DNA from: Piromyces finnis finn
Lineage: Eukaryota; Fungi; Neocallimastigomycota
Direction of reading: 5' to 3'
DNA: 64,000 bases
NCBI GenBank assembly: GCA_002104945.1
Contig: MCFH01000015.1
Span: 847,806-911,805 of the forward strand
This document shows positions 1 through 64,000 of the stretch, one piece after another. Every line of letters starts with the position of its first letter. Positions within the stretch are counted from its first letter, which is position 1. Position numbers and translations under genes: made by a program. The notes below the pieces were generated by a model. The model was not told the DNA's origin. It worked only from the letters and a program-made list of their open reading frames with translations, and ran no database searches.

Positions 1-276
1 TAAAAATATAAAGTTTATTTAATTATAAAATTATCATTATTTAATAACTCTAGTATTATTAAATAAAAAAAATGTATGTTTTATATTCTAATTTTCAGGG
101 ATTATTAGTAACCCTTTTAAAAATAAGTTTTATTATAAAATCATTTTTGAATTTAATATTTAAAAGTATATATATCTAATTTTTCGCTCTGGATTATTAG
201 GAACATCTTTTAAAATAAAGTAATTCTATCACTATTTATACAAAATTATTATTTTAAAGTATAATTATAAACAAAT

Positions 277-1003
277 TGTAAAAGTTTTATAAATGTAAAA
301 CAGATTATAAAATTTTTTACAATAAAACAACAACACAAAATAAAGAAAAAACAAGAAAATAAATTATATTTAAAAAAATATCTCTTTTATTAATTTTATT
401 TAGTTATTAACTAAATAATAGTCAATAACAATTACATCGTTTTAATCAAGAAATTTTACATGCATTTATATTTTTCGTAAATTATATTTTAATATACTAT
501 TCTATTTAATTATACATATATTCAATATAAAATAAACAAAACTAATTTAATACTAATTTAATTAAATAATAAAATAATAAAACTAAACTAAAACTAATTA
601 AATACACTTTTGATTCAATTTGAGTAAACTGCAAATTGAATACAGTCCATGTATTACCTATATATTAATTAAATATTAATAATACTATTTATTATATATT
701 TATAATTAAAAATGCTAATTTAAAACTACGCTAAAGTTATTAAACTAATTTTAATTAAATAAAAACTTTTTAAGATTTAATTTGAATATTTAAAATATTT
801 AAATTTAATTATCCATTAATTTAAATATTTATCCAAATTTCATTTCTAACTTTGATATTTTAAAATTAATATTTATTTAATTATTCCATAAAATTTATAC
901 AATAAATTTTATAAACAATTTTTTCATTAAAATATCAAAATTATTATTCAATAATTATTAATTAATTATTAAATAATTTAAAGATATACTTTATATCTTT
1001 ACA
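277..1003 (-). repeat. 3' LTR of element A
   Basis: Direct repeat of 6431-7157; TGTAAA..TTTACA ends. Confidence 0.95.
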
Positions 1004-1034
1004 ATCTCGCCCTTTAAGTCGAGCTCCTGCGAGA

Positions 1035-4000
1035 TTATTTCTTTGAAGGAATATCAATTACAAATGGTTGATATCTATGTTTGATCATACCATTGTTATT
1101 CCTTGTATAGACTTGATCTTGACTTTCTTTTCTAGACTTTTTATTTTTTCTATAAAATTCTTGGATCAATTGTACATCTGTAATTTGATCTTCCGGGATC
1201 CAAGTATTTTCGTCAAGATTTTTCCATGTCATCAAGAAAGATTTCTTTCCATGATAATTTCTTTCTTGAATAATCTTATCAGGAATCCTATCAATAGTAT
1301 CAGTAGTTAACTTAACATTTTTTCTTTTATTCATTACTGATCTATTTACAAATTCATTTTCGTTATAAGGTTCCAATAACGAAACATGAAAAACAGGGTG
1401 GCAACGTAAATTGTTTGGTAGTTTTAATTCAAATGCTAAAGGGCTTACCTTCTTGATTATTTCAAAAGGTCCAAGCATTTGATCAGCAAGTTCTCTTTTG
1501 ATATTTTTATTTGAAGGATTAATACCTTTTAATAACCAAACTTTTTTACCAACTTCGAAATCTGGGGATTCCATTCTCTTTTGATCAGCATACTTTTTGT
1601 AGGTTTCTTTTGCTTGATCAAGATTTACTTTTAAAAATTTAATGTTTTCATTAATATCCAAAATTCTTTGTTCAGCTCTATTTGGTCTATTCGCTGAAGG
1701 GATTTCAGGGTTAAATTTTGGATTGAACCCATAATTAGCGAAAAACGGAGATTGGTTGATTGATTGCTGTAAAGTATTGTTATAAGCAAATTCAGCAAAA
1801 GGTAACAAGTCAACCCAATTATTCTGTTTTTCGTTAATAAAACAACGGAGATATTGTTCCAATATCCCGTTTACCCTCTCCGTTTGACCATCAGTTTCAG
1901 GATGGTTTGCAGTAGAAAAAGCAAGTTTAATATTTAACAAATTACATAAACGATTCCAAAAGTCTGAGGTAAATTGAGTACCTCGATCAGAAATGATGGA
2001 ATCAGGAAAACCATGTAATTTAAAGATATTGTTAACAAAAACATCAGCTGCTATAGAAGCAGTAGGCAAACATCTTAAAGGAATAAAATGAGCCATTTTT
2101 GTTAACCTATCAACTATAACCATAATGGTAGTCATGTCTTTGGATTTAGGAAGCTCGACAATAAAATCCATTGACAATTCCGACCAAGCTCTATTAGGTG
2201 TGGAAAGAGGAGAAAGCAAACCATATGGTTTATGTCTTGGAACTTTAGCTTTACAACAAGTTTCGCAAGACTTTATAAACTTTTTAACATCATAACTAAA
2301 CTTTGGCCACCAAAAATTTCTACTAATTAATTCAATAGTTTTATTAACACCAAAGTGACCAGCAGAAATAGAATCATGATGTAATTCTAAGACCCTAGTT
2401 CTTAGTGAAGAAGGAACATAAATTAAATTATCATAAAGTAAAAATCCTTCTTTATCAATTTTAACTTTATTAATATTCCTAATCGGAGGGGACGAAGAAT
2501 TTTTATCATTAAGAAATACACAAACTTTATTATATAAATCATCATTTTTTAAGGAACATAGAATAGAATTAATTAAAGAATCATCTTTATTAAAAGAATT
2601 AATTACATTACATGAAATAAAATTACAACTAAAATTACTACATTCAATATTTTCATTAATCCTATCATTATTATAAATATTACAGATATGATCACTACGT
2701 CTGGATAACAAATCAGGTTTACCAGACTTTTTTCCAGCTCTATAAATTAACTTAAAATCAAATCTTGATAAAAATTCATACCATCTTATCTGTCGTTGTG
2801 AGAGCATCTCAGGCTTTCTTGGAAAGGTTAAATTCTTATGATCAGTATAAATGATGAACTGATGCTTTGCACCTTCCAGATAATGCCTCCATTCTTCAAG
2901 AGCCACTTTGATAGCGAGCAACTCTTTATCATAAATTTGATAGTTCCTTTGAGACTTGGTTAAGCTAGATGAAATAAAAGCAATAGGGTGCAATTGCCCT
3001 TCAAATTCTTGTGAAAGAATTGCACCGACAGCAAAGTTACTAGCGTCAGTCTCAACAATAAAAGGTTTGTTGCTATCAGGGTTCATTAAGATAGGAGCTG
3101 AAGTAAAAGCCTTTTTAAGTGTAACAAATGCATTTTGACACTCAGAAACCCAATTAAAAGGAACATTTTTCCTAGTAAGTTTGTGTAGAGGACTAGCAAT
3201 TTTCGCAAAGTCTTTAATAAAAATTCTATAATAATTACATAATCCAATAAAGGATTGAACTTCTTTAACGTTTGTAGGAACAGGCCAGTCGAGGATAGCT
3301 TTAACTTTATCTCTATCCATTTTCAGACCATCTTTGGATAATACATAACCAAGGAAAGTGGTTTCTGAAACATCAAACTCACACTTCTCTAACTTAACAT
3401 ATAAATTATTTTCTAATAATTTTTTCAATACTTTTTTAACATGTTCATGATGTTCTTCTAGGCTATTTGAATATATTAGAATATCATCAATATATGATAT
3501 AGCAAAATCATCTAAATAATCACTAAGGACATCATTTATGAAATGTTGAAACGTAGCTGGTGCATTCTTTAAACCAAAAGGCATGACAAGATATTCAAAA
3601 TGCCCATATCTTGTTCTAAAGGCAGTTTTGTATTCATCACCCTCTTTGATTCTAACTAAATTATAAGCAGACTTTAAGTCCAACTTAGTAAAGTATTTTG
3701 CACCTTTCACTCTATCCAATAAGTCACCAATTAACGGAAGAGGATATGAATTTCTAATTGTCATGTCATTAAGTTTCCTATAATCAACGCAAAGTCTTAA
3801 TGACCCATCTTTCTTTTTGACAAATAAAACTGGTGCTCCGGCAGGAGATGAAGATTTCCTAATGAAACCTTTTTCTAAATTTTCATTGATATAATTTTTT
3901 AATTCATCTCTCTCTGCCTCAGTTAAAGGATAAAGAGGACCATAAAACAAGTTAGCATTATCCTTTAATCGGATTTCACAATCGTATTCACGATGTGGAG

Positions 4001-5894
4001 GTAAAATATTACAATTCTTTTCATTAAAAACCTCTTTAAATAATAAATATTGTTTTGGAATTTCAATAGATTTTTTATCTTTATTCAAATTATCACTTTC
4101 ACTTTTACATTTATTAATAATATTACAAAATAAATCATAACAGTTACTAACTGAATTTAATACACGAGAATTATTATTATTACACACGTTTTTTGAAAAT
4201 GAGTACTGTTTTGGTCCAGTGACCGAATTATTATCTTTATTTAAATTTTCATCAATACAATTAATGCTATTACATATACATTTAAAATTACAATTATTAT
4301 CATTATTTAAACTATTACTAAATTTAATTTTATTAAAACTATCTAGGTTACTAATGGTTTTGACGGAGGTTCTACGGCCTCTAATACTTAATGTTTCTTC
4401 ATCATCACTGGAGTCGCTATAAGAGTATTCATAATGATTGTATGAACCAAGTTCACTATAAGAGGATTGATCATCTTCATCATCTTGAATAACTTCTTTT
4501 CCTTTTCTTGATGATATTTTTTCTTTCTTGGTTTCCTTTGTGCTACTCTTGTTCTTTCTTCTTCCCACATTACAATGTCTGGCACAGTATGTAGAGTTAA
4601 ATGCAATTTTGGAAGAATCGTGGTAGTAAACAGGGCAATGTTTATCAATCCAAGGTACACCAAGAATTATATCAACTTCAGGAATTCTAAGTGCATATAA
4701 TTGAATGACTTCGTAATGATTTCTCAAACGAAGGATGCACTTTTCGGATTCCTTTTTCACGGTAGATGTACCTTGCCCTAAACCAGAAACCTTGAAAGAT
4801 TCAGCAATATTTGAAAGTTTAATATTATTGATTCGGGCGAACTCGGGGTGGATGAAATTAAGATCGGAACCAGAATCAATAAGTACCTTAGCTTTGACTT
4901 CATCAATATCATTGGTTTTGATATAAAAATCAATAATATTTTTCTTTTCACCTTTATGAATTTCGAATATGTTTGAAGTTCCCTTGGAATTAAGATTATC
5001 CTTTTTAATTTTCTTGATTGAAGGGCTAGCTTCGTCTTCTGAATAGCATCTCTTGATAATTTTTACATTTTTTGGTTTCTTTTTGTTTGGACAATTGAAT
5101 TGAAAGTGTCCAGACTTTCCACAAGTAAAGCAAACTCCATTCTTCTTAGCCTCAGTGCGATTTATTTTATTTTCGTCATAATTACTTCTATGAGGAGGGA
5201 AGTAATTAACCTTTCTTTGACCTAAACTGATCCTATATAAATCCACATCCATAGGATCATTTTGGTTATAATTTCTTCGGTCTTGATGCGTCATGTAATA
5301 TTCACTGATATCATTTCTCTTAGTAAGATTTTCAATACTAAGGACATCAGAATAAAGACGCTCTAATTGAGAGGGATTTGGATTCACTACAGCTAAATGT
5401 TCACGCATTTTCGGATGTAATCCCTTTGTGAACATGTATATTTTAGCTGCTTCATTAAAATTCGAATTTTGGCTAACGCGTTGGAATTCGTTAATGTATT
5501 CGAACACCTTGCCAAATTTTCTTTGTTTAATGTTGCAAAGTCTTCCATTTGCAACAATCGTATCATTATTCGGATCCCCGAAATTGGTACGAAGAGCAGC
5601 AATAAACCGATCATAGTTTCTTAGAACGGCGTCGTTATTTTGTCTTAAACGAGCGGCCCATTCTAAAGGTCTATTGACAAAGTAAGATATTAAGAATCGA
5701 ACTCTTGCCTCATCATTAACAAATCTATCAGGGTTGGCTTCAATGGCTAGTTCAACCCTGGTCAAGAACCCATCTAGTTCTTGTCTTCTTCCTGAAAAGG
5801 TTGGAGGATCATTAACTATCCTCAAAGACGCCCCTTGACGGTCCATATTTTCGTTTAAGTGGAGGTTAGATAAGAGTTGGTTGATTTCCTCCAA
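1035..5894 (-). CDS. Gag-Pol polyprotein of A (Gag, CCHC knuckle, protease, RT, RNase H, integrase, chromodomain-like C-terminus)
   Basis: CFTCGKSGHFQFNC; LIDSGS; LDLKSAY, YIDD; ETDAS; HDSISAGH..CETC, SDRG, QTER; C-terminal IPDKI..LMTW..TWIP. ORF opens at TTG; first ATG is 16 codons in. Confidence 0.96.
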   Translation of the reverse strand: MEEINQLLSNLHLNENMDRQGASLRIVNDPPTFSGRRQELDGFLTRVELAIEANPDRFVNDEARVRFLISYFVNRPLEWAARLRQNNDAVLRNYDRFIAALRTNFGDPNNDTIVANGRLCNIKQRKFGKVFEYINEFQRVSQNSNFNEAAKIYMFTKGLHPKMREHLAVVNPNPSQLERLYSDVLSIENLTKRNDISEYYMTHQDRRNYNQNDPMDVDLYRISLGQRKVNYFPPHRSNYDENKINRTEAKKNGVCFTCGKSGHFQFNCPNKKKPKNVKIIKRCYSEDEASPSIKKIKKDNLNSKGTSNIFEIHKGEKKNIIDFYIKTNDIDEVKAKVLIDSGSDLNFIHPEFARINNIKLSNIAESFKVSGLGQGTSTVKKESEKCILRLRNHYEVIQLYALRIPEVDIILGVPWIDKHCPVYYHDSSKIAFNSTYCARHCNVGRRKNKSSTKETKKEKISSRKGKEVIQDDEDDQSSYSELGSYNHYEYSYSDSSDDEETLSIRGRRTSVKTISNLDSFNKIKFSNSLNNDNNCNFKCICNSINCIDENLNKDNNSVTGPKQYSFSKNVCNNNNSRVLNSVSNCYDLFCNIINKCKSESDNLNKDKKSIEIPKQYLLFKEVFNEKNCNILPPHREYDCEIRLKDNANLFYGPLYPLTEAERDELKNYINENLEKGFIRKSSSPAGAPVLFVKKKDGSLRLCVDYRKLNDMTIRNSYPLPLIGDLLDRVKGAKYFTKLDLKSAYNLVRIKEGDEYKTAFRTRYGHFEYLVMPFGLKNAPATFQHFINDVLSDYLDDFAISYIDDILIYSNSLEEHHEHVKKVLKKLLENNLYVKLEKCEFDVSETTFLGYVLSKDGLKMDRDKVKAILDWPVPTNVKEVQSFIGLCNYYRIFIKDFAKIASPLHKLTRKNVPFNWVSECQNAFVTLKKAFTSAPILMNPDSNKPFIVETDASNFAVGAILSQEFEGQLHPIAFISSSLTKSQRNYQIYDKELLAIKVALEEWRHYLEGAKHQFIIYTDHKNLTFPRKPEMLSQRQIRWYEFLSRFDFKLIYRAGKKSGKPDLLSRRSDHICNIYNNDRINENIECSNFSCNFISCNVINSFNKDDSLINSILCSLKNDDLYNKVCVFLNDKNSSSPPIRNINKVKIDKEGFLLYDNLIYVPSSLRTRVLELHHDSISAGHFGVNKTIELISRNFWWPKFSYDVKKFIKSCETCCKAKVPRHKPYGLLSPLSTPNRAWSELSMDFIVELPKSKDMTTIMVIVDRLTKMAHFIPLRCLPTASIAADVFVNNIFKLHGFPDSIISDRGTQFTSDFWNRLCNLLNIKLAFSTANHPETDGQTERVNGILEQYLRCFINEKQNNWVDLLPFAEFAYNNTLQQSINQSPFFANYGFNPKFNPEIPSANRPNRAEQRILDINENIKFLKVNLDQAKETYKKYADQKRMESPDFEVGKKVWLLKGINPSNKNIKRELADQMLGPFEIIKKVSPLAFELKLPNNLRCHPVFHVSLLEPYNENEFVNRSVMNKRKNVKLTTDTIDRIPDKIIQERNYHGKKSFLMTWKNLDENTWIPEDQITDVQLIQEFYRKNKKSRKESQDQVYTRNNNGMIKHRYQPFVIDIPSKK

Positions 5895-6064
5895 TATGCT
5901 TAATATTTTACTTATTTAATTTTTTACAATATTTTAATTAAGATGTCGTCGTAACTCTATCCTATCAAACGGTGTTAGACGAGCTCTTAAAAATATAGTA
6001 ACAAAATTAAATACAGTAACCAAATAGTGTTGGAAGCTTGAATGATACTAAAATAATAATCTAA

Positions 6065-6345
6065 ACGCGGTAGATATTTCCTAAGACACGGTAGATCGCC
6101 TTTAAAACACAGTAGATATTCCTTTAGACGCGGTAGATATTTCCTAAGACACGGTAGATCGCCTTTAAAACACAGTAGATATTCCTTTAGACGCGGTAGA
6201 TATTTCCTAAGACACGGTAGATCGCCTTTAAAACACAGTAGATATTCTTTTAGACGAGGTAGATATTTCCTAAGACACGGTAGATCGCCTTTAAAACACA
6301 GTAGATATTCTTTTAGACGAGGTAGATATTTCCTAAGACACGGTA
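6065..6345. repeat. 63-bp higher-order tandem repeat (3 x 21-bp subunits, about 4.5 units) in the leader of A
   Basis: GACGCGGTAGATATTTCCTAA / GACACGGTAGATCGCCTTTAA / AACACAGTAGATATTCCTTTA repeated; period 63 (6065, 6128). Confidence 0.92.
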
Positions 6346-6419
6346 AGTAAGAAAAAAAATATTAAATATGTTTTATTAAAAAAAAAAAAATTTTATAACG
6401 TGTTTTATAAAAAAAAAAG

Positions 6420-6430
6420 GTAATTGTTAT
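6420..6430 (-). promoter_or_regulatory. Self-priming type primer-binding site of A
   Basis: Sense ATAACAATTAC directly after the 5' LTR; perfect complement inside the LTR at 6579-6589. Confidence 0.8.
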
Positions 6431-7157
6431 TGTAAAAGTTTTATAAATGTAAAACAGATTATAAAATTTTTTACAATAAAACAACAACACAAAATAAAGA
6501 AAAAACAAGAAAATAAATTATATTTAAAAAAATATCTCTTTTATTAATTTTATTTAGTTATTAACTAAATAATAGTCAATAACAATTACATCGTTTTAAT
6601 CAAGAAATTTTACATGCATTTATATTTTTCGTAAATTATATTTTAATATACTATTCTATTTAATTATACATATATTCAATATAAAATAAACAAAACTAAT
6701 TTAATACTAATTTAATTAAATAATAAAATAATAAAACTAAACTAAAACTAATTAAATACACTTTTGATTCAATTTGAGTAAACTGCAAATTGAATACAGT
6801 CCATGTATTACCTATATATTAATTAAATATTAATAATACTATTTATTATATATTTATAATTAAAAATGCTAATTTAAAACTACGCTAAAGTTATTAAACT
6901 AATTTTAATTAAATAAAAACTTTTTAAGATTTAATTTGAATATTTAAAATATTTAAATTTAATTATCCATTAATTTAAATATTTATCCAAATTTCATTTC
7001 TAACTTTGATATTTTAAAATTAATATTTATTTAATTATTCCATAAAATTTATACAATAAATTTTATAAACAATTTTTTCATTAAAATATCAAAATTATTA
7101 TTCAATAATTATTAATTAATTATTAAATAATTTAAAGATATACTTTATATCTTTACA
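6431..7157 (-). repeat. 5' LTR of element A
   Basis: Direct repeat of 277-1003. Confidence 0.95.
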
Positions 7158-7284
7158 CAAATATAAACTATTTAATTTAAAAATAAGTAAACAATTAAAT
7201 AAACAAAAAGTTTACATTTATAATTTTTAATTTAATAATTTTATACAAGTTAATTATTTTAATTTTTAACTATCTGTGTTTTAA

Positions 7285-7321
<37 letters not shown>
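7285..7321. repeat. (TAT)n microsatellite
   Basis: About 12 TAT units. Confidence 0.85.
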
Positions 7322-7324
<3 letters not shown>

Positions 7325-8341
7325 TCATAATTTATAAATTTAATTATTTATCAACAAACTGACACACGTTCAAGTATACCTTAATTCTAAATAAGCTTAG
7401 AAAGTGGTATATTTGGTATGTATTTGAATGACTTATTTTTACTTGCTCATTCTACAAGTTTATATAATTATTAAATATAATTTAAAGTTTTAAAAACACA
7501 TCTTGTTTTATAATATTAATTTATTTATTTAAAATAAATGTATAATACATCTCGCTATGTATTATAAAAAAAATATATTAATTTATTATAATTTTAAAAT
7601 ATTCTAATTTTCTTGGCTAATTAGTAACAATCTTTAAAAATAATATTTTCTATTTCTATTTATAATAAATAATTACATTTAAGTTTGTTTATAAACAAAA
7701 GTTGTTTATATTTTACATTTTTAAAATTTAATTAAACATTTATATTTTATATTATTTTGATTATTTACTATTATTTTAATTTATATTAAGTTTATATAAT
7801 TTTAAAATCAGCTATTCTATTAATTCATTATTTATAAATTTCATTCTTTATCAAAACTAATGTAAAAGGTTTTTTATATTATTAGTTAATAAGTTATAAA
7901 TTAGTTAATTAAGTTAGTTATTACCTCTCTATACGAGTTAATAACTAAATAAAGTTTTATAAAAAATAATAAAAGAAAGAAAATAAATATTATAACACTA
8001 AAATAAATATAAACACTGATATAAATATTTTATGAAATAATTCTTACTTAAATAATTATTTTTAATTATATCTTTTATTTATTTATTATAATTATCATAC
8101 ATTAATTATTATTATAGTTATTAATTTACTTTAATACTAACGCTAAAGTATTTAACGTTAGTTTAAACTATACTATTTAACTATATTAGTTTATTTTTTT
8201 TACCACTTGATTGGGTAAAGCAAATAAACTTCCTATTTAATTAATAACCATTAATATATGGTTATGCACATATCTGGCCAATAAATGGTGACCAGAATAT
8301 ATGGTTTCAATTGAAATATTTGTGGGCAAACTTATGGCCAC

Positions 8342-9151
8342 TGTAAAATAAACTATACTACAGTTCAGGTTTGTATACACTAAATTAAACTAACACAAAC
8401 TATGTTTTATTTTTAATAATACTTTTATTTATTTTAAACTATATTAACAACCGTTGATTACTTTACCGTGAAGGTTATTTTACCAGAGCCCTTACTAGGT
8501 AATCAATTTATTTTTATTTAAAACTAAAATTATTAATCTAAACTATAAACTAATGTTAATTTATACTAAATTAACCTATACGATTTTCCAACTATCGTTT
8601 CAATAGTTGAAAATTTTTCTTTATTTATACTTTTTAAATAAATTGAATAAATTCTAATATACATGTTTTAATATTATAATTTTACATTGTTTACATTTAT
8701 ACATTTATTAAAAGAAATTATTTGTATTAAACTATTTAAATTCAATTTATTTACTAAAGAATTTTCTAAACTTAAAATAAAGTTTTGATTTATTTACTAT
8801 ATGGTTGATTATATTTCAAACATATATTCAATTTATTTATTTCTAATTTTGAGGCTTAGTTTATAAAAAAATTTTTTTATTATCTAAAATATTTATTGGT
8901 TAAAAATTATTTAATTTAAAATTTTATTTTATCATCAAAAACTTTATCTTATCATAAAATTAAATTTTACATAAATTTATGTTAATGTATTGTGATATAA
9001 ATTTTTGTAATTAAAGAATAAAATTTACATAAATTTATGTTAACGTATTGTGATATAAATTTTGTAAAAATTTACGGTACATTAATTTAATACATTATAC
9101 ATTATTTTAAATATGTATTAATACATTGTTCTATTAATACAATATTTTACA
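8342..9151. mobile_element. Solo LTR, C family
   Basis: TGTAAAATA..TATTTTACA; TSD GCCAC (8337-8341, 9152-9156); homologous to 36262-37079. Confidence 0.92.
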
Positions 9152-9199
9152 GCCACAAATATTTCTTACATGGTACAACCTGTTTGTTTTGTTTGTACC

Positions 9200-9479
9200 T
9201 TTATATGGATCAATACAACTAGAATGAATAAAACAATTATTATATTATAATGAAATAACACAACAATAAAAATGATTTTTATATTTTATGTATTATTGTA
9301 TATATTCTTTTTATTTATCTTTGATCAATAATGTACTATTTATATGGATCAATACAACTAGAATGAATAAAACAATTATTATATTATAATGAAATAACAC
9401 AACAATAAAAATGATTTTTATATTTTATGTATTATTGTATATATTCTTTTTATTTATCTTTGATCAATAATGTACTATT
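9200..9479. repeat. 139-bp tandem duplication
   Basis: TTTATATGGATCAATACAACTAG..GTACTAT at 9200 and again at 9339. Confidence 0.9.
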
Positions 9480-9920
9480 AATGATTTAAACTCTTATAAT
9501 AGAAATAAATAAGTATAATTCACTAGATTATAATCTGAATATCACTATTAATTCCTACTTAAATCTAATAATAATATTATTTATCTATCTAGTATTATCA
9601 CTTATGCCTATTTTCTTATTATTATTTCTTATTATCTTTTATATCGTTTCTTCTCTTTTAATATTTATTAATTCTCTTTTATTAAATACTCTTTGTTGTA
9701 ATTAAGGTTTTTAGTCTTTTTTAATTAATTTTATTTATAATTTTTATTTTAGTTATTGCTATAAGTGTTATTAATTAAATCAATAATTGTTAGCTTATAA
9801 ATTTATATATTAAATTTTTATTAAACCTAAAATACTTAAAGTAGAATTATTATTAGTAAAATTAAAGGTTAAATAGGAATTCCTATGCTCTTACATTTTT
9901 CTGAATCAGTCGTACCATAC

Positions 9921-10418
9921 TGTAAGAAACATAGATAAATTCTATATAATTTACCTATTTTCTTATTAATTAATATTTATTATAATGTTTATTATTATTT
10001 ATTGTTTAATACATTAATTTAACACATTATTTAATACACTATTTAATACATAATTTGATACATTAATTAAATACATTAATTAAATACATTGTTTTATTAC
10101 ATTAATTTAGTTGTATCATTTTAACCAATCCATGTATAATGTATTAAATTACTATAAAAGAATAATCTTGATTCTCTTGAGAAATCAAGAGTTATTATTA
10201 TATAAATTTATTAATAAATAAAGTATTAATTATTTTTAAAAAATAATGTTTATTTAACGTGTGTTTTTAAGTGTTAATATTTAATATTTTGTTTATTAGT
10301 ATTTTTATATAAAACTCGACATTAATGTTTTTATTTTCTTTCTCAAATTAGTAATATTTAATTATTATTAATTTGTAGAAGAAGTTATTTATAATTTATT
10401 TATAAGTAACTTCTTACA
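9921..10418. mobile_element. Solo LTR, I/J family
   Basis: TGTAAGAA..TTCTTACA ends; TSD CATAC; shares TGAGAAATCAAGAGTTATTAT with the inverted copy at 28807-29574. Confidence 0.8.
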
Positions 10419-10428
10419 CATACAACTA

Positions 10429-11021
10429 TGTCACAATAACATATATAAAAATTTAAAAAATTTGGACACATGAAAAAAATTAAAAATTTTTTTAAAATTT
10501 GAAAATTTGAAAATTTGAAAAAATTTCAAATTATAAAATTTCTAATATTCGAAATTATTAAATTTTTTTTAATAATTATTAAAATTTTATTATAAAAAAT
10601 TTTTATTTTTAAATTTATTAACTATTTACAATAATTATTAATTATTAATTTATAAAAATTAAATATTTTATAATTAGATAATAATTAATTAAAATTAAAA
10701 AATGTAATAATTAAAATTGTTCATGTATAAAAAGAACAAAAATTGACAAAAATTACGAAGTTTTAGCATTAGTAATTTTTAACTTAAAGTTAATAAAATT
10801 TATAAACTCCTATAAAACCTAAAACTTTAAAAATTTTAATATTTTTAATAACTTAATATATGCTGATATTAAGTTATTGCTAAAATAAAAATATTATTTA
10901 ATTTTCTTTATATAAATATTATTAGCTTTACGCCTTCAATAGGAAAGCGTATTATATTTGTTAATTAATATAACTAGTGTGCTTACCACACTTTTCTTTA
11001 ATAAAAAATCGCTTTTTGACA
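10429..11021 (+). repeat. 5' LTR of B
   Basis: Direct repeat of 28185-28805; an inverted copy lies at 35658-36261. Confidence 0.92.
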
Positions 11022-11102
11022 TTACTAACGCTTATTATAAAAGTGCGCTAAGCACCAATTAGTTAGTAATTATTAATAACTAAATATAATAATTAAAGTT
11101 TA

Positions 11103-14100
11103 ATGGGAAAATCTCCACTTACACCTATTAAAGTGGATACAAAAGAATTTTTTAACCGCCTACAAACTACCAAGAGAGAACGTTCCCCAGGAAATACTCC
11201 CGTAAGAAAATCAAAGATGCCTAATCATTCCGGACAAATTAATGCTTCTACGAGTAATCCTACTCAGAAGCCAACTACTAATGAGGATCTCAAGGCCCTC
11301 ATTGAGTCTTTAACTGCTACCTTAACTGGGAATATCAATCAGTTAAAGGTTGATATTCAAGCTACCAGAAGGGAAAACGAAAGTCTCAATGATCGTTTGA
11401 CTGTTTTGGAAAACTCTACTCAAGTTATTATGGGTAAGATGGCTACTTTAGAAGTCAACGATGCTAGGAAAGACAATCAACTCGCTGATATCAAAGCTCA
11501 TATCAGCAAAGCTACTCAAAGAGTTGATGAGTTGTCTACTCCCGTTACTCCTTCTACTACTACCCCTCACGAACCTGACGGTGACGTCATCATGGGAGAT
11601 GCTTCGCCTCCAAACGTCGCTGAAAAAATGCTTTCTTACTCAGGAGAAAGTATTCAACTACGCAGATTCATCCGTCGATGCGAACACCACTTCTTAAGAC
11701 ACATCAAGTTCTATGGAAACAATGAAGCTATGAAAGTAAACTTCATTGAAGATTGTCTTACTGGTGATGCTGCAGATTGGTACGTTGTTGAACAAGCAGA
11801 CTTCCAGGAATCTCATCCGAATAGAAAAGTTCTTTACGAAGCTTTGAGTAAGAGATTCCTTAACCCGAAGGATATCAACATCACCAAAATCGACCTGATG
11901 AAGCTCAGACATAGTTGGGGAAAAGCTTCCGAATACTTAGGAAAATTCTCCCAATATGTCAAATTAATTGGATGTTCCGAAGACATTCAATTAACCATCA
12001 TGCTTTTCCAAGTTAGACCTACCGTGAACCACGCCTTTAGTAAGTTAACTTCTGATAGACAAACGTTAGAAGAACTGAAGAATCTTCTAATCAAATATGA
12101 TGCTTCCAAGGATACTTATTACGATGATACTTTGGAAAGACAAGCTAACTACAAGGACAAAGAGCCCTTAATAGCTAATTTATTAGGTATTCATGGCAGT
12201 CTTTATTCCAAAAACCCTAACAAGAATAACAATCGTAATAACAACCAAAGGAACAACAATAACAGCAATCGCCCGTCTAACCAAAAAGGAAAAGGCTCCA
12301 GTAACTTGGATAGCAAGTCTAGTACTAAAAATCCCAATAAAAGTACTAAACCTAATAATGGTACTTCATACTCCAGCTATCTCTGTGAAGTAGAAGAGCA
12401 AGATATCTTAGAGCTACCAAATCCTGATCCGGAGAAGTATCCCATCGTGAAGACTAGTGTAAAAACTTCTAAAGGATCTAGACAGGTTATCACTTCGTCT
12501 CTCTTAGATTCTGGCTCTACTACCAATGTAATCCATATGGATTTAGTGAAGAAACTAGGAATTAAGACCATACCAGCTGATACTGTTGTAAAGGTCATGG
12601 GAGGTAATGTCCTAATGCATTACATCACAGAAGAGTTCAACATTGTAATGAACTTATCTTCTTTAGGAAGAACTCGAGAAGAAGTTCGTCAATACAAACT
12701 TCGATGCCACGTAGCTGATCAGCTTCCTTCTTCGATTCTCCTAGGTTCTAAGTTCATGAAAACCAACTTCTTCTGTATCTTTACACAACCTGACCATTCC
12801 TTTACAGTTAAAATTGGTCCTGTTCCTTTCTCCAACCATAATGGATCTGAGATTAAATCTCCTAACTTTAGGAATGATTTGAAGAAATCTACACCTCTTC
12901 ATGAATTACGCGAAGTCCTCCAAAAGAGACAGTTCGTCTTAGACGAACAATGGGACAAAGAACATTTGAACGATCGAGGAAGAATCGTGATCAAGAAACA
13001 ATCAAGCAAGAAACCCAATAATAACCATGTCCACAACACAGAAACGATAACCCTATCCAACGAAGAAAAACTGAAAATCGAACAAAGGCTTCTTAAACAA
13101 AAACAAAACAATCAAAGTTTTATAATCTCAACTGACCATAAAGAAGGACTCGACGAATACATTATCAAGGAAATACAAAACCTCCCTCAAGAATTACAAG
13201 AATTCAAGCAAGTTTTCGGACCACCACCAAAGGGCAAGATATTTAATAGGAAAAACGAAAATTTAAATTCATACTTACCTTATGATAAGGAAAAAGTTAA
13301 GAGGCTACCCATGATGCCTCACATCAAATTAGACAAAAACCAAGAAGACGCTCTTGAACAAGAATTTCATGAACTTGAACAGAACGGAAAAATCGAGAGA
13401 ACTCGATCCAGTTCGGCTTGCAACGTCTTTAATGCACCTAAGAAAGATGGTACATTCAGAACTGTGTTTAATTACGTTATGGTTAATAATTGCCTACACC
13501 ATAACAACTACCCAATACCTAAAATAATCGAACTTGTACACAGAGCTGCCCAGTATAAGTTCCATATTTTACTAGATTTAAGAAATGCCTATAACCAAAT
13601 CTATCTCGAGCCCAAATATCGTTTCCTTACAAGCTTTAGATTTAAAAACCAAACCTATCAATGGAAAGTTCTTCCCTTTGGACTCTCCACTGCCCCATCC
13701 ATTTTCCAATCCATTCTCAACCTCTTATTAAAAATATACTTGAATAAAGGTATTGATATCTACCTAGATGATATACATATTTATGCCCAAGATAAGCAAG
13801 AATGCCTCAGACTTTGTGCTTACACTTTAAAGAAGTTCAAAGAAAATAATTTCTTTTGTAAACTTGAAAAATGCTTATTTTTCCCAGAAGAATTCGAATA
13901 TTTAGGGTACAAAATTGGATATGAAAAAATACGTCCTATTTCTAATAAAACTTTAGACATTAAAGAATGCAAAACACAAAAGGAATATCAGCAACTATAT
14001 GGCTTTCTTAATTATTTCAAAGACTACGTAAATAACTTTACCGAAAGAACAAAATATATCTCTATGGGACTATCAAATAAAACCACTACTTGGACTAAAG

Positions 14101-16118
14101 AAATGAATGACGAACTAAATTATTTTAAGAAATTAATTCCTAACCTTCCAAATTTAGCACCGTTTAAACCTAACCACGATATCTTTATCCTAACCGACGC
14201 ATCGGAAATCGGAATTGGCGCCGCAATTTTTCAAGCGGGGGCCCCCAATGTACATATTCAAAATTACATTTTAAGTAACGTATACAAGAATAATATTAAT
14301 CGTGAAATCATCGAAAACTTATTTGGTCATAAAAATTGGACATTAAACGGACATTCTGAAGTAAATGGACGTGAAAATAAGAAAATCGATAAAGCCAAGA
14401 ATCGTGAAGATATCAATCCACCAATTAAATTGAATGAAGCAATGAATACATTTGAAATAAAAAACAATAGTTTATCCGAATTAAAAAAGTATTTAAAACC
14501 CATAGGCTTTTTCTCCAGAAAATTGAATTCTACAGAAAGAAAATATTCAACATTCGACAGAGAATTATTAGCTCTCTCGGACACCTTACAACACTACCGG
14601 TTACTTCTCCAACAAGGACAAAAAATATACTGTGCGACGGACCATAAGAATTTGGTAATCTACATAAATTCCGGATCCAAAGTCGAAACTAATCGTAAGT
14701 TAAGATTATTTGAAAATATTTGCAATTACAATATAATACCTTATTATATCGAAGGAAAAGACAACAAGATTGCAGATCTACTCTCAAGATTTATTAAAAT
14801 GGAAAACGAAACCGAAAATACTAGCAACAGAAGAAACCCACAGCAGGTCAACAATATTGAAGAAACAAATTCTTTGGATTTCTTAGTAAATGCCATTGAA
14901 CTCAAGGACTTAGAATCTACCAACAAAGAAGAAGATAACGAGGAACCAGACTTAAAAGTCTTTAAGACTACCATAAGTTCGCTAATGGAAAATAATAAAC
15001 AAAAGGAACTAAAAAATTATCTTATCAATTGGTACAAGAACCAGGATATGTTATTCAAATCATTGAAGGAACAAATAGTAAACCTACTAGAAGAAAACAC
15101 TTTCTTCGAAAAACAATATAAAAAACAAGTTAATCTCAGATGTCAAGACCTAAAAGATGTATTGGATAAAAGAGAACATTTTAGTTCAGAAATAAAAAAG
15201 GTGAAAGATGAATTACAACTTCTACAAACTGGCAACACCCAAGGAGAAACTAAAAGAAAATTTGATAGACTTAATCAAAAAATAAACGATTTAAGGTATG
15301 ACCTCAATCCAAAGGCTGAAAGAATAGAACTCACTAAGAAAGTAAACCATTCGGAAAAACAGATAACTGCCCAATGGAAAGAGATAGAAAACCTCAAGAA
15401 AATAATAGAAAAAATGGATAAAAGGATAACTGCCCTAATCATTGACAACGAAGAAGACTCAAATCTGGATAAATCAACTTCCATTCCAACAGAAACAGTC
15501 TTCATAGTCGATGATCAGAATCCTGAACTAGTAGAATCTATCAACGGTATACCTTTGGAATATGAAGATTTATATGAAGCCTTCAATGAAGAACGAGCCG
15601 ATGAACTTCCTGAACATCGTGTATATGATTGTTCTATTGATTTGAAACCTAATGCTTCATTATTTTATGGGCCAATTTATCCAACTACTCCTACTGAACG
15701 TCAATTTATTAAGGAGTATATTGAAGAAAACTTGAATAAAGGATTCATTAGAAAATCCCGATCTCCTGCTGGACATCCAGTTCTACTCCAAGATAAGAAG
15801 GATGGTAGTCTCAGATTTTGCGTTGACTATCGCAAGCTCAACGACCAAACTATCAAGAATGCCTATCCGCTACCTTTAATCCTATCAGTCTTTGAATCAA
15901 TGAAAGGTGCTAACTATTTCACTAAGTTAGACCTCAAGTCAGCTTATAATTTAATTAGGATTAAAGAAGGTGACGAATACAAGACTGCATTTAGGACGGC
16001 ATTTGGTCACTTTGAGTACTTAGTCATGCCTTTTGGACTAACTAATGCTCCTGCAGTTTTCCAAGCTTTCATTAATGATATCTTTAGTGATCAAATTAAT
16101 AAGTACGTTCAAGTGTAA
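11103..16118 (+). CDS. B polyprotein part 1: Gag, protease, captured K-type RT-RNase H-coiled coil, N-half of native RT
   Basis: Gag YSGES..LTGDAADWY; LLDSGS; RT1 LDLRNAY, LPFGL, YLDD; RH1 LTDAS, RELLAL, TDHKNL, IADLLSR; RT2 LDLKSAY, MPFGL. Ends at a TAA replacing the Y of YLDD. Confidence 0.93.
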   Translation: MGKSPLTPIKVDTKEFFNRLQTTKRERSPGNTPVRKSKMPNHSGQINASTSNPTQKPTTNEDLKALIESLTATLTGNINQLKVDIQATRRENESLNDRLTVLENSTQVIMGKMATLEVNDARKDNQLADIKAHISKATQRVDELSTPVTPSTTTPHEPDGDVIMGDASPPNVAEKMLSYSGESIQLRRFIRRCEHHFLRHIKFYGNNEAMKVNFIEDCLTGDAADWYVVEQADFQESHPNRKVLYEALSKRFLNPKDINITKIDLMKLRHSWGKASEYLGKFSQYVKLIGCSEDIQLTIMLFQVRPTVNHAFSKLTSDRQTLEELKNLLIKYDASKDTYYDDTLERQANYKDKEPLIANLLGIHGSLYSKNPNKNNNRNNNQRNNNNSNRPSNQKGKGSSNLDSKSSTKNPNKSTKPNNGTSYSSYLCEVEEQDILELPNPDPEKYPIVKTSVKTSKGSRQVITSSLLDSGSTTNVIHMDLVKKLGIKTIPADTVVKVMGGNVLMHYITEEFNIVMNLSSLGRTREEVRQYKLRCHVADQLPSSILLGSKFMKTNFFCIFTQPDHSFTVKIGPVPFSNHNGSEIKSPNFRNDLKKSTPLHELREVLQKRQFVLDEQWDKEHLNDRGRIVIKKQSSKKPNNNHVHNTETITLSNEEKLKIEQRLLKQKQNNQSFIISTDHKEGLDEYIIKEIQNLPQELQEFKQVFGPPPKGKIFNRKNENLNSYLPYDKEKVKRLPMMPHIKLDKNQEDALEQEFHELEQNGKIERTRSSSACNVFNAPKKDGTFRTVFNYVMVNNCLHHNNYPIPKIIELVHRAAQYKFHILLDLRNAYNQIYLEPKYRFLTSFRFKNQTYQWKVLPFGLSTAPSIFQSILNLLLKIYLNKGIDIYLDDIHIYAQDKQECLRLCAYTLKKFKENNFFCKLEKCLFFPEEFEYLGYKIGYEKIRPISNKTLDIKECKTQKEYQQLYGFLNYFKDYVNNFTERTKYISMGLSNKTTTWTKEMNDELNYFKKLIPNLPNLAPFKPNHDIFILTDASEIGIGAAIFQAGAPNVHIQNYILSNVYKNNINREIIENLFGHKNWTLNGHSEVNGRENKKIDKAKNREDINPPIKLNEAMNTFEIKNNSLSELKKYLKPIGFFSRKLNSTERKYSTFDRELLALSDTLQHYRLLLQQGQKIYCATDHKNLVIYINSGSKVETNRKLRLFENICNYNIIPYYIEGKDNKIADLLSRFIKMENETENTSNRRNPQQVNNIEETNSLDFLVNAIELKDLESTNKEEDNEEPDLKVFKTTISSLMENNKQKELKNYLINWYKNQDMLFKSLKEQIVNLLEENTFFEKQYKKQVNLRCQDLKDVLDKREHFSSEIKKVKDELQLLQTGNTQGETKRKFDRLNQKINDLRYDLNPKAERIELTKKVNHSEKQITAQWKEIENLKKIIEKMDKRITALIIDNEEDSNLDKSTSIPTETVFIVDDQNPELVESINGIPLEYEDLYEAFNEERADELPEHRVYDCSIDLKPNASLFYGPIYPTTPTERQFIKEYIEENLNKGFIRKSRSPAGHPVLLQDKKDGSLRFCVDYRKLNDQTIKNAYPLPLILSVFESMKGANYFTKLDLKSAYNLIRIKEGDEYKTAFRTAFGHFEYLVMPFGLTNAPAVFQAFINDIFSDQINKYVQV

Positions 16119-18512
16119 TTGGATGATATCATTATCTACTCCAAGACCCTTGAAGAACATGTTCAACATGTTAGAAATGTTCTTCAATTAATCATTGAAA
16201 ACAACTTAGTTGCGAAACTCAAAAAATGTGAGTTTCACAAAGCTGAAATCGAATTTTTGGGTCACGTAATCAGTAAGGAGGGAATCAAAACTGATCCTCA
16301 CAAAATTGAAGCAGTTAAGAACTGGCCTATCCCCACTACTGTGAAAGAAGTTCAGTCTTTCTTAGGGTTATGCAATTACTACCGTCGCTTTATCTCTAAC
16401 TTTTCTAAAATTGCAAAACCATTATACAACTTAACTAAGAAAGGCGTCACTTTCATATGGACAGACGAGTGTAATAGAGCATTTAATCAACTTAAAGAAT
16501 TTCTTACTTCAGCTCCAGTTTTACTTTGTCCTGATCACGATAAACCATTCATAGTTGAATGTGACGCAAGTGACTTTGCTATCGGGGGAGTACTTTCACA
16601 AAAAGGTGATGATGGAGACCTGCATCCAGTTTATTACTTTTCTAAAACCCTTCATGATGCAGAACTTAATTACTCTATCACCGAAAAGGAACTCTTAGCA
16701 ATTCGTCAAGCTTTTATCGAATGGCGTCACTTACTTCAAGGTGCAAAATATCCTATTACCGTTTATTCAGACCATCGAAACTTGCTTTTTGCTACCAAAC
16801 CGCAACTTCTATCCCAAAGACAAGCTCGTTGGCAAGAATACTTTGCTACTTTTGATTTCAAGATTATCTATCGACCAGAAAAGAAAAATGGTAAAGCTGA
16901 TGCTCTCTCTCGTAGATCCGACCATATGCTCACAGTTGGTAAGGATATAAGTGAATCATCCTTACTTAAACCAACTCAATTAGAAGGATTCAACGAAGAT
17001 GAATGCTACTTCTCTATGGAAACTAGCTTCATTGACGACATTAAGCAGTGCTACCTTCAAGATGAAACCGCTTGTCAGATTCTTAAGGATCTTGAAGTTC
17101 CAAATAGTGATCATCCTTGGATTCTTCAAGATGGCCTTTTAATAAGAACCAAACATCCGGAGCAAGTATATGTTCCAAGTCAACTAAGACTCTTAGTTAT
17201 TAAGCTCAACCATGATGCACCCACTGCCGGTCACTTGGGAGTCGATAAGACTTATGACATTCTTAAACGTAATTTCTATTGGGTTAATATGCGTCAAGAT
17301 GTCGAGTCTTATATTCGAAGCTGTAGTGTATGCAAGGCAATGAAAACCGATCACCATGCTCCTTATGGTAATATGATCCGTGTCCCTCTTCCGGAACTTC
17401 CATGGCAACATCTACAAATGGACTTTATCACGGACTTACCATCAAGACCTTGTAACTCTACCTTACCATTCGACTCTACCAATCCGAACCACTATCAAGG
17501 TACCATAATGGTTACTACTTGCTACTTAACTAAGATGATACACTTAGTTGGGTTCAAACATTTATCCACTGCTAAGGAAACTGCTACTGCTTTTCTTAAC
17601 CATATTTTCAAACTGCACGGATTCCCCTTATCTATTGTTACAGACCGTGGTACTCAGTTCGAAAGTCGTCTTTGGTTCCACTTGATGGAATTCTTTAATA
17701 TCGATCACCACTCTGCTACTACTGGCCATCACCGCACTGTTGGACAAGTAGAACGTAACAACGACTACGTCGAAACTTATCTTCGTTGCTACTTAGCTCA
17801 ATTTGATGATCTCAGTTGGATGGATCATTTGTACTTAGCTGAATTTTGCTACAACAATTCCATCCATGCTTCCACCAAGCAACCACCATTTCTCTCCGTC
17901 TATAATTATCAAGTTCACGCAAACCCACAAATTGCAGACCTTGTTTCTTCTTTAGGACTTCATCCCCTCATCGATAGCTTCTCCCATAACTTAGCTGACC
18001 TTAAGCATACTCTCGAAGTCAGTCGTACCCGTTATCTCGATGAAAAGGATAAGCACCTTTATCACAACTTTAAGCGCTTCAAGGTCCACGATCTTGTTTG
18101 GCTTCGCAAACCCGCTAATTATCATCCTCCATTAGCGTTCAAGCTCCAAACCCGCAAGTATGGTCCATACAAGGTCACTGGTGTCGATGAATCTAAGCTC
18201 AACTACCGCCTTGATTTATCTACCTCACCTTTCCCTCGTGTCTACCCCGTATTCCACATCAGTGAACTCGAACCATATCATCCCACTCCTCACCATCTAT
18301 TGCTCAACCATCCCAACTCCAATGAAATCACCAAGATCCTTAGTTCTCGTAAATCGGGTCATTTTTACGAGTACTTAGTCACTTTTACTGACTTATCTCA
18401 ACGTTGGATCAATGCTGACACCATTGATAAGGATGACTACTACAGCACCCTTTTAGCTGATTACCAACGTCGCGCTTACCAACAATTCACCAATTCCGTC
18501 CCAGATTCTTAA
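16119..18512 (+). CDS. B polyprotein part 2 (same frame after one stop): RT C-half, RNase H, integrase, chromodomain-like
   Basis: LDDIIIY; ECDAS; HDAPTAGH..CSVC; MDFI, TDRG, QVER; RKYGPY; EYLVTF..RWI. Confidence 0.92.
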   Translation: MDDIIIYSKTLEEHVQHVRNVLQLIIENNLVAKLKKCEFHKAEIEFLGHVISKEGIKTDPHKIEAVKNWPIPTTVKEVQSFLGLCNYYRRFISNFSKIAKPLYNLTKKGVTFIWTDECNRAFNQLKEFLTSAPVLLCPDHDKPFIVECDASDFAIGGVLSQKGDDGDLHPVYYFSKTLHDAELNYSITEKELLAIRQAFIEWRHLLQGAKYPITVYSDHRNLLFATKPQLLSQRQARWQEYFATFDFKIIYRPEKKNGKADALSRRSDHMLTVGKDISESSLLKPTQLEGFNEDECYFSMETSFIDDIKQCYLQDETACQILKDLEVPNSDHPWILQDGLLIRTKHPEQVYVPSQLRLLVIKLNHDAPTAGHLGVDKTYDILKRNFYWVNMRQDVESYIRSCSVCKAMKTDHHAPYGNMIRVPLPELPWQHLQMDFITDLPSRPCNSTLPFDSTNPNHYQGTIMVTTCYLTKMIHLVGFKHLSTAKETATAFLNHIFKLHGFPLSIVTDRGTQFESRLWFHLMEFFNIDHHSATTGHHRTVGQVERNNDYVETYLRCYLAQFDDLSWMDHLYLAEFCYNNSIHASTKQPPFLSVYNYQVHANPQIADLVSSLGLHPLIDSFSHNLADLKHTLEVSRTRYLDEKDKHLYHNFKRFKVHDLVWLRKPANYHPPLAFKLQTRKYGPYKVTGVDESKLNYRLDLSTSPFPRVYPVFHISELEPYHPTPHHLLLNHPNSNEITKILSSRKSGHFYEYLVTFTDLSQRWINADTIDKDDYYSTLLADYQRRAYQQFTNSVPDS

Positions 18513-18844
18513 TCTGGACCCCACTTATTAGTATCCCACCTACTAGTGTCTACCACCCTTACTCCTTCACTACCCACCTATCGCCACTACCCCACCTACT
18601 ACCCACAACTCCGCTACCCACTAGTCGCCACCACTACAACTACCAACCACTATTCCGCTACCCAACCACCCTCTTTCGCCTTTGCCCTCAACCCTCAAAT
18701 TCCGCAACCTTTTCCGCATCCCAAAATCCGTATCCCCTCGAGTCATATCATTTCCCTAACCTTCACGTGTAGTCTCCATTTCTGAAGAATCCACGTGATA
18801 CCCTCACAACTTTTCTTTGAACACTTTTACACCTCACTTTTTCA

Positions 18845-18889
18845 ACACTTAGAAAAATTTTGAGAATTTTCAAAAAATGGAAATTCTCA
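18845..18889 (+). repeat. Left arm of perfect 45-bp inverted repeat
   Basis: ACACTTAGAAAAATTTTGAGAATTTTCAAAAAATGGAAATTCTCA equals the reverse complement of 28051-28095. Confidence 0.95.
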
Positions 18890-20062
18890 ATTTTTGAAAA
18901 AAAATCTAAGGTAGCACGTAACGTATTACGAAGAGCAATGAGAAATAGAATGGTGCATAATAAAGCAAGACAATTGGCTCAAAATTTAGGACGTAGAGCA
19001 AGAGATAGGATTGTACGAAGAAATCGTAGGATTGGCAATAGACAATTCGAATCAGTTAAAGGAAATGCTGCTGGTACAACCCATACTACAACACGTATGA
19101 TAGTACGTAGAACACCACGCGAACAACGATTTTTACGCAAATTGTTTAAAACAAACCCTACTAAAAACAAATATATAAACAGATTTGGTTTTTCTTGGAT
19201 GGGTGCTGGTGCAGCCTCAAAAACTATTTGGTATAGTGTTTGTCATTTAAAGTTCAATAATTTATGTAATTATTTACAAGGTCGTAAAATCTTACCGACA
19301 CAGAGTATAGAAGGAGTTTCTGCTACAGTAACCAATGATAAAGCCGTGGGAAATTCCCCATCAGCTGGTATTTACGTTGGTAAATGTACATTCCATTACG
19401 AATTGTATAACCCAACTAATTATTTAATGACCGTATACATTTACGATTTAATTTGTAAATGTGATACACCACATCAAATAGCATATTCTGATGCTAATAA
19501 TGATGGTAATAGTGCCCCTGAAGCTTGTATGCAAAAGGGTTCAAAATCCATGACCGATGGAGGTTCTGCCCCAACATGGCAAGTTGCAGACCCTACACTC
19601 GAAATGGGTACATATTGGAATACTGTTGGTATGAAACCAACGGACTATCATTTATTTAATACGATTTGGAAAGTCAAAGGAATGAAAAAAATCATTTTAC
19701 CACCTGGATCATCACACCATCACGTGGTTATATACAACCCAAAAAAGAAGATAACCAATGCTAGTTTATTATACCCTAGAGAAACTAGACATACTAATAA
19801 TAAAATGGGTATTGGTGGTATTACACAAGCAACTTTATTTGGTTTTGAAGGTCAAGTTGCAACTGAAGACAATCAACGTAGTGATGGTACAATTGTAGGT
19901 ACATTACCTGGTAAATTATTAGTTAAATGTATTAAAAAGGTAAATATATGGGATCTTCCATGTAACTATCAATCAGTAACATCTGAAGATGATTTAGTAG
20001 CAACATGGACTAAACCAACTATATTCTCTGATTTAGTAGAAGTCAATGCAAGCTCTACATAA
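18860..20062 (+). CDS. CRESS-DNA-virus-like capsid protein (first in-frame ATG at 18938)
   Basis: Arg-rich N-terminus (RRARDRIVRRNRR), then YELYNPTN..VYIYDL, F..IWKV..KKIILPPG.SH.H.V, a pattern I recognise from STNV/gemini-like jelly-roll capsids. Convergent with Rep. No database search was possible. Confidence 0.8.
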   Translation: MRIFKKWKFSIFEKKSKVARNVLRRAMRNRMVHNKARQLAQNLGRRARDRIVRRNRRIGNRQFESVKGNAAGTTHTTTRMIVRRTPREQRFLRKLFKTNPTKNKYINRFGFSWMGAGAASKTIWYSVCHLKFNNLCNYLQGRKILPTQSIEGVSATVTNDKAVGNSPSAGIYVGKCTFHYELYNPTNYLMTVYIYDLICKCDTPHQIAYSDANNDGNSAPEACMQKGSKSMTDGGSAPTWQVADPTLEMGTYWNTVGMKPTDYHLFNTIWKVKGMKKIILPPGSSHHHVVIYNPKKKITNASLLYPRETRHTNNKMGIGGITQATLFGFEGQVATEDNQRSDGTIVGTLPGKLLVKCIKKVNIWDLPCNYQSVTSEDDLVATWTKPTIFSDLVEVNASST

Positions 20063-20063
20063 G

Positions 20064-20345
20064 AACACGTGACATACAACTAAGTTAACGTGTTTGATCC
20101 CTGTGAGCCGCAGGCTCTAGACCCTGGCCGTTGACTATCACATGTTTATATCTCATGGTGATCATGTGATGAGTCACACCCTCCCACTTATCCATAGCCA
20201 AGTGGTTCTGAGAGGATTGTTTCCTACTCTGGACGGACGGCTCTGGGGGAGTAGGAGGAACAGATTTTTTTATTATTTTTATTTAACACAAAATGTATAC
20301 AACACAAATATAATGTAATGTAATGTAAATATAATAAACTTTATT
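20064..20345. terminator. Structured 3' intergenic region between cap and rep, with opposed polyadenylation signals
   Basis: Several hairpins in 20064-20260. AATAAA-C-TTTATT at 20333-20345 abuts the Rep stop. Confidence 0.55.
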
Positions 20346-20476
20346 TAATATAATTTATTTTGTAAAACAATACAAGTACAATTTTTTTTTAAAAAGTTTA
20401 AGTGTTCAATATTTAAATTCTTATATAAATCTTCATTGGATAACCAAATCATTGGTTTTCCCCAATGAACCGTTCT
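20345..20476 (-). pseudogene. rep: C-terminal fragment of CRESS Rep (SF3 helicase motif C)
   Basis: RTVHWGKPMIWLSNED matches gemini/genomovirus-type motif C. Confidence 0.82.
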
Positions 20477-20563
20477 TTTAAAATTAAATTGCCTGTTCGT
20501 TTTAGTAAAAACTAACGGGGGCCTTTTCTTCAATGGTAACTAGATAATATGTAGCTATGGCTA
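20477..20563 (-). repeat. 3' terminal direct repeat of K
   Basis: TTTAAAATTAAATTGCCTGTTCG..GCTATGGCTA repeated at 27226-27312. Confidence 0.92.
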
Positions 20564-20941
20564 TATACTATTTCGGGTATTGGCCTACTTATCTTAGGAA
20601 ATCTAAAATACTTAAACCAATGTATATGTAGTATTGACGTTAAAGAGCCTACTTTAAGGAATTTTCACGTAAGTAAAACTCGTTTGTGATTTATGCGTTT
20701 TATATAATAATTTTATTTAATATGTTTTATTATAAGTTTATTTATAAGATCAAAGTTATTTAAAAGTTTGTTGTTTTATTAATTCTTTATCCTCTGTTGC
20801 TATATTGTCGAGGAAGACTATCTTTTTCTAGTGATTAATAATAACTAACAAATACTTTTAAAAGTTATAAAGTTTTATAAATAAATGAATTTTTTCGAAT
20901 TAATACGTTTGAGTTTAAAATTTTCGTTACAAATTTTATAT

Positions 20942-21045
20942 TACGAATTTAAATTACGAATTTTAACTACGAATTAAAACTACGAATTTTAACTACGAAT
21001 TAAAACTACGAATTTTAATCACGAATTTTAACCACGAATTTTAAA
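20942..21045. repeat. 8 x 13-bp tandem array (YACGAATTWWAAH) in the 3' region of K
   Basis: Units start at 20942, 20955, 20968, 20981, 20994, 21007, 21020, 21033. Confidence 0.9.
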
Positions 21046-21208
21046 TTAGAAAAAACTAAAGTTTTAAAATAATACATTTAGATGATATTTATACATGATT
21101 ATTAAATTTAGCTATAATATTATTAATAAACTATTACTAATAGAATTTTTAAAGTTATATTAAATATAAATAATTTTAACTAATTAGATTCATTTTTTGT
21201 GTTTAAAG

Positions 21209-22684
21209 TTAGTCAAATGTTTCTTGGTTCTTTTTCATTGGTTCATTTGTTAAATCGATTTCTATTTGAAAGTTCGAAAGTTTTCTTTTCTTAAGTTCAT
21301 TACTAATTACGGCTTCGGAAGCGGGGAAGATTTCCTTTAATTCGTTATCAATTATCAAAGCATTGATTCTTTTACTAATACTTTCGATTTTATTTCTAAG
21401 TTCTTCTGTTTCCTTCCATTGGGCAGTTAATTGTTTTTCCGTTTTATTAACCTTTCTAGTAAGTTCGATGCGTTCGGCCTTTGGGTTTAGATCATATCTA
21501 AGGTCGTTGATTTTTTGATTTAATTTGTTGAATTTTCTTTTAACTTCTACTTGAGTGTTTCCTGTTTGAAGAAGTTGAATTTCGTCTTTTACCTTTTTAA
21601 TTTCTTGATTAAACTGTTCCTTTCTGTCCAAGACTTCTTTTAAGTCTTCGCATCTTAAATTAATCTGCTTTTTATATTGTTTTTCATAATAAGTGTTTTC
21701 TTCTAATAGGTTAATAATTTGTTCTTTCAAGCTTTTGAATAGTTTATCCTGATTTCGATACCATTTGTATAGGTAATCCTTTAATTCTTCTTGTTTATTG
21801 CTTTCGATTAATGAATTGATTGTAACTTTAAAGACTTTGAAGTCGGTGTCTTCTTTCTTTTCATTATTGTTTGATGATTCCTTATCTTTTAATTCAATTG
21901 TGTTGATTATAAAATCTAGTGAGTTCATTTCCTCTATGTTGTTTATCTGTTGTGGATTAGCTATAGTATTATTGTTTACTTCATTACTTTGTTCCATTTT
22001 GATAAATCTTGATAATAGGTCCGCTATTTTGTTATCTTTTCCTTCTATGTAGCAAGGTATAACATTAAAATTGCAAATATTCTCGAATAGTCGTAGCTTT
22101 CTATTTGTTTCGACTTTGGAACCAGAGTTGATATAGATTACTAGGTTCTTGTGGTCCGTGGCGCAATAGATTTTTTGTCCCTGTTGAAGTAATAATCTGT
22201 AGTGATGAAGAGTATCTGAAAGGGCTAGCAGTTCACGATCAAAAGTCGAGTATTTTCTCTCAGTTGAATTTAGTTTTCTTGAAAAGAAACCTATTGGCTT
22301 TAAATATTTTTTAAGTTCTGTTAAACTATTATTCTTTATTTCAAATGTATTCATAGCCTCATTTAATTTCATTGGAGGATCGATATCTTCACGATTTTTG
22401 GCTTTATCGGATTTATTATTTTTGCGTCCATAATGTCCGTTATACGTCCACTTCTTATGACCAAATAGATTTTCGATTGTTTCACGATTGACATTATTCT
22501 TGTATACGTTACTTAAAATGTAATTTTGAACATGTACATGGGGGCCCTCCGCTTGGAAAATTGCGGCACCAATTCCGATTTCCGAGGCGTCGGTTAGAAT
22601 AAAAATGTCATGGTTAGGTTTGAAAGGGACTAAATCTGGAAGGTTAGGGATTAAATTTTTGAAGTAATTAAGTTCTTCGTCCAT
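21209..22684 (-). pseudogene. K RNase H plus C-terminal coiled-coil domain
   Basis: LTDASEIGIG, RELLAL, TDHKNL, IADLLSR. Joined to the upstream RT frame if 1 bp is restored near 22855. Confidence 0.88.
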
Positions 22685-22824
22685 TTCTTTGGTCCAGGCG
22701 GTGTTTTTGTTAGATAATCCTAAGGAAATGTTTTTTGTTTTTTCTGTAAAGTTATTAACATAATCTTTAAAGTAATTTAAGAATCCATAAAGTTGTTGAA
22801 ATTCTTTTGGAGAATTGCATTCTT

Positions 22825-24846
22825 TTATTTCAAGGTTTTTTTTAGATATTGGGCGGTTTTTTCGAAACCAATTTTGTAGCCTAAATATTCAAATTCTTCG
22901 GGGAAGAAAAGACATTTTTCAAGTTTACAAAATAAATTATTATCTTTAAATTTTTTAAGTGTATAGGCACATAGTTTAATACATTCTTCTTTGCTTTGAG
23001 CGTAGATATGGATGTCGTCCAAGTAAACATCGATTCCTTTATTCAAATAATCTTTTAATAATAAATTAAGAATAGATTGAAAGATAGAGGGCGCTGTTGA
23101 TAATCCGAAGGGTAAAACTTTCCATTGGTATGTTTGGTTCTTGAAACGGAAGCTTGTTAAGAAGCGATATTTCGGTTCTAGAAAAATTTGATTATAAGCG
23201 TTTCTAAGATCTAGGAGAATGTGATATCTATATTGAGCGGCTCTATGTACTAACTCAATGATTTTTGGAATCGGGTAGTTATTATGATGTAAGCAGTTAT
23301 TTACCATTACATAGTTGAAGACAGTTCTAAACGTACCATCCTTCTTTGGAACGTTGAATACATTGCATGCGGAACTGGATCTGGTTTTTTCGATCTTTCC
23401 ATTTTCCTCTAATTCACGAAACTCTTCTTCAAGGGCGTCTTCTTGTTCTTTATCGAGTTTAATGTGGGGCATCATTGGGAGCCTCTTTACCTTTTCCTTA
23501 TCGTAAGGTAAGTAAGCATTCAAGTTATTGACTTTCCTGTCAAATATTTTTCCTTTTGGAGGAAATTCAAAAACTTGTTTGTATTCTTGAAGTTCACTTG
23601 GCAAGTTTTGAATTTCCTTAATGATATATTCTTCCAAACCTTTTTTATGGTCGGTTGAAATAATAAAGCTTTGGTTATCTTGTTTTTGCTTGAGTAGTTT
23701 CTGCTCAATCCTTAGTTTTTCGTCTGTAGAGAGCGTTATTATTTCTGTATTATGAGTATGATTAGAATTTTTCTTATATTCATTTCGTTTTTTAGTAACG
23801 ATTTTTCCTCGATCGTCTAGATTTTCGTTATCCCATTTTTCATCGATTACATATTTTCTTTTTTGAAGTGTTTCTCTAAATTCTTCTTTTCTGTTATCCT
23901 CAAAGTTTAAGAAATACGGGAAGTACCTAGCTTCTAAATGTAATTTCCTCATTTTAAATAATAAATCATCGTTAAGGATTATTTTGTCATAATAGAAGTT
24001 CTTTTTCTGATGGTTAATCGGACCATTGATAGGCATAATGCTTAACCTAACATTAGTAAAATAAAATATTCCCTTTTTTATTTCTACTCCTATAGTGAGA
24101 TAACAATACTCTTTTATTTCGGTTATGGTTTCCCCCGATTGTATAGTGTGTGAAATGTTATTATTGTATCTTTTAATGTTGAGGTTGGCGATTATATTTT
24201 CACCAATACAATTTCCGGCAGAACCTGAGTCTAAGAGGACAATTCCATATTTGGCGTTATGTTTATTGTCTATAATAAGAGCCTTGTTATAATGCATCTT
24301 GCCGCCGAAACGTGGGTTATTTAAGAACTTCGAGTTTTTGATGGTTTCCATAGTGTTATGGATATACTCTTGAGTAAGTTTTTCCCGTTGAATGTGACTT
24401 ATACTTTTATCTATAATACTTTTTTCTGTATTGTGTGTGGAGGATGGCCTCCCTATAATGTTTTTAGTCTTTTTAGCTTCCAATTTTTTGGTGTATTTTG
24501 AATATTTTGAATTACTATTATTTATTGGTTTGACCTTATTATGAGTGAAGGTGGGTTTTGGATGGTTAACAAATAACTTGAGGTCTTCCCTCATACTTTT
24601 TTCACCTTCATCTTCTGCTATAGTTTTGAATATGATGTTGATAAGTTCTTGGTAAATAGTCTTGTTTTCTTCATCTTGGTCTTCAAAGTTTTCTCTTGGG
24701 TCTTTCACAGGTAGCTTAGGAAGTTTCTTCAGACATTTTTCGGCAAAGGCGGTAGGCAATGCCTTAGATAATTTCGTAAATCTATTATAGTATGGCTTAT
24801 TGATGTTATTACCAATTTTTTCCATATTTTCCAAAAATATTTCCAA
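22825..24846 (-). pseudogene. K Gag C-part, protease and RT
   Basis: LLDSGS; LDLRNAY, YQWKVLPFGL, YLDD. In frame with 25075-27078 across a single TAA (76 open codons between). Confidence 0.88.
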
Positions 24847-25074
24847 GTTTTCAATGTTAAGATAGTTTATCTTTAAAGTTTTCCATTTAACTTCCTGTTC
24901 TTGAAGGGAAAGTTCGCAGAATTCCCTTTCGAATTGATAAATGAAATTGTTAAGTTTTTGCCAAGTAGTGGATTCGTTCCACTCTAATTCTTTATTATCT
25001 AATTTATTTTTGTATATGTTTTCGAACCATTGTTTGACTTCCTTGCCTCCCCTAGCAATGATGGCGTCTCTGAT

Positions 25075-27078
25075 TTATATTTCGTTTACCCTTGGGCAAT
25101 AGGTCTGTAAATATGTTTTGAGACTAGATAGGTATTCATAACCGTTATGTTTGTTCTTGTACCTTGGTGCTGGCACTTTAAATAAAGACCTGAACCCTGA
25201 TATATTCTGCTGAATCTCAAGGGGTAAGTCTTGAAATTCTGTTGGGCGAAAGGGCACGACAGGACTAGTTCTTGAATCGTATATTCTAGGATGGGTCTTA
25301 TAGTGATAATATTGTTCACTTTTAGATCCTTTACTAAAATCAGGTTTAGTTTTCTGAATTAACCTCTTAAATTTTTCTCTATTTACTTCTTCAGGAGTAT
25401 TGTACATTTTTGTACGATGAAACTTGATGTCAAAATAATTTTGTTTTGCTTCTTCACTTTTAAAACCGGCGTTAAATCTTGAAGTAATATCTTCTTTATT
25501 ACTTGTATTATATGATGTAGAAGCTCTGTACGGATTTGAAGAGCTTTCTTTAATTGATTCAAGTTTTCTGTTGAAGTTTTCTTCTTGTTCTTTAAACTTA
25601 TCATTAATTCGTTTATTTTGTTCCTCTTCCCTATCGTCTAAGGTTGAATGTCCTATGAAGGACTTACTTCTGAACTTCGATATATTGCTGAAGGAAATTT
25701 CTTCGGTAGGATGATTAAAGCTTGTATCCATAAGATATTTTTCATTGATGAGGGTATTAATAATTCTTCTGCAAGTTTCATTTTTTGGTTGGATGGTTAC
25801 TTCTAAATTTTCTTGGTTAATAGTAGCAGCGAAGAGTTTCTTCGTCTTTACATTACTATGAAATAATAGCTTATATTCTTCTTGGATATTATCGATCTCG
25901 AGATGACCTATTTCATTAAGTTTCTTCTTTACAATAGTTATCTCCTTCAAACATTGTTTAATCGATTCATCTTGAATAGAGTTTTGAAGATTATCATATT
26001 TTGTTAGTAACTCTTCGTAAAGTTTCTTTACATTATTTAATTGTTCTTCGACTTGATGATTATTTTCTGAATTTAACAGTTCTGTTTCTAAAGTTTTAAT
26101 ACGTTCTTGTAATTGAGTTTGAAGAACTGCATGGTCTTCGAGGTTTTTACGGAAAGTTTCCATATTTTTATTGAACGATTCTTCAGCTTTACCATTAATG
26201 TGATATGTAGTGATTAATTGATCTTGAAGCTTCTTGATAGCCTCCTTAGAATCTATTCTAGTGGCCTGTAGTTTTTCGGCCATTTCGTTTTTAATATTAG
26301 TCGTAAGGTTATCGGTATAAGTGACGTTTTCGGTAGTTTGAAGTGTGATTTTTTCAATTTCTTTCTCCACTTGTGTTAATCTTTTTGTTAGATTGGTTAC
26401 CTCTTGGTTGTTGCCTTCAATAGCTGCTTGTTGTTGAGAAAGGCCGTTTTCGAGTGGTAATAAATCTTGAGACTTCGCAGTAGTAAGCTGACTTTGTTGA
26501 AGTTCTTCGCGAACCTCATTTACAGCGATGTTTAATTCTGTGGGCTTTACAGTGTTGAGATCTATAACATTTGCTAAATTTTGTACCTGATAAGCATCGG
26601 CCTTGTTAGCCATTTTTGTATCCATTTGTTCAATCCTTTTATTTTGTTCCATTATAGAAGTCTGTAAAGTCGCATTTATGGTGGCGGTAAGAGTCATAAA
26701 TTGAGTCTGCATTTGTTCCATGAAATTTTTCATCATGGTTTGCAGTTCCTCCTTGTTGCTATTAGTTTCAGTCTTTATTTCCTTATACATGTTATCCATG
26801 GATGCTAGTAGAGTGGCTCCATTATTCTCTGGATTATAGTCGAGTATTTGATTATTTCCGCCGTAAGTATTTTTAATCTCAGTTTCTAATGTTTTTATAT
26901 CTTCAATGTCGTCAGAGAGTTTTTCAAGATAATCATTTACTCCTGACATGCTTGATTTTGAGTCTTGTTCAATTTTCTCAATTTCCATTGAATGTTGATT
27001 TTCGGAGGACTTATTTATTTCTGCCTTTGGAGTATCCTTGTGGTCAACTGGTTGCTTTCCTTTGTTAGAATTTTTCAT
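25075..27078 (-). pseudogene. K coiled-coil/Gag-like N-terminal region
   Basis: Long heptad-rich ORF; the frame continues after TAA as IRDAIIARGGKEVKQWFE. Confidence 0.75.
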
Positions 27079-27225
27079 CTTGGATGGTAAGAATTTTGTT
27101 TTTGTCTTTGTAATAATAAATTTGACAGTTAAAATCGGTTAAGGACTTCTGGCCTTTAATTAGATTTCTTAATTATTTATACGAGTTTAGGTCCAAACAG
27201 GAATAGAATTAGAAGTTTTTTCTAA

Positions 27226-27323
27226 TTTAAAATTAAATTGCCTGTTCGTTTTAGTAAAAACTAACGGGGGCTTTTTCTTCAATGGTAACTAGATAATATG
27301 TAGCTATGGCTACATATTATCTA
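27226..27323 (-). repeat. 5' terminal repeat of K ending in a 15-bp perfect fold-back
   Basis: TAGATAATATGTAGC-TATG-GCTACATATTATCTA at 27290-27323. Confidence 0.9.
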
Positions 27324-28051
27324 AAGTACATATGCTTACCTAAGGACCTAGCCCATTCAGTTTTTCCGCTTCTACTTGGGCCTATGAGTATCAAGCTTTG
27401 TGGTCTGGACCACTCCCCAAAACGATGGAAATTTTCAAGCCAACCTTGAAAGTAGCATATTTTCCACAGCAAGTTCTTCTGGTAGCTTAAAGTCGCTTTG
27501 TGTGTATGGAGATATATACTCGCGTTTAGGTTCTTCAGGAAACATCTTCTTAATGTAGGCTATCCAGTTAGTAAAGTGGTTTGCGAATCTTGAGGCAAAT
27601 CCTTCTTCGTGTAGGCGTTGGATTACTTGATTTTGTGTTAACTTTTCGCTTAAGTAACGATCCCAGTCTGGATCTTTACTTTCATTTCCGTCAAGTTTTA
27701 AAAGATTCCCATTCAAAGGTAGATAAAGGACACTTATCTTCTTTGGTTAAGTATTTGATCATGGGAACAATACTTCTTGAGCCGTTTCTTTTGACAGTGG
27801 AAATATGTGGGTGTAAACCACACATATCAAAGTTAAACTCGTTTACGGTTACCCTTTTTGTAAACCTGATAAGCGTGAAAATGACGCTTTCCAGTCACGT
27901 GACCTGTTTCTTCGTCAACCATAAGCTTATCCACATGAACGTCGGCAATAACTAGTAGCTGTAAGCACGCGTATAATTCTTCTTTGGTTACATCACGTGC
28001 ATCGGCATAGGTTAATCCAAAGTCACGTTTTCTTAATACGAAAGCTGGCAT
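27323..28051 (-). pseudogene. rep: CRESS Rep, N-terminal part (HUH endonuclease and Walker A), three frameshifts
   Basis: Motif I FGLTY, motif II RHFHAY, GRS-like FDMCGLHPHI, motif III YLTKED, Walker A LILIGPSRSGKTEWARSLGKHMYF. Read by hand across three frame changes. Confidence 0.9.
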
Positions 28052-28095
28052 GAGAATTTCCATTTTTTGAAAATTCTCAAAATTTTTCTAAGTGT
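28051..28095 (-). repeat. Right arm of perfect 45-bp inverted repeat
   Basis: Reverse complement of 18845-18889; its last base is the A of the likely Rep ATG. Confidence 0.95.
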
Positions 28096-28184
28096 CGTGG
28101 AAGTGTCCATGTCCAAATTATTATGACGTGCCAGTGTCCATAATTTTTTGGGTCGTCCGGCGAAACGACCCTTAGGACGGGCAG

Positions 28185-28805
28185 TGTCACAATAACATAT
28201 AAAAATTTAAAAAATTTGGACACATGGAAAAAATTAAAAATTTTTTTAAAATTTGAAAATTTGAAAATTTGAAAAAATTTATTTTTTAAATTTTTATTAA
28301 AAAATTTCAAATTATAAAATTTCTAATATTCAAAATTATTAAATTTTTTTTAAAAATTATTAAAATTTTATTATAAAAAATTTTTATTTTTAAATTTATT
28401 AACTATTTACAATAATTATATTAATTATTAATTTATAAAAATTAAATATTTTATAATTAGACAATAATTAATTAAAATTAAAAAATGTAATAATTAAAAT
28501 TGTTCATGTATAAAAAGAACAAAAATTGACAAAAATTACGAAGCTTTAGCGTTAGTAATTTTTTAACTTAAAGTTAATAAAATTTATAAACTCCTATAAA
28601 ACCTAAAACTTTAAAAATTTTAATATTTTTAATAACTTAATATATGCTGATATTAAGTTATTGCTAAAATAAAAATATTATTTAATTTTCTTTATATAAA
28701 TATTATTAGCTTTACGCCTTCAATAAGAAAGCGTATTATATTTGTTAATTAATATAACTAGTGTGCTTACCACACTTTTCTTTAATAAAAAATCGCTTTT
28801 TGACA
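28185..28805 (+). repeat. 3' LTR of B
   Basis: Direct repeat of 10429-11021. Confidence 0.92.
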
Positions 28806-28806
28806 A

Positions 28807-29574
28807 TGTAATAATTATATTATATTTATTATATAATAATAATTATTAGCTTTAAATTAATAATATAAACTATTATTAAAATGTGAAAATAAAGGTAAAA
28901 TTAGAAACTTAACTTAATGAGTTTTTTATAAGAAATTATAATAAACAAAACCAAATGTATCAGAATTATTTTGTGTATTTAATAGTTTTTTTAATATTTA
29001 TTTTATTACTTATTATTTTGTATAAAGTTATTTATTATAATTAATCTTATAATAATAACTCTTGATTTCTCAAATCGAACTCAAGAGTACTATTTATATG
29101 TTTTATTTTATTAAATTAAAATTTCTAAGAACATTCTAATCTTAACAAAAATCTTTTTAGGAAAAGACTAGAAGAAAAACCTAAAAAGTTATTTGATTGA
29201 TATTCTAATCATACCAATCATCGTAATATTAAGTAAAACCGTTGATAACGGGTAAAACCTTAATATCCGATTTTCTATTACATACTAATATATAGTTGTA
29301 TAATATTATTAATGTAATTAGTATGTGTTTTATCTTTTATAATACAAGTATATATATAAATGAATATATAAATACATAATTAAATAAATTAATTAATCTA
29401 ATATAGCGAATGAATAATTATTAACTAAATAAATATTTACAATATTTAACTTAACAAATAACTATAATAATAAATAAATATATTAATATAATCTAATGGA
29501 TTAATGATTATTAACTAAATAAATTATTTGTAATGTTTAATACTAAGAATAAATAATAAGTATTTATTCTTACA
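28807..29574. mobile_element. Solo LTR, I/J family (inverted relative to 34824-35648)
   Basis: TGTAATAATT..TTCTTACA; diverged inverted homology to 34824-35648; no matching TSD. Confidence 0.7.
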
Positions 29575-30343
29575 GACTGATATAATTTGATAATAATCTT
29601 AATTTTGAATTTTACTTCAAAAAGTGATTATTATATTATATCTTTTGTTATAACTATATAAGTTATATTGATTAAGATTTAAAATCATTTTTATAAAAAT
29701 TAATAAAATTGTTTTGTTAAAACACTAAATTGTTTTATTAGAAACACTTGTTTTTCTAATATTTAAATATTTAAAATTTTATTTATTTAAGTATAAAAGT
29801 GATTATTAAAATTATAAAATATTAATCTAACTATATAATATTTCTTTATTAATAATAATAATAATGATTAAAATAAGAATATTTACATGTATTTATATTT
29901 TCTTTTAAATTTAAACTATTTACATTAAAACAATAAAATTAATAACTATTTACAATAAAAGTAATAAAAGTAATTAGAAATAACAATAAAAGAAATAATT
30001 AAAAGTTAAAGAATATAAAAAGTTGTTTATTTTACAATTAATTAAAGTAATAATTATTTTTAATGTTTTAATAAAGGTGTTTAATTATATTATTTTATAA
30101 CATGAATTATTATATTTGTTTACTTTTAAAGTGTAATTTACTAACGAAGTTATTAAATATTTAATTTAACAATTAATTTAACAAGAGTTATATATTTTGA
30201 TCTCGATTAATTAAAGTTTATTATTTTCTTTCAATAATCAAAATATATGCAGTGTTTAGGATTAATTTTATTTAAGAATTTTGGTAAAGTACTTAATTAA
30301 ACTATAACTTGTTTTAAGTTACTTTTAGGGTTAACTTAAAAAT

Positions 30344-31342
30344 TGTTAAGTTTTTGGATTTGGTTATTCGGCCAGGTCAGAATGTTATCAATTATATAGT
30401 AAATATGTTTTTAAGAAATTAAATTTAAATATAAAATAACCCTTTAAACTTCCAAATGAAAAATTAATATTTATTCTTTAGAATAACTTTTTTTATAAAA
30501 TTTTATTTATTTATTAATAATAATAATATAAATGATAATATATTTAATAACTATATAATTAAGATTATAACTATAATCTTTACAAAGAATTAAAATCAAA
30601 TTCAATTCATTCTATTTTATATTCTTTGTTCAGATTATTAAATTGATAAAAATAAAGTATTACATGTAATATGTTAATAATATAATAAGATTGTTTGTTT
30701 GTTTGTTTGTTTGTTTTGTCATGACATAAAATAAAATAAACATATGATTAATCATTTAAACACTTGATCCATTAACCTATTTTATAATAATTAAAATTAT
30801 TTAATTTATAAATGTTAACTGTTACACCTAAATGGTTTAGTTCTATTTTTAGTAACAGTCACTATCATTAATTAAATTAATATAATTAGAATTTCTACTG
30901 ATATCTTTTTAATTTTCGTCAAGTCATAAGAAATGTCTATGATCCATACTTGATATCATATTAATTTTAATTTACTTATTAAAATCTTCAAATGATCATA
31001 TCTTCCTTAAATGTCCAGTTAGAAGGACCGCGATTATACCAAAATATAGCTTTTCCCTTAAGCTTTCTAATAAACTTGGTTTCACAACCGTAGTACTACA
31101 GCCGTAGCACTCGTTTTTGGCGAGTTATGCGTAGTTTCGTATTTGTTTATTTTTGGCTAAGGGTTATAGTGTATTGATATTAGATTTTTTGAAATCATAA
31201 CCCTTTCACTGAACCAAAATTTAAAAGGTGACTTTTAAAGGTGTTTTAAAATAATTATTGGGATCATTTAATTATAATTATTATGTTTAATTGATTATAG
31301 ATATTATCTGAATTTGTTTTAAATCCAGTAAATATCTTCACA
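30344..31342. mobile_element. Solo LTR, D family
   Basis: TGTTAAG..CTTCACA; near-identical to 43486-44442 plus 58378-58385; flanks AAAT/AAAT. Confidence 0.88.
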
Positions 31343-31677
31343 AAATGTTAAGGATTTCACTTCAGTTAGGTCGGAACGTACATATTTACCCTAAGTTTAT
31401 CAATTAATTAAATAAATGAATTAGTAAATTTTTAAATAAATAATATTTTATTAACTTTATTTATTAATAAATTTTTATTTAAAGAAAAATCTTTATTTAT
31501 TAGTTATTATTATAATTAGAGTAAATATTAAATGTAATGAACTCTCGAAATTCCTAATGATATGAATTTTCTCGAGTATTTATACTATCTCTAATATTAA
31601 GGAATACATTTTAAATTTAATACATGACTAATTATTTATATTAATTAACTATCTATAAATTAATTATATATTAATTA

Positions 31678-32467
31678 TGTAAAAGTATAAAATTTAAAAC
31701 AGATTTCATACTTAAAACAAAACAATTTTTATTAACACAAAAATAAAAAAATAAAACATTAAATTTTTATTTTAAAAATCATTTTATTTAAAACTCTTAA
31801 AAAAAGATTATTAACTATATAATAGTTAATAATTAAAAAATTGAAAATAACAATTACATCGATTTAACAAATAAAAATTACATGTATTTATATTTTTTCA
31901 TAATTATATTCTAATATATTATTCTATTTAAATAAACATATATTTAATATAAAATAAACAAAACTAATTTAATTAAATAATAAAATAGCAGAACTAAACT
32001 AAACTAATTCATTATACTTTTAATTCAATTTGAGTAAACTCAAAATTGAATAAAGCCCATGTATTTTCTATAAATTAATTTAATATTATCAATACTATTC
32101 TTAATATATTTCCTATTGAAATATAAATAAATCTATTTTTAAAACTAAGTTAAAATTATTAAACTATTCTAAATTTAAATAAAAAAGTATAATCTATTCT
32201 AAAATTAAATAAAAAGTATTTGAAAAATATTTTAATTATTTAAAATATTTGAAATATTTAAATTTAATTAAAATTCTTTTATTCCTTAAACTTAAATATT
32301 TATCTTAATTTAAATTTAACGGAATTATTATAAAATAATTTATTATTAAATTATTCCATAAAATCTACTCAAAAATTTTATAATCAGTTTTACTAAATAT
32401 TAATTTATTATTTAATAATTAATAATTAATTATTAAATAATCTAAAGATATATATTATATCTTTACA
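31678..32467. mobile_element. Solo LTR, G family (related to the LTRs of A)
   Basis: TGTAAAAG..CTTTACA; TSD AATTA; inverted copy at 39892-40679. Confidence 0.92.
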
Positions 32468-33961
32468 AATTATATATGACTTTTCACTCGTGTTAAATTT
32501 AATAATTATAAAAGTCATATTATCAATCATTTGTAGAAGGAATGATTATTTTATAATTTAGTTTTAATTTCCTTCTTAATCAAATGAACAAAGAAATATT
32601 AATTCAAACTTTAATAAATATAAAATCTTAATAATTATAATTAATTAATATTTCTTAAAATATTATTTAATTATGTTTTATAATAAAATATTTCTAATTA
32701 ATTAAACGAATAAAACACTAATTAAATAAACAATCATGAATCCACTAATATTCATGACACAAAAATCAGGTTTAATAATAATTTTATATTTATTAATTTC
32801 ATTATTTAACAACACATGATGCGTTGACCGATATATTTGTGAATAATATAATGTTTTTAATAAATAATAAATTCTATATTATAATGATGAAACAATAAAT
32901 TTAAAATAAAATAAAATATGTTTTATAATTAACAAATAAATCACTCAAAACTCGAAAATAAACTCTTATTATGTTTTAAATTAAATCTTTATTATATTTT
33001 ATAATTTATTTATTATCTGTTTATGGTCTTTTTATTCTCTATTTATTGTCCCCCTTTATAAGGAAGAATTTTATCTTCCTTTTATACATTTTCATTTATT
33101 ACATGTATTATTATTTTTAACTATTAAATGTTATTATTACTATTGTTATTATTTATTAAAATTAAAAGAATAAATTAAAATTATGTCTTAGTATTATAAA
33201 ATATTATAGAATATTACTTATTTGATTTTCTTATTACTTCAAAATGTTTAAATTTAGAAAAATTATTATAAATTATCATTGACTATCATTAAATGTATAA
33301 TACTTTGAATAAAATAATTAAAATTTAAAATTAAAATAATATTAAAATAAAATTAAAATAAAATTAAAATAAAAATTTAACAAAATTAAAATATTAAAAG
33401 TATCAATTATTATAAACACTCATTTTATACAGAAACATAAAAGAGTTCTGTATTTTATCTTTGGAATTGTTATTATTGTTCTATTTCCAGGTTTTAAGTT
33501 TATCATTTTAGTAATAATTACTCAATTAGTTATTTTTTTAATTTATAAGTTTAAGAGAATTTCTAAAGAACACTTGGATAAACACTAGAATTAATAATTT
33601 GATGTATATCATTTTATTTTTAGTTTATTTATTCATTTTTATTTATTTATTATTATTTTATTATTTTAGTACATTATTGGATTAAGTCGTTTTATTTTAT
33701 TTAATAGTTTATTTTATTTAATAATTTATTTTATTTAATAATTTATTTTATTATTATCACTATTAGGTCGTTTTTACTCAGAATTTATTATATAATAAAG
33801 ATAATATTATTTATTTAAAGAAAGGGTTATATTTTCATAAAATTATTATTCATTCATCTTTAAGGGTTATTATTGTTTATTTTTATTATAAGTTACTATG
33901 GGTTAAGTCGTGTTTATTCAGCTAGTTTTTATCATGTTTTTATGTGAGTAGCGTATCATAC

Positions 33962-34820
33962 ATGCTACGGTTCAAATAAGATATCACAAAACACTTGAAT
34001 AGTTATAAAAATAAAAATTTTTAATTTTAATTTTTATTCATTTAATTTATTTTTGATTTTTCAATTTTTAAAATTTTTCTCAAAAATCCTCGTACTTTTT
34101 CCAACTATCCATTATTTGAAATTTAATGGTTTTGGATAGCTAAGGATTTAAATTGATTTCATTCATAATATATGGATCATTCACTGTAACATATATTAAT
34201 TAAATCCTTAATATATATTATGAATAATCTCTTAATATTTGAATAGAAAAATTTTTAATTTATAATTAATAAATTTTTAATTTATGATATGTGTAACATT
34301 TTTGCATATCATATATTATATATTTAATTATGACATATAATAAAATTATATTATTCAATTAATTATGCCCTTTTTTAGACATAAATAATAATTTTTCTGT
34401 CGAGGTATCTTCTGTTTTGTGTGTAACAGTTGCCTCTTTTAGTAAAATTTATAATTAAATTCTATGTCATAATTTCAAATTATAAAATATTATACAATAA
34501 AGTTAATTAATAAAATAAACCTTAAATAATAATAAAATACCTATAACTATTTTAATAATAAAATTTTGTAAAATTTTATAAGTATAAAATATTATAAGTA
34601 ATTATACTAATACTAATAATAAAGGTCTTAAATAACTATATACAAATAATATAACTATATAATAAAAATATTAATAATTACTAGAAAAATGTATAAAAAA
34701 TTATATATTATAATTTTTATATTTTAAAAATAGAGTTAAACACTAGTAAGGAATATAAATAGTTGAAAGTTAAATCCTAAAATTCTAGCTAATTCAACTA
34801 TTTATGTTCATTCCTTAACA
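33962..34820 (-). repeat. H-family LTR copy (left boundary not resolved)
   Basis: Near-identical to 58440-59299; ends TTAACA. Confidence 0.8.
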
Positions 34821-34823
34821 TAC

Positions 34824-35648
34824 TGTAAGAATTAATAATTATTTATTGAATAATTATTAATTCTTATTTAATTATTTTTTTAATTATTAAATTAATTAAT
34901 TATTTAAATTATTAGCATACATTCATTTAAATTACTATAAACAGTTATTTATATTAATATTAATTATTCATTTACTAAATGTAAAATTTATTTAATTATT
35001 ATATTAATTAATTATTTATTTAATTTAGTAATTTATCTAAAATAATAGTAAACATTCATTTATTCTATTATTTAATAATTTTTGTATTACATTTTATAAG
35101 AAACATTATGTATTTTATTTTACGTTTGTATTTTATATTTATGTATCGTATCTTGAAATAACTTATAGAAACAACTAGAAGATATAAATAAATATTAGGG
35201 CAATCGGATATTAAGGTTTTTCCGAATTTTATTCGGTTTTACTTAATATTACGATGATTGATATATTAGTTATCAATCGAATATCTTTTTAGGTTTTTCT
35301 TCTAGTCTTTTCCTAAAAAGATTATTTGTTAAGATTAGAAATTTTTTATTAAACTTTAAATTATTAAAAAATTATAAATAAAAGAACTCTGGAATACCAC
35401 TTAAAAATCCAGAGTTATTATTATAAGAACTATTATAATAAATAACCTTTATTAAAACAATATTAATAAAATATTTTAAATTAATTAACATTAAAAGTTT
35501 TGTGTTGTTTATTATACTTCCTTATAATAAACTCTTATTAAGATAAGTATAAAATTTTATTTTAACTTCTCAGTTTAATAATACTAATTATTATTAAATT
35601 GAAGATAATAATTATTATTATATAATACATATAATAATAATTATTACA
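34824..35648. mobile_element. Solo LTR, I/J family
   Basis: TGTAAGAA..ATTACA; TSD CATAC (34819-34823, 35649-35653). Confidence 0.8.
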
Positions 35649-35657
35649 CATACAAAC

Positions 35658-36261
35658 TGTCAAAAAGCGATTTTTTATTAAAGAAAAGTGTGGTAAGCAC
35701 ACTAGTTATATTAATTAATAAATATAATACGCTTTCCTATTGAAGGCGTAAAGCTAATAATATTTATATAAAGAAATTTAAAATTTTTATTTTAGCAATA
35801 ACTTAATATCAGCATATATTAAGTTATTAAAAATATTAAAATATTTAAAGTTTTAGGTTTTATAGGAGTTTATAAATTTTATTAACTTTAGGTTAAAAAA
35901 TTACTAACGCTAAAGCTTCGTAATTTTTGTCAATTTTTGTTCTTTTTATACATGAACAATTTTAATTATTACATTTTTTAATTTTAATTAATTATTATCT
36001 AATTATAAAATATTTAATTTTTATAAATTAATAATTAATATAATTATTGTAAATAGTTAATAAATTTAAATTAAAATTTTTAATAATAAAATTTTAATAA
36101 TTTTAAAAAATTTAATAATTTCAAATATTAGAAATTTTATACTTTGAAATTTTTTAATAAAAATTTAAAAAATAAATTTTTTCAAATTTTCAAATTTTCA
36201 AATTTTAAAAAAAATTTTTAATTTCTTCCATTTGTCCAAATTTTTTAAATTTTTATATATG
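35658..36261 (-). repeat. B-family solo LTR (inverted), split by element C; last 11 bp at 58427-58437
   Basis: Reverse complement of the B LTRs; TTATTGTGACA resumes after C's TSD. Confidence 0.9.
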
Positions 36262-37090
36262 TGTAAAATATTCTAAACTAAGTTCAGGTTTGTATACACT
36301 CAATATTCTAAACTACACTTTAAATTATTTTTAATTTTTTATATTTTATTTTAAATTATTTTAAAATAACTAAACTAAACAACCGTTGATTACTTTACCG
36401 TGAAGGATATTTTACCAGAGCCCTCACTAGGTAATCAATATTTATTATTAAAAAAAAACAACTAAACTAATTATAAACTAATGTTAATTTATCTAAACAA
36501 AATTAACCTATACGATTTTCCAGTTATCGTTTCAATAGTTGAAAAATTATTCATACTTTTTAAATAAATTGAATAAATTCTAATATACATGTTTTAATAT
36601 TATAATTTTACATTGTTTACATTTATACATTTATTAAAAGAAATTATTTGTATTAAACTATTTAAATTCAATTTATTTACTAAAGAATTTTCTAAACTTA
36701 AAATATAGTTTTGATTTATTTACTATATGGTTGATTATATTTCAAACATATATTCAATTTATTTATTTCTAATTTTGAGGCTTAGTTTATAAAAAAAATT
36801 TTTTTTTTATCTAAAATATTTATTGGTTAAAATTTATTTAATTTAAAATTCTATTTTATCATCAAAAACTTTATCTTATCATAAAATTAAATTTTACATA
36901 AATTTATGTTAATGTATTGTGATATAAATTTTTGTAATTAAAAAATAAAATTTACATAAATTTATGTTAATGTATTGTGATATAAATTTTATGAAATTTT
37001 ACGGTACATTAATTTAATACATTATACATTATTTTAAATACGTATTAAATACATTATTCTATTAATACAATATTTTACATGCCCCTCTTC

Positions 37091-38812
37091 TTAAGTCGAG
37101 CCCCTGAGCGACTTTTGTTTAAGGTATTCCTGGATCAACTGAGGGTCTTCGATTTTATCTTCTCTAAGCCATGTACTTTCTGAAGGTAATAAACTTTCCC
37201 CAACCATAAAGTAGTACTTAGTTCCATTAACAACTTTTTCACTAACAATCTTCAATGGAATTCTTCCTTCAGTAGAATCAGTAGCAATGTTTGGAATTCT
37301 AGAAGTTGATTCATTCACTTCAACTTCTCTTTCAACAAAAGGTTCTAAGTTCGAAATGTGAAAAACGGGATGACATCTTAGACTTTCTGGTAGTTCCAAT
37401 TTATAAGAAACAGGTCCTGTTTTTTCAATGATCTTAAATGGTCCAAGTTTCTTATTTGTTAATTTTGGAGGCCCTTTCGGAAGTAAATCAGGACGCTTTA
37501 ACCAAACTAAGTCACCAATCTTTAACTTAGGTCCAATAAGTCTAATACAATCGGCGTATTTCTTATATCTTTCCTTGGCTTTTTCTAAGTTCTTCTTTAA
37601 AAATTTAATATTATCTTGCATCTGAGAGGCGTGCCTGTTAGCTCTTCTGTTGTCACTATCAGCAGGAATATCGGTATTAAATCTTGGATTTTGCCCATAA
37701 TTTGCAAAGAATGGAGTTTGATTTATAGATTGCTGAAGTGTATTATTATACGCAAATTCGGCATAAGGCAAAAGGTTCATCCAGTTGTCTTTTCTTTTAT
37801 TAATATAACATCTAAGAAATTGTTCTAATATACTATTTACACGTTCAGTCTGCCCGTCTGTTTGAGGATGGTGAGCACTCGAAATATTGTGCTTAATGTT
37901 CAACAAAGTGCATAATCTTTGCCAAAATTCAGAAGTAAATTGGGTTCCTCGATCCGATATTATTTCATCAGGTAGGCCATGTAAACGAAAAACTTCTCTA
38001 AAGAAAACATCAGCGGCAATTTGAGCAGTCGGAATCATTCTAAACGGAATAAAATGAGCCATCTTCGTTAATCTATCCACAACAACCATTATAACTGTTT
38101 TTTCCTTTGACTTTGGCAAATCAGTTATAAAATCCATAGAAACAGAAGACCACGGTCTTTCAGGAGTTGGTAGCGGCTGTAAAAGTCCATAAGGTCTATG
38201 ACGATCAACCTTAGCAGCTCCACAAACTTTACAAGAAGCAATAAACTTAACTATATCTTGAGTCATGTTTATCCAAACAAAGTTTCTTGTAATTAATTCT
38301 TTTGTTTTAATAATACCAAAATGACCATGAATTGGATTGTCATGATGCATTGAGATTATTATATCTCTCATTTTCTTTGGTACATAAATTAAACTTTTAT
38401 ACAAAAGAATTCCTTCTTCGCTTAACTTAAAATTCTTCATTAACTTCTTATACTTCTTACTTGCGGTAGATTTTCCTTGTAGAATATTTATTAACTCCTT
38501 AATTTCTTCATCTTCTTTAATTTCTTTAATTAAATCTTCTTTGAGATTCCCTTGAATAGACACAAGACATAAAGTATCTTCGATTTCTTTAACTGTCAAG
38601 CAAGAATAGGCTTCTTCGTCTTCTTTATTACTTTTATCTTCTTCATAATCAGGACGTCTTGAAAAAGCATCAGGTTTTCCACCTTCTTTACCCGGTCTAT
38701 ATTGTATTTTGAAATCATAACGGGTCAAAAACAAATTCCAGCGAATTTGTCTTTGCGACAATAGTTCAGGCTTCCTAGGAAAGGTAAGATTTTTATGATC
38801 CGTATAGATCAT
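37091..38812 (-). pseudogene. C pol: RNase H end, integrase, chromodomain-like
   Basis: HDNPIHGH..CKVC, SDRG, QTER, KLGPF. In frame after a TGA at 38828-38830 (WRHYLE*VKYQF). Confidence 0.9.
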
Positions 38813-38827
38813 AAATTGATACTTAAC

Positions 38828-39889
38828 TCATTCTAAATAGTGTCTCCATTGTTTCAAAGCTTCAATAACAGCCAAAAGTTCCTTATCATAAATAGGATAA
38901 TTCTTTTCCGATTTAGTCAATCCCCTTGAATAATAACAAATTGGATGAAGTTCATTATTATTCGGTAACCTTTGAGACAATACAGCACCGATTGCAAAAT
39001 TACTTGCATCTGTCTCAACCACAAAAGGTAATTCAGGATCAGCATGAATTAAAATTGGTTCTTCGGTAAAGAATTTCTTTAAAGTACAAAAAGCTTCATT
39101 ACATTCTTCTGACCAATGAAATTTAACATCTTTCTTTGTTAGATTATGTAACGGTTTAGCAATACCAGCAAAGTTTGGAATAAATCTTCTATAATAATTA
39201 CATAATCCGATAAATGATTGCACTTCTTTAACAGATGTTGGTACAGGCCATTCCATAATAGCTTTAACCTTCTTTGGATCCATAGAGATTCCTTTATCTG
39301 AGATAACATGCCCTAAGAAAGTAGTTTCTGAAGTTTCAAATTCGCATTTACTAAGTTTTGCATATAAACCATTTTCTTTTAATCTTTGAAGAACTTTCTT
39401 TACGTGCTTTCGATGTTCTTCTAAGTTTTTCGAATAGATAAGAATATCATCAATATAAGAAAAAGCAAATTCATCCAAGTATTCCCCGAGAACATCATTG
39501 ATAAAATGTTGGAAAGTTGCAGGTGCGTTTTTCAACCCAAACGGCATGACAAGATATTCAAAGTGACCAAATCTTGTCCTAAATGCAGTTTTATATTCAT
39601 CACCTTCATTTATTCGAACTAGATTATAAGCAGACTTGAGATCAAGTTTAGTAAAGACTTTTGCTTCTCTTAATCTATCGAATAATTCAGATATGAGAGG
39701 TAATGGATATGAATCCCTGATTGTGTTTTCATTGAGTCTTCGGTAGTCAACACACAATCTTAAAGTCCCATCCTTTTTCCTAACGAACAACACAGGTGCT
39801 CCGGCAGGTGAAGTAGACGGTCTAATAAATCCTTTTTCTAAATTTTCAGAAATATACTCCTTTAACGTATTCCTTTCTTCTTCTGTCAA
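38828..39889 (-). pseudogene. C pol: RT and RNase H
   Basis: LDLKSAY, YIDD, ETDAS; the frame is restored across the G solo LTR (GPLYPL|TEEE). Confidence 0.92.
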
Positions 39890-39891
39890 AG

Positions 39892-40679
39892 TGTAAAGAT
39901 ATAATATATATCTTTAGATTATTTAATAATTAATTATTAATTATTAAATAATAAATTAATATTTAGTAAAACTGATTATAAAATTTTTGAGTAGATTTTA
40001 TGGAATAATTTAATAATAAATTATTTTATAATAATTCCGTTAAATTTAAATTAAGATAAATATTTAAGTTTAAGGAATAAAAGAATTTTAATTAAATTTA
40101 AATATTTCAAATATTTTAAATAATTAAAATATTTTTCAAATACTTTTTATTTAATTTTAGAATAGATTATACTTTTTTATTTAAATTTAGAATAGTTTAA
40201 TAATTTTAACTTAGTTTTAAAAATAGATTTATTTATATTTCAATAGGAAATATATTAAGAATAGTATTGATAATATTAAATTAATTTATAGAAAATACAT
40301 GGGCTTTATTCAATTTTGAGTTTACTCAAATTGAATTAAAAGTATAATGAATTAGTTTAGTTTAGTTCTGTTATTTTATTATTTAATTAAATTAGTTTTG
40401 CTTATTTTATATTAAATATATGTTTATTTAAATAGAATAATATATTAGAATATAATTATGAAAAAATATAAATACATGTAATTTTTATTTGTTAAATCGA
40501 TGTAATTGTTATTTTCAATTTTTTAATTATTAACTATTATATAGTTAATAATCTTTTTAAGAGTTTTAAATAAAATGATTTTTAAAATAAAAATTTAATG
40601 TTTTATTTTTTTATTTTTGTGTTAATAAAAATTGTTTTGTTTTAAGTATGAAATCTGTTTTAAATTTTATACTTTTACA
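39892..40679. mobile_element. Solo LTR, G family, inserted in C pol
   Basis: TG..CA ends; TSD CAAAG (39887-39891, 40680-40684). Confidence 0.94.
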
Positions 40680-40684
40680 CAAAG

Positions 40685-42452
40685 GGTATAACGGACCATA
40701 AAATAAGTTATCTTTATCTTTCAATCTTATTTTACAATCGTATATTCGATGTGGAGGTAGTTCATTACACTCAACTTCATCAAATACACTTTCAAATTCC
40801 TTATATACATCAGGAATTTCTACAACACTTTCTTCAACATCTTCATCTTTATTTCCTTCATTTGAAATAACACTACATACAATATACTTTTGAACATTCT
40901 TTTTATTTAATTTTAAGTTTTTACTACATTTCTTTTTAATACATGAATTCTTATTTTTATCTATAATTTTTATATTTTCTTTGTTCTTAATTTCACTATC
41001 TCTAATTTTTAAACTATTTTTATAATTATTGAGTATTTCCTGTACTAGTTCCTTCTCTTTTCTTCTTTCTTCTTCCTTGGACAATTCTTCTTCTTTGCTT
41101 CTTTTTTCCATTTCTTCTGGAGTAGCACAGCAATTTAAAGAACAGAATTTGGACTTAAATTCTAGAGTTTGATCCTTGAAGCTAATTGTAGGATCATGTT
41201 TTCTTAACCAATTCTTACCCAAAATAACAGAAATACCAGAAGGAAGATCGGTAAGGTAGAATTGAATGGATTCCTTATGATTCTTGATATTCATGATCAA
41301 AGGAATTGTTTCATACTTCAAGAATCCATTACTACCTATACCTTCAACATATTTATCCTTAAACATTCTTTGGAATGGAATCTTGTACTTATCAACGGCC
41401 TTCCAATCCAAAAAGTCCAAGTCCGAACCAGAATCCACAAGAGCCTTAAGATAAACACCATTATTAACTTGTAACAGAATATCGTAAACATTTAACATTC
41501 TTCTTCCAGCGGTAGTAGCCATGAATGCTTTTGGTCTATTTATAACCTTATCCTTAAGTTGAGAACAATCCTTTTTAACATGACCAGTCCTTTTGCAGAA
41601 GAAACATTTTCTTGGTTTAGCTGAGGTAGTGGGGCTTTCTTGGTCTACATAATTTCTATATTTTACACCATAAGAGAGGTACCTTGATCCTAAGTCTCTG
41701 TTATATCTTCGGTTCTTCTTTCCGTCGACATCCATAGGATCTTTTCCAAAGACTTTCCATTCTAATTCTATATTGGCAGCAACGACATTAATTAACTCAG
41801 TTAACTTCCTAATTCTTGGGTAAAGGAGCTTAGCTTTTTCCTTGACTGAAGTTGGTAAACCTTCCATAAAGAAATGGATTTTCGCTTCATCGTTAAAAGA
41901 CGAGTCTCTAGCCATCTTTTCAAATTCTTCGCAGTAGTCCATGACGTTCTTGAATTGACTTGACTTCAATTTTGCAAGTCGACTATTGGCTACATCGGCA
42001 CTGTTGCAAGTTTTGTAGCGAGCCTTCATTGCCTCGATAAAGTCTTCGTAAGAGTTCAACAGGGGGCTTTCTTCTCTTTCTAAGTCGGCAAACCATTCGG
42101 CGGCGGTTCCTTCCAGGTAGCATCCCAAGATATCCAGCTTGTAGGCGTCGGTAGCATCTTCTTCCAAGTTATATTTAAAGTATTTCTCCAATCTTGCCAG
42201 GAAGTAAAGAAGTTCACTTCTTTTTCCCGAAAATCTTGGAGGTTTTGGGATGAGTTTTCCCCTGGTGTTAACGCTTTTACCAGTCTCATCCTCAATATCC
42301 ATCATGGAACTCGCCTCAGAGCCTGCGTCACTGACTCCAGCTATTCCATCGTCACGGTTGTCTAACATTCTATATCTAGTATTCATATTACTACTTAATA
42401 AACAACAAATAGTCAACCAATATTTAATATCCCAATTATTTATACTATTCAA
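40685..42452 (-). pseudogene. C gag-protease and start of RT
   Basis: PPRFSGKR, CFFCKRTGHVKKDC, LVDSGS, LPPHRIYDCKI. Confidence 0.92.
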
Positions 42453-45400
42453 CTTGACTATTCCTAATTATTTTATTCTTATATTAAATAAATAATTTAA
42501 CAACCTTATTATTATACTATACTAACCTTTTTATTATTTACTACTACTAAACTAACAACTAGTTATTAACCAAACTAATATATTTTTATTATTACTATTT
42601 ATTGATTATTAACTATTAAACTATTTTAACAACAAATTATTCTATACCAAATAATTATAAAATACCCCGAAATTAACTAAAATTAATTTCTAACAAAAAA
42701 ATTTTTTTTTTTTTTTTTTTTTAATATTAATATTTTTTATATAATCCCCGAATTTAATCTATTATTAAATTCTCACTATAATTAATTATTAATTTTTTTT
42801 CTATTACTATTCGTATACAAAGGTGAACTTTCTATTCTAATAATTTGGAAAATTGTAAAATATTCTAAACTAAGTTCAGGTTTGTATACACTCAATATTC
42901 TAAACTACACTTTAAATTATTTTTAATTTTTTATATTTTATTTATTAAATTATTTTAAAATAACTAAACTAAACAACCGTTGATTACTTTACCGTGAAGG
43001 ATATTTTACCAGAGCCCTCACTATACATGTTTTAATATTATAATTTTACATTGTTTACATTTATACATTTATTAAAAGAAATTATTTGTATTAAACTATT
43101 TAAATTCAATTTATTTACTAAAGAATTTTCTAAACTTAAAATAAAGTTTTGATTTATTTACTATATGGTTGATTATATTTCAAACATATATTCAATTTAT
43201 TTATTTCTAATTTTGAGGCTTAGTTTATAAAAAAATTTTTTTTTTATCTAAAATATTTATTGGTTAAAATTTATTTAATTTAAAATTCTATTTTATCATC
43301 AAAAACTTTATCTTATCATAAAATTAAATTTTACATAAATTTATGTTAATGTATTGTGATATAAATTTTTGTAATTAAAAAATAAAATTTACATAAATTT
43401 ATGTTAATGTATTGTGATATAAATTTTATGAAATTTTACGGTACATTAATTTAATACATTGTACATTATTTTAAATACGTATTAATGTTAAGTTTTTGGA
43501 TTTGGTTATGCGGCCAGGTCAGAATGTTATCAATTATATAGTAAATATGTTTTTTAAGAAATTAAATTTAAATATAAAATAACCCTTTAAACTTCCAAAT
43601 GAGAAATTAATATTTATTCTTTAGAATAACTTTTTTATAAAATTTTATTTATTTATTAATAATAATATAAATGATAATATATTTAATAACTATATAATTA
43701 AGATTATAACTATAATCTTTACAAAGAATTAAAATCGAATCCAATTCATTCTATTTTATATTCTTTGTTCAGATTATTAAATTGATAAAAATAAAGTATT
43801 ACATGTAATATGTTAATAATATAATAAGATTGTTTGTTTGTTTGTTTGTCTGTTTGTTTTGTCATGACATAAAATAAAATAAACATATGATTAATCATTT
43901 AAACACTTGATCCATTAACCTATTTTATAATAATTAAAATTATTTAATTTATAAATGTTAACCGTTACACCTAAATGGTTTAGTTCTATTTTTAGTAACA
44001 GTCACTATCATTAATTAAATTAATATAATTAGAATTTCTATTGATATCTTTTTAATTTTCGTCAAGTCATAAGAAATGTCTATGATCCATACTTGATATC
44101 ATATTAATTTTAATTTACTTATTAAAATCTTCGAATGATCATATCTTCCTTAAATGACCTGTTAGAAGGACCGCGATTGTACCAAAATGTAGCTTTTTCC
44201 TTAAGCTTTCTAATAAGCCTGGTTTCATAGCCGTAGCACTTGTTTCGTGTTTGTTTATTTTTGGTTAAGGGTTATAGTGTATTGATATTAAATTTTTTGA
44301 AATCATAACCCTTTCACTGAACCAAAATTTAAAAGGTGACTTTTAAAGGTGTTTTAAAATAATTATTGGAATTATTTAATTCTAATTATTATGTTTAATT
44401 AATTATAGATATTATCTAAATTTGTTTTAAATCCAGTTAATATGTCACGAATACTAGTGAAATTACAATTTCAAGATCACTTGGAATTGTGAAATCACTT
44501 ATGAAAATTCAAAATCAACAAATATTTTATTTTCAAATAAATTATAAAATTTTATTAAGAAATATTTAAAAATTAAGAAAAGGTTAAAATATGACCTTAA
44601 CCCTTAATAATTTTTATAATAAATAACTTTAACCCTTATCGTTAAAATGGAATAAGAAAAAACACGCGTATCTCCTCAACGAATGACGATTTTTGAATAA
44701 AAATATTTTGGTTATAATTAAGTTCGTTAGAAAGCCACGCTCGAGACAAACAACATATCTTAAAATCATGTCAATATCTCTGCTGGTTCACGAGATATTC
44801 CAATTTAAAGATATTTTGTTAGCAATGATTAATTGTTTATTCAGAGAATGATCACCCCTGATATATCAAACATAAATCATTCACTCAAAGTATAAAAAAT
44901 TATTGTTTAATTAAATTAAAATTATTTTCCGGAACTAATTAACTTTATTTTATAATAATTATTTCAATAACATAATTTATAATCTTTGAACTAGAGGATT
45001 ATAATTATTAATATTATATTCAATGAATTATATTATAATTAAGAAATAATTAATATTATGAATATTATAAACAATAGTTATTTTTTAATAATTAGGAATA
45101 AGTCTTAAGTTTAGTTTAAGTATTATAAAATATATTATGAATATAATCATGTATTGAAAAGTTATTTTATTATTAAATGTAAAATTACAAATAGTATAAA
45201 TAGTTTAGAATAGTTTTATGAATTAAATCTTTGTAAAGATTATTATCTTATTAATACTTAATAAGTATTACTATTAAATAATCTTATTATTATATATATT
45301 CTTTAAATAAAATAAAAAGGAATTATTTTAACTATAATACATAATATAATTATTCATTTATAAATCAATTAAGATTATTTTAATAAAACATTTTTTTTTC

Positions 45401-45545
45401 TAACCTAGTTATCTTTTAACCTTTTATTTAATTTAATATTTTAATATTAAATTATAAGTTTAGTAAAACTTTTACAATAATCTTTACCGCGTTTTTTACC
45501 ATAACTACCTTAGGAAAAAACTTAATTTAAAAATTTAAAAAAAAA

Positions 45546-46457
45546 ATGACTCAACCAACACCTAAACCAGTTCAACAATTCCTAAAGCCTCAAGATTTAG
45601 AAGAATTTAAGAAAAATCTTTGTGGTGAATTAGACAAGTATATCACTCAACAATTGGATAAAAATACCACCTCCTTGTTAGAACGTATGGATGCTATGTT
45701 AAAGGAACTTAAGAGTCGTGCTAATTATACTGAAACCGAGGAATCTTCTACTGATTATGATGAAGATCATGATGTTATAATGCGTAATAGAACCTATCCT
45801 ATCAAACAAGTACCAGATCCAGGATTCTTTACTGGTGATACTACTCAGACTGAGTTATTCTGCGAACTCTGCCAAGCTACCTTTAAAACTCCACCTAACA
45901 ATCAACTATCTGAAGAAGTAAAAATTAACTTTGTTGTTGTTAGATTACGTGATTCTGCCAGAACTTGGTATCATATTAAATATAAAGATGGTATTACTCC
46001 TATGACTATGAACGAACTATTAAGTGAATTAAACAAAGCTTTTTCAAATGTTACCAGTACCAAATTAGCCATGATTCAATTAATAGAATTAAGACAAGCT
46101 TATGGAAAAGTGAACGATTATATTAACAAATTTAGAGATTTAAGTCGTTGTTTAGAGATAGATGACATTAGTCTTTCACTAATATTTTTAAATGGTTTAC
46201 ATCCAAAATATAAGAATGAAATTAAGAAAGCTGATATTTTACCTAACACTTTAAGTGAAATGGTTACAAAGTGTATAATTTTTGAAAATTCTCTTGCTAC
46301 TAATAATAAATTAAATATCAATAATAATAATAATAAAAATCAACATTACAATAAGAGAAACAATAGGAAATTCAATAAGAATAAAACCCATTATCAAAAT
46401 TCAAACAATAATAATAATTATGTCAATAAAGTTCAAAAAATGAACTCAAAAAACTAA
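45546..46457 (+). CDS. F Gag
   Basis: DVIM..PDPGFFTGD..LRDSARTWY..FLNGL retrotransposon Gag motifs. Confidence 0.9.
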   Translation: MTQPTPKPVQQFLKPQDLEEFKKNLCGELDKYITQQLDKNTTSLLERMDAMLKELKSRANYTETEESSTDYDEDHDVIMRNRTYPIKQVPDPGFFTGDTTQTELFCELCQATFKTPPNNQLSEEVKINFVVVRLRDSARTWYHIKYKDGITPMTMNELLSELNKAFSNVTSTKLAMIQLIELRQAYGKVNDYINKFRDLSRCLEIDDISLSLIFLNGLHPKYKNEIKKADILPNTLSEMVTKCIIFENSLATNNKLNINNNNNKNQHYNKRNNRKFNKNKTHYQNSNNNNNYVNKVQKMNSKN

Positions 46458-46492
46458 GAAATGAACTCTCAAGAGAGTCTAAGAGAGTTCAT
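46448..46492 (+). promoter_or_regulatory. -1 programmed ribosomal frameshift signal of F
   Basis: A AAA AAC in phase before the gag stop, 6-nt spacer, 10-bp stem ATGAACTCTC/GAGAGTTCAT; the -1 frame is open into pol. Confidence 0.8.
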
Positions 46493-46549
46493 AATACAAA
46501 AATAATACATTACAACTTTCCTACATATGACTCTAAAATAAATAAAAAA

Positions 46550-47288
46550 TTGCCTACAACATTTTTCAACTTAAAATTTTTTATCCCAATTAAATTAAAC
46601 AAACTTTATGATTTAAAAAATTCAATTAATAAAAATCAATACAATTTAATTTTAGATAGTGGCTCATATTGCAACTTTATTTCAATCAACTTGGTCAATA
46701 AATTAAAACTAAAACCACACAAATTATTACACTCAATTGAAATAAATGGAATTAGTGGTTCAATATTTATTGATACATACACCTTCTTATATTTTAAGAC
46801 TACTATCTATATTAATCATTCAAAATTTTTAATTACTTTTAAAGAAAAATTTCTAATTATTAAAAATCTTCCAACAGATTTGTTATTAGGCAATAAATTT
46901 TTACACAAATATCAACTACATTTTAATTATAATAAAAATTTTGTATATTCAAGTTTAAATTTTAACAATTTTAAAAAATTAAATTCTAATAAAATTATAT
47001 ATAAAATTAATAAAAACCGATTGAATAAATCCAAAAATTTAAAAATTAAAACCATTAATCATAATAAATTAACTTCCAATACATCTTTTAATAATTTGAA
47101 AAATTGCTCTAAACCAAAATATCAAAATTTCAGCTATAATTACTTTATTCACTCATTTTTAGCTAATAGTGAAAAAGATTATAATACTGATGATGAAGAT
47201 GATAATGAAGAAGACTTCAAATTAGAAGAAGTACCAGAACCATATCGTGATTTAGCGGAAGTTTTCAGCAAGGTTAAGGCTGATAAAC
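46550..47288 (+). pseudogene. F pol N-part (protease), cut by E
   Basis: ILDSGS, DLLLGNKFL; ends KADK|LPPH across E. Confidence 0.9.
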
Positions 47289-47942
47289 TGTAAAGATATC
47301 AAACGCCTCTGTTTGATATCTTTAATGTAACTTAAGCCACAAGTATTATTGTTTAAGTTACACAAATTATATTCAGAAAAAGAAAATGAGACATAATTTA
47401 TTTATTAATAATTAAAGTTTAAAACAAAATAAATTATTAATTTATTTTTAATGTTTAACAAGTAAATTAATATTCTCAATTTAAATCCCTAGTTTTAGTA
47501 TTGTTTTTTTTAGAAATAGATAAATAATAAATGATTAATATATCAATAATACATGGGCACATATTCAAATTAAATAGTACTTAATTTGAATTGCCAATTG
47601 TATTTTACTAAAAATAGTTATAGTTTAAATATTTATTAATAATTAAGATTTTAGTGTAGATTTTAAATAATAATATATAAGAAATAAATAGTTATAATAT
47701 AATATAAATGTATTTAGGAAAAATATAAATAGAAGATATTTTTCATCATTTTATCGATGTAATTGTTATTATTAAAATTCTATTATAATAAAAGATATTT
47801 TTAATAAAACAATTTTTTATTTTTATTTTAAATTTAGTGTTATTGTAATAGAATAGATATCCTAATCTATTCTTTCTGTGTCGACTTTACAATAACAATT
47901 ACCTAACTACTTCAAGAGTACGTTAGGATATCTACTACTGTC

Positions 47943-48065
47943 AGAAGAAGAATTTATAGAAGAACTTGGTTGCTACCATAGAAGAAGAATCTACCGAAGT
48001 ACTTGGTTGCTACCACAGAAGAAGAATTTATAGAAGAACTTGGTTGCTACCATAGAAGAAGAATT
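47943..48065 (+). repeat. 37-bp tandem repeat (about 3.3 copies) in the leader of E
   Basis: AGAAGAAGAAT..CTTGGTTGCTACCAY at 47943, 47980, 48017, 48054. Confidence 0.9.
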
Positions 48066-48209
48066 ACTGAAACAATTATAGGTTAAACTCTGTTGCTGCC
48101 CTTGTTAAAGGAATTCTACCGAAGGAATCAATATATAGATACAAAACTTGTTCGACACTGCTTTGCAGAACGCGTTTGAATAACTTTTGTATTTAAATAG
48201 ATTGTATTA

Positions 48210-48256
<47 letters not shown>

Positions 48257-48316
48257 AAGATTACTTACTTGAAACAGTAGTAAGAAAACATTTTTTATTT
48301 TATTTAATAGTTTACG

Positions 48317-51300
48317 TTGGAGGCCTTAATTAGTGAGTTTGAAAGTTTAAATTTAGAGATGGGTGATAGGACTGTGGATGTTTCTGGGAATTCGGGGAAC
48401 ATTATTAATGCTCCACCGATATTTTCTGGTAAACAAAGAGAATTGGATGGATTTTTAACCAGAGTTGAGTTGGTATTTCGTACTCGACCGACACTGTATA
48501 ATACAGATCGAGTCAAGGTCGACTTCGTTATATCATACTTCTCTGGTAAACCTTTGGAATGGGCTTCAGTGTTGATGAAGAATAATAGTGGGGTTTTAAA
48601 TCATTATGATGAATTTGTAGATAGGTTGAAGGCTAATTTTGGCAGTTATAGATACGATACCGTTGTAGCTAACGGAAAATTAGATAATCTTCGCCAAAGG
48701 AAACTTGGTCAGGTATTAGATTACATTACCGAGTTTCAACGTATTAGCCAAAATTCAAGCTTTAATGATAGCGCAAAAATCTACATGTTTCTGAAAGGTT
48801 TATTACCACCACTTAGGGAGAAGTTGGCTTTCATTGAATCAAACCCAACTTCAATTGAACAATTGATTTCTTCAACTATTTTAGTTGAAGATATGATGAA
48901 AAGGAATTCTTTAAGTGAATTTTATTTTAATGGTAGAAGGGCTAATGATCCTATGGATGTGGATGTATTTAAAATTAGTAGAGAGAATAAACGAAAAAGG
49001 TATGTGAATATTCAAGGATCAAGTAAAAATTACAATGAAAACATAGATAACTTTGAAGAAGAAAAGAAAAAAGGGTTATGTTTTCTTTGTAAACAACCGG
49101 GACATTTAAAATTTAATTGTCCTAATAGAGTAAAGCCCAGAAAAGTGTTAAGAATTGTTAAAGAAAGGACTCCAAAAATTGTTAATCCAAAAATTTACAA
49201 AGTTGGAGTCAAGGGAGTGAAAAGTGATTTAAACCTTGTGGACTTTTACTTGAGTACCAATGAAGTTTCGGAAGTTAAAATTAAGGTTTTAATTGATTCC
49301 GGTTCTGAATTAAATTTCATTAATCCAAGTCTTGCTGAAGAACTTGGTATTAATTTGGAAAAAGTGGAACCATTCCGTGTTTCAGGTGTTAGTGATGGAG
49401 TTGTTAGTGTTTGGGAAAGGACTGAGAAGTGCATGCTCCGCTGCAAAAATCACTTCGAAGTAATTCAACTTTATGGATTACAAGTCCCCGGTGTTAATGT
49501 TATTCTTGGTTTGCCGTGGATAAAGAAGCATAATCCAAATGCTTTCTACGACTCTAAGAAAATCGCTTTTAGTTCTGGTTATTGTGCCAGACATTGTAAT
49601 AAAGGCAAAAGAAAGAGAAAACCAAGAAAGAAGTCAAAGAATGATCAGTTAGATCATGATGTTCTCGACCGAAGCTTGACCAAAAAGCCGAAAGTAGATC
49701 CCTCTGTCCCAAACAATGAAGAAAAAGAATATGTTAAAGGCCGCCTTGTTAGAACTATCAATGATGAAGATGATAGCGATGATGAATATATTAGTTTTAA
49801 TAAAAAAGTTAAATGTATTGTAACAAAAATTAATGAAATATGTAATAATGATAACGAATCATGTAGTAATAATGATAATGAAAAAGATATTAATAAAGAT
49901 AAATTGGTCGCCGTACCAACCCAATATTTAGAATTTAGTGAAGTGTTTAATGAAAAAAATTGTGAAGTGTTACCTCCTCATAGACCTTATGATTGTGAAA
50001 TCAAACTTAAAGATGATTCGACTTTATTTTATGGACCTTTGTATCCATTAACTGAAGTTGAAAGAGAGGAACTTAAAAAATATATTGATGATAATTTAAA
50101 TAAAGGTTTTATTAGGAAATCATCGTCTCCTGCTGGTGCCCCAATTTTATTTGTTAAAAAGAAGGATGGCTCCCTAAGACTTTGTATCGATTATAGAAAG
50201 TTGAATGATATTACCATTCGTAATTCATATCCTTTACCTTTAATTAGTGACCTTTTGGATAGGGTGAAAAATGCTAAGATTTTTACTAAATTAGACCTTA
50301 AATCCGCTTATAATCTTGTTCGTATTAAAGAAGGTGACGAATACAAAACGGCTTTTCGTACTAGATATGGACATTTTGAATATCTGGTTATGCCTTTTGG
50401 ATTAAAGAATGCACCTGCAACTTTTCAACACTTCATTAACGATGTCCTTAGTGACTATTTAGACGATTTTGTTATCTCATATATTGATGATATTCTTATT
50501 TATTCTAATAATATCGAAGAACATCATGTGCATGTTAAAAAGGTACTTAAGAAACTACTTGAAAATAATCTTTATGTTAAATTAGAAAAATGTGAGTTTG
50601 ATGTTGAGAAAACCACTTTTCTTGGTTATGTCATTTCAAAGGATGGATTGCAAATGGATGAAAATAAAGTTAAAGCAATTCTCGATTGGCCGGTTCCCAA
50701 GAATGTTAAAGAGGTTCAGTCTTTTATTGGTTTATGCAACTATTACAGAATTTTTATTAAAGACTTTGCTAAAATTGCAAACCCTCTTCACAAACTCACT
50801 AGAAAGAATGTTGCTTTTAACTGGGTGAAAGAAGATCAGGACGCTTTTATTTTATTAAAATCTCTGTTCACGTCAGCTCCTATTCTGAAACATGCGGATA
50901 GTAATAAACAATTTATTGTAGAAACTGATGCTAGTAATTATGCTGTCGGTGCTATTCTCTCTCAAGAATTTGATGGCAAATTACATCCTATTGCATTTCT
51001 TTCTAAAAGTTTGACGAGTTGTCAAAGAAACTATCCTATATATGACAAGGAACTTTTTGCTATTGTAGTTGCTCTTGAAGAATGGCGTCATTATTTAGAA
51101 GGTGCACGCCATCCGTTCATAATTTATACTGATCACAAGAATTTAACATTTCCTAGAAAACCTGAAATGTTATCTCAGAGACAAATTAGATGGAATTTGT
51201 TCTTATCCAGATTTGATTTTAAACTCATTTATAGAGCTGGAAAGAAATCCGGTAAGCCTGATATCCTGTCTCGTAGAAGTGACCATTTAGAGAATAATAT

Positions 51301-52906
51301 TAATTCTGATGTTTCTTGTCTTACTATTTCGTTTCATCATAGCGATAACAAACCGTTAATCGATTCTATTTTATTAGAACTTAAAAATGACGATTTGTAT
51401 AATTCTATTGTCCAATTTAAAATGAATGGTTCTGCATGTAATGCACCTATTAAAAATATTGATAAAGTTATTATTGATAATGAAGGATTTTTGTTATATA
51501 ATAATCTTATTTATGTTCCTAAATCTCTTAGGACAAGAGTTTTGGAACTTCATCATGATTCTGTTGCTGCTGGTCATTTCGGTATTAAGAAAACCACTGA
51601 ACTGATTTCCAGAAACTTTTGGTGGCCAAGGTTTCATTCAGACGTTAAATCTTTTATCAAATCTTGCGTGACTTGTTGCAAATCCAAAGTCCCCAGACAT
51701 AAGCCTTATGGATTATTATCCCCCTTGGGCACTCCCAGTAGGCCCTGGTCTGATATTTCTATTGATTTTATTGTTGATCTTCCTAAGTCCAGAGATATGA
51801 CAACTCTCATGGTTGTTGTCGATAGATTTACTAAATTTGCTCACGCCATTCCTTTACGTTGTCTTCCTACTGCTTCAATTGCTGCTGATGCTTTTATTGC
51901 TAATGTCTTCCGTTTGCATGGTCTTCCTGATTCCATCATTTCTGATAGAGGCTCGCAATTTACTTCTGACTTTTGGTCAAGACTTTGTGACCTTCTTAAT
52001 ATCAATCATTCATTATCAACTGCCAACCATCCGCAGACAGATGGTCAAACGGAGAGGGTGAACGGCATATTAGAACAATATTTCCGTTGTTTTATAAATA
52101 AAAAGCAGAATAACTGGGTTGATCTTATCCCATTTGCTGAATTTGCATATAATAATACTTTACAACAATCTATAAATCAATCCCCATTCCTTGCTAATTA
52201 TGGTTTTCATCCAAAGTTCAGCTTAGAAATTCCAGCTAATGATAGACCTAGTAGAGCTGAACAAAGAGTAATTGATATGAATGAAAACTTTAAATTATTA
52301 AAAGAAAACTTAGAAAAAGCAAAAGAAACATATAAGAAATATGCCGATATGAAGAGAATGATTCCCCCGGAGTTCGAAGTGGGAAAGAAGGTATGGTTAT
52401 TGAAAGATTCTCCTGGAACTAACCTAAAGAGAAAATTAGCACCTCAAATGCTTGGTCCATTTGAGATAATTGAAAAAGTTAGTTCTCTCGCTTTCAAATT
52501 GAAACTTCCAAAGACAATGAGATGTCATCCAGTCTTTCATGTTTCATTGTTAGAACCATACTTTGAAAACATGTTTAACGACAGGTCTAATCGTAGGAAG
52601 AGGAACATTCACCTTAACACAGATTTAATTGAAAAAATTCCAGAGAAAATTGAAAAGATGAAATCTGTTAATGGTGAAACATTTTATAAGTTATCATGGA
52701 AAGGATTTGACAAATCCACTTGGATTTCTGAAGATCAGATTCCAGATAAACAATTAATACAAGAGTTTGAAAGAAACTCTAAAAAGTCAAAATATAAGTC
52801 GAACGACTCCTCCATGAAAATTAGAAAGAATAAAGTTGGTAATCTAATCAAGCACAGATACCAACCATTTGTAATTGAAATTCCTTCGAGAAAAGATTCC
52901 TTATAA
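48317..52906 (+). CDS. E Gag-Pol polyprotein
   Basis: CFLCKQPGHLKFNC; LIDSGS; YIDD; ETDAS; HDSVAAGH..CVTC; SDRG; chromodomain-like IPEKI..YKLSW..TWIS. Confidence 0.96.
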   Translation: MEALISEFESLNLEMGDRTVDVSGNSGNIINAPPIFSGKQRELDGFLTRVELVFRTRPTLYNTDRVKVDFVISYFSGKPLEWASVLMKNNSGVLNHYDEFVDRLKANFGSYRYDTVVANGKLDNLRQRKLGQVLDYITEFQRISQNSSFNDSAKIYMFLKGLLPPLREKLAFIESNPTSIEQLISSTILVEDMMKRNSLSEFYFNGRRANDPMDVDVFKISRENKRKRYVNIQGSSKNYNENIDNFEEEKKKGLCFLCKQPGHLKFNCPNRVKPRKVLRIVKERTPKIVNPKIYKVGVKGVKSDLNLVDFYLSTNEVSEVKIKVLIDSGSELNFINPSLAEELGINLEKVEPFRVSGVSDGVVSVWERTEKCMLRCKNHFEVIQLYGLQVPGVNVILGLPWIKKHNPNAFYDSKKIAFSSGYCARHCNKGKRKRKPRKKSKNDQLDHDVLDRSLTKKPKVDPSVPNNEEKEYVKGRLVRTINDEDDSDDEYISFNKKVKCIVTKINEICNNDNESCSNNDNEKDINKDKLVAVPTQYLEFSEVFNEKNCEVLPPHRPYDCEIKLKDDSTLFYGPLYPLTEVEREELKKYIDDNLNKGFIRKSSSPAGAPILFVKKKDGSLRLCIDYRKLNDITIRNSYPLPLISDLLDRVKNAKIFTKLDLKSAYNLVRIKEGDEYKTAFRTRYGHFEYLVMPFGLKNAPATFQHFINDVLSDYLDDFVISYIDDILIYSNNIEEHHVHVKKVLKKLLENNLYVKLEKCEFDVEKTTFLGYVISKDGLQMDENKVKAILDWPVPKNVKEVQSFIGLCNYYRIFIKDFAKIANPLHKLTRKNVAFNWVKEDQDAFILLKSLFTSAPILKHADSNKQFIVETDASNYAVGAILSQEFDGKLHPIAFLSKSLTSCQRNYPIYDKELFAIVVALEEWRHYLEGARHPFIIYTDHKNLTFPRKPEMLSQRQIRWNLFLSRFDFKLIYRAGKKSGKPDILSRRSDHLENNINSDVSCLTISFHHSDNKPLIDSILLELKNDDLYNSIVQFKMNGSACNAPIKNIDKVIIDNEGFLLYNNLIYVPKSLRTRVLELHHDSVAAGHFGIKKTTELISRNFWWPRFHSDVKSFIKSCVTCCKSKVPRHKPYGLLSPLGTPSRPWSDISIDFIVDLPKSRDMTTLMVVVDRFTKFAHAIPLRCLPTASIAADAFIANVFRLHGLPDSIISDRGSQFTSDFWSRLCDLLNINHSLSTANHPQTDGQTERVNGILEQYFRCFINKKQNNWVDLIPFAEFAYNNTLQQSINQSPFLANYGFHPKFSLEIPANDRPSRAEQRVIDMNENFKLLKENLEKAKETYKKYADMKRMIPPEFEVGKKVWLLKDSPGTNLKRKLAPQMLGPFEIIEKVSSLAFKLKLPKTMRCHPVFHVSLLEPYFENMFNDRSNRRKRNIHLNTDLIEKIPEKIEKMKSVNGETFYKLSWKGFDKSTWISEDQIPDKQLIQEFERNSKKSKYKSNDSSMKIRKNKVGNLIKHRYQPFVIEIPSRKDSL

Positions 52907-53550
52907 ATTAATCTCGCAGGAGCTCGACTTAGAGAGAGAGATTGTAAAGATATCAAACGCCTCTGTTTGATATCTTTAATGTAACTTAAGCCACAAGTAT
53001 TATTGTTTAAGTTACACAAATTATATTCAGAAAAAGAAAATGAGACATAATTTATTTATTAATAATTAAAGTTTAAAACAAAATAAATTATTAATTTATT
53101 TTTAATGTTTAACAAGTAAATTAATATTCTCAATTTAAATCCCTAGTTTTAGTATTGTTTTTTTTAGAAATAGATAAATAATAAATGATTAATATATCAA
53201 TAATACATGGGCACATATTCAAATTAAATAGTACTTAATTTGAATTGCCAATTGTATTTTACTAAAAATAGTTATAGTTTAAATATTTATTAATAATTAA
53301 GATTTTAGTGTAGATTTTAAATAATAATATATAAGAAATAAATAGTTATAATATAATATAAATGTATTTAGGAAAAATATAAATAGAAGATATTTTTCAT
53401 CATTTTATCGATGTAATTGTTATTATTAAAATTCTATTATAATAAAAGATATTTTTAATAAAACAATTTTTTATTTTTATTTTAAATTTAGTGTTATTGT
53501 AATAGAATAGATATCCTAATCTATTCTTTCTGTGTCGACTTTACATAAAC

Positions 53551-56417
53551 TACCACCACATAGGCTAACGGATTGTAAAATCGTTTTACAAAAAGATGCT
53601 TCTTTACATTATGGTCCTATATATCCTCTATCTGAAGATGAATCCCAAGTTCTTAAAGAATACATAGATGAAAATCTCAAGAAAGGATTCATTAGACCAT
53701 CTGAATCTCCAGCTGGTTATCCTGTTTTATTTCAGAAAAAGAAGGATGGATCGTTACGTCTTTGTATTGATTACAAAAAATTAAATGCAGTTACAATTCG
53801 CAATTCTTACCCACTTCCTCTAATTACTGATATTATCGAAAGAGTGAAAGGTGCTAAATTTTTTTCAAAATTAGATCTTCGTTCTGCTTACAATTTAGTG
53901 CGTATTCGTGAAGGAGACGAATATAAGACAGCTTTTAGAACTAAATATGGTCACTATGAATATTTAGTAATGCCTTTTGGTCTAAGAAATGCCCCTGCTA
54001 CATTTCAATCATTTATTAATTCAGTATTACGCCCTTATTTAGAAAAATTTGTTATTTTATATTTAGATGATATTCTGATTTACTCGGAAACATTAGATGA
54101 ACATATACAACATGTTCGTACTGTTCTCCAAACACTGCTCAAAAATAATTTATTTGCTAAATTAAAGAAATGTGAATTTCACAAGCCAGAAGTTGAATTT
54201 TTAGGACACGTTATATCAGGCAATGGTATATCTACTGATCCAAAGAAAATTAAATCTGTCCAAGAATGGCCTACACCTAATTGTGTAAAAGATGTTCAAC
54301 GCTTTGTTGGATTATGCAACTATTATAGAAGATTTATAAAAGATTTTGCTACTATTGCTAAACCGCTTCACAATTTAACAAAGAAAAATACTAGTTTTAA
54401 TTGGAATGATAAATGTAATAACTCATTTTTAGAATTAAAAAAGAGACTAATCTCTTCACCTATTTTATTACATCCAGATCCAACCAAACCATTTATTGTC
54501 GAATGCGATGCTAGTAATTTTGCCATTGGTTGTATACTTTCTCAAAAGGATGAAGATAACAAATTACATCCTGTAGCATATTATTCAAGATGTTTAAACA
54601 ATGCTGAATTAAATTATTCAATTACTGAAAAGGAACTTTTAGCTATAAAATGTGCATTTTCTACCTGGAGACATTTATTACTAGGTGCTAAATACCAAGT
54701 AACCGTTTTTACTGACCATAAAAACCTTCTATACACCTTAGGTGGTAAAGTCGGAAACCAACGTCAACATCGTTGGCATTTATTTTTCCAAGAATATAAT
54801 TTTCAATTAATATACCGCCAAGGAAGAAAAAATGGTAAACCTGATAGTTTATCAAGAAGACCTGATTACGAGAAAAATAATGTTGAACCTAAACCAGAAC
54901 ATATATTAGATTATAAAAACGTTCCCGATACTCCATGTTTTGTTGGTATTGTTGGTTCTCTCATTGATCAAATAATAGAAAATTATAAGGATGATGAAAA
55001 TGCGAATAATATTTATCTTTACTTTAGTCCTAATAATGCTAATCAAGGTTACTTTTACAGACCTTTCAGAAAAATGGAAAAATTTAAAATAAAAAATAAT
55101 TTAATTTTATATAATAATTTAATTTATGTACCAGAAAAACTTCATGTATATATTTTAACCAGGTACCATGATAACGCTACTGCTGGACATTTAGGTATTC
55201 GAAGAACTGAAGAACTAATTAACCGTAATTTTTGGTGGCCCAAAATGCATCAAGATATCGTAAATTTTGTCAATTCTTGCGAACAATGTTCCAGAAATAA
55301 AGTTAATAGACATAAAAGATATGATCTTTTAAGACCTTTAGAAATTCCTGATCGCCCTTGGAAATCTATTGAAATCGATTTTCTTTGTGGTCTCCCTGAA
55401 TCAAAAAAGTTTTCCGTTATAATGGTTGTTGTAGATCGCTTTTCAAAAATGATTCACCTTATTCCGTTCAAAGAAATACCTACAGCTGAAGAAACTGCCA
55501 AAGCTTTCCTAAAAAATATTTTTAAACTCCATGGACTACCTACAGATATTTATACGGACAGAGGAACACAATTTACTAGTGCTTTATGGATAGAAATTAT
55601 GGAAAAATTGCGTGTTAAGCCAAAAATAGCTACCACAGATCACCATGAGACCGTTGGTCAAGTAGAACGTTGTAACTCTTTCATTGAACAATATTTACGT
55701 TGCTATTCAAGAACATTTTTCCACGATGACTGGATTGAATGGTTACATCTAGCTGAATTTGTTTATAATAATACAGTTCATGAATCGACAAAACAAACTC
55801 CATTTTTCATTAATTATGGATTCCACCCACCTATGGATGATGTCTTTTTGTTTCAAGGTTCTGATTCAAACTTTAAATACATTAAAGATGTTAGTAAAAA
55901 TTTCCTTTTAGTTAAAGATGTTTTGCTTAGATCTCAAGATTTATACAAAAGAGCTGCCGATAAGAAAAGAATTATTGCTCCTGAATTGAATGAAGGACAA
56001 AAAGTTTGGATTCATGCACCTCCTGCTTTTGCTACTACTGAAAATGCCAAACTAGCGCCTCGTAAGTATGGTCCTTACAAGGTTTTAGAAGTTTTAAACA
56101 ATGGTAATTATAAAATAGATATTTCAAAATCACCTTTTCCAAAACACCACCCTGTATTTCACATATCAGAACTTGAACCTTATGTATCTACGCCAGATAA
56201 ATTTAAAAATAGATTTAAATATAAAGAAACTAATGCAGAAATTATAGAAATTGGTGACTTTAGGACAAATTATAAAGATAAACGCTACGAATATAAAATT
56301 CGTTATAAACACCGCCTAAGTTGGCACTGGGTTCCTGCTACAGTAATAGAAAGTGACCCAAGATATCAAGAATTATTAATTCAATTCAATAAAAGTATTA
56401 GAAAACACAAAATCTAA
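53551..56417 (+). pseudogene. F pol C-part (RT, RNase H, integrase, chromodomain-like)
   Basis: YLDD, ECDAS, HDNATAGH..CEQC, TDRG, RKYGPY. Continues 46550-47288 once E is removed. Confidence 0.93.
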
Positions 56418-59323
56418 TTTTTTAAATTGCATTTCAACAATTTTATTTTTTTAAAAATTTATTAATATCTTTCACTAACATTATGTTTTATTATAATTTG
56501 TATTACTCATCTAATACATTTCAACACAAATTTCAAAAATTTTTTTTCTATGAATGTTAAATTTCAATTCAATAATTTTTGATCCAACAATTTTATCAAT
56601 TTATTTAATTTAAAACACAAAATTTTTATAATGAAAATTAAATATTTAAAGAGAATAATTTTCAATTTATTTTAGCAGTACAATTACAAATATTTATATG
56701 TTGTTAATGCTTATTTTATTCTCTATTCAATAGTATCAATTTCAATATTGTCACCATCTCGATCGATCATTAAAATCAATAGTCTTCAGTGACATTTTTT
56801 CAAAAAGTTTAGTTCAAAATTTTTTTTGTATTTAATGAAAAAATTTTTTATTATTAAAAATTTTTCAAAAATTTCAAAAATTTTTTTTTTCAAAATCATA
56901 TTAATTAAAGTTTATTTGATCAATTTTTGAAATTTCAATTATTTTAGCAAATGTTAACATTTTTCAAAAATAAAAAGTGTTTCAATATCCTAGGAATAAT
57001 ATTTCTTATTCAAATTTTAATTTTTCGTACGAATTTCAATTTTTTCACTCTATGATCAATTTAAATTTCAACATTTCTTTCAAAAATTTTATGAATTTGA
57101 CTGAATGTTACACAAGAAAATGTTTTTTAATTTTATTTCATATATTGCAATATATTCAACATATTATATTTAATATATTCTTTATTTAGTTACCATTTTA
57201 TTTCATGTTACACATACAACTATATATTGGTTTATATTTAATATATACTACTTCAATTTATTTCAATTATACTTTATTATACAACTTTATTTTATATTAT
57301 TCCAATCGCCTGGTATTCGATTTTTTTTGGCGGAGCGATGTCACGAATACTAGTGAAATTACAATTTCAAGATCACTTGGAATTGTGAAATCACTTATGA
57401 AAATTCAAAATCAACAAATATTTTATTTTCAAATAAATTATAAAATTTTATTAAGAAATATTTAAAAATTAAGAAAAGGTTAAAATATGACCTTAACCCT
57501 TAATAATTTTTATAATAAATAACTTTAACCCTTATCGTTAAAATGGAATAAGAAAAAACACGCGTATCTCCTCAACGAATGACGATTTTTGAATAAAAAT
57601 ATTTTGGTTATAATTAAGTTCGTTAGAAAGCCACGCTCGAGACAAACAACATATCTTAAAATCATGTCAATATCTCTGCTGGTTCACGAGATATTCCAAT
57701 TTAAAGATATTTTGTTAGCAATGATTAATTGTTTATTCAGAGAATGATCACCCCTGATATATCAAACATAAATCATTCACTCAAAGTATAAAAAATTATT
57801 GTTTAATTAAATTAAAATTATTTTCCGGAACTAATTAACTTTATTTTATAATAATTATTTCAATAACATAATTTATAATCTTTGAACTAGAGGATTATAA
57901 TTATTAATATTATATTCAATGAATTATATTATAATTAAGAAATAATTAATATTATGAATATTATAAACAATAGTTATTTTTTAATAATTAGGAATAAGTC
58001 TTAAGTTTAGTTTAAGTATTATAAAATATATTATGAATATAATCATGTATTGAAAAGTTATTTTATTATTAAATGTAAAATTACAAATAGTATAAATAGT
58101 TTAGAATAGTTTTATGAATTAAATCTTTGTAAAGATTATTATCTTATTAATACTTAATAAGTATTACTATTAAATAATCTTATTATTATATATATTCTTT
58201 AAATAAAATAAAAAGGAATTATTTTAACTATAATACATAATATAATTATTCATTTATAAATCAATTAAGATTATTTTAATAAAACATTTTTTTTTCTAAC
58301 CTAGTTATCTTTTAACCTTTTATTTAATTTAATATTTTAATATTAAATTATAAGTTTAGTAAAACTTTTACATAATATCTTCACAATTAAATACATTATT
58401 CTATTAATACAATATTTTACAATATGTTATTGTGACACAATGCTACGGTTCAAATAAGATATCACAAAACACTTGAATAGTTATAAAAATAAAAATTTAT
58501 TTAATTTTAATTTTTATTCATTTAATTTATTTTTGATTTTTCAATTTTTTAAAAATTTTCTCAAAAATCCTCGTACTTTTTCCAACTATCCATTATTTGA
58601 AATTTAATGGTTTTGGATAGCTAAGGATTTAAATTGATTTCATTCATAATATATGGATCATTCACTGTAACATATATTAATTAAATCCTTAATATATATT
58701 ATGAATAATCTCTTAATATTTGAATAGAAAAATTTTTAATTTATAATTAATAAAATTTTAATTTATGATATGTGTAACATTTTTGCATATCATATATTAT
58801 ATATTTAATTATGACATATAATAAAATTATATTATTCAATTAATTATGCCCTTTTTTAGACATAAATAATAATTTTTCTGTCGAGGTATCTTCTGTTTTG
58901 TGTGTAACAGTTGCCTCTTTTAGTAAAAATTATAATTAAATTCTATGTCATAATTTCAAATTATAAAATATTATACAATAAAGTTAATTAATAAAATAAA
59001 CCTTAAATAATAATAAAATTCCTATAACTATTTTAATAATAAAATTTTGTAAAATTTATAAGTATAAAATATTATAAGTAATTATACTAATACTAATAAT
59101 AAAGGTCTTAAATAACTATATACAAATAATATAACTATATAATAAAAATATGAATAATTACTAGAAAAATGTATAAAAATTATATATTATAATTTTTATA
59201 TTTTAAAAATAGAGTTAAACACTAGTAAGGAATATAAATAGTTGAAGGTTAATTCCTAAAATTCTAGCTAATTCAACTATTTATGTTCATTCCTTAACAG
59301 AATGCCCTTCGTTAAAACTCAAG

Positions 59324-62300
59324 CTACTCCGTTGCTGAGTTATATTTAACGACATTTTTGAAATGTACATTTCTGTTCATTAGTACTCCAGTTTCTGGGT
59401 CTGCTAAGACTACTGTATTGAACTGTTTCTGGACCACTTTGAGAGGTCCTACAAAGTAAGGTTCCAATTTTGTTCTACTGAAGTTTCTTACCAAAACTAG
59501 GTCACCTACTTTTATTTTCTTAGCTTGGTTCATACTTAATTTTTCTTCTCTTCTCATAGACCAATATTTATTAGCCGTCTTTACATTTTCAGCAGCTTCT
59601 AGGGTCCATCGGTAGCGATTTATAAACTTTTCCAAAAGAATTTCATCGGAACTCTTGTTTTGATCTTTAGTGGGTCGGGCAGCTATATCAAAAGGTTGTT
59701 GGTCTTCCCTACCATAAACTAGCTCAAAACTTGAATGTTTCGTAGCCGTATTCTTTGTAGTTCTTAAGGCCCAAAGCGCGGAAGGTAGAACTTCATCCCA
59801 GTCTTTACTTTCTTTCCCTAAAAGTCTTAAAAGTTTCCCAATTTCCTTATTTCGGTTTTCTGTTAATCCATTACTTTCAGGGTGGTAGGGAACTGTGAAC
59901 TTCACATATACGTCATATAGGTCTAGAAATATCTTTGTCATATCTGAGGTAAATTGAGTTCCATTATCTGTAGTAATAACTTGTGGTACCCCATGTCTTG
60001 CAAACACATTTATTAAAAACTTTATCACGTCCAGAGAAGTAACAGTTTCCACCGCTTCGGCTTCTACCCATTTAGTAAAATAGTCAACTATGACTATTAT
60101 ATATTGTTTACTATTTTTTGTCTTAGGTAATGGCCCAATAATATCCAAACCTAGATGTACAAATGGTCCTTCCACTTTAGTAGCTTTGTCCTCAGTTGGT
60201 TCTGGATAAGGTTGTGGTCTATTTACTTGACACTTCTCACACTTGCTAATAATTCTTTTAATATCCGCTATCATATCATTCCAATAATAATTTTTCTTTA
60301 ACCTTTGATAAGTCTTATAATAACCTTCATGACCTACGTTATGTGCTTGAAATATTAACTTTACTTTTTCTTCTACAGTAGATATTAGCTGACGTAAGTT
60401 ATTACCATCTACGAAATAGTCTTTCCCATCTATGGTAGTAAATTTTTCAGCTATAAACTCCTTAATAACTTTGGTTAATAACTCTTCATTATTAGTTTTA
60501 TTAATTTTTGTTACCAGTATCTTTTTCTCCTCTTTATTCTTCATTCTTGATAATGCATCAGCTATAACATTATTCTTTCCTTTATCATATTGAATATCAA
60601 TATCCAACTGACTTACTGTAAGACACCATCTGTTGTGACGTGCACTATTTGGTTCCTTATTTTTAAATAAACCCAAAAGTGGTTTATGGTCCGTATAAAC
60701 CATAGTAGTGTACGGGTTTCCTAAAATATAAGGTTTTAACTTACTCACGCAAAAGAATAACGCAGCACCTTCTAACTCTGTTATTCCATAGTTCTTCTCC
60801 GCTTTACTAAGACTTCGACTAATATAATGTACAGGGTGTTCTATTTTGTTAGTTTCATCTTCTTGTAATAAAACACCACCCACTCCTTCATACGACGCGT
60901 CCGTACGTATGATAAAAGGCTTATCAAATTCAGGAAACTTTAAAATGGGAGCGTTTATCAGTTTTTCTTTTAATACTTTAAATGCTTTTTCATGTTTTTC
61001 TTCCCATTTATATCGTACATTTTTCTTTAATAACTCACATAAGGGCGCGGTTACTTGAGAATAATTAGGAATAAAATTTCGATAATATCCTACTGCACCC
61101 AAAAACGAACGTAACTCATGAATATTTCCTGGAGCTTCCCACTTCCTTATGGCTTCTATTTTACTTTCCAAAGGACTCAAACCTTTAGTAGATAACCTGT
61201 GACCTAATACATTTACTTCCTCCTTCATAAAACTACATTTCTCAAGATTTATTTTTAATTCATTTTCTTTCAATATTTCAAATACTCTCTTAATATGTTC
61301 CATGTGTTCTTCCACACTCTTGGAATATATGAGTACATCATCAATAAAATTATATACACAATTTCCTATTAAAGGAAATAATATCTTATTCATTTCCCTC
61401 TGAAAAGTTGCTGGTGCATTAGTTAACCCAAACGGCATGACCTTAAACTGATAGTTACCAAACTTGGTAGTAAAACTAGTAACCTCAGTGCTTTCCTCAT
61501 GCATAGAAATTTGATGATAACCTGAATATAAGTCCATAGTAGTGAATATTTTGGCTCCGTTCAGACTATCAAATATTTCATCAATATAGGGGAGTGAATA
61601 AGAGTCCTTTTCCGTGAGGTCGTTCACTCTCCTATAGTCCACACACATTCTCCACTTACCATTATGTTTTGGAACCAGAACTACAGGGGAGGACCATTCT
61701 GAATAGGACGGCTCTATTAACTTTTTTTCTATTAGCTTAGTTAACTCTTCTTTTAGTATATCTGATTTAAATTTAGTTAACCTATAAGCTCTTTGTTTAA
61801 CTGGTTTTACACCAGCCTTTAGATTTATTTTATGTGGTGATAATTTAGAAGGCGTTAATTCCTCAGAAGACGTCGCAATAATCTCTAAGTTTTCTTCCAA
61901 AAGTCGGAGTATTTCTTTCCGTTTATCTTTTGGTAAGGTGTTCAAGAATATCTCATTGTGTATATACTCCTGAGGTGGTAAACCTTCAATAGACTTCAAG
62001 CTTTTAGTATCTCCATCTGGTATCTTCTTAATAGTACATACCAATTTTCCTTCATTATAATATTGGTTATTGATAGGTACTATTTCTTCTACTACACCTC
62101 TTTCTTTCACTTGACATAAGCTCTTGGTTACTGGATTTATATATAATAAATTATCTACTTGAGTTTTATAATTTATTAACATATCATAGAACGGTTCTTC
62201 TTTTTCAAGTATTCTGAAGTCAACCACTAGTTCTACCTCTCCTATTCTAACTGGTATACGCACCACAGTACCCTCAGAGTATTCTTCATCAGTAGTAGCT

Positions 62301-62443
62301 AGTCGAATACGTCCTTTGCTTATTCCTACCACTTCATATTCCTTTGGTAGTCTTTTGTAAAAAGAAGATGTAATAACATTTAAGTTACTACACGTATCCA
62401 CCAGTAGTTTTCCTGGTATTCCATCCACAGTCGCATCCACCAT
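59324..62443 (-). CDS. H Pol (protease, RT, RNase H, integrase)
   Basis: LVDTCS; MDLYSGY, FIDD; RTDAS; HNVGH..CEKC; LDIIGP, TDNG, PESNG; YFVGP. No chromodomain. Confidence 0.92.
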   Translation of the reverse strand: MVDATVDGIPGKLLVDTCSNLNVITSSFYKRLPKEYEVVGISKGRIRLATTDEEYSEGTVVRIPVRIGEVELVVDFRILEKEEPFYDMLINYKTQVDNLLYINPVTKSLCQVKERGVVEEIVPINNQYYNEGKLVCTIKKIPDGDTKSLKSIEGLPPQEYIHNEIFLNTLPKDKRKEILRLLEENLEIIATSSEELTPSKLSPHKINLKAGVKPVKQRAYRLTKFKSDILKEELTKLIEKKLIEPSYSEWSSPVVLVPKHNGKWRMCVDYRRVNDLTEKDSYSLPYIDEIFDSLNGAKIFTTMDLYSGYHQISMHEESTEVTSFTTKFGNYQFKVMPFGLTNAPATFQREMNKILFPLIGNCVYNFIDDVLIYSKSVEEHMEHIKRVFEILKENELKINLEKCSFMKEEVNVLGHRLSTKGLSPLESKIEAIRKWEAPGNIHELRSFLGAVGYYRNFIPNYSQVTAPLCELLKKNVRYKWEEKHEKAFKVLKEKLINAPILKFPEFDKPFIIRTDASYEGVGGVLLQEDETNKIEHPVHYISRSLSKAEKNYGITELEGAALFFCVSKLKPYILGNPYTTMVYTDHKPLLGLFKNKEPNSARHNRWCLTVSQLDIDIQYDKGKNNVIADALSRMKNKEEKKILVTKINKTNNEELLTKVIKEFIAEKFTTIDGKDYFVDGNNLRQLISTVEEKVKLIFQAHNVGHEGYYKTYQRLKKNYYWNDMIADIKRIISKCEKCQVNRPQPYPEPTEDKATKVEGPFVHLGLDIIGPLPKTKNSKQYIIVIVDYFTKWVEAEAVETVTSLDVIKFLINVFARHGVPQVITTDNGTQFTSDMTKIFLDLYDVYVKFTVPYHPESNGLTENRNKEIGKLLRLLGKESKDWDEVLPSALWALRTTKNTATKHSSFELVYGREDQQPFDIAARPTKDQNKSSDEILLEKFINRYRWTLEAAENVKTANKYWSMRREEKLSMNQAKKIKVGDLVLVRNFSRTKLEPYFVGPLKVVQKQFNTVVLADPETGVLMNRNVHFKNVVKYNSATE

Positions 62444-63991
62444 TGCTATATCCTCTTCTGAAGCTTCATTATTCTTACTTATATAGTCATGGTAGATATT
62501 ATTTAATAAGGTTGTAGTAGCTACTATGTTATTTAATGCACCTGATACCTTGCTTTGTACTTTCTCTAACTTTAGTCCTTGGGAAAGTTGTGTTCTTATT
62601 TTTGGGCATACATTAAATAACTGTCCATAAGTAATATCACATTTAGCTGTGTTAAATCTTCAAAAATATCATAATCACTGGTATCACCTCTCATTTGGAT
62701 ATTACGTGTGACTTTCTCCTCTTTAGTTTATCTTTTTCTTTATCTTTAGTCATTTTCAATAACGTCGGTAGAATATCTGTATTTTTCTTTTTAGCTTTTC
62801 TACTTCTACTTTATCTTCCGTATCAATACTGACCTCCATATCTTCGTTTTCTTCTCTTTCGTCTTTATTTATGGGGGTTGGTGGTTTACTTCTTTGTTTT
62901 CTCTGATCTTTTACTTTTTTCTTTTTCCTTGTTAATATTAGGTTGACTCAGAACAGACGTGTCAAGTTTGGTTCTTGGGTTGTGATGGTGAACCTGATTC
63001 TAAACTCTCATTACTGAGTTCACGTTCTTGTTGCTTCCTAGTAGCAGGGGTAACTATTGGTCTTGGGTCTTCTTTTAATGATTTTTGTACTCTTTTCTTG
63101 GAAGAGTCTTCTTCATCATTAGCTTTTCTTTTAGCTCAGCAATAATTTTATCTTCAATAGAAGATATTTCTTCATTATCTGATAAGTCAGAATACTCAGA
63201 ATATTCAGAGTACTCATTATTATCAACTGAACTGTTATTAAGTGAAGCTATTTTTGGATTACTGGGAGTGCTTCTTCCCCACTATCTAATTTAAATGCCT
63301 TTTCTGGCCTTTTGTTTGTTTTCTTCTACTATGGCACTCACTTAGGACAATGATATTGAAAGTGTCCCTTCTCGTTGCAAAAGTAGCAAGTTTTGATAGT
63401 TAAGTTTCTCATTTTCTCCGTCAACTCATTCATGGACTTTCTTATCATTACCATAATTCGCTATTGTTGGCTTCTGTCCTTTCATAGCTTTCTTCTTTTC
63501 TTTCATATTTATTTTTATATCTTTTATCAGAGTTAGAAGAGTGGATACATCATAATTGTTAGCTTTATGACGATTTCTTAAATTAGTCTGTCCCCATCTT
63601 CGGCAAGCTTGTAGGCTTCTGCTAAGGTAACTTCTTTTTCCCTACGCACATTTTCCCAGGCTTTATAGTTAGGCTCAATGGAATCTAAGTAATCTTCAAC
63701 ATCTACTTTCCTTCTACGCTTCTTGTCTAGTTTGACATACAAGGAACGGTACCTTATGTTGAAGTCTTTTACTTTTTCATTCTTTTTGATTCGCATATCC
63801 CTAAGCTCCTTGAGAAGTTCTATTTGATCTTCCTTTACTCCATAAAATTCTTCTAACATAGTGACTATCTTTTTAAGGGAAGGGTAGTGAGCTCTTCTCT
63901 TTCCTCTACCTTCATCTTCTTCATCACTATCTTCACTGTCTTCATCACTTTCGAAGTCCTTATTAGGATTCAACTCTTGAATAAGTTTCAT
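62444..63991 (-). pseudogene. H gag region, fragmented
   Basis: Gag-like ORF 63578-63991; CYFCNEKGHFQYHC knuckle near 63350-63395 followed by a stop; no continuous frame to pol. Confidence 0.75.
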
Positions 63992-64000
63992 TTGGTGTTC

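What the first reader, a model, noticed from the sequence alone, without database searches (positions are those of the whole stretch)
12900..15452. LTR retrotransposon with two reverse transcriptases in one reading frame
Seen: between B's protease and its native RT sits a block of about 850 codons (ELREVLQKR..ITALIIDNE) with a full RT (YLDD at 13761-13772), a full RNase H and a coiled coil. It is collinear with and highly similar, but not identical, to K (21.2-23.9 kb). It has no stop or frameshift, while K has two lesions. Known: Ty3/gypsy Pol normally has one RT-RH; extra RNase H domains are known in plant Tat elements, but a second RT is not typical. Inference: in-frame capture, possibly maintained by selection.
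Basis: partly seen in the sequence, partly recalled or inferred. Interest (0 to 1): 0.85.

Follow-up and report, generated by a model that had tools for sequence, protein, structure and literature searches.

The report
Chimeric gypsy element with two RTs
One retrotransposon copy in the gut fungus Piromyces finnis has picked up, in frame, the whole reverse-transcriptase/RNase H part of an unrelated retroelement family, but it looks like a single young, already decaying accident and not a selected new design.

Summary
The block is real. Window 12900-15452 is 851 open codons holding a Ty3-type RT (YLDD at 13761-13772), an RNase H and a helical tail. It sits in frame between element B's protease and its own RT, and it is 76% (nt) and 81-84% (aa) identical to neighbour K.

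A B-family relative from a metagenome (P0057/L010) joins protease directly to RT, so the block is an insertion into the PR-RT linker. In an RT tree the two RTs fall in two deeply separated gypsy lineages.

There are two corrections. B's own RT carries an in-frame TAA exactly at the Y of its YLDD box (16116-16118). K has one lesion in the shared part, not two.

Selection is not supported:
- The open frame is expected by chance, because B's LTRs differ by only 1.2% and about one stop would be expected (P(0) about 0.4).
- Low dN against K reflects history before the capture.
- No other copy or similar architecture turned up in about 5.8 billion proteins or 1.84 billion representatives. The only other instance is a redundant contig of the same locus.

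B is an 18.4-kb composite that also holds an endogenous genomovirus-like Cap/Rep unit and K itself.

Best reading: a one-off illegitimate recombinant between two retroelement families.

The parts
10429..11021 (+). B 5' LTR (TGTCAC...TTGACA)
   Evidence: Aligns with 28185-28805: 7 mismatches in 591 columns plus 4 indels.
11103..12899 (+). B gag and protease (LLDSGS at about 12501), then the left part of the PR-RT linker
   Evidence: Pfam aspartyl protease hit, weak. 72% identical to P0057 residues 1-362.
12900..15452 (+). K-family module, 851 codons, in frame. The left junction lies within 12900-12917 and the right junction is at 15452.
13437..13916 (+). Module RT core (Pfam RVT_1; YLDD at 13761-13772)
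   Evidence: The motifs LLDLRNAY, LPFGL and YLDD are conserved across the K family.
14220..14702 (+). Module RNase H, with an insertion of about 80 residues after the first catalytic Asp
   Evidence: Pfam RT_RNaseH and RT_RNaseH_2. Ty3 alignment. TDAS, E (STERKYS), TDHKN and NKIAD are conserved in K, P0001 and P0002.
14730..15452 (+). Module helical tail; ends at the ALIIDNE motif
   Evidence: AlphaFold2 gives helices 73-168 and 194-240, pLDDT 57. The same kind of tail ends the pol of K, P0001 and P0002.
15453..16115 (+). Right part of the native linker and N-terminal half of B's own RT
   Evidence: 81% identical to P0057 397-604 and 59-69% to elements E and A of the window.
16116..16118 (+). 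In-frame TAA at the Y of the native YLDD box
   Evidence: P0057/L010 has TAC here.
16119..18512 (+). Rest of the native RT, RNase H, integrase (H2C2, rve, SH3_Tf2-1), in the same frame
   Evidence: Pfam. 86% identical to P0057 606-1388.
18843..18886 (+). Left arm of a 44-nt perfect inverted repeat in B's 3' UTR
   Evidence: Reverse complement of 28054-28097. In L010 the outer 17-18 nt of the two arms are adjacent.
18911..20062 (+). Endogenous CRESS (genomovirus-like) capsid gene, lacking its first ~25 codons
   Evidence: 53% identical to a gemycircularvirus capsid protein; about 100 relatives on contigs of ~2.8 kb. 98% identical to L014.
20344..20571 (-). C-terminal part of the endogenous Rep, including the left copy of the 95-nt duplication (20477-20571)
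   Evidence: tblastn with the uninterrupted Rep of L015.
20572..27225 (-). Element K: ORF1 (27078-25075), ORF2 PR-RT (24846-22825), a 1-nt deletion near 22856, then RNase H and tail (22684-21209). It has no LTR and no integrase.
27226..28051 (-). N-terminal part of the endogenous Rep (FGLTY, HFHAY, YLTK, GPSRSGKT) with at least 3 frameshifts, including the right copy of the 95-nt duplication (27226-27320)
28054..28097 (+). Right arm of the 44-nt inverted repeat
28145..28184 (+). Conserved B-family sequence just before the LTR (small G+C hairpin and a purine-rich tract)
   Evidence: Matches L010 4663-4702, directly upstream of its LTR.
28185..28805 (+). B 3' LTR

Best explanation
Element B is a Ty3/gypsy retrotransposon of Piromyces finnis. 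In one event it acquired, in its protease-RT linker, the complete post-protease part of the pol gene (RT, RNase H, helical tail) of a member of a different, integrase-less retroelement family, the K family.

The most likely route is two non-homologous template switches of reverse transcriptase between co-packaged B and K-family RNAs. That route keeps the sense orientation automatically, and the frame was kept by chance, perhaps helped by short similar coding motifs.

The donor was not the K copy next door but a distinct K-family lineage. The product is a single, young, non-functional copy. Its open frame reflects its youth and the donor's earlier purifying selection, not selection for a two-RT polyprotein.

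Shown: the insertion, its origin, its single-locus status and B's decay. Inferred: the recombination mechanism.
For: - Empty-site relative. P0057/L010 has gag-PR joined to RT through a 41-aa linker. B has 27 + 20 linker residues around the block, so nothing native was lost.
- RT tree. Block + K + P0001 + P0179 + P0184 form a clade (100/99) on a long stem. B's native RT + P0057 (100/97) sit inside a clade with the window's single-RT elements A, E, F and G.
- The block spans almost exactly the K-family pol from just after the protease to the conserved motif near the natural C-terminus.
- Synonymous sites between block and K are saturated while pN is 0.105, so the donor was a different, long-separated K-family lineage.
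- There is no excess of amino-acid changes on the block's branch: 19 vs 24, 10 vs 22 and 8 vs 6 with three outgroups.
- LTRs differ at 7 of 591 sites. That predicts about 15 substitutions and 0.9-1.0 stops in the block (P(0) = 0.37-0.41), and 2.2-2.4 stops in the whole ORF, where one is seen, in the native YLDD.
- No protein with a K-type module followed by a B-type RT was found among about 5.8 billion clustered proteins (best coverage 22%) or 1.84 billion representatives.
- Both junctions are present in a second contig of the same assembly.
- The best match of the P0057 linker in K's ORF2a (RKDDFEEV / RKEEFRET) lies at the left junction.
- Template switching that creates fused LTR elements is described in the literature (PMC1950507).
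Against: - No second copy and no donor could be looked for by DNA in the full P. finnis assembly or in reads, so 'single copy' rests on gene models, protein databases and five fetched loci.
- K has its own gag-like ORF, so co-packaging with B RNA is not a given.
- The junction similarity is not statistically significant by itself (402 of 1000 shuffles reach the score).
- B has no target-site duplication, which points to later rearrangement and blurs its history.
- The chance of keeping the frame at both junctions is only about 1 in 9.
Confidence: 0.55

Rival explanations
1. DNA-level capture. A truncated cDNA of a K-family element was ligated into a chromosome break inside an already integrated B copy by end joining. 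Orientation and frame were kept by luck.
For: The same B copy took up two other foreign DNAs without any integrase signature. One is a genomovirus-like Cap/Rep fragment in the centre of a 44-nt palindrome of the 3' UTR. The other is K itself, which has no LTRs and no integrase and is flanked by a 95-nt duplication of Rep sequence. K-family members lack an integrase, so their DNA must enter chromosomes by other routes.
Against: Sense orientation plus both frames has a chance of about 1 in 18. No flanking duplication or filler is seen at the block. The endpoints coincide with domain boundaries of the K pol. No near-identical donor is known.
Confidence: 0.25
2. One reading: a functional two-RT retrotransposon lineage in which the captured RT-RNase H (and tail) is kept by selection, for example taking over or complementing the native RT.
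For: 851 codons are open. All RT and RNase H catalytic motifs are conserved. The block's branch is no longer than K's. The insertion is in frame in a tolerant linker. The only stop in B hits the native RT's active site, not the captured one.
Against: The open frame is expected by chance. The stop also cuts off RNase H and integrase, so this copy cannot make integrase. There is one locus only. The related single-RT elements A and E in the same window have 100% identical LTRs and intact ORFs. The successful design here therefore has one RT.
Confidence: 0.1
3. Assembly artefact: B-type and K-type reads were joined wrongly.
For: The region is very repeat-dense and is the last 64 kb of a contig. 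No reads could be inspected.
Against: The two junctions share no repeat that could mislead an assembler. The block is 24% different from the only K copy nearby. Both junctions recur in a second contig, MCFH01000152.1, which differs by 2 mismatches and 119 small gaps over 13.4 kb. The join is in frame at both ends.
Confidence: 0.03

Closest known systems
Complex or chimeric LTR retrotransposons made by abnormal template switching or by recombination before integration (Sabot & Schulman 2007, PMC1950507; Zeng & Sun 2018, bioRxiv 10.1101/452573)
   Same: One daughter element is built from two parent retroelement sequences. The event happens in the replication cycle and the products are usually dead ends.
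   Different: Those cases fuse whole elements or swap LTRs within a family. Here an internal pol segment of a different, deeply diverged family is spliced in frame into the pol ORF, giving two RT-RNase H units in one polyprotein. No target-site duplication is seen.
Tat/Athila and oomycete Ty3/gypsy elements and retroviruses with a second RNase H (Ustyantsev et al. 2015, PMC4408406; 2017, PMC5348765)
   Same: An extra catalytic domain was added to a gypsy-type pol.
   Different: In those lineages only an RNase H was added, downstream of the native one. It is fixed in whole lineages with many copies. Here a whole RT-RNase H-tail unit lies upstream of the native RT, in one copy.
Retroviral transduction and non-homologous recombination (copy-choice between co-packaged RNAs; established knowledge)
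   Same: Foreign sequence is inserted in sense orientation between two crossover points with little or no homology. The result is often replication-defective.
   Different: The captured sequence is another retroelement's pol, not a host gene.
Ordinary nested retrotransposon insertion
   Same: One element's sequence lies inside another, in a repeat-dense region.
   Different: The insert has no LTRs, no gag or protease, no target duplication, and it continues the host element's reading frame.

Membership tests
Ty3/gypsy (Metaviridae) LTR retrotransposon - element B | Two LTRs with TG...CA ends | tested here: met
   10429-11021 and 28185-28805, TGTCAC...TTGACA, 98.8% identical. The 3' end organisation is shared with relative L010.
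Ty3/gypsy (Metaviridae) LTR retrotransposon - element B | Domain order gag-PR-RT-RNase H-IN | tested here: met
   Pfam. The order is kept, with the extra RT-RNase H-tail unit between PR and RT.
Ty3/gypsy (Metaviridae) LTR retrotransposon - element B | Short target-site duplication | tested here: not met
   AACTA upstream against ATGTA downstream.
Chromovirus clade of Ty3/gypsy - element B | Chromodomain at the integrase C-terminus | tested here: inconclusive
   No PF00385 hit in B or P0057 at E <= 0.01. Relatives in the same RT clade (P0075, P0112) carry it.
Ty3/gypsy LTR retrotransposon - element K and the module's family | RT-RNase H of Ty3 type | tested here: met
   Ty3 structures 4OL8 and 7Q5B at E about 5e-57. 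The family sits inside the gypsy RTs on a long branch, away from a caulimovirid RT.
Ty3/gypsy LTR retrotransposon - element K and the module's family | Integrase after RNase H | tested here: not met
   The pol of K, P0001 and P0002 ends after a helical tail. No integrase follows P0001 within 5.8 kb in L001.
Ty3/gypsy LTR retrotransposon - element K and the module's family | LTRs | tested here: not met
   The only terminal repeat of K is 95 nt of duplicated Rep target sequence.
Dual-RNase H gypsy lineages (Tat, retroviruses) | A second RNase H alone, downstream of the first, present throughout a lineage | tested here: not met
   The extra unit holds an RT as well, lies upstream of the native RT, and is seen at one locus.
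Nested insertion of a complete element | The insert carries its own termini and a target duplication | tested here: not met
   The block starts after K's protease and ends before K's stop. The apparent flanking repeat is not beyond chance.
Template-switch chimeras (Sabot & Schulman type) | Fused parents inside one pair of LTRs with one target duplication | tested here: inconclusive
   One LTR pair encloses the chimera, but there is no target duplication. The mechanism cannot be read from a single copy.

The most novel reading that the evidence does not exclude
The chimera is, or recently was, a replicating lineage. In it an integrase-less K-family RT-RNase H unit has been fused into an integrase-bearing gypsy element. 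That would give a polyprotein with two different reverse transcriptases, in which the captured one can replace the native one. The only stop in B lies in the native RT's active site.
Probability: 0.08. Interest if true: 0.7.

Novelty: new variant of a known kind. Interest (0 to 1): 0.35.

Why it matters
Fixed additions of catalytic domains to LTR-retrotransposon pol genes are rare and have marked major transitions, such as the second RNase H of retroviruses and Tat elements. This copy shows the raw material for such a transition: an in-frame fusion of two deeply diverged RT-RNase H units made by recombination between families.

As it stands it is a single decaying copy. Its value is therefore as a documented example of inter-family pol recombination in an early-diverging fungus, and as a pointer to the unusual K family, which has no LTRs and no integrase. 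It is not evidence for a working two-RT element.

Tried and rejected
- Two scans of the JGI metagenome contigs, one with a junction-spanning peptide and one with a K-family RT alignment, gave nothing useful: no hit, and one distant locus.
- dN/dS of block against K: synonymous sites are saturated (NG86 pS 0.83), so omega cannot date or test selection after the capture.
- GC3 of the block (0.33) lies between B (0.35) and K (0.30), which is too close to be informative.
- A possible target duplication around the block (NDLKKSTPL / SNLDKSTSI) is not beyond chance: 710/2000 at nucleotide level and 539/2000 at protein level.
- Microhomology at the junctions: the best linker match in K's ORF2a falls at the left junction, but its score is reached in 402 of 1000 shuffles. 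Nothing notable was found at the right junction beyond II(D/E).
- I first read the 95-nt repeats around K as short LTRs. They are duplicated Rep sequence.
- I first thought the Cap/Rep unit might be ancestral cargo of the B family, because L010 keeps the hairpin arms. I rejected this because independent, differently linearised copies exist outside B (L014, L015) and the arms are B sequence, not viral.
- Pfam does not recognise the Rep fragments or the capsid.
- The cluster look-up of K's gag gene model found no further copies.
- The 165-residue spliced gene model that NCBI places inside the block (L012 5337-6173) was not reconstructed or searched, because its joined exons have no reference.
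- For the RT tree only, B's native pol was read through its stop with an X. No mended or consensus sequence was made.

Full report
**Source.** The window is the last 64 kb of contig MCFH01000015.1 of the Piromyces finnis assembly GCA_002104945.1, an anaerobic gut fungus. Locus L012 (record 857004-877867) is 100% identical to window 9199-30062, and proteins of the same contig are named P. finnis. The window is extremely AT-rich (16% G+C between elements). It consists almost entirely of retroelements. It is not human sequence, and these are not elements of animals, people or crops.

**Observation.** ORF 11103-16118 (+) is open for 1671 codons.
- Window 12900-15452 lies in that frame. It begins HELREVLQKR and ends ITALIIDNE, with YLDD at 13761-13772.
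- Pfam finds RVT_1 and the RT-associated RNase H families.
- The block aligns with the solved Ty3 RT/RNase H (4OL8, 7Q5B) at E about 5e-57 through both domains. There is an insertion of about 80 residues in the RNase H.
- The RT motifs and the four RNase H acidic residues are conserved in the block, K, P0001 and P0002.
- The last ~240 residues are predicted as long helices at low confidence.
- The block matches K (23868-21341, minus strand) at 75.7% over 2541 columns with only seven small gaps, and at 84% / 81% amino-acid identity.
- Upstream of ELREVLQKR the similarity to K disappears within a few residues.

Two details need correcting.
- B's own RT is interrupted by TAA at 16116-16118, where the relative has TAC for the Y of YLDD. 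The frame then continues to 18512.
- K has one lesion in the shared part, a 1-nt deletion near 22856.

**It is an insertion into a B-family element.** The best database relative of B, P0057 on ENA contig L010, matches B's gag-protease at 72%, the first half of the native RT at 81% and the rest of pol at 86%. It joins protease and RT through a 41-residue linker. B has 27 and 20 linker residues on either side of the block. The block is therefore a clean in-frame addition to a poorly conserved linker.

L010 also fixes B's 3' end. Its pol stop is followed by a hairpin, a conserved stretch that matches window 28145-28184, and an LTR that matches 28185 onward. B therefore runs from 10429 to 28805, which is 18.4 kb. 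Its LTRs differ at 7 of 591 aligned sites plus four indels. No target-site duplication is visible.

**Origin of the block.** In a maximum-likelihood tree of 42 RT cores the block groups with K (91/95) inside a clade with P0001, P0179 and P0184 (100/99). That clade sits on a very long stem.
- B's native RT groups with P0057 (100/97), within a clade that also holds the window's single-RT elements A, E, F and G (98/95).
- The two RTs of B are about 33% identical.
- The K family has a gag-like ORF1 and an ORF2 with protease, RT, RNase H and a helical tail, and it then stops.
- No integrase follows in K, P0001, P0002 or within 5.8 kb downstream in L001. The ORF1-ORF2 layout recurs in metagenome contig L017.
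- The block covers this pol from just after the protease to a conserved motif near the natural C-terminus.
- That motif, ALIIDN, also occurs 13 residues before K's protease. Whether it is a processing site is only a guess.

**Selection.**
- Between block and K, pN is 0.105 while synonymous sites are saturated. The two lineages therefore separated long ago and evolved under strong constraint. Almost all of that time can predate the capture.
- With three outgroups the block's branch has no more amino-acid changes than K's: 19 vs 24, 10 vs 22 and 8 vs 6. Its terminal branch in the tree is shorter, 0.055 against 0.10. This rules out a long neutral period but not a recent capture.
- With LTR divergence of 1.2%, about 15 substitutions and 0.9-1.0 new stops are expected in the block since integration. 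P(no stop) is therefore 0.37-0.41.
- For the whole 7.4-kb ORF, 2.2-2.4 stops are expected and one is seen.
- The open frame therefore carries no evidence of selection.

**Copy number.**
- A search with the whole 1671-residue product against about 5.8 billion clustered proteins found nothing covering more than 22% of it.
- A full HMMER scan of 1.84 billion representatives with protease + block + native RT found no protein in which a K-type unit is followed by a B-type RT. The many-RT proteins at the top of that list are tandem or nested gypsy fragments in gene models.
- Two metagenome scans were empty.
- The only other instance is contig MCFH01000152.1. It matches window 9081-22622, including the upstream flank, with 2 mismatches and 119 small gaps. 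That makes it a redundant assembly of the same locus. It does support both junctions independently of the main contig.
- A DNA search of the whole P. finnis assembly or its reads was not possible with the tools available.

**Context.** Compared with L010, B carries two further foreign inserts.
- Between two perfectly complementary 44-nt arms in its 3' UTR (18843-18886 and 28054-28097) lies a CRESS-DNA virus fragment. It holds a capsid gene (53% identical to a gemycircularvirus capsid) and a Rep gene with HUH and Walker motifs but several frameshifts.
- Other P. finnis loci hold the same virus outside B. One has the origin stem-loop and TAATATTAT, and one has an uninterrupted Rep.
- K itself sits inside that Rep, flanked by a 95-nt duplication of Rep sequence and without LTRs.
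- This B copy has thus accumulated insertions that do not look integrase-made, and it lies in a repeat graveyard at a contig end.
- Elements A and E in the same window have 100% identical LTRs and intact single-RT ORFs.

**Mechanism.** What is shown:
- An internal pol segment of a K-family element was joined in sense and in frame into the PR-RT linker of a B-family element.
- The donor was not the neighbouring K.
- The copy is young, single and already broken.

What is inferred is how this happened.
- I favour two non-homologous template switches during reverse transcription of co-packaged RNAs. This fixes the orientation and is a described source of fused LTR elements (PMC1950507).
- The best match of the native linker within K's first pol piece lies at the left junction, but its score is not significant.
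- The main rival is end-joining of a truncated K-family cDNA into a break in the integrated copy. The integrase-independent insertions next door make that plausible.
- A selected two-RT lineage is not excluded, but nothing positive supports it.
- An assembly artefact is unlikely.

**Comparison with what is known.** Extra RNase H domains in Tat elements, oomycete gypsy elements and retroviruses are lineage-wide additions of a single domain (PMC4408406, PMC5348765). Fixation of additional domains is regarded as rare (PMC9289625). Full-text searches found no description of an LTR retrotransposon with two RT domains. This copy is therefore a new variant of the known class of recombinant LTR elements, and there is no evidence that it works.

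Noticed in passing
window 18843-20571 and 27226-28097; loci L014 9600-12250, L015 9500-11900, L016 9974-10429: An endogenous genomovirus-like CRESS-DNA virus (capsid plus Rep) sits exactly between the two arms of a 44-nt palindrome in B's 3' UTR. The capsid is 53% identical to a gemycircularvirus capsid and has about 100 relatives on ~2.8-kb gut-metagenome contigs. P. finnis has at least three more copies outside B. One has the origin stem-loop with TAATATTAT, which suggests that these viruses infect anaerobic gut fungi.
   Followed up: partly
window 20477-27320 (minus strand): Element K and its relatives (P0001, P0002, L017) encode a gag-like ORF1 and PR-RT-RNase H-helical tail but no integrase. 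K has no LTRs and is flanked by a 95-nt duplication of the Rep sequence it interrupts. An integrase would not make such a duplication. How the family integrates is unexplained.
   Followed up: partly
window 16116-16118: A nonsense codon (TAA for TAC) lies exactly at the tyrosine of the native RT's YLDD box in B. It is the only stop in 7.4 kb of gag-pol.
   Followed up: yes
window 10424-10428 and 28806-28810; 28805-29272 vs 35658-35202: B has no target-site duplication. The sequence downstream of its 3' LTR is repeated next to a third, inverted LTR copy (36262-35658). This suggests later recombination or duplication around B.
   Followed up: partly
window 275-7157 (minus strand) and 47289-53545 (plus strand): Two gypsy elements, A and E, have 100% identical LTRs (729 and 603 nt) and uninterrupted polyprotein ORFs of 1619 and 1529 residues. 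They are probably very recent, possibly active, insertions.
   Followed up: no
K ORF2: window about 24279-24262 and 21358-21341 (minus strand); B 15435-15452: The hexapeptide ALIIDN occurs twice in K's pol, 13 residues before the protease DSG and 49 residues before the stop. The captured block in B ends at the second occurrence. It may be a processing site.
   Followed up: no
locus L013 (MCFH01000152.1 10023-23444): A 23-kb contig of the same assembly duplicates window 9081-22622 with 2 mismatches and 119 small indels. It is a redundant, less polished contig of the same locus.
   Followed up: yes
window 20930-21040: A tandem array of a 13-nt unit (CTACGAATTTTAA-like, about 8 copies) lies in K's 3' untranslated region.
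   Followed up: no
database proteins P0177, P0180, P0181, P0185: Several metagenome proteins consist of two or three tandem copies of only the N-terminal half of a gypsy RT. This is an odd repeated architecture, unrelated to the present chimera.
   Followed up: no

What the first reader, a model, noticed from the sequence alone, without database searches (positions are those of the whole stretch)
20477..27323. Integrase-less LTR-type retroelement family (K)
Seen: a roughly 1950-codon frame (one TAA at 25075, one 1-bp deletion near 22855) encoding coiled coil/Gag-like, protease, RT, RNase H and a C-terminal coiled coil of about 190 residues where integrase should be. The remaining 0.7 kb has no ORF, and there are no TG..CA ends, TSD, tyrosine recombinase or CCHC motif. 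The copy captured in B shares the RT-RH-coiled-coil layout up to IIDNE, so integrase loss looks like a family trait. Inference: an episomal, pararetrovirus-like or helper-dependent retroelement.
Basis: partly seen in the sequence, partly recalled or inferred. Interest (0 to 1): 0.8.

Follow-up and report, generated by a model that had tools for sequence, protein, structure and literature searches.

The report
Integrase-less Ty3-like retroelement of gut fungus
This is one copy of a retrovirus-like element family of the anaerobic gut fungus Piromyces finnis that replaced its integrase with a conserved coiled coil, and its genomic copies sit in the chromosome with irregular ends, as DNA pasted in by host repair would.

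Summary
Window 20477-27323 (minus strand) is a 6.85-kb retroelement. It has one polyprotein frame of about 1,956 codons, broken by one stop and one frameshift. The frame encodes an N-terminal coiled-coil protein, protease, Ty3-type RT, RNase H, a helical coiled coil of about 160 residues and a basic tail. It encodes no integrase or tyrosine recombinase.

The window is Piromyces finnis MCFH01000015.1. Four further copies in that genome, and the module inside the neighbouring element B, end in the same coiled coil. The coiled coil and tail are under purifying selection (pN 0.11-0.17 against pS 0.64-0.79). Integrase loss is therefore an old family trait.

The family keeps the landmarks of LTR-type reverse transcription:
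- a purine tract at a U3 start;
- a conserved hairpin at the R start;
- a primer-site-like motif with a perfect 20-24-nt complement in the 3' non-coding region.

No copy examined has two LTRs. Copy ends are heterogeneous: a 95-98-nt terminal redundancy, none, a 5' truncation, a permuted copy and a copy longer than one unit. Target duplications measure 0-1 bp, 2 to about 13 bp and 20 bp. This fits integrase-independent insertion of reverse-transcription products, including circular or concatemeric forms. An episomal lifestyle is compatible but unproven, and helper dependence is not supported.

The parts
20477..27323 (-). K1: the whole inserted copy of the integrase-less element
   Evidence: Bounded by 95-98-nt terminal redundancy. 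Collinear at 74.8% nt with a full-length copy in P. finnis locus L001. Flanked on both sides by halves of one Rep-like gene.
27226..27323 (-). 5' terminal redundancy (R-U5-like), starting with a perfect 15-bp hairpin (27290-27323)
   Evidence: (I17) and 114: -27.8 kcal/mol, z -7.3. A hairpin of different sequence sits at the same place in L015.
27214..27234 (-). M5: primer-site-like motif, perfectly complementary to M3
   Evidence: (I6), 49, 50, 87 and 109: 21 nt, 0 of 300 shuffles reach it.
27079..27213 (-). 5' leader
21209..27078 (-). Polyprotein gene, broken by one premature stop and one frameshift
24241..27078 (-). N-terminal region: long coiled coil followed by an all-helical part of unknown fold
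   Evidence: No Pfam family. Relatives only in P. finnis. pN 0.18 against pS 0.88 versus L015. No profile match to Ty3-type Gag. The model is low-confidence and helical.
23881..24237 (-). Aspartic protease (DSG)
   Evidence: Translation. Aligns with the protease of K2, which Pfam scores as Asp_protease_2.
22870..23352 (-). Reverse transcriptase (YLDD)
   Evidence: RVT_1, E 9e-29. Nearest solved structure is Ty3 RT.
21995..22627 (-). RNase H of Ty3 type, with an insertion of about 90 residues
   Evidence: RT_RNaseH, E 6e-18, matching only profile positions 30-90. Translation.
21341..21814 (-). Coiled coil in the place of integrase
   Evidence: 77-80% amino-acid identity to K2 with pN 0.13 against pS 0.79. 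Long helices in the model. Only sub-threshold coiled-coil hits in Pfam and PDB.
21212..21340 (-). Conserved C-terminal tail with a basic KKRK-type motif
   Evidence: Conserved in K1, P0156, P0274 and P0275. pN 0.11-0.17 against pS 0.64-0.72.
21281..21292 (-). Purine tract (plus-strand primer candidate), followed by nearly invariant nucleotides
   Evidence: The left end of the L005 copy starts 2-3 nt after this tract.
20477..21278 (-). LTR-equivalent (U3-R-U5, about 800 bp), overlapping the last 22 codons
   Evidence: Inferred. The same stretch stands once between a 3' part and a 5' part in L015 and L005.
21037..21057 (-). M3: complement of M5 in the 3' non-coding region
20928..21044 (.). Array of 8.9 copies of a 13-bp unit
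   Evidence: (D1).
20477..20574 (-). 3' copy of the terminal redundancy, with a weakened hairpin
12903..15452 (+). K2: second, diverged copy of the linker-RT-RH-coiled-coil module, in frame inside element B
   Evidence: 75.6% nt identity to K1. Amino-acid identity is 84% in RT, 90% in RH and 77% in the coiled coil, with saturated synonymous sites.
11103..18512 (+). Polyprotein frame of element B (2,469 codons, one stop): coiled coil, Ty3-capsid-like, protease, K module, then its own RT-RH-integrase
10429..11021 (+). Left LTR of B (TGTCA...TGACA)
28185..28805 (+). Right LTR of B, 93.7% identical to the left one and preceded by a purine-rich stretch
27324..28063 (-). Upstream part of the Rep-like gene that K1 interrupts (itself broken)
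   Evidence: Motifs read in the ORF translations. Weak Gemini_AL1_M hit at the P-loop, E 0.035.
20345..20476 (-). Downstream part of the same Rep-like gene
18860..20062 (+). 400-aa ORF with an arginine-rich N-terminus (capsid-like), convergent with the Rep-like gene
   Evidence: A second copy at 98% nt identity is in L001. No family or structure hit.

Best explanation
K is a family of retroelements of Piromyces, derived from Ty3/Metaviridae-type ancestors. It has lost integrase and carries a conserved coiled coil plus a basic tail in its place. One unit is about 6.75 kb: a single polyprotein gene (N-terminal coiled-coil protein, protease, RT, RNase H, coiled coil) and about 0.9 kb of non-coding sequence. 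The element still reverse-transcribes in the LTR manner. A purine tract marks a U3 start just before the stop codon. A hairpin marks the R start. Directly after R lies a motif (M5) at the position of a primer-binding site. Its perfect complement (M3) sits in the 3' non-coding region of the same RNA, so the RNA may prime itself or fold end to end (inferred). Lacking integrase, its DNA products reach the chromosome only through host break repair. Those products would be linear molecules, run-off intermediates, and single-LTR circles or concatemers. This would explain copies with heterogeneous ends, permuted or longer-than-unit layouts, and target duplications of 0 to 20 bp. Shown here: domain content, absence of integrase across copies, selection on the coiled coil, the landmarks, the junction anatomy and the empty sites. 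Inferred: the priming mode, the repair pathway, and whether transcription normally runs from unintegrated DNA.
For: Domains, with no integrase or recombinase.
Same C-terminus in K1, L001, L005, L015, L016 and the annotated P. finnis proteins.
Purifying selection on every part, with saturated synonymous sites.
RT-RH nearest to Ty3 (195 bits) and further from the caulimovirus-type polymerase (105 bits).
Outside the family, the best relatives share only 27-34% identity. Three of the six scanned (P0131, P0138, P0144) show integrase domains.
M5/M3 is 20-24 nt perfect in four copies that differ by about 25% overall. It carries compensatory differences, and 0 of 300 shuffles reach it.
The hairpin is conserved with a different sequence.
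Purine tract and nearly invariant nucleotides, with the L005 left end 2-3 nt downstream.
The K1 right end falls exactly where M5's unique part begins, and the K1 left end at the hairpin base.
Empty-site comparisons: L001 in the protease of an A-type element, with no loss of target; L016 in an A-type LTR, 0-1 bp; L005 with a 20-bp duplication in an E-type LTR.
Permuted L015 and longer-than-unit L005 pass through one copy of the non-coding region.
The redundancy of more than 300 nt in L005 is 100% identical, so that insertion is recent.
Endogenous caulimovirids show the same kind of tandem, rearranged, repair-mediated integration: PMC10377300.
Against: Only five P. finnis copies plus K2 were examined, so a master copy with two full LTRs could exist elsewhere. 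The K1 junction could also come from a normal insertion followed by a deletion that removed most of a 5' LTR and part of the Rep-like gene. The Rep-like gene does seem to lack the stretch between its P-loop and its last helicase motif, but that is my reading and not a tool result. The L001 duplication is ambiguous (2 to about 13 bp), because the empty site comes from a paralogue only 83% identical. A 5' truncation and a 20-bp duplication also fit target-primed insertion by another element's machinery. No tRNA-type primer site was found, so the priming mode is a guess. Both structure models are of low confidence.
Confidence: 0.6

Rival explanations
1. K is a true pararetrovirus-like agent. The replicating form is an unintegrated circular DNA of about 6.75 kb in the nucleus, transcribed into terminally redundant RNA. 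The chromosomal copies are accidental dead ends, as in endogenous caulimovirids.
For: There is no integrase in any copy. Permuted and longer-than-unit copies pass through a single non-coding region. K1 has a 95-98-nt terminal redundancy. None of the five copies examined is a self-sufficient unit, meaning a promoter-bearing LTR followed by an intact full-length gene. Yet all parts are under purifying selection and one insertion is very recent. The integration anatomy matches that reviewed for endogenous caulimovirids. This is a special case of the best explanation rather than its opposite.
Against: There is no evidence of extrachromosomal DNA, particles or transmission. The RT is Ty3-like and not caulimovirid-like. 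No movement or envelope gene is present. Single-LTR circles are ordinary by-products of LTR elements, and tandem arrays can arise by unequal recombination. The sample of copies is small.
Confidence: 0.3
2. K is a non-autonomous LTR element inserted by the integrase of the chromoviruses that surround it (helper-dependent).
For: Intact integrase-bearing chromoviruses lie in the same window. The K module also sits inside the integrase-bearing element B.
Against: No K copy has paired LTRs or TG..CA ends. Target duplications are 0-1, 2 to about 13 and 20 bp, and none for K1, instead of one fixed short length. Copies are 5'-truncated or permuted. K ends do not resemble the TGTCA...TGACA ends of B.
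Confidence: 0.07
3. K is a DIRS/Ngaro-like element that uses a circular intermediate and a tyrosine recombinase, lost here or supplied in trans. M3 would act like an internal complementary region.
For: Complementarity between the 5' end and an internal 3' segment. Junction-containing copies. Insertions in L016 and K1 without a duplication.
Against: No recombinase domain appears in any frame of any copy. A protease is present and the RT-RH is closest to Ty3. One copy has a 20-bp duplication, and copy ends are heterogeneous, which site-specific recombination would not give. There are no inverted terminal repeats.
Confidence: 0.05
4. The copies are RNA-templated insertions made by another element's target-primed machinery, like processed pseudogenes.
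For: 5' truncation in L016. A variable and sometimes long target duplication (20 bp in L005). L001 looks like a copy running from near the RNA start to a point inside the 3' non-coding region.
Against: There is no A-tail at any 3' end. 3' ends differ between copies. Permuted L015 and longer-than-unit L005 cannot come from a single unit-length RNA. No non-LTR element was seen in the window or loci, though I did not search for one.
Confidence: 0.05

Closest known systems
Ty3/gypsy elements (Metaviridae), including the chromoviruses in this window
   Same: Protease-RT-RNase H order. RT-RH sequence is closest to Ty3. There is a purine tract at the U3 start, an R region and a primer-site position, all in a single polyprotein.
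   Different: No integrase, no chromodomain and no CCHC motif. A coiled coil plus basic tail follows RNase H. The RNase H carries an insertion of about 90 residues. No copy has paired LTRs, there are no TG..CA tips, and target duplications are irregular. RT identity to the resident chromoviruses is only 30-37%.
Caulimoviridae and their endogenous copies
   Same: Protease-RT-RNase H without integrase. Integrated copies are fragmentary, permuted or tandem-like, sit in repeat-rich AT-rich DNA and have repair-type junctions. One copy has a terminal redundancy.
   Different: The host is a fungus. The RT is much closer to Ty3 than to the caulimovirus-type polymerase (195 against 105 bits). No movement protein, zinc-knuckle coat protein or tRNA-Met primer site was seen. 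If the lifestyle is similar, it arose independently.
DIRS1-type tyrosine-recombinase retroelements
   Same: An internal segment is complementary to a terminal segment. Forms containing a junction exist.
   Different: No tyrosine recombinase and no inverted terminal repeats. A protease is present. Insertion points within the unit are heterogeneous.
Self-priming LTR elements of fungi (Tf1 type; from my own knowledge)
   Same: There is no tRNA-like primer site, and a stretch of the element's own RNA is complementary to the primer-site position.
   Different: In Tf1 the complementary stretch is the first few nucleotides of the RNA. Here it lies about 6 kb away in the 3' non-coding region, and self-priming is only an inference.
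Integration of unintegrated retroviral or hepadnaviral DNA by host end joining (from my own knowledge)
   Same: Insertion at breaks, with small or no duplications, truncated ends and microhomology.
   Different: Those are rare side events for viruses with another main route. For K this may be the only route into the chromosome.

Membership tests
Metaviridae (Ty3/gypsy LTR retrotransposons) | Ty3-type RT and RNase H | tested here: met
   RVT_1 and RT_RNaseH hits. Best solved relatives are Ty3 RT 4ol8 and 7q5b.
Metaviridae (Ty3/gypsy LTR retrotransposons) | Aspartic protease upstream of RT | tested here: met
   DSG motif in K1. Asp_protease_2 in the aligned K2 region.
Metaviridae (Ty3/gypsy LTR retrotransposons) | Integrase (H2C2 zinc finger plus DDE core) after RNase H | tested here: not met
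   No rve or Integrase_H2C2 hit in K1, K2's K part, L001 or the annotated C-terminal proteins. The resident chromoviruses score clearly in the same scans.
Metaviridae (Ty3/gypsy LTR retrotransposons) | Two LTRs with TG..CA tips | tested here: not met
   K1 has only a 95-98-nt redundancy. L001 has no flanking repeat of 25 nt or more. The tips are not TG..CA.
Metaviridae (Ty3/gypsy LTR retrotransposons) | Fixed 4-6-bp target duplication | tested here: not met
   None for K1; 0-1 bp for L016; 2 to about 13 bp for L001; 20 bp for L005.
Metaviridae (Ty3/gypsy LTR retrotransposons) | Gag with a Ty3-type capsid domain and zinc knuckle | tested here: inconclusive
   K1-type N-terminus: no Pfam hit, hhalign probability 0.4% and a low-confidence model. 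The N-terminus upstream of K2 has a sub-threshold Ty3_capsid hit (E 1.5e-4), but it may belong to B.
Caulimoviridae / pararetroviruses | Protease-RT-RNase H polymerase without integrase | tested here: met
Caulimoviridae / pararetroviruses | Polymerase sequence groups with caulimovirids | tested here: not met
   105 bits to chain 8r0s ('Enzymatic polyprotein') against 195 bits to Ty3 RT. No tree was built.
Caulimoviridae / pararetroviruses | Movement protein and zinc-knuckle coat protein genes | tested here: not met
   There is a single ORF, and no such Pfam families were found.
Caulimoviridae / pararetroviruses | Episomal circular DNA as the transcribed genome | not testable with these tools
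   Only indirect hints: junction-spanning copies and a terminal redundancy.
DIRS/Ngaro tyrosine-recombinase retroelements | Tyrosine recombinase gene | tested here: not met
   No recombinase family in any ORF of K1, L001 or L007.
DIRS/Ngaro tyrosine-recombinase retroelements | Inverted terminal repeats with an internal complementary region, or split direct repeats | tested here: inconclusive
   M5/M3 complementarity exists. There are no inverted terminal repeats and no split-repeat layout.
Non-autonomous LTR derivatives (helper-dependent) | LTR tips shared with an autonomous helper, and helper-type target duplication | tested here: not met
   K ends differ from the chromovirus and B LTR tips. 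Duplications are irregular.

The most novel reading that the evidence does not exclude
K is the chromosomal trace of a reverse-transcribing agent of fungi that lives as unintegrated nuclear DNA. It would be an independent, Metaviridae-derived pararetrovirus-like lineage. Its polymerase would end in a coiled coil with a nuclear-targeting tail that took over the non-catalytic roles of integrase, such as multimerisation, nuclear entry or tethering.
Probability: 0.3. Interest if true: 0.9.

Novelty: new variant of a known kind. Interest (0 to 1): 0.7.

Why it matters
Loss of integrase from a Ty3-like ancestor is one proposed origin of plant pararetroviruses (reviewed in PMC10377300). If the reading here is right, the same step has been taken independently in an early-diverging fungus. 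The reverse-transcription landmarks are still legible, and recent insertions are available for study. That gives a natural system for three questions. What replaces the non-catalytic functions of integrase? How does a retroelement persist when it can enter chromosomes only through host repair? Do fungi harbour reverse-transcribing DNA agents? The three literature searches I ran found no fungal pararetrovirus. It also matters for annotation: standard LTR finders will miss this family because no copy has paired LTRs.

Tried and rejected
- Exact look-ups of window proteins found nothing.
- The word search over the RH-coiled-coil region in long proteins returned only generic integrase-bearing Ty3/gypsy hits covering RNase H.
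- The metagenome scan with the RH-coiled-coil alignment gave three distant RNase H loci and no K copy.
- The viral-contig scan with the capsid-like ORF found nothing.
- No tRNA genes were found in the window, and no conserved tRNA-type primer site appears in the leaders.
- The bacterial promoter/terminator scan is irrelevant for this host.
- Both structure predictions were of low confidence (pLDDT 41 and 39), so I ran no fold search. A first attempt with a 958-residue target failed.
- Comparing a profile of the K1-type N-terminus with Ty3-type Gag gave no match.
- I first took the 95-nt repeat for duplicated target (Rep-like) sequence. I rejected this when L005 and L015 proved homologous to it at the K junction.
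- I first took the 3' end of L016 to reach the R start. The empty site showed that those bases belong to the flank.
- The weak PDB similarity of the coiled coil to kinetochore coiled coils (E about 1e-3) is most likely compositional.
- Locus L018 holds a more diverged relative, too rearranged to use for end analysis.


Full report
**Source and setting.** The window is very AT-rich, with 14-39% G+C per 2 kb, and is a nest of retroelements. Locus L017 was fetched through an annotated Piromyces finnis protein. It carries both K copies of the window at 100% identity, so the window is P. finnis GCA_002104945.1, contig MCFH01000015.1. P. finnis is an anaerobic gut fungus (Neocallimastigomycota).

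**The observation.** On the minus strand, 27078 to 21209 is one frame of about 1,956 codons with two breaks, one premature stop and one frameshift. I searched the three open pieces separately and never joined them.
- Pfam finds RVT_1 (E 9e-29) and RT_RNaseH (E 6e-18) and nothing else. The chromoviruses in the same window give clear integrase, zinc-finger, chromodomain and CCHC hits in the same kind of scan.
- The translation shows a DSG protease and a YLDD polymerase motif.
- The usual end of a Ty3-type RNase H is followed by a low-complexity linker, about 160 residues of heptad-rich sequence and a 43-residue tail.
- A shallow-alignment AlphaFold model is of low confidence, but it makes residues 280-470 of that piece a few very long helices.
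- Scans at relaxed thresholds give only sub-threshold coiled-coil families.
- The 0.73 kb after the stop has no ORF of 80 aa or more. It holds a 13-bp tandem array.

The stated bounds coincide with a 95-nt direct repeat that is 96.8% identical. The upstream copy begins with a perfect 15-bp hairpin reaching 27323.

**Integrase loss is a family trait.**
- The second copy in the window (K2, 12903-15452) shares the linker, RT, RNase H and coiled coil with K1 at 75.6% nucleotide identity.
- Non-synonymous differences are few (pN 0.06-0.13) while synonymous sites are saturated (pS 0.7-0.9). This holds in the coiled coil too (pN 0.13, pS 0.79).
- The exhaustive protein search found close relatives only as fragments from P. 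finnis, Piromyces sp. E2 and metagenome contigs. Everything else shares 27-34% identity. Of six of those distant hits scanned against Pfam, three (P0131, P0138, P0144) show integrase domains.
- The annotated P. finnis proteins P0156, P0274 and P0275 end with the same tail as K1.
- Genomic loci L001, L005, L015 and L016 carry the same RNase H, coiled coil, tail and stop arrangement.
- Against L015 and L005, the coiled coil and tail again show pN 0.11-0.17 and pS 0.64-0.78. The N-terminal protein shows pN 0.18 and pS 0.88.

The coiled coil is therefore a long-maintained, functional replacement and not debris.

**Affinity.** The RT-RNase H of K scores 195 bits against Ty3 RT. It scores 105 bits against chain 8r0s ('Enzymatic polyprotein', which I take to be the caulimovirus polymerase of PMC11363490) and 78 bits or less against retroviral enzymes. 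It is only 30-37% identical to the chromovirus RTs of the same window. K is thus an isolated Metaviridae-type lineage and not a caulimovirid.

**The N-terminus.**
- The K1-type N-terminal region is about 950 residues: a long coiled coil followed by a helical part. It has relatives only in P. finnis and more distantly in metagenome locus L007.
- It has no Pfam family and no profile similarity to Ty3-type Gag. I cannot call it Gag.
- The candidate capsid region straddles the stop in K1, so I could not examine it as one natural piece from the window. The model of the part after the stop is helical but unreliable.
- In that work I used the NCBI gene model P0278 as it stands. Its predicted introns may skip breaks of the L001 copy.

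K1 and K2 are unrelated upstream of the protease, and their proteases share only 33% identity. The shared unit is therefore the RT-RH-coiled-coil module.

**Landmarks of reverse transcription.**
1. A run of 12-13 purines, followed by nearly invariant nucleotides, lies about 66 nt before the stop in all five copies aligned. The left end of the L005 copy starts 2-3 nt after it. This is what a plus-strand primer site and U3 start look like.
2. The hairpin at the left end of K1 recurs at the same map position in L015 with a different sequence.
3. Directly after the 95-nt redundancy lies M5, whose perfect complement M3 lies about 170 nt after the stop. The match is 21 nt in K1, 20 in L015, 21 in L005 and 24 in L001. 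The core is TAGAAAAAACT, and the flanking positions differ between copies in a compensatory way. None of 300 dinucleotide shuffles per copy reaches the observed length; the maximum is 15-17.

The right end of K1 falls exactly where the unique part of M5 begins in the 5' copy. K1 therefore reads as R-U5, primer site, gene, purine tract, U3-R-U5. That is the product expected if minus-strand synthesis ran to the RNA 5' end and the plus-strand transfer never completed the left LTR (inference). No conserved tRNA-type primer site is present. Self-priming or end-to-end folding through M3/M5 is my inference.

**How copies sit in the genome.**
- **L001** (6.7 kb, two breaks) interrupts the protease of an element 83% identical to chromovirus A of the window. 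The two flanks abut at A positions 4828/4829, so no target was lost. The copy has no terminal repeat of 25 nt or more, and the duplication is 2 to about 13 bp.
- **L016** lacks about 550 nt at its 5' end and sits in an A-type LTR between positions 504 and 506.
- **L005** lacks the N-terminal protein and the protease. It starts at the U3 start and runs through the non-coding region, M5 and the gene. It ends inside the next U3. More than 300 nt of its redundancy are 100% identical, and a 20-bp target duplication flanks it in an E-type LTR.
- **L015** is permuted: RNase H, coiled coil and tail, then one non-coding region, then the leader and N-terminal protein. Its junction is collinear with the K1 3' end, one copy of the 95 nt and the K1 5' end.
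- **K1** has no target duplication. It splits a Rep-like gene that seems to lack the segment between its P-loop and last helicase motif. That is my reading, supported only by a weak Pfam hit.

Ends and duplications are therefore irregular, which a retroviral-type integrase does not produce. The junction-containing copies imply single-LTR circles, concatemers or tandem arrays as sources. Endogenous caulimovirids, which also lack integrase, show the same picture (PMC10377300).

**The copy in B.**
- The 593-620-bp repeats at 10429-11021 and 28185-28805 begin TGTCA and end TGACA. They are 93.7% identical, and the second is preceded by a purine-rich stretch.
- They bound an LTR element whose 2,469-codon frame has a single stop. 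The frame holds a coiled coil, a sub-threshold Ty3-capsid-like domain, a protease, the K module in frame, and then the element's own RT, RNase H and integrase.
- Between the integrase and the right LTR lie a capsid-like ORF and the Rep-like gene that K1 interrupts.
- The five bases outside the two LTRs differ, so B may be a recombinant.

The K module can thus also travel inside an integrase-bearing element. This does not restore an integrase to the K family proper.

**Verdict.** Helper dependence is unlikely, and an episomal lifestyle is possible but unshown.

**Limits.** Only five P. finnis copies plus K2 were analysed. The protein-search quotas are spent. The structure models are weak. No transcript or extrachromosomal data were available.

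- While working out frames I handled the ORF-piece bounds returned, which coincide with the K1 breaks.

Noticed in passing
window 18860-20476 and 27324-28063: A pair of convergent genes resembling a circular Rep-encoding ssDNA virus unit. One is a 400-aa ORF with an arginine-rich N-terminus. The other is a broken Rep-like gene (rolling-circle motifs and a P-loop as I read them; Gemini_AL1_M, E 0.035). The pair lies between the integrase and the right LTR of element B. The capsid-like ORF recurs at 98% nt identity in L001 19752-20630. No hit in Pfam, PDB sequences or IMG/VR.
   Followed up: partly
window 10429-28805: Element B is an LTR element with TGTCA...TGACA LTRs that are 93.7% identical. 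Its flanking pentamers do not match. Its polyprotein contains two RT-RNase H modules (the K module and its own) in one frame with a single stop. It is 11.5 kb long without K1.
   Followed up: partly
window 21995-22627 (also 14100-14800 in K2): The RNase H of the family carries an insertion of about 90 residues after the first catalytic-Asp region. Pfam matches only profile positions 30-96. The insertion is conserved between K1 and K2.
   Followed up: no
window 21215-21292 and the aligned stretches of L001, L005, L015, L016: The last 22 codons overlap the purine tract and U3 start. Many nucleotides there are invariant even at synonymous positions. The conserved basic tail (KKRK-type) may therefore be constrained at the nucleic-acid level as well as the protein level.
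   Followed up: partly
P0156 residues 22-121 (equivalent to window 21500-21800): The coiled coil gives weak PDB sequence hits to kinetochore coiled coils (AME1, E about 1e-3; Spc24, E 0.08). These are probably compositional, but they are a lead for a tethering role.
   Followed up: no
window 275-7157, 36262-43486, 47289-53545: Chromoviruses A and E have 100% identical LTR pairs (729 and 603 bp) and long open polyprotein frames. C has LTRs 98.8-99.4% identical. These are very young insertions, and A- and E-type sequences are the targets of K copies elsewhere in the genome.
   Followed up: partly
L006 8900-12500 (Piromyces sp. E2, KZ150851.1): K-family fragments lie in mixed orientations, forming a rearranged cluster. 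The family therefore exists in a second Piromyces species.
   Followed up: no
L005 7152-7796: The otherwise 100% identical left LTR-equivalent of the L005 copy is interrupted by a fragment of an A-type LTR. This is a nested insertion younger than a very young K insertion.
   Followed up: partly
L007-L011 and L002-L004 (metagenome contigs): More distant relatives of K share 49-77% amino-acid identity in the RT region. L007 also has an N-terminal ORF 25-28% identical to the K1-type one. They occur in many JGI, ENA and Logan samples; I did not check what those samples are. Their 3' parts are cut off by contig ends or other elements.
   Followed up: no
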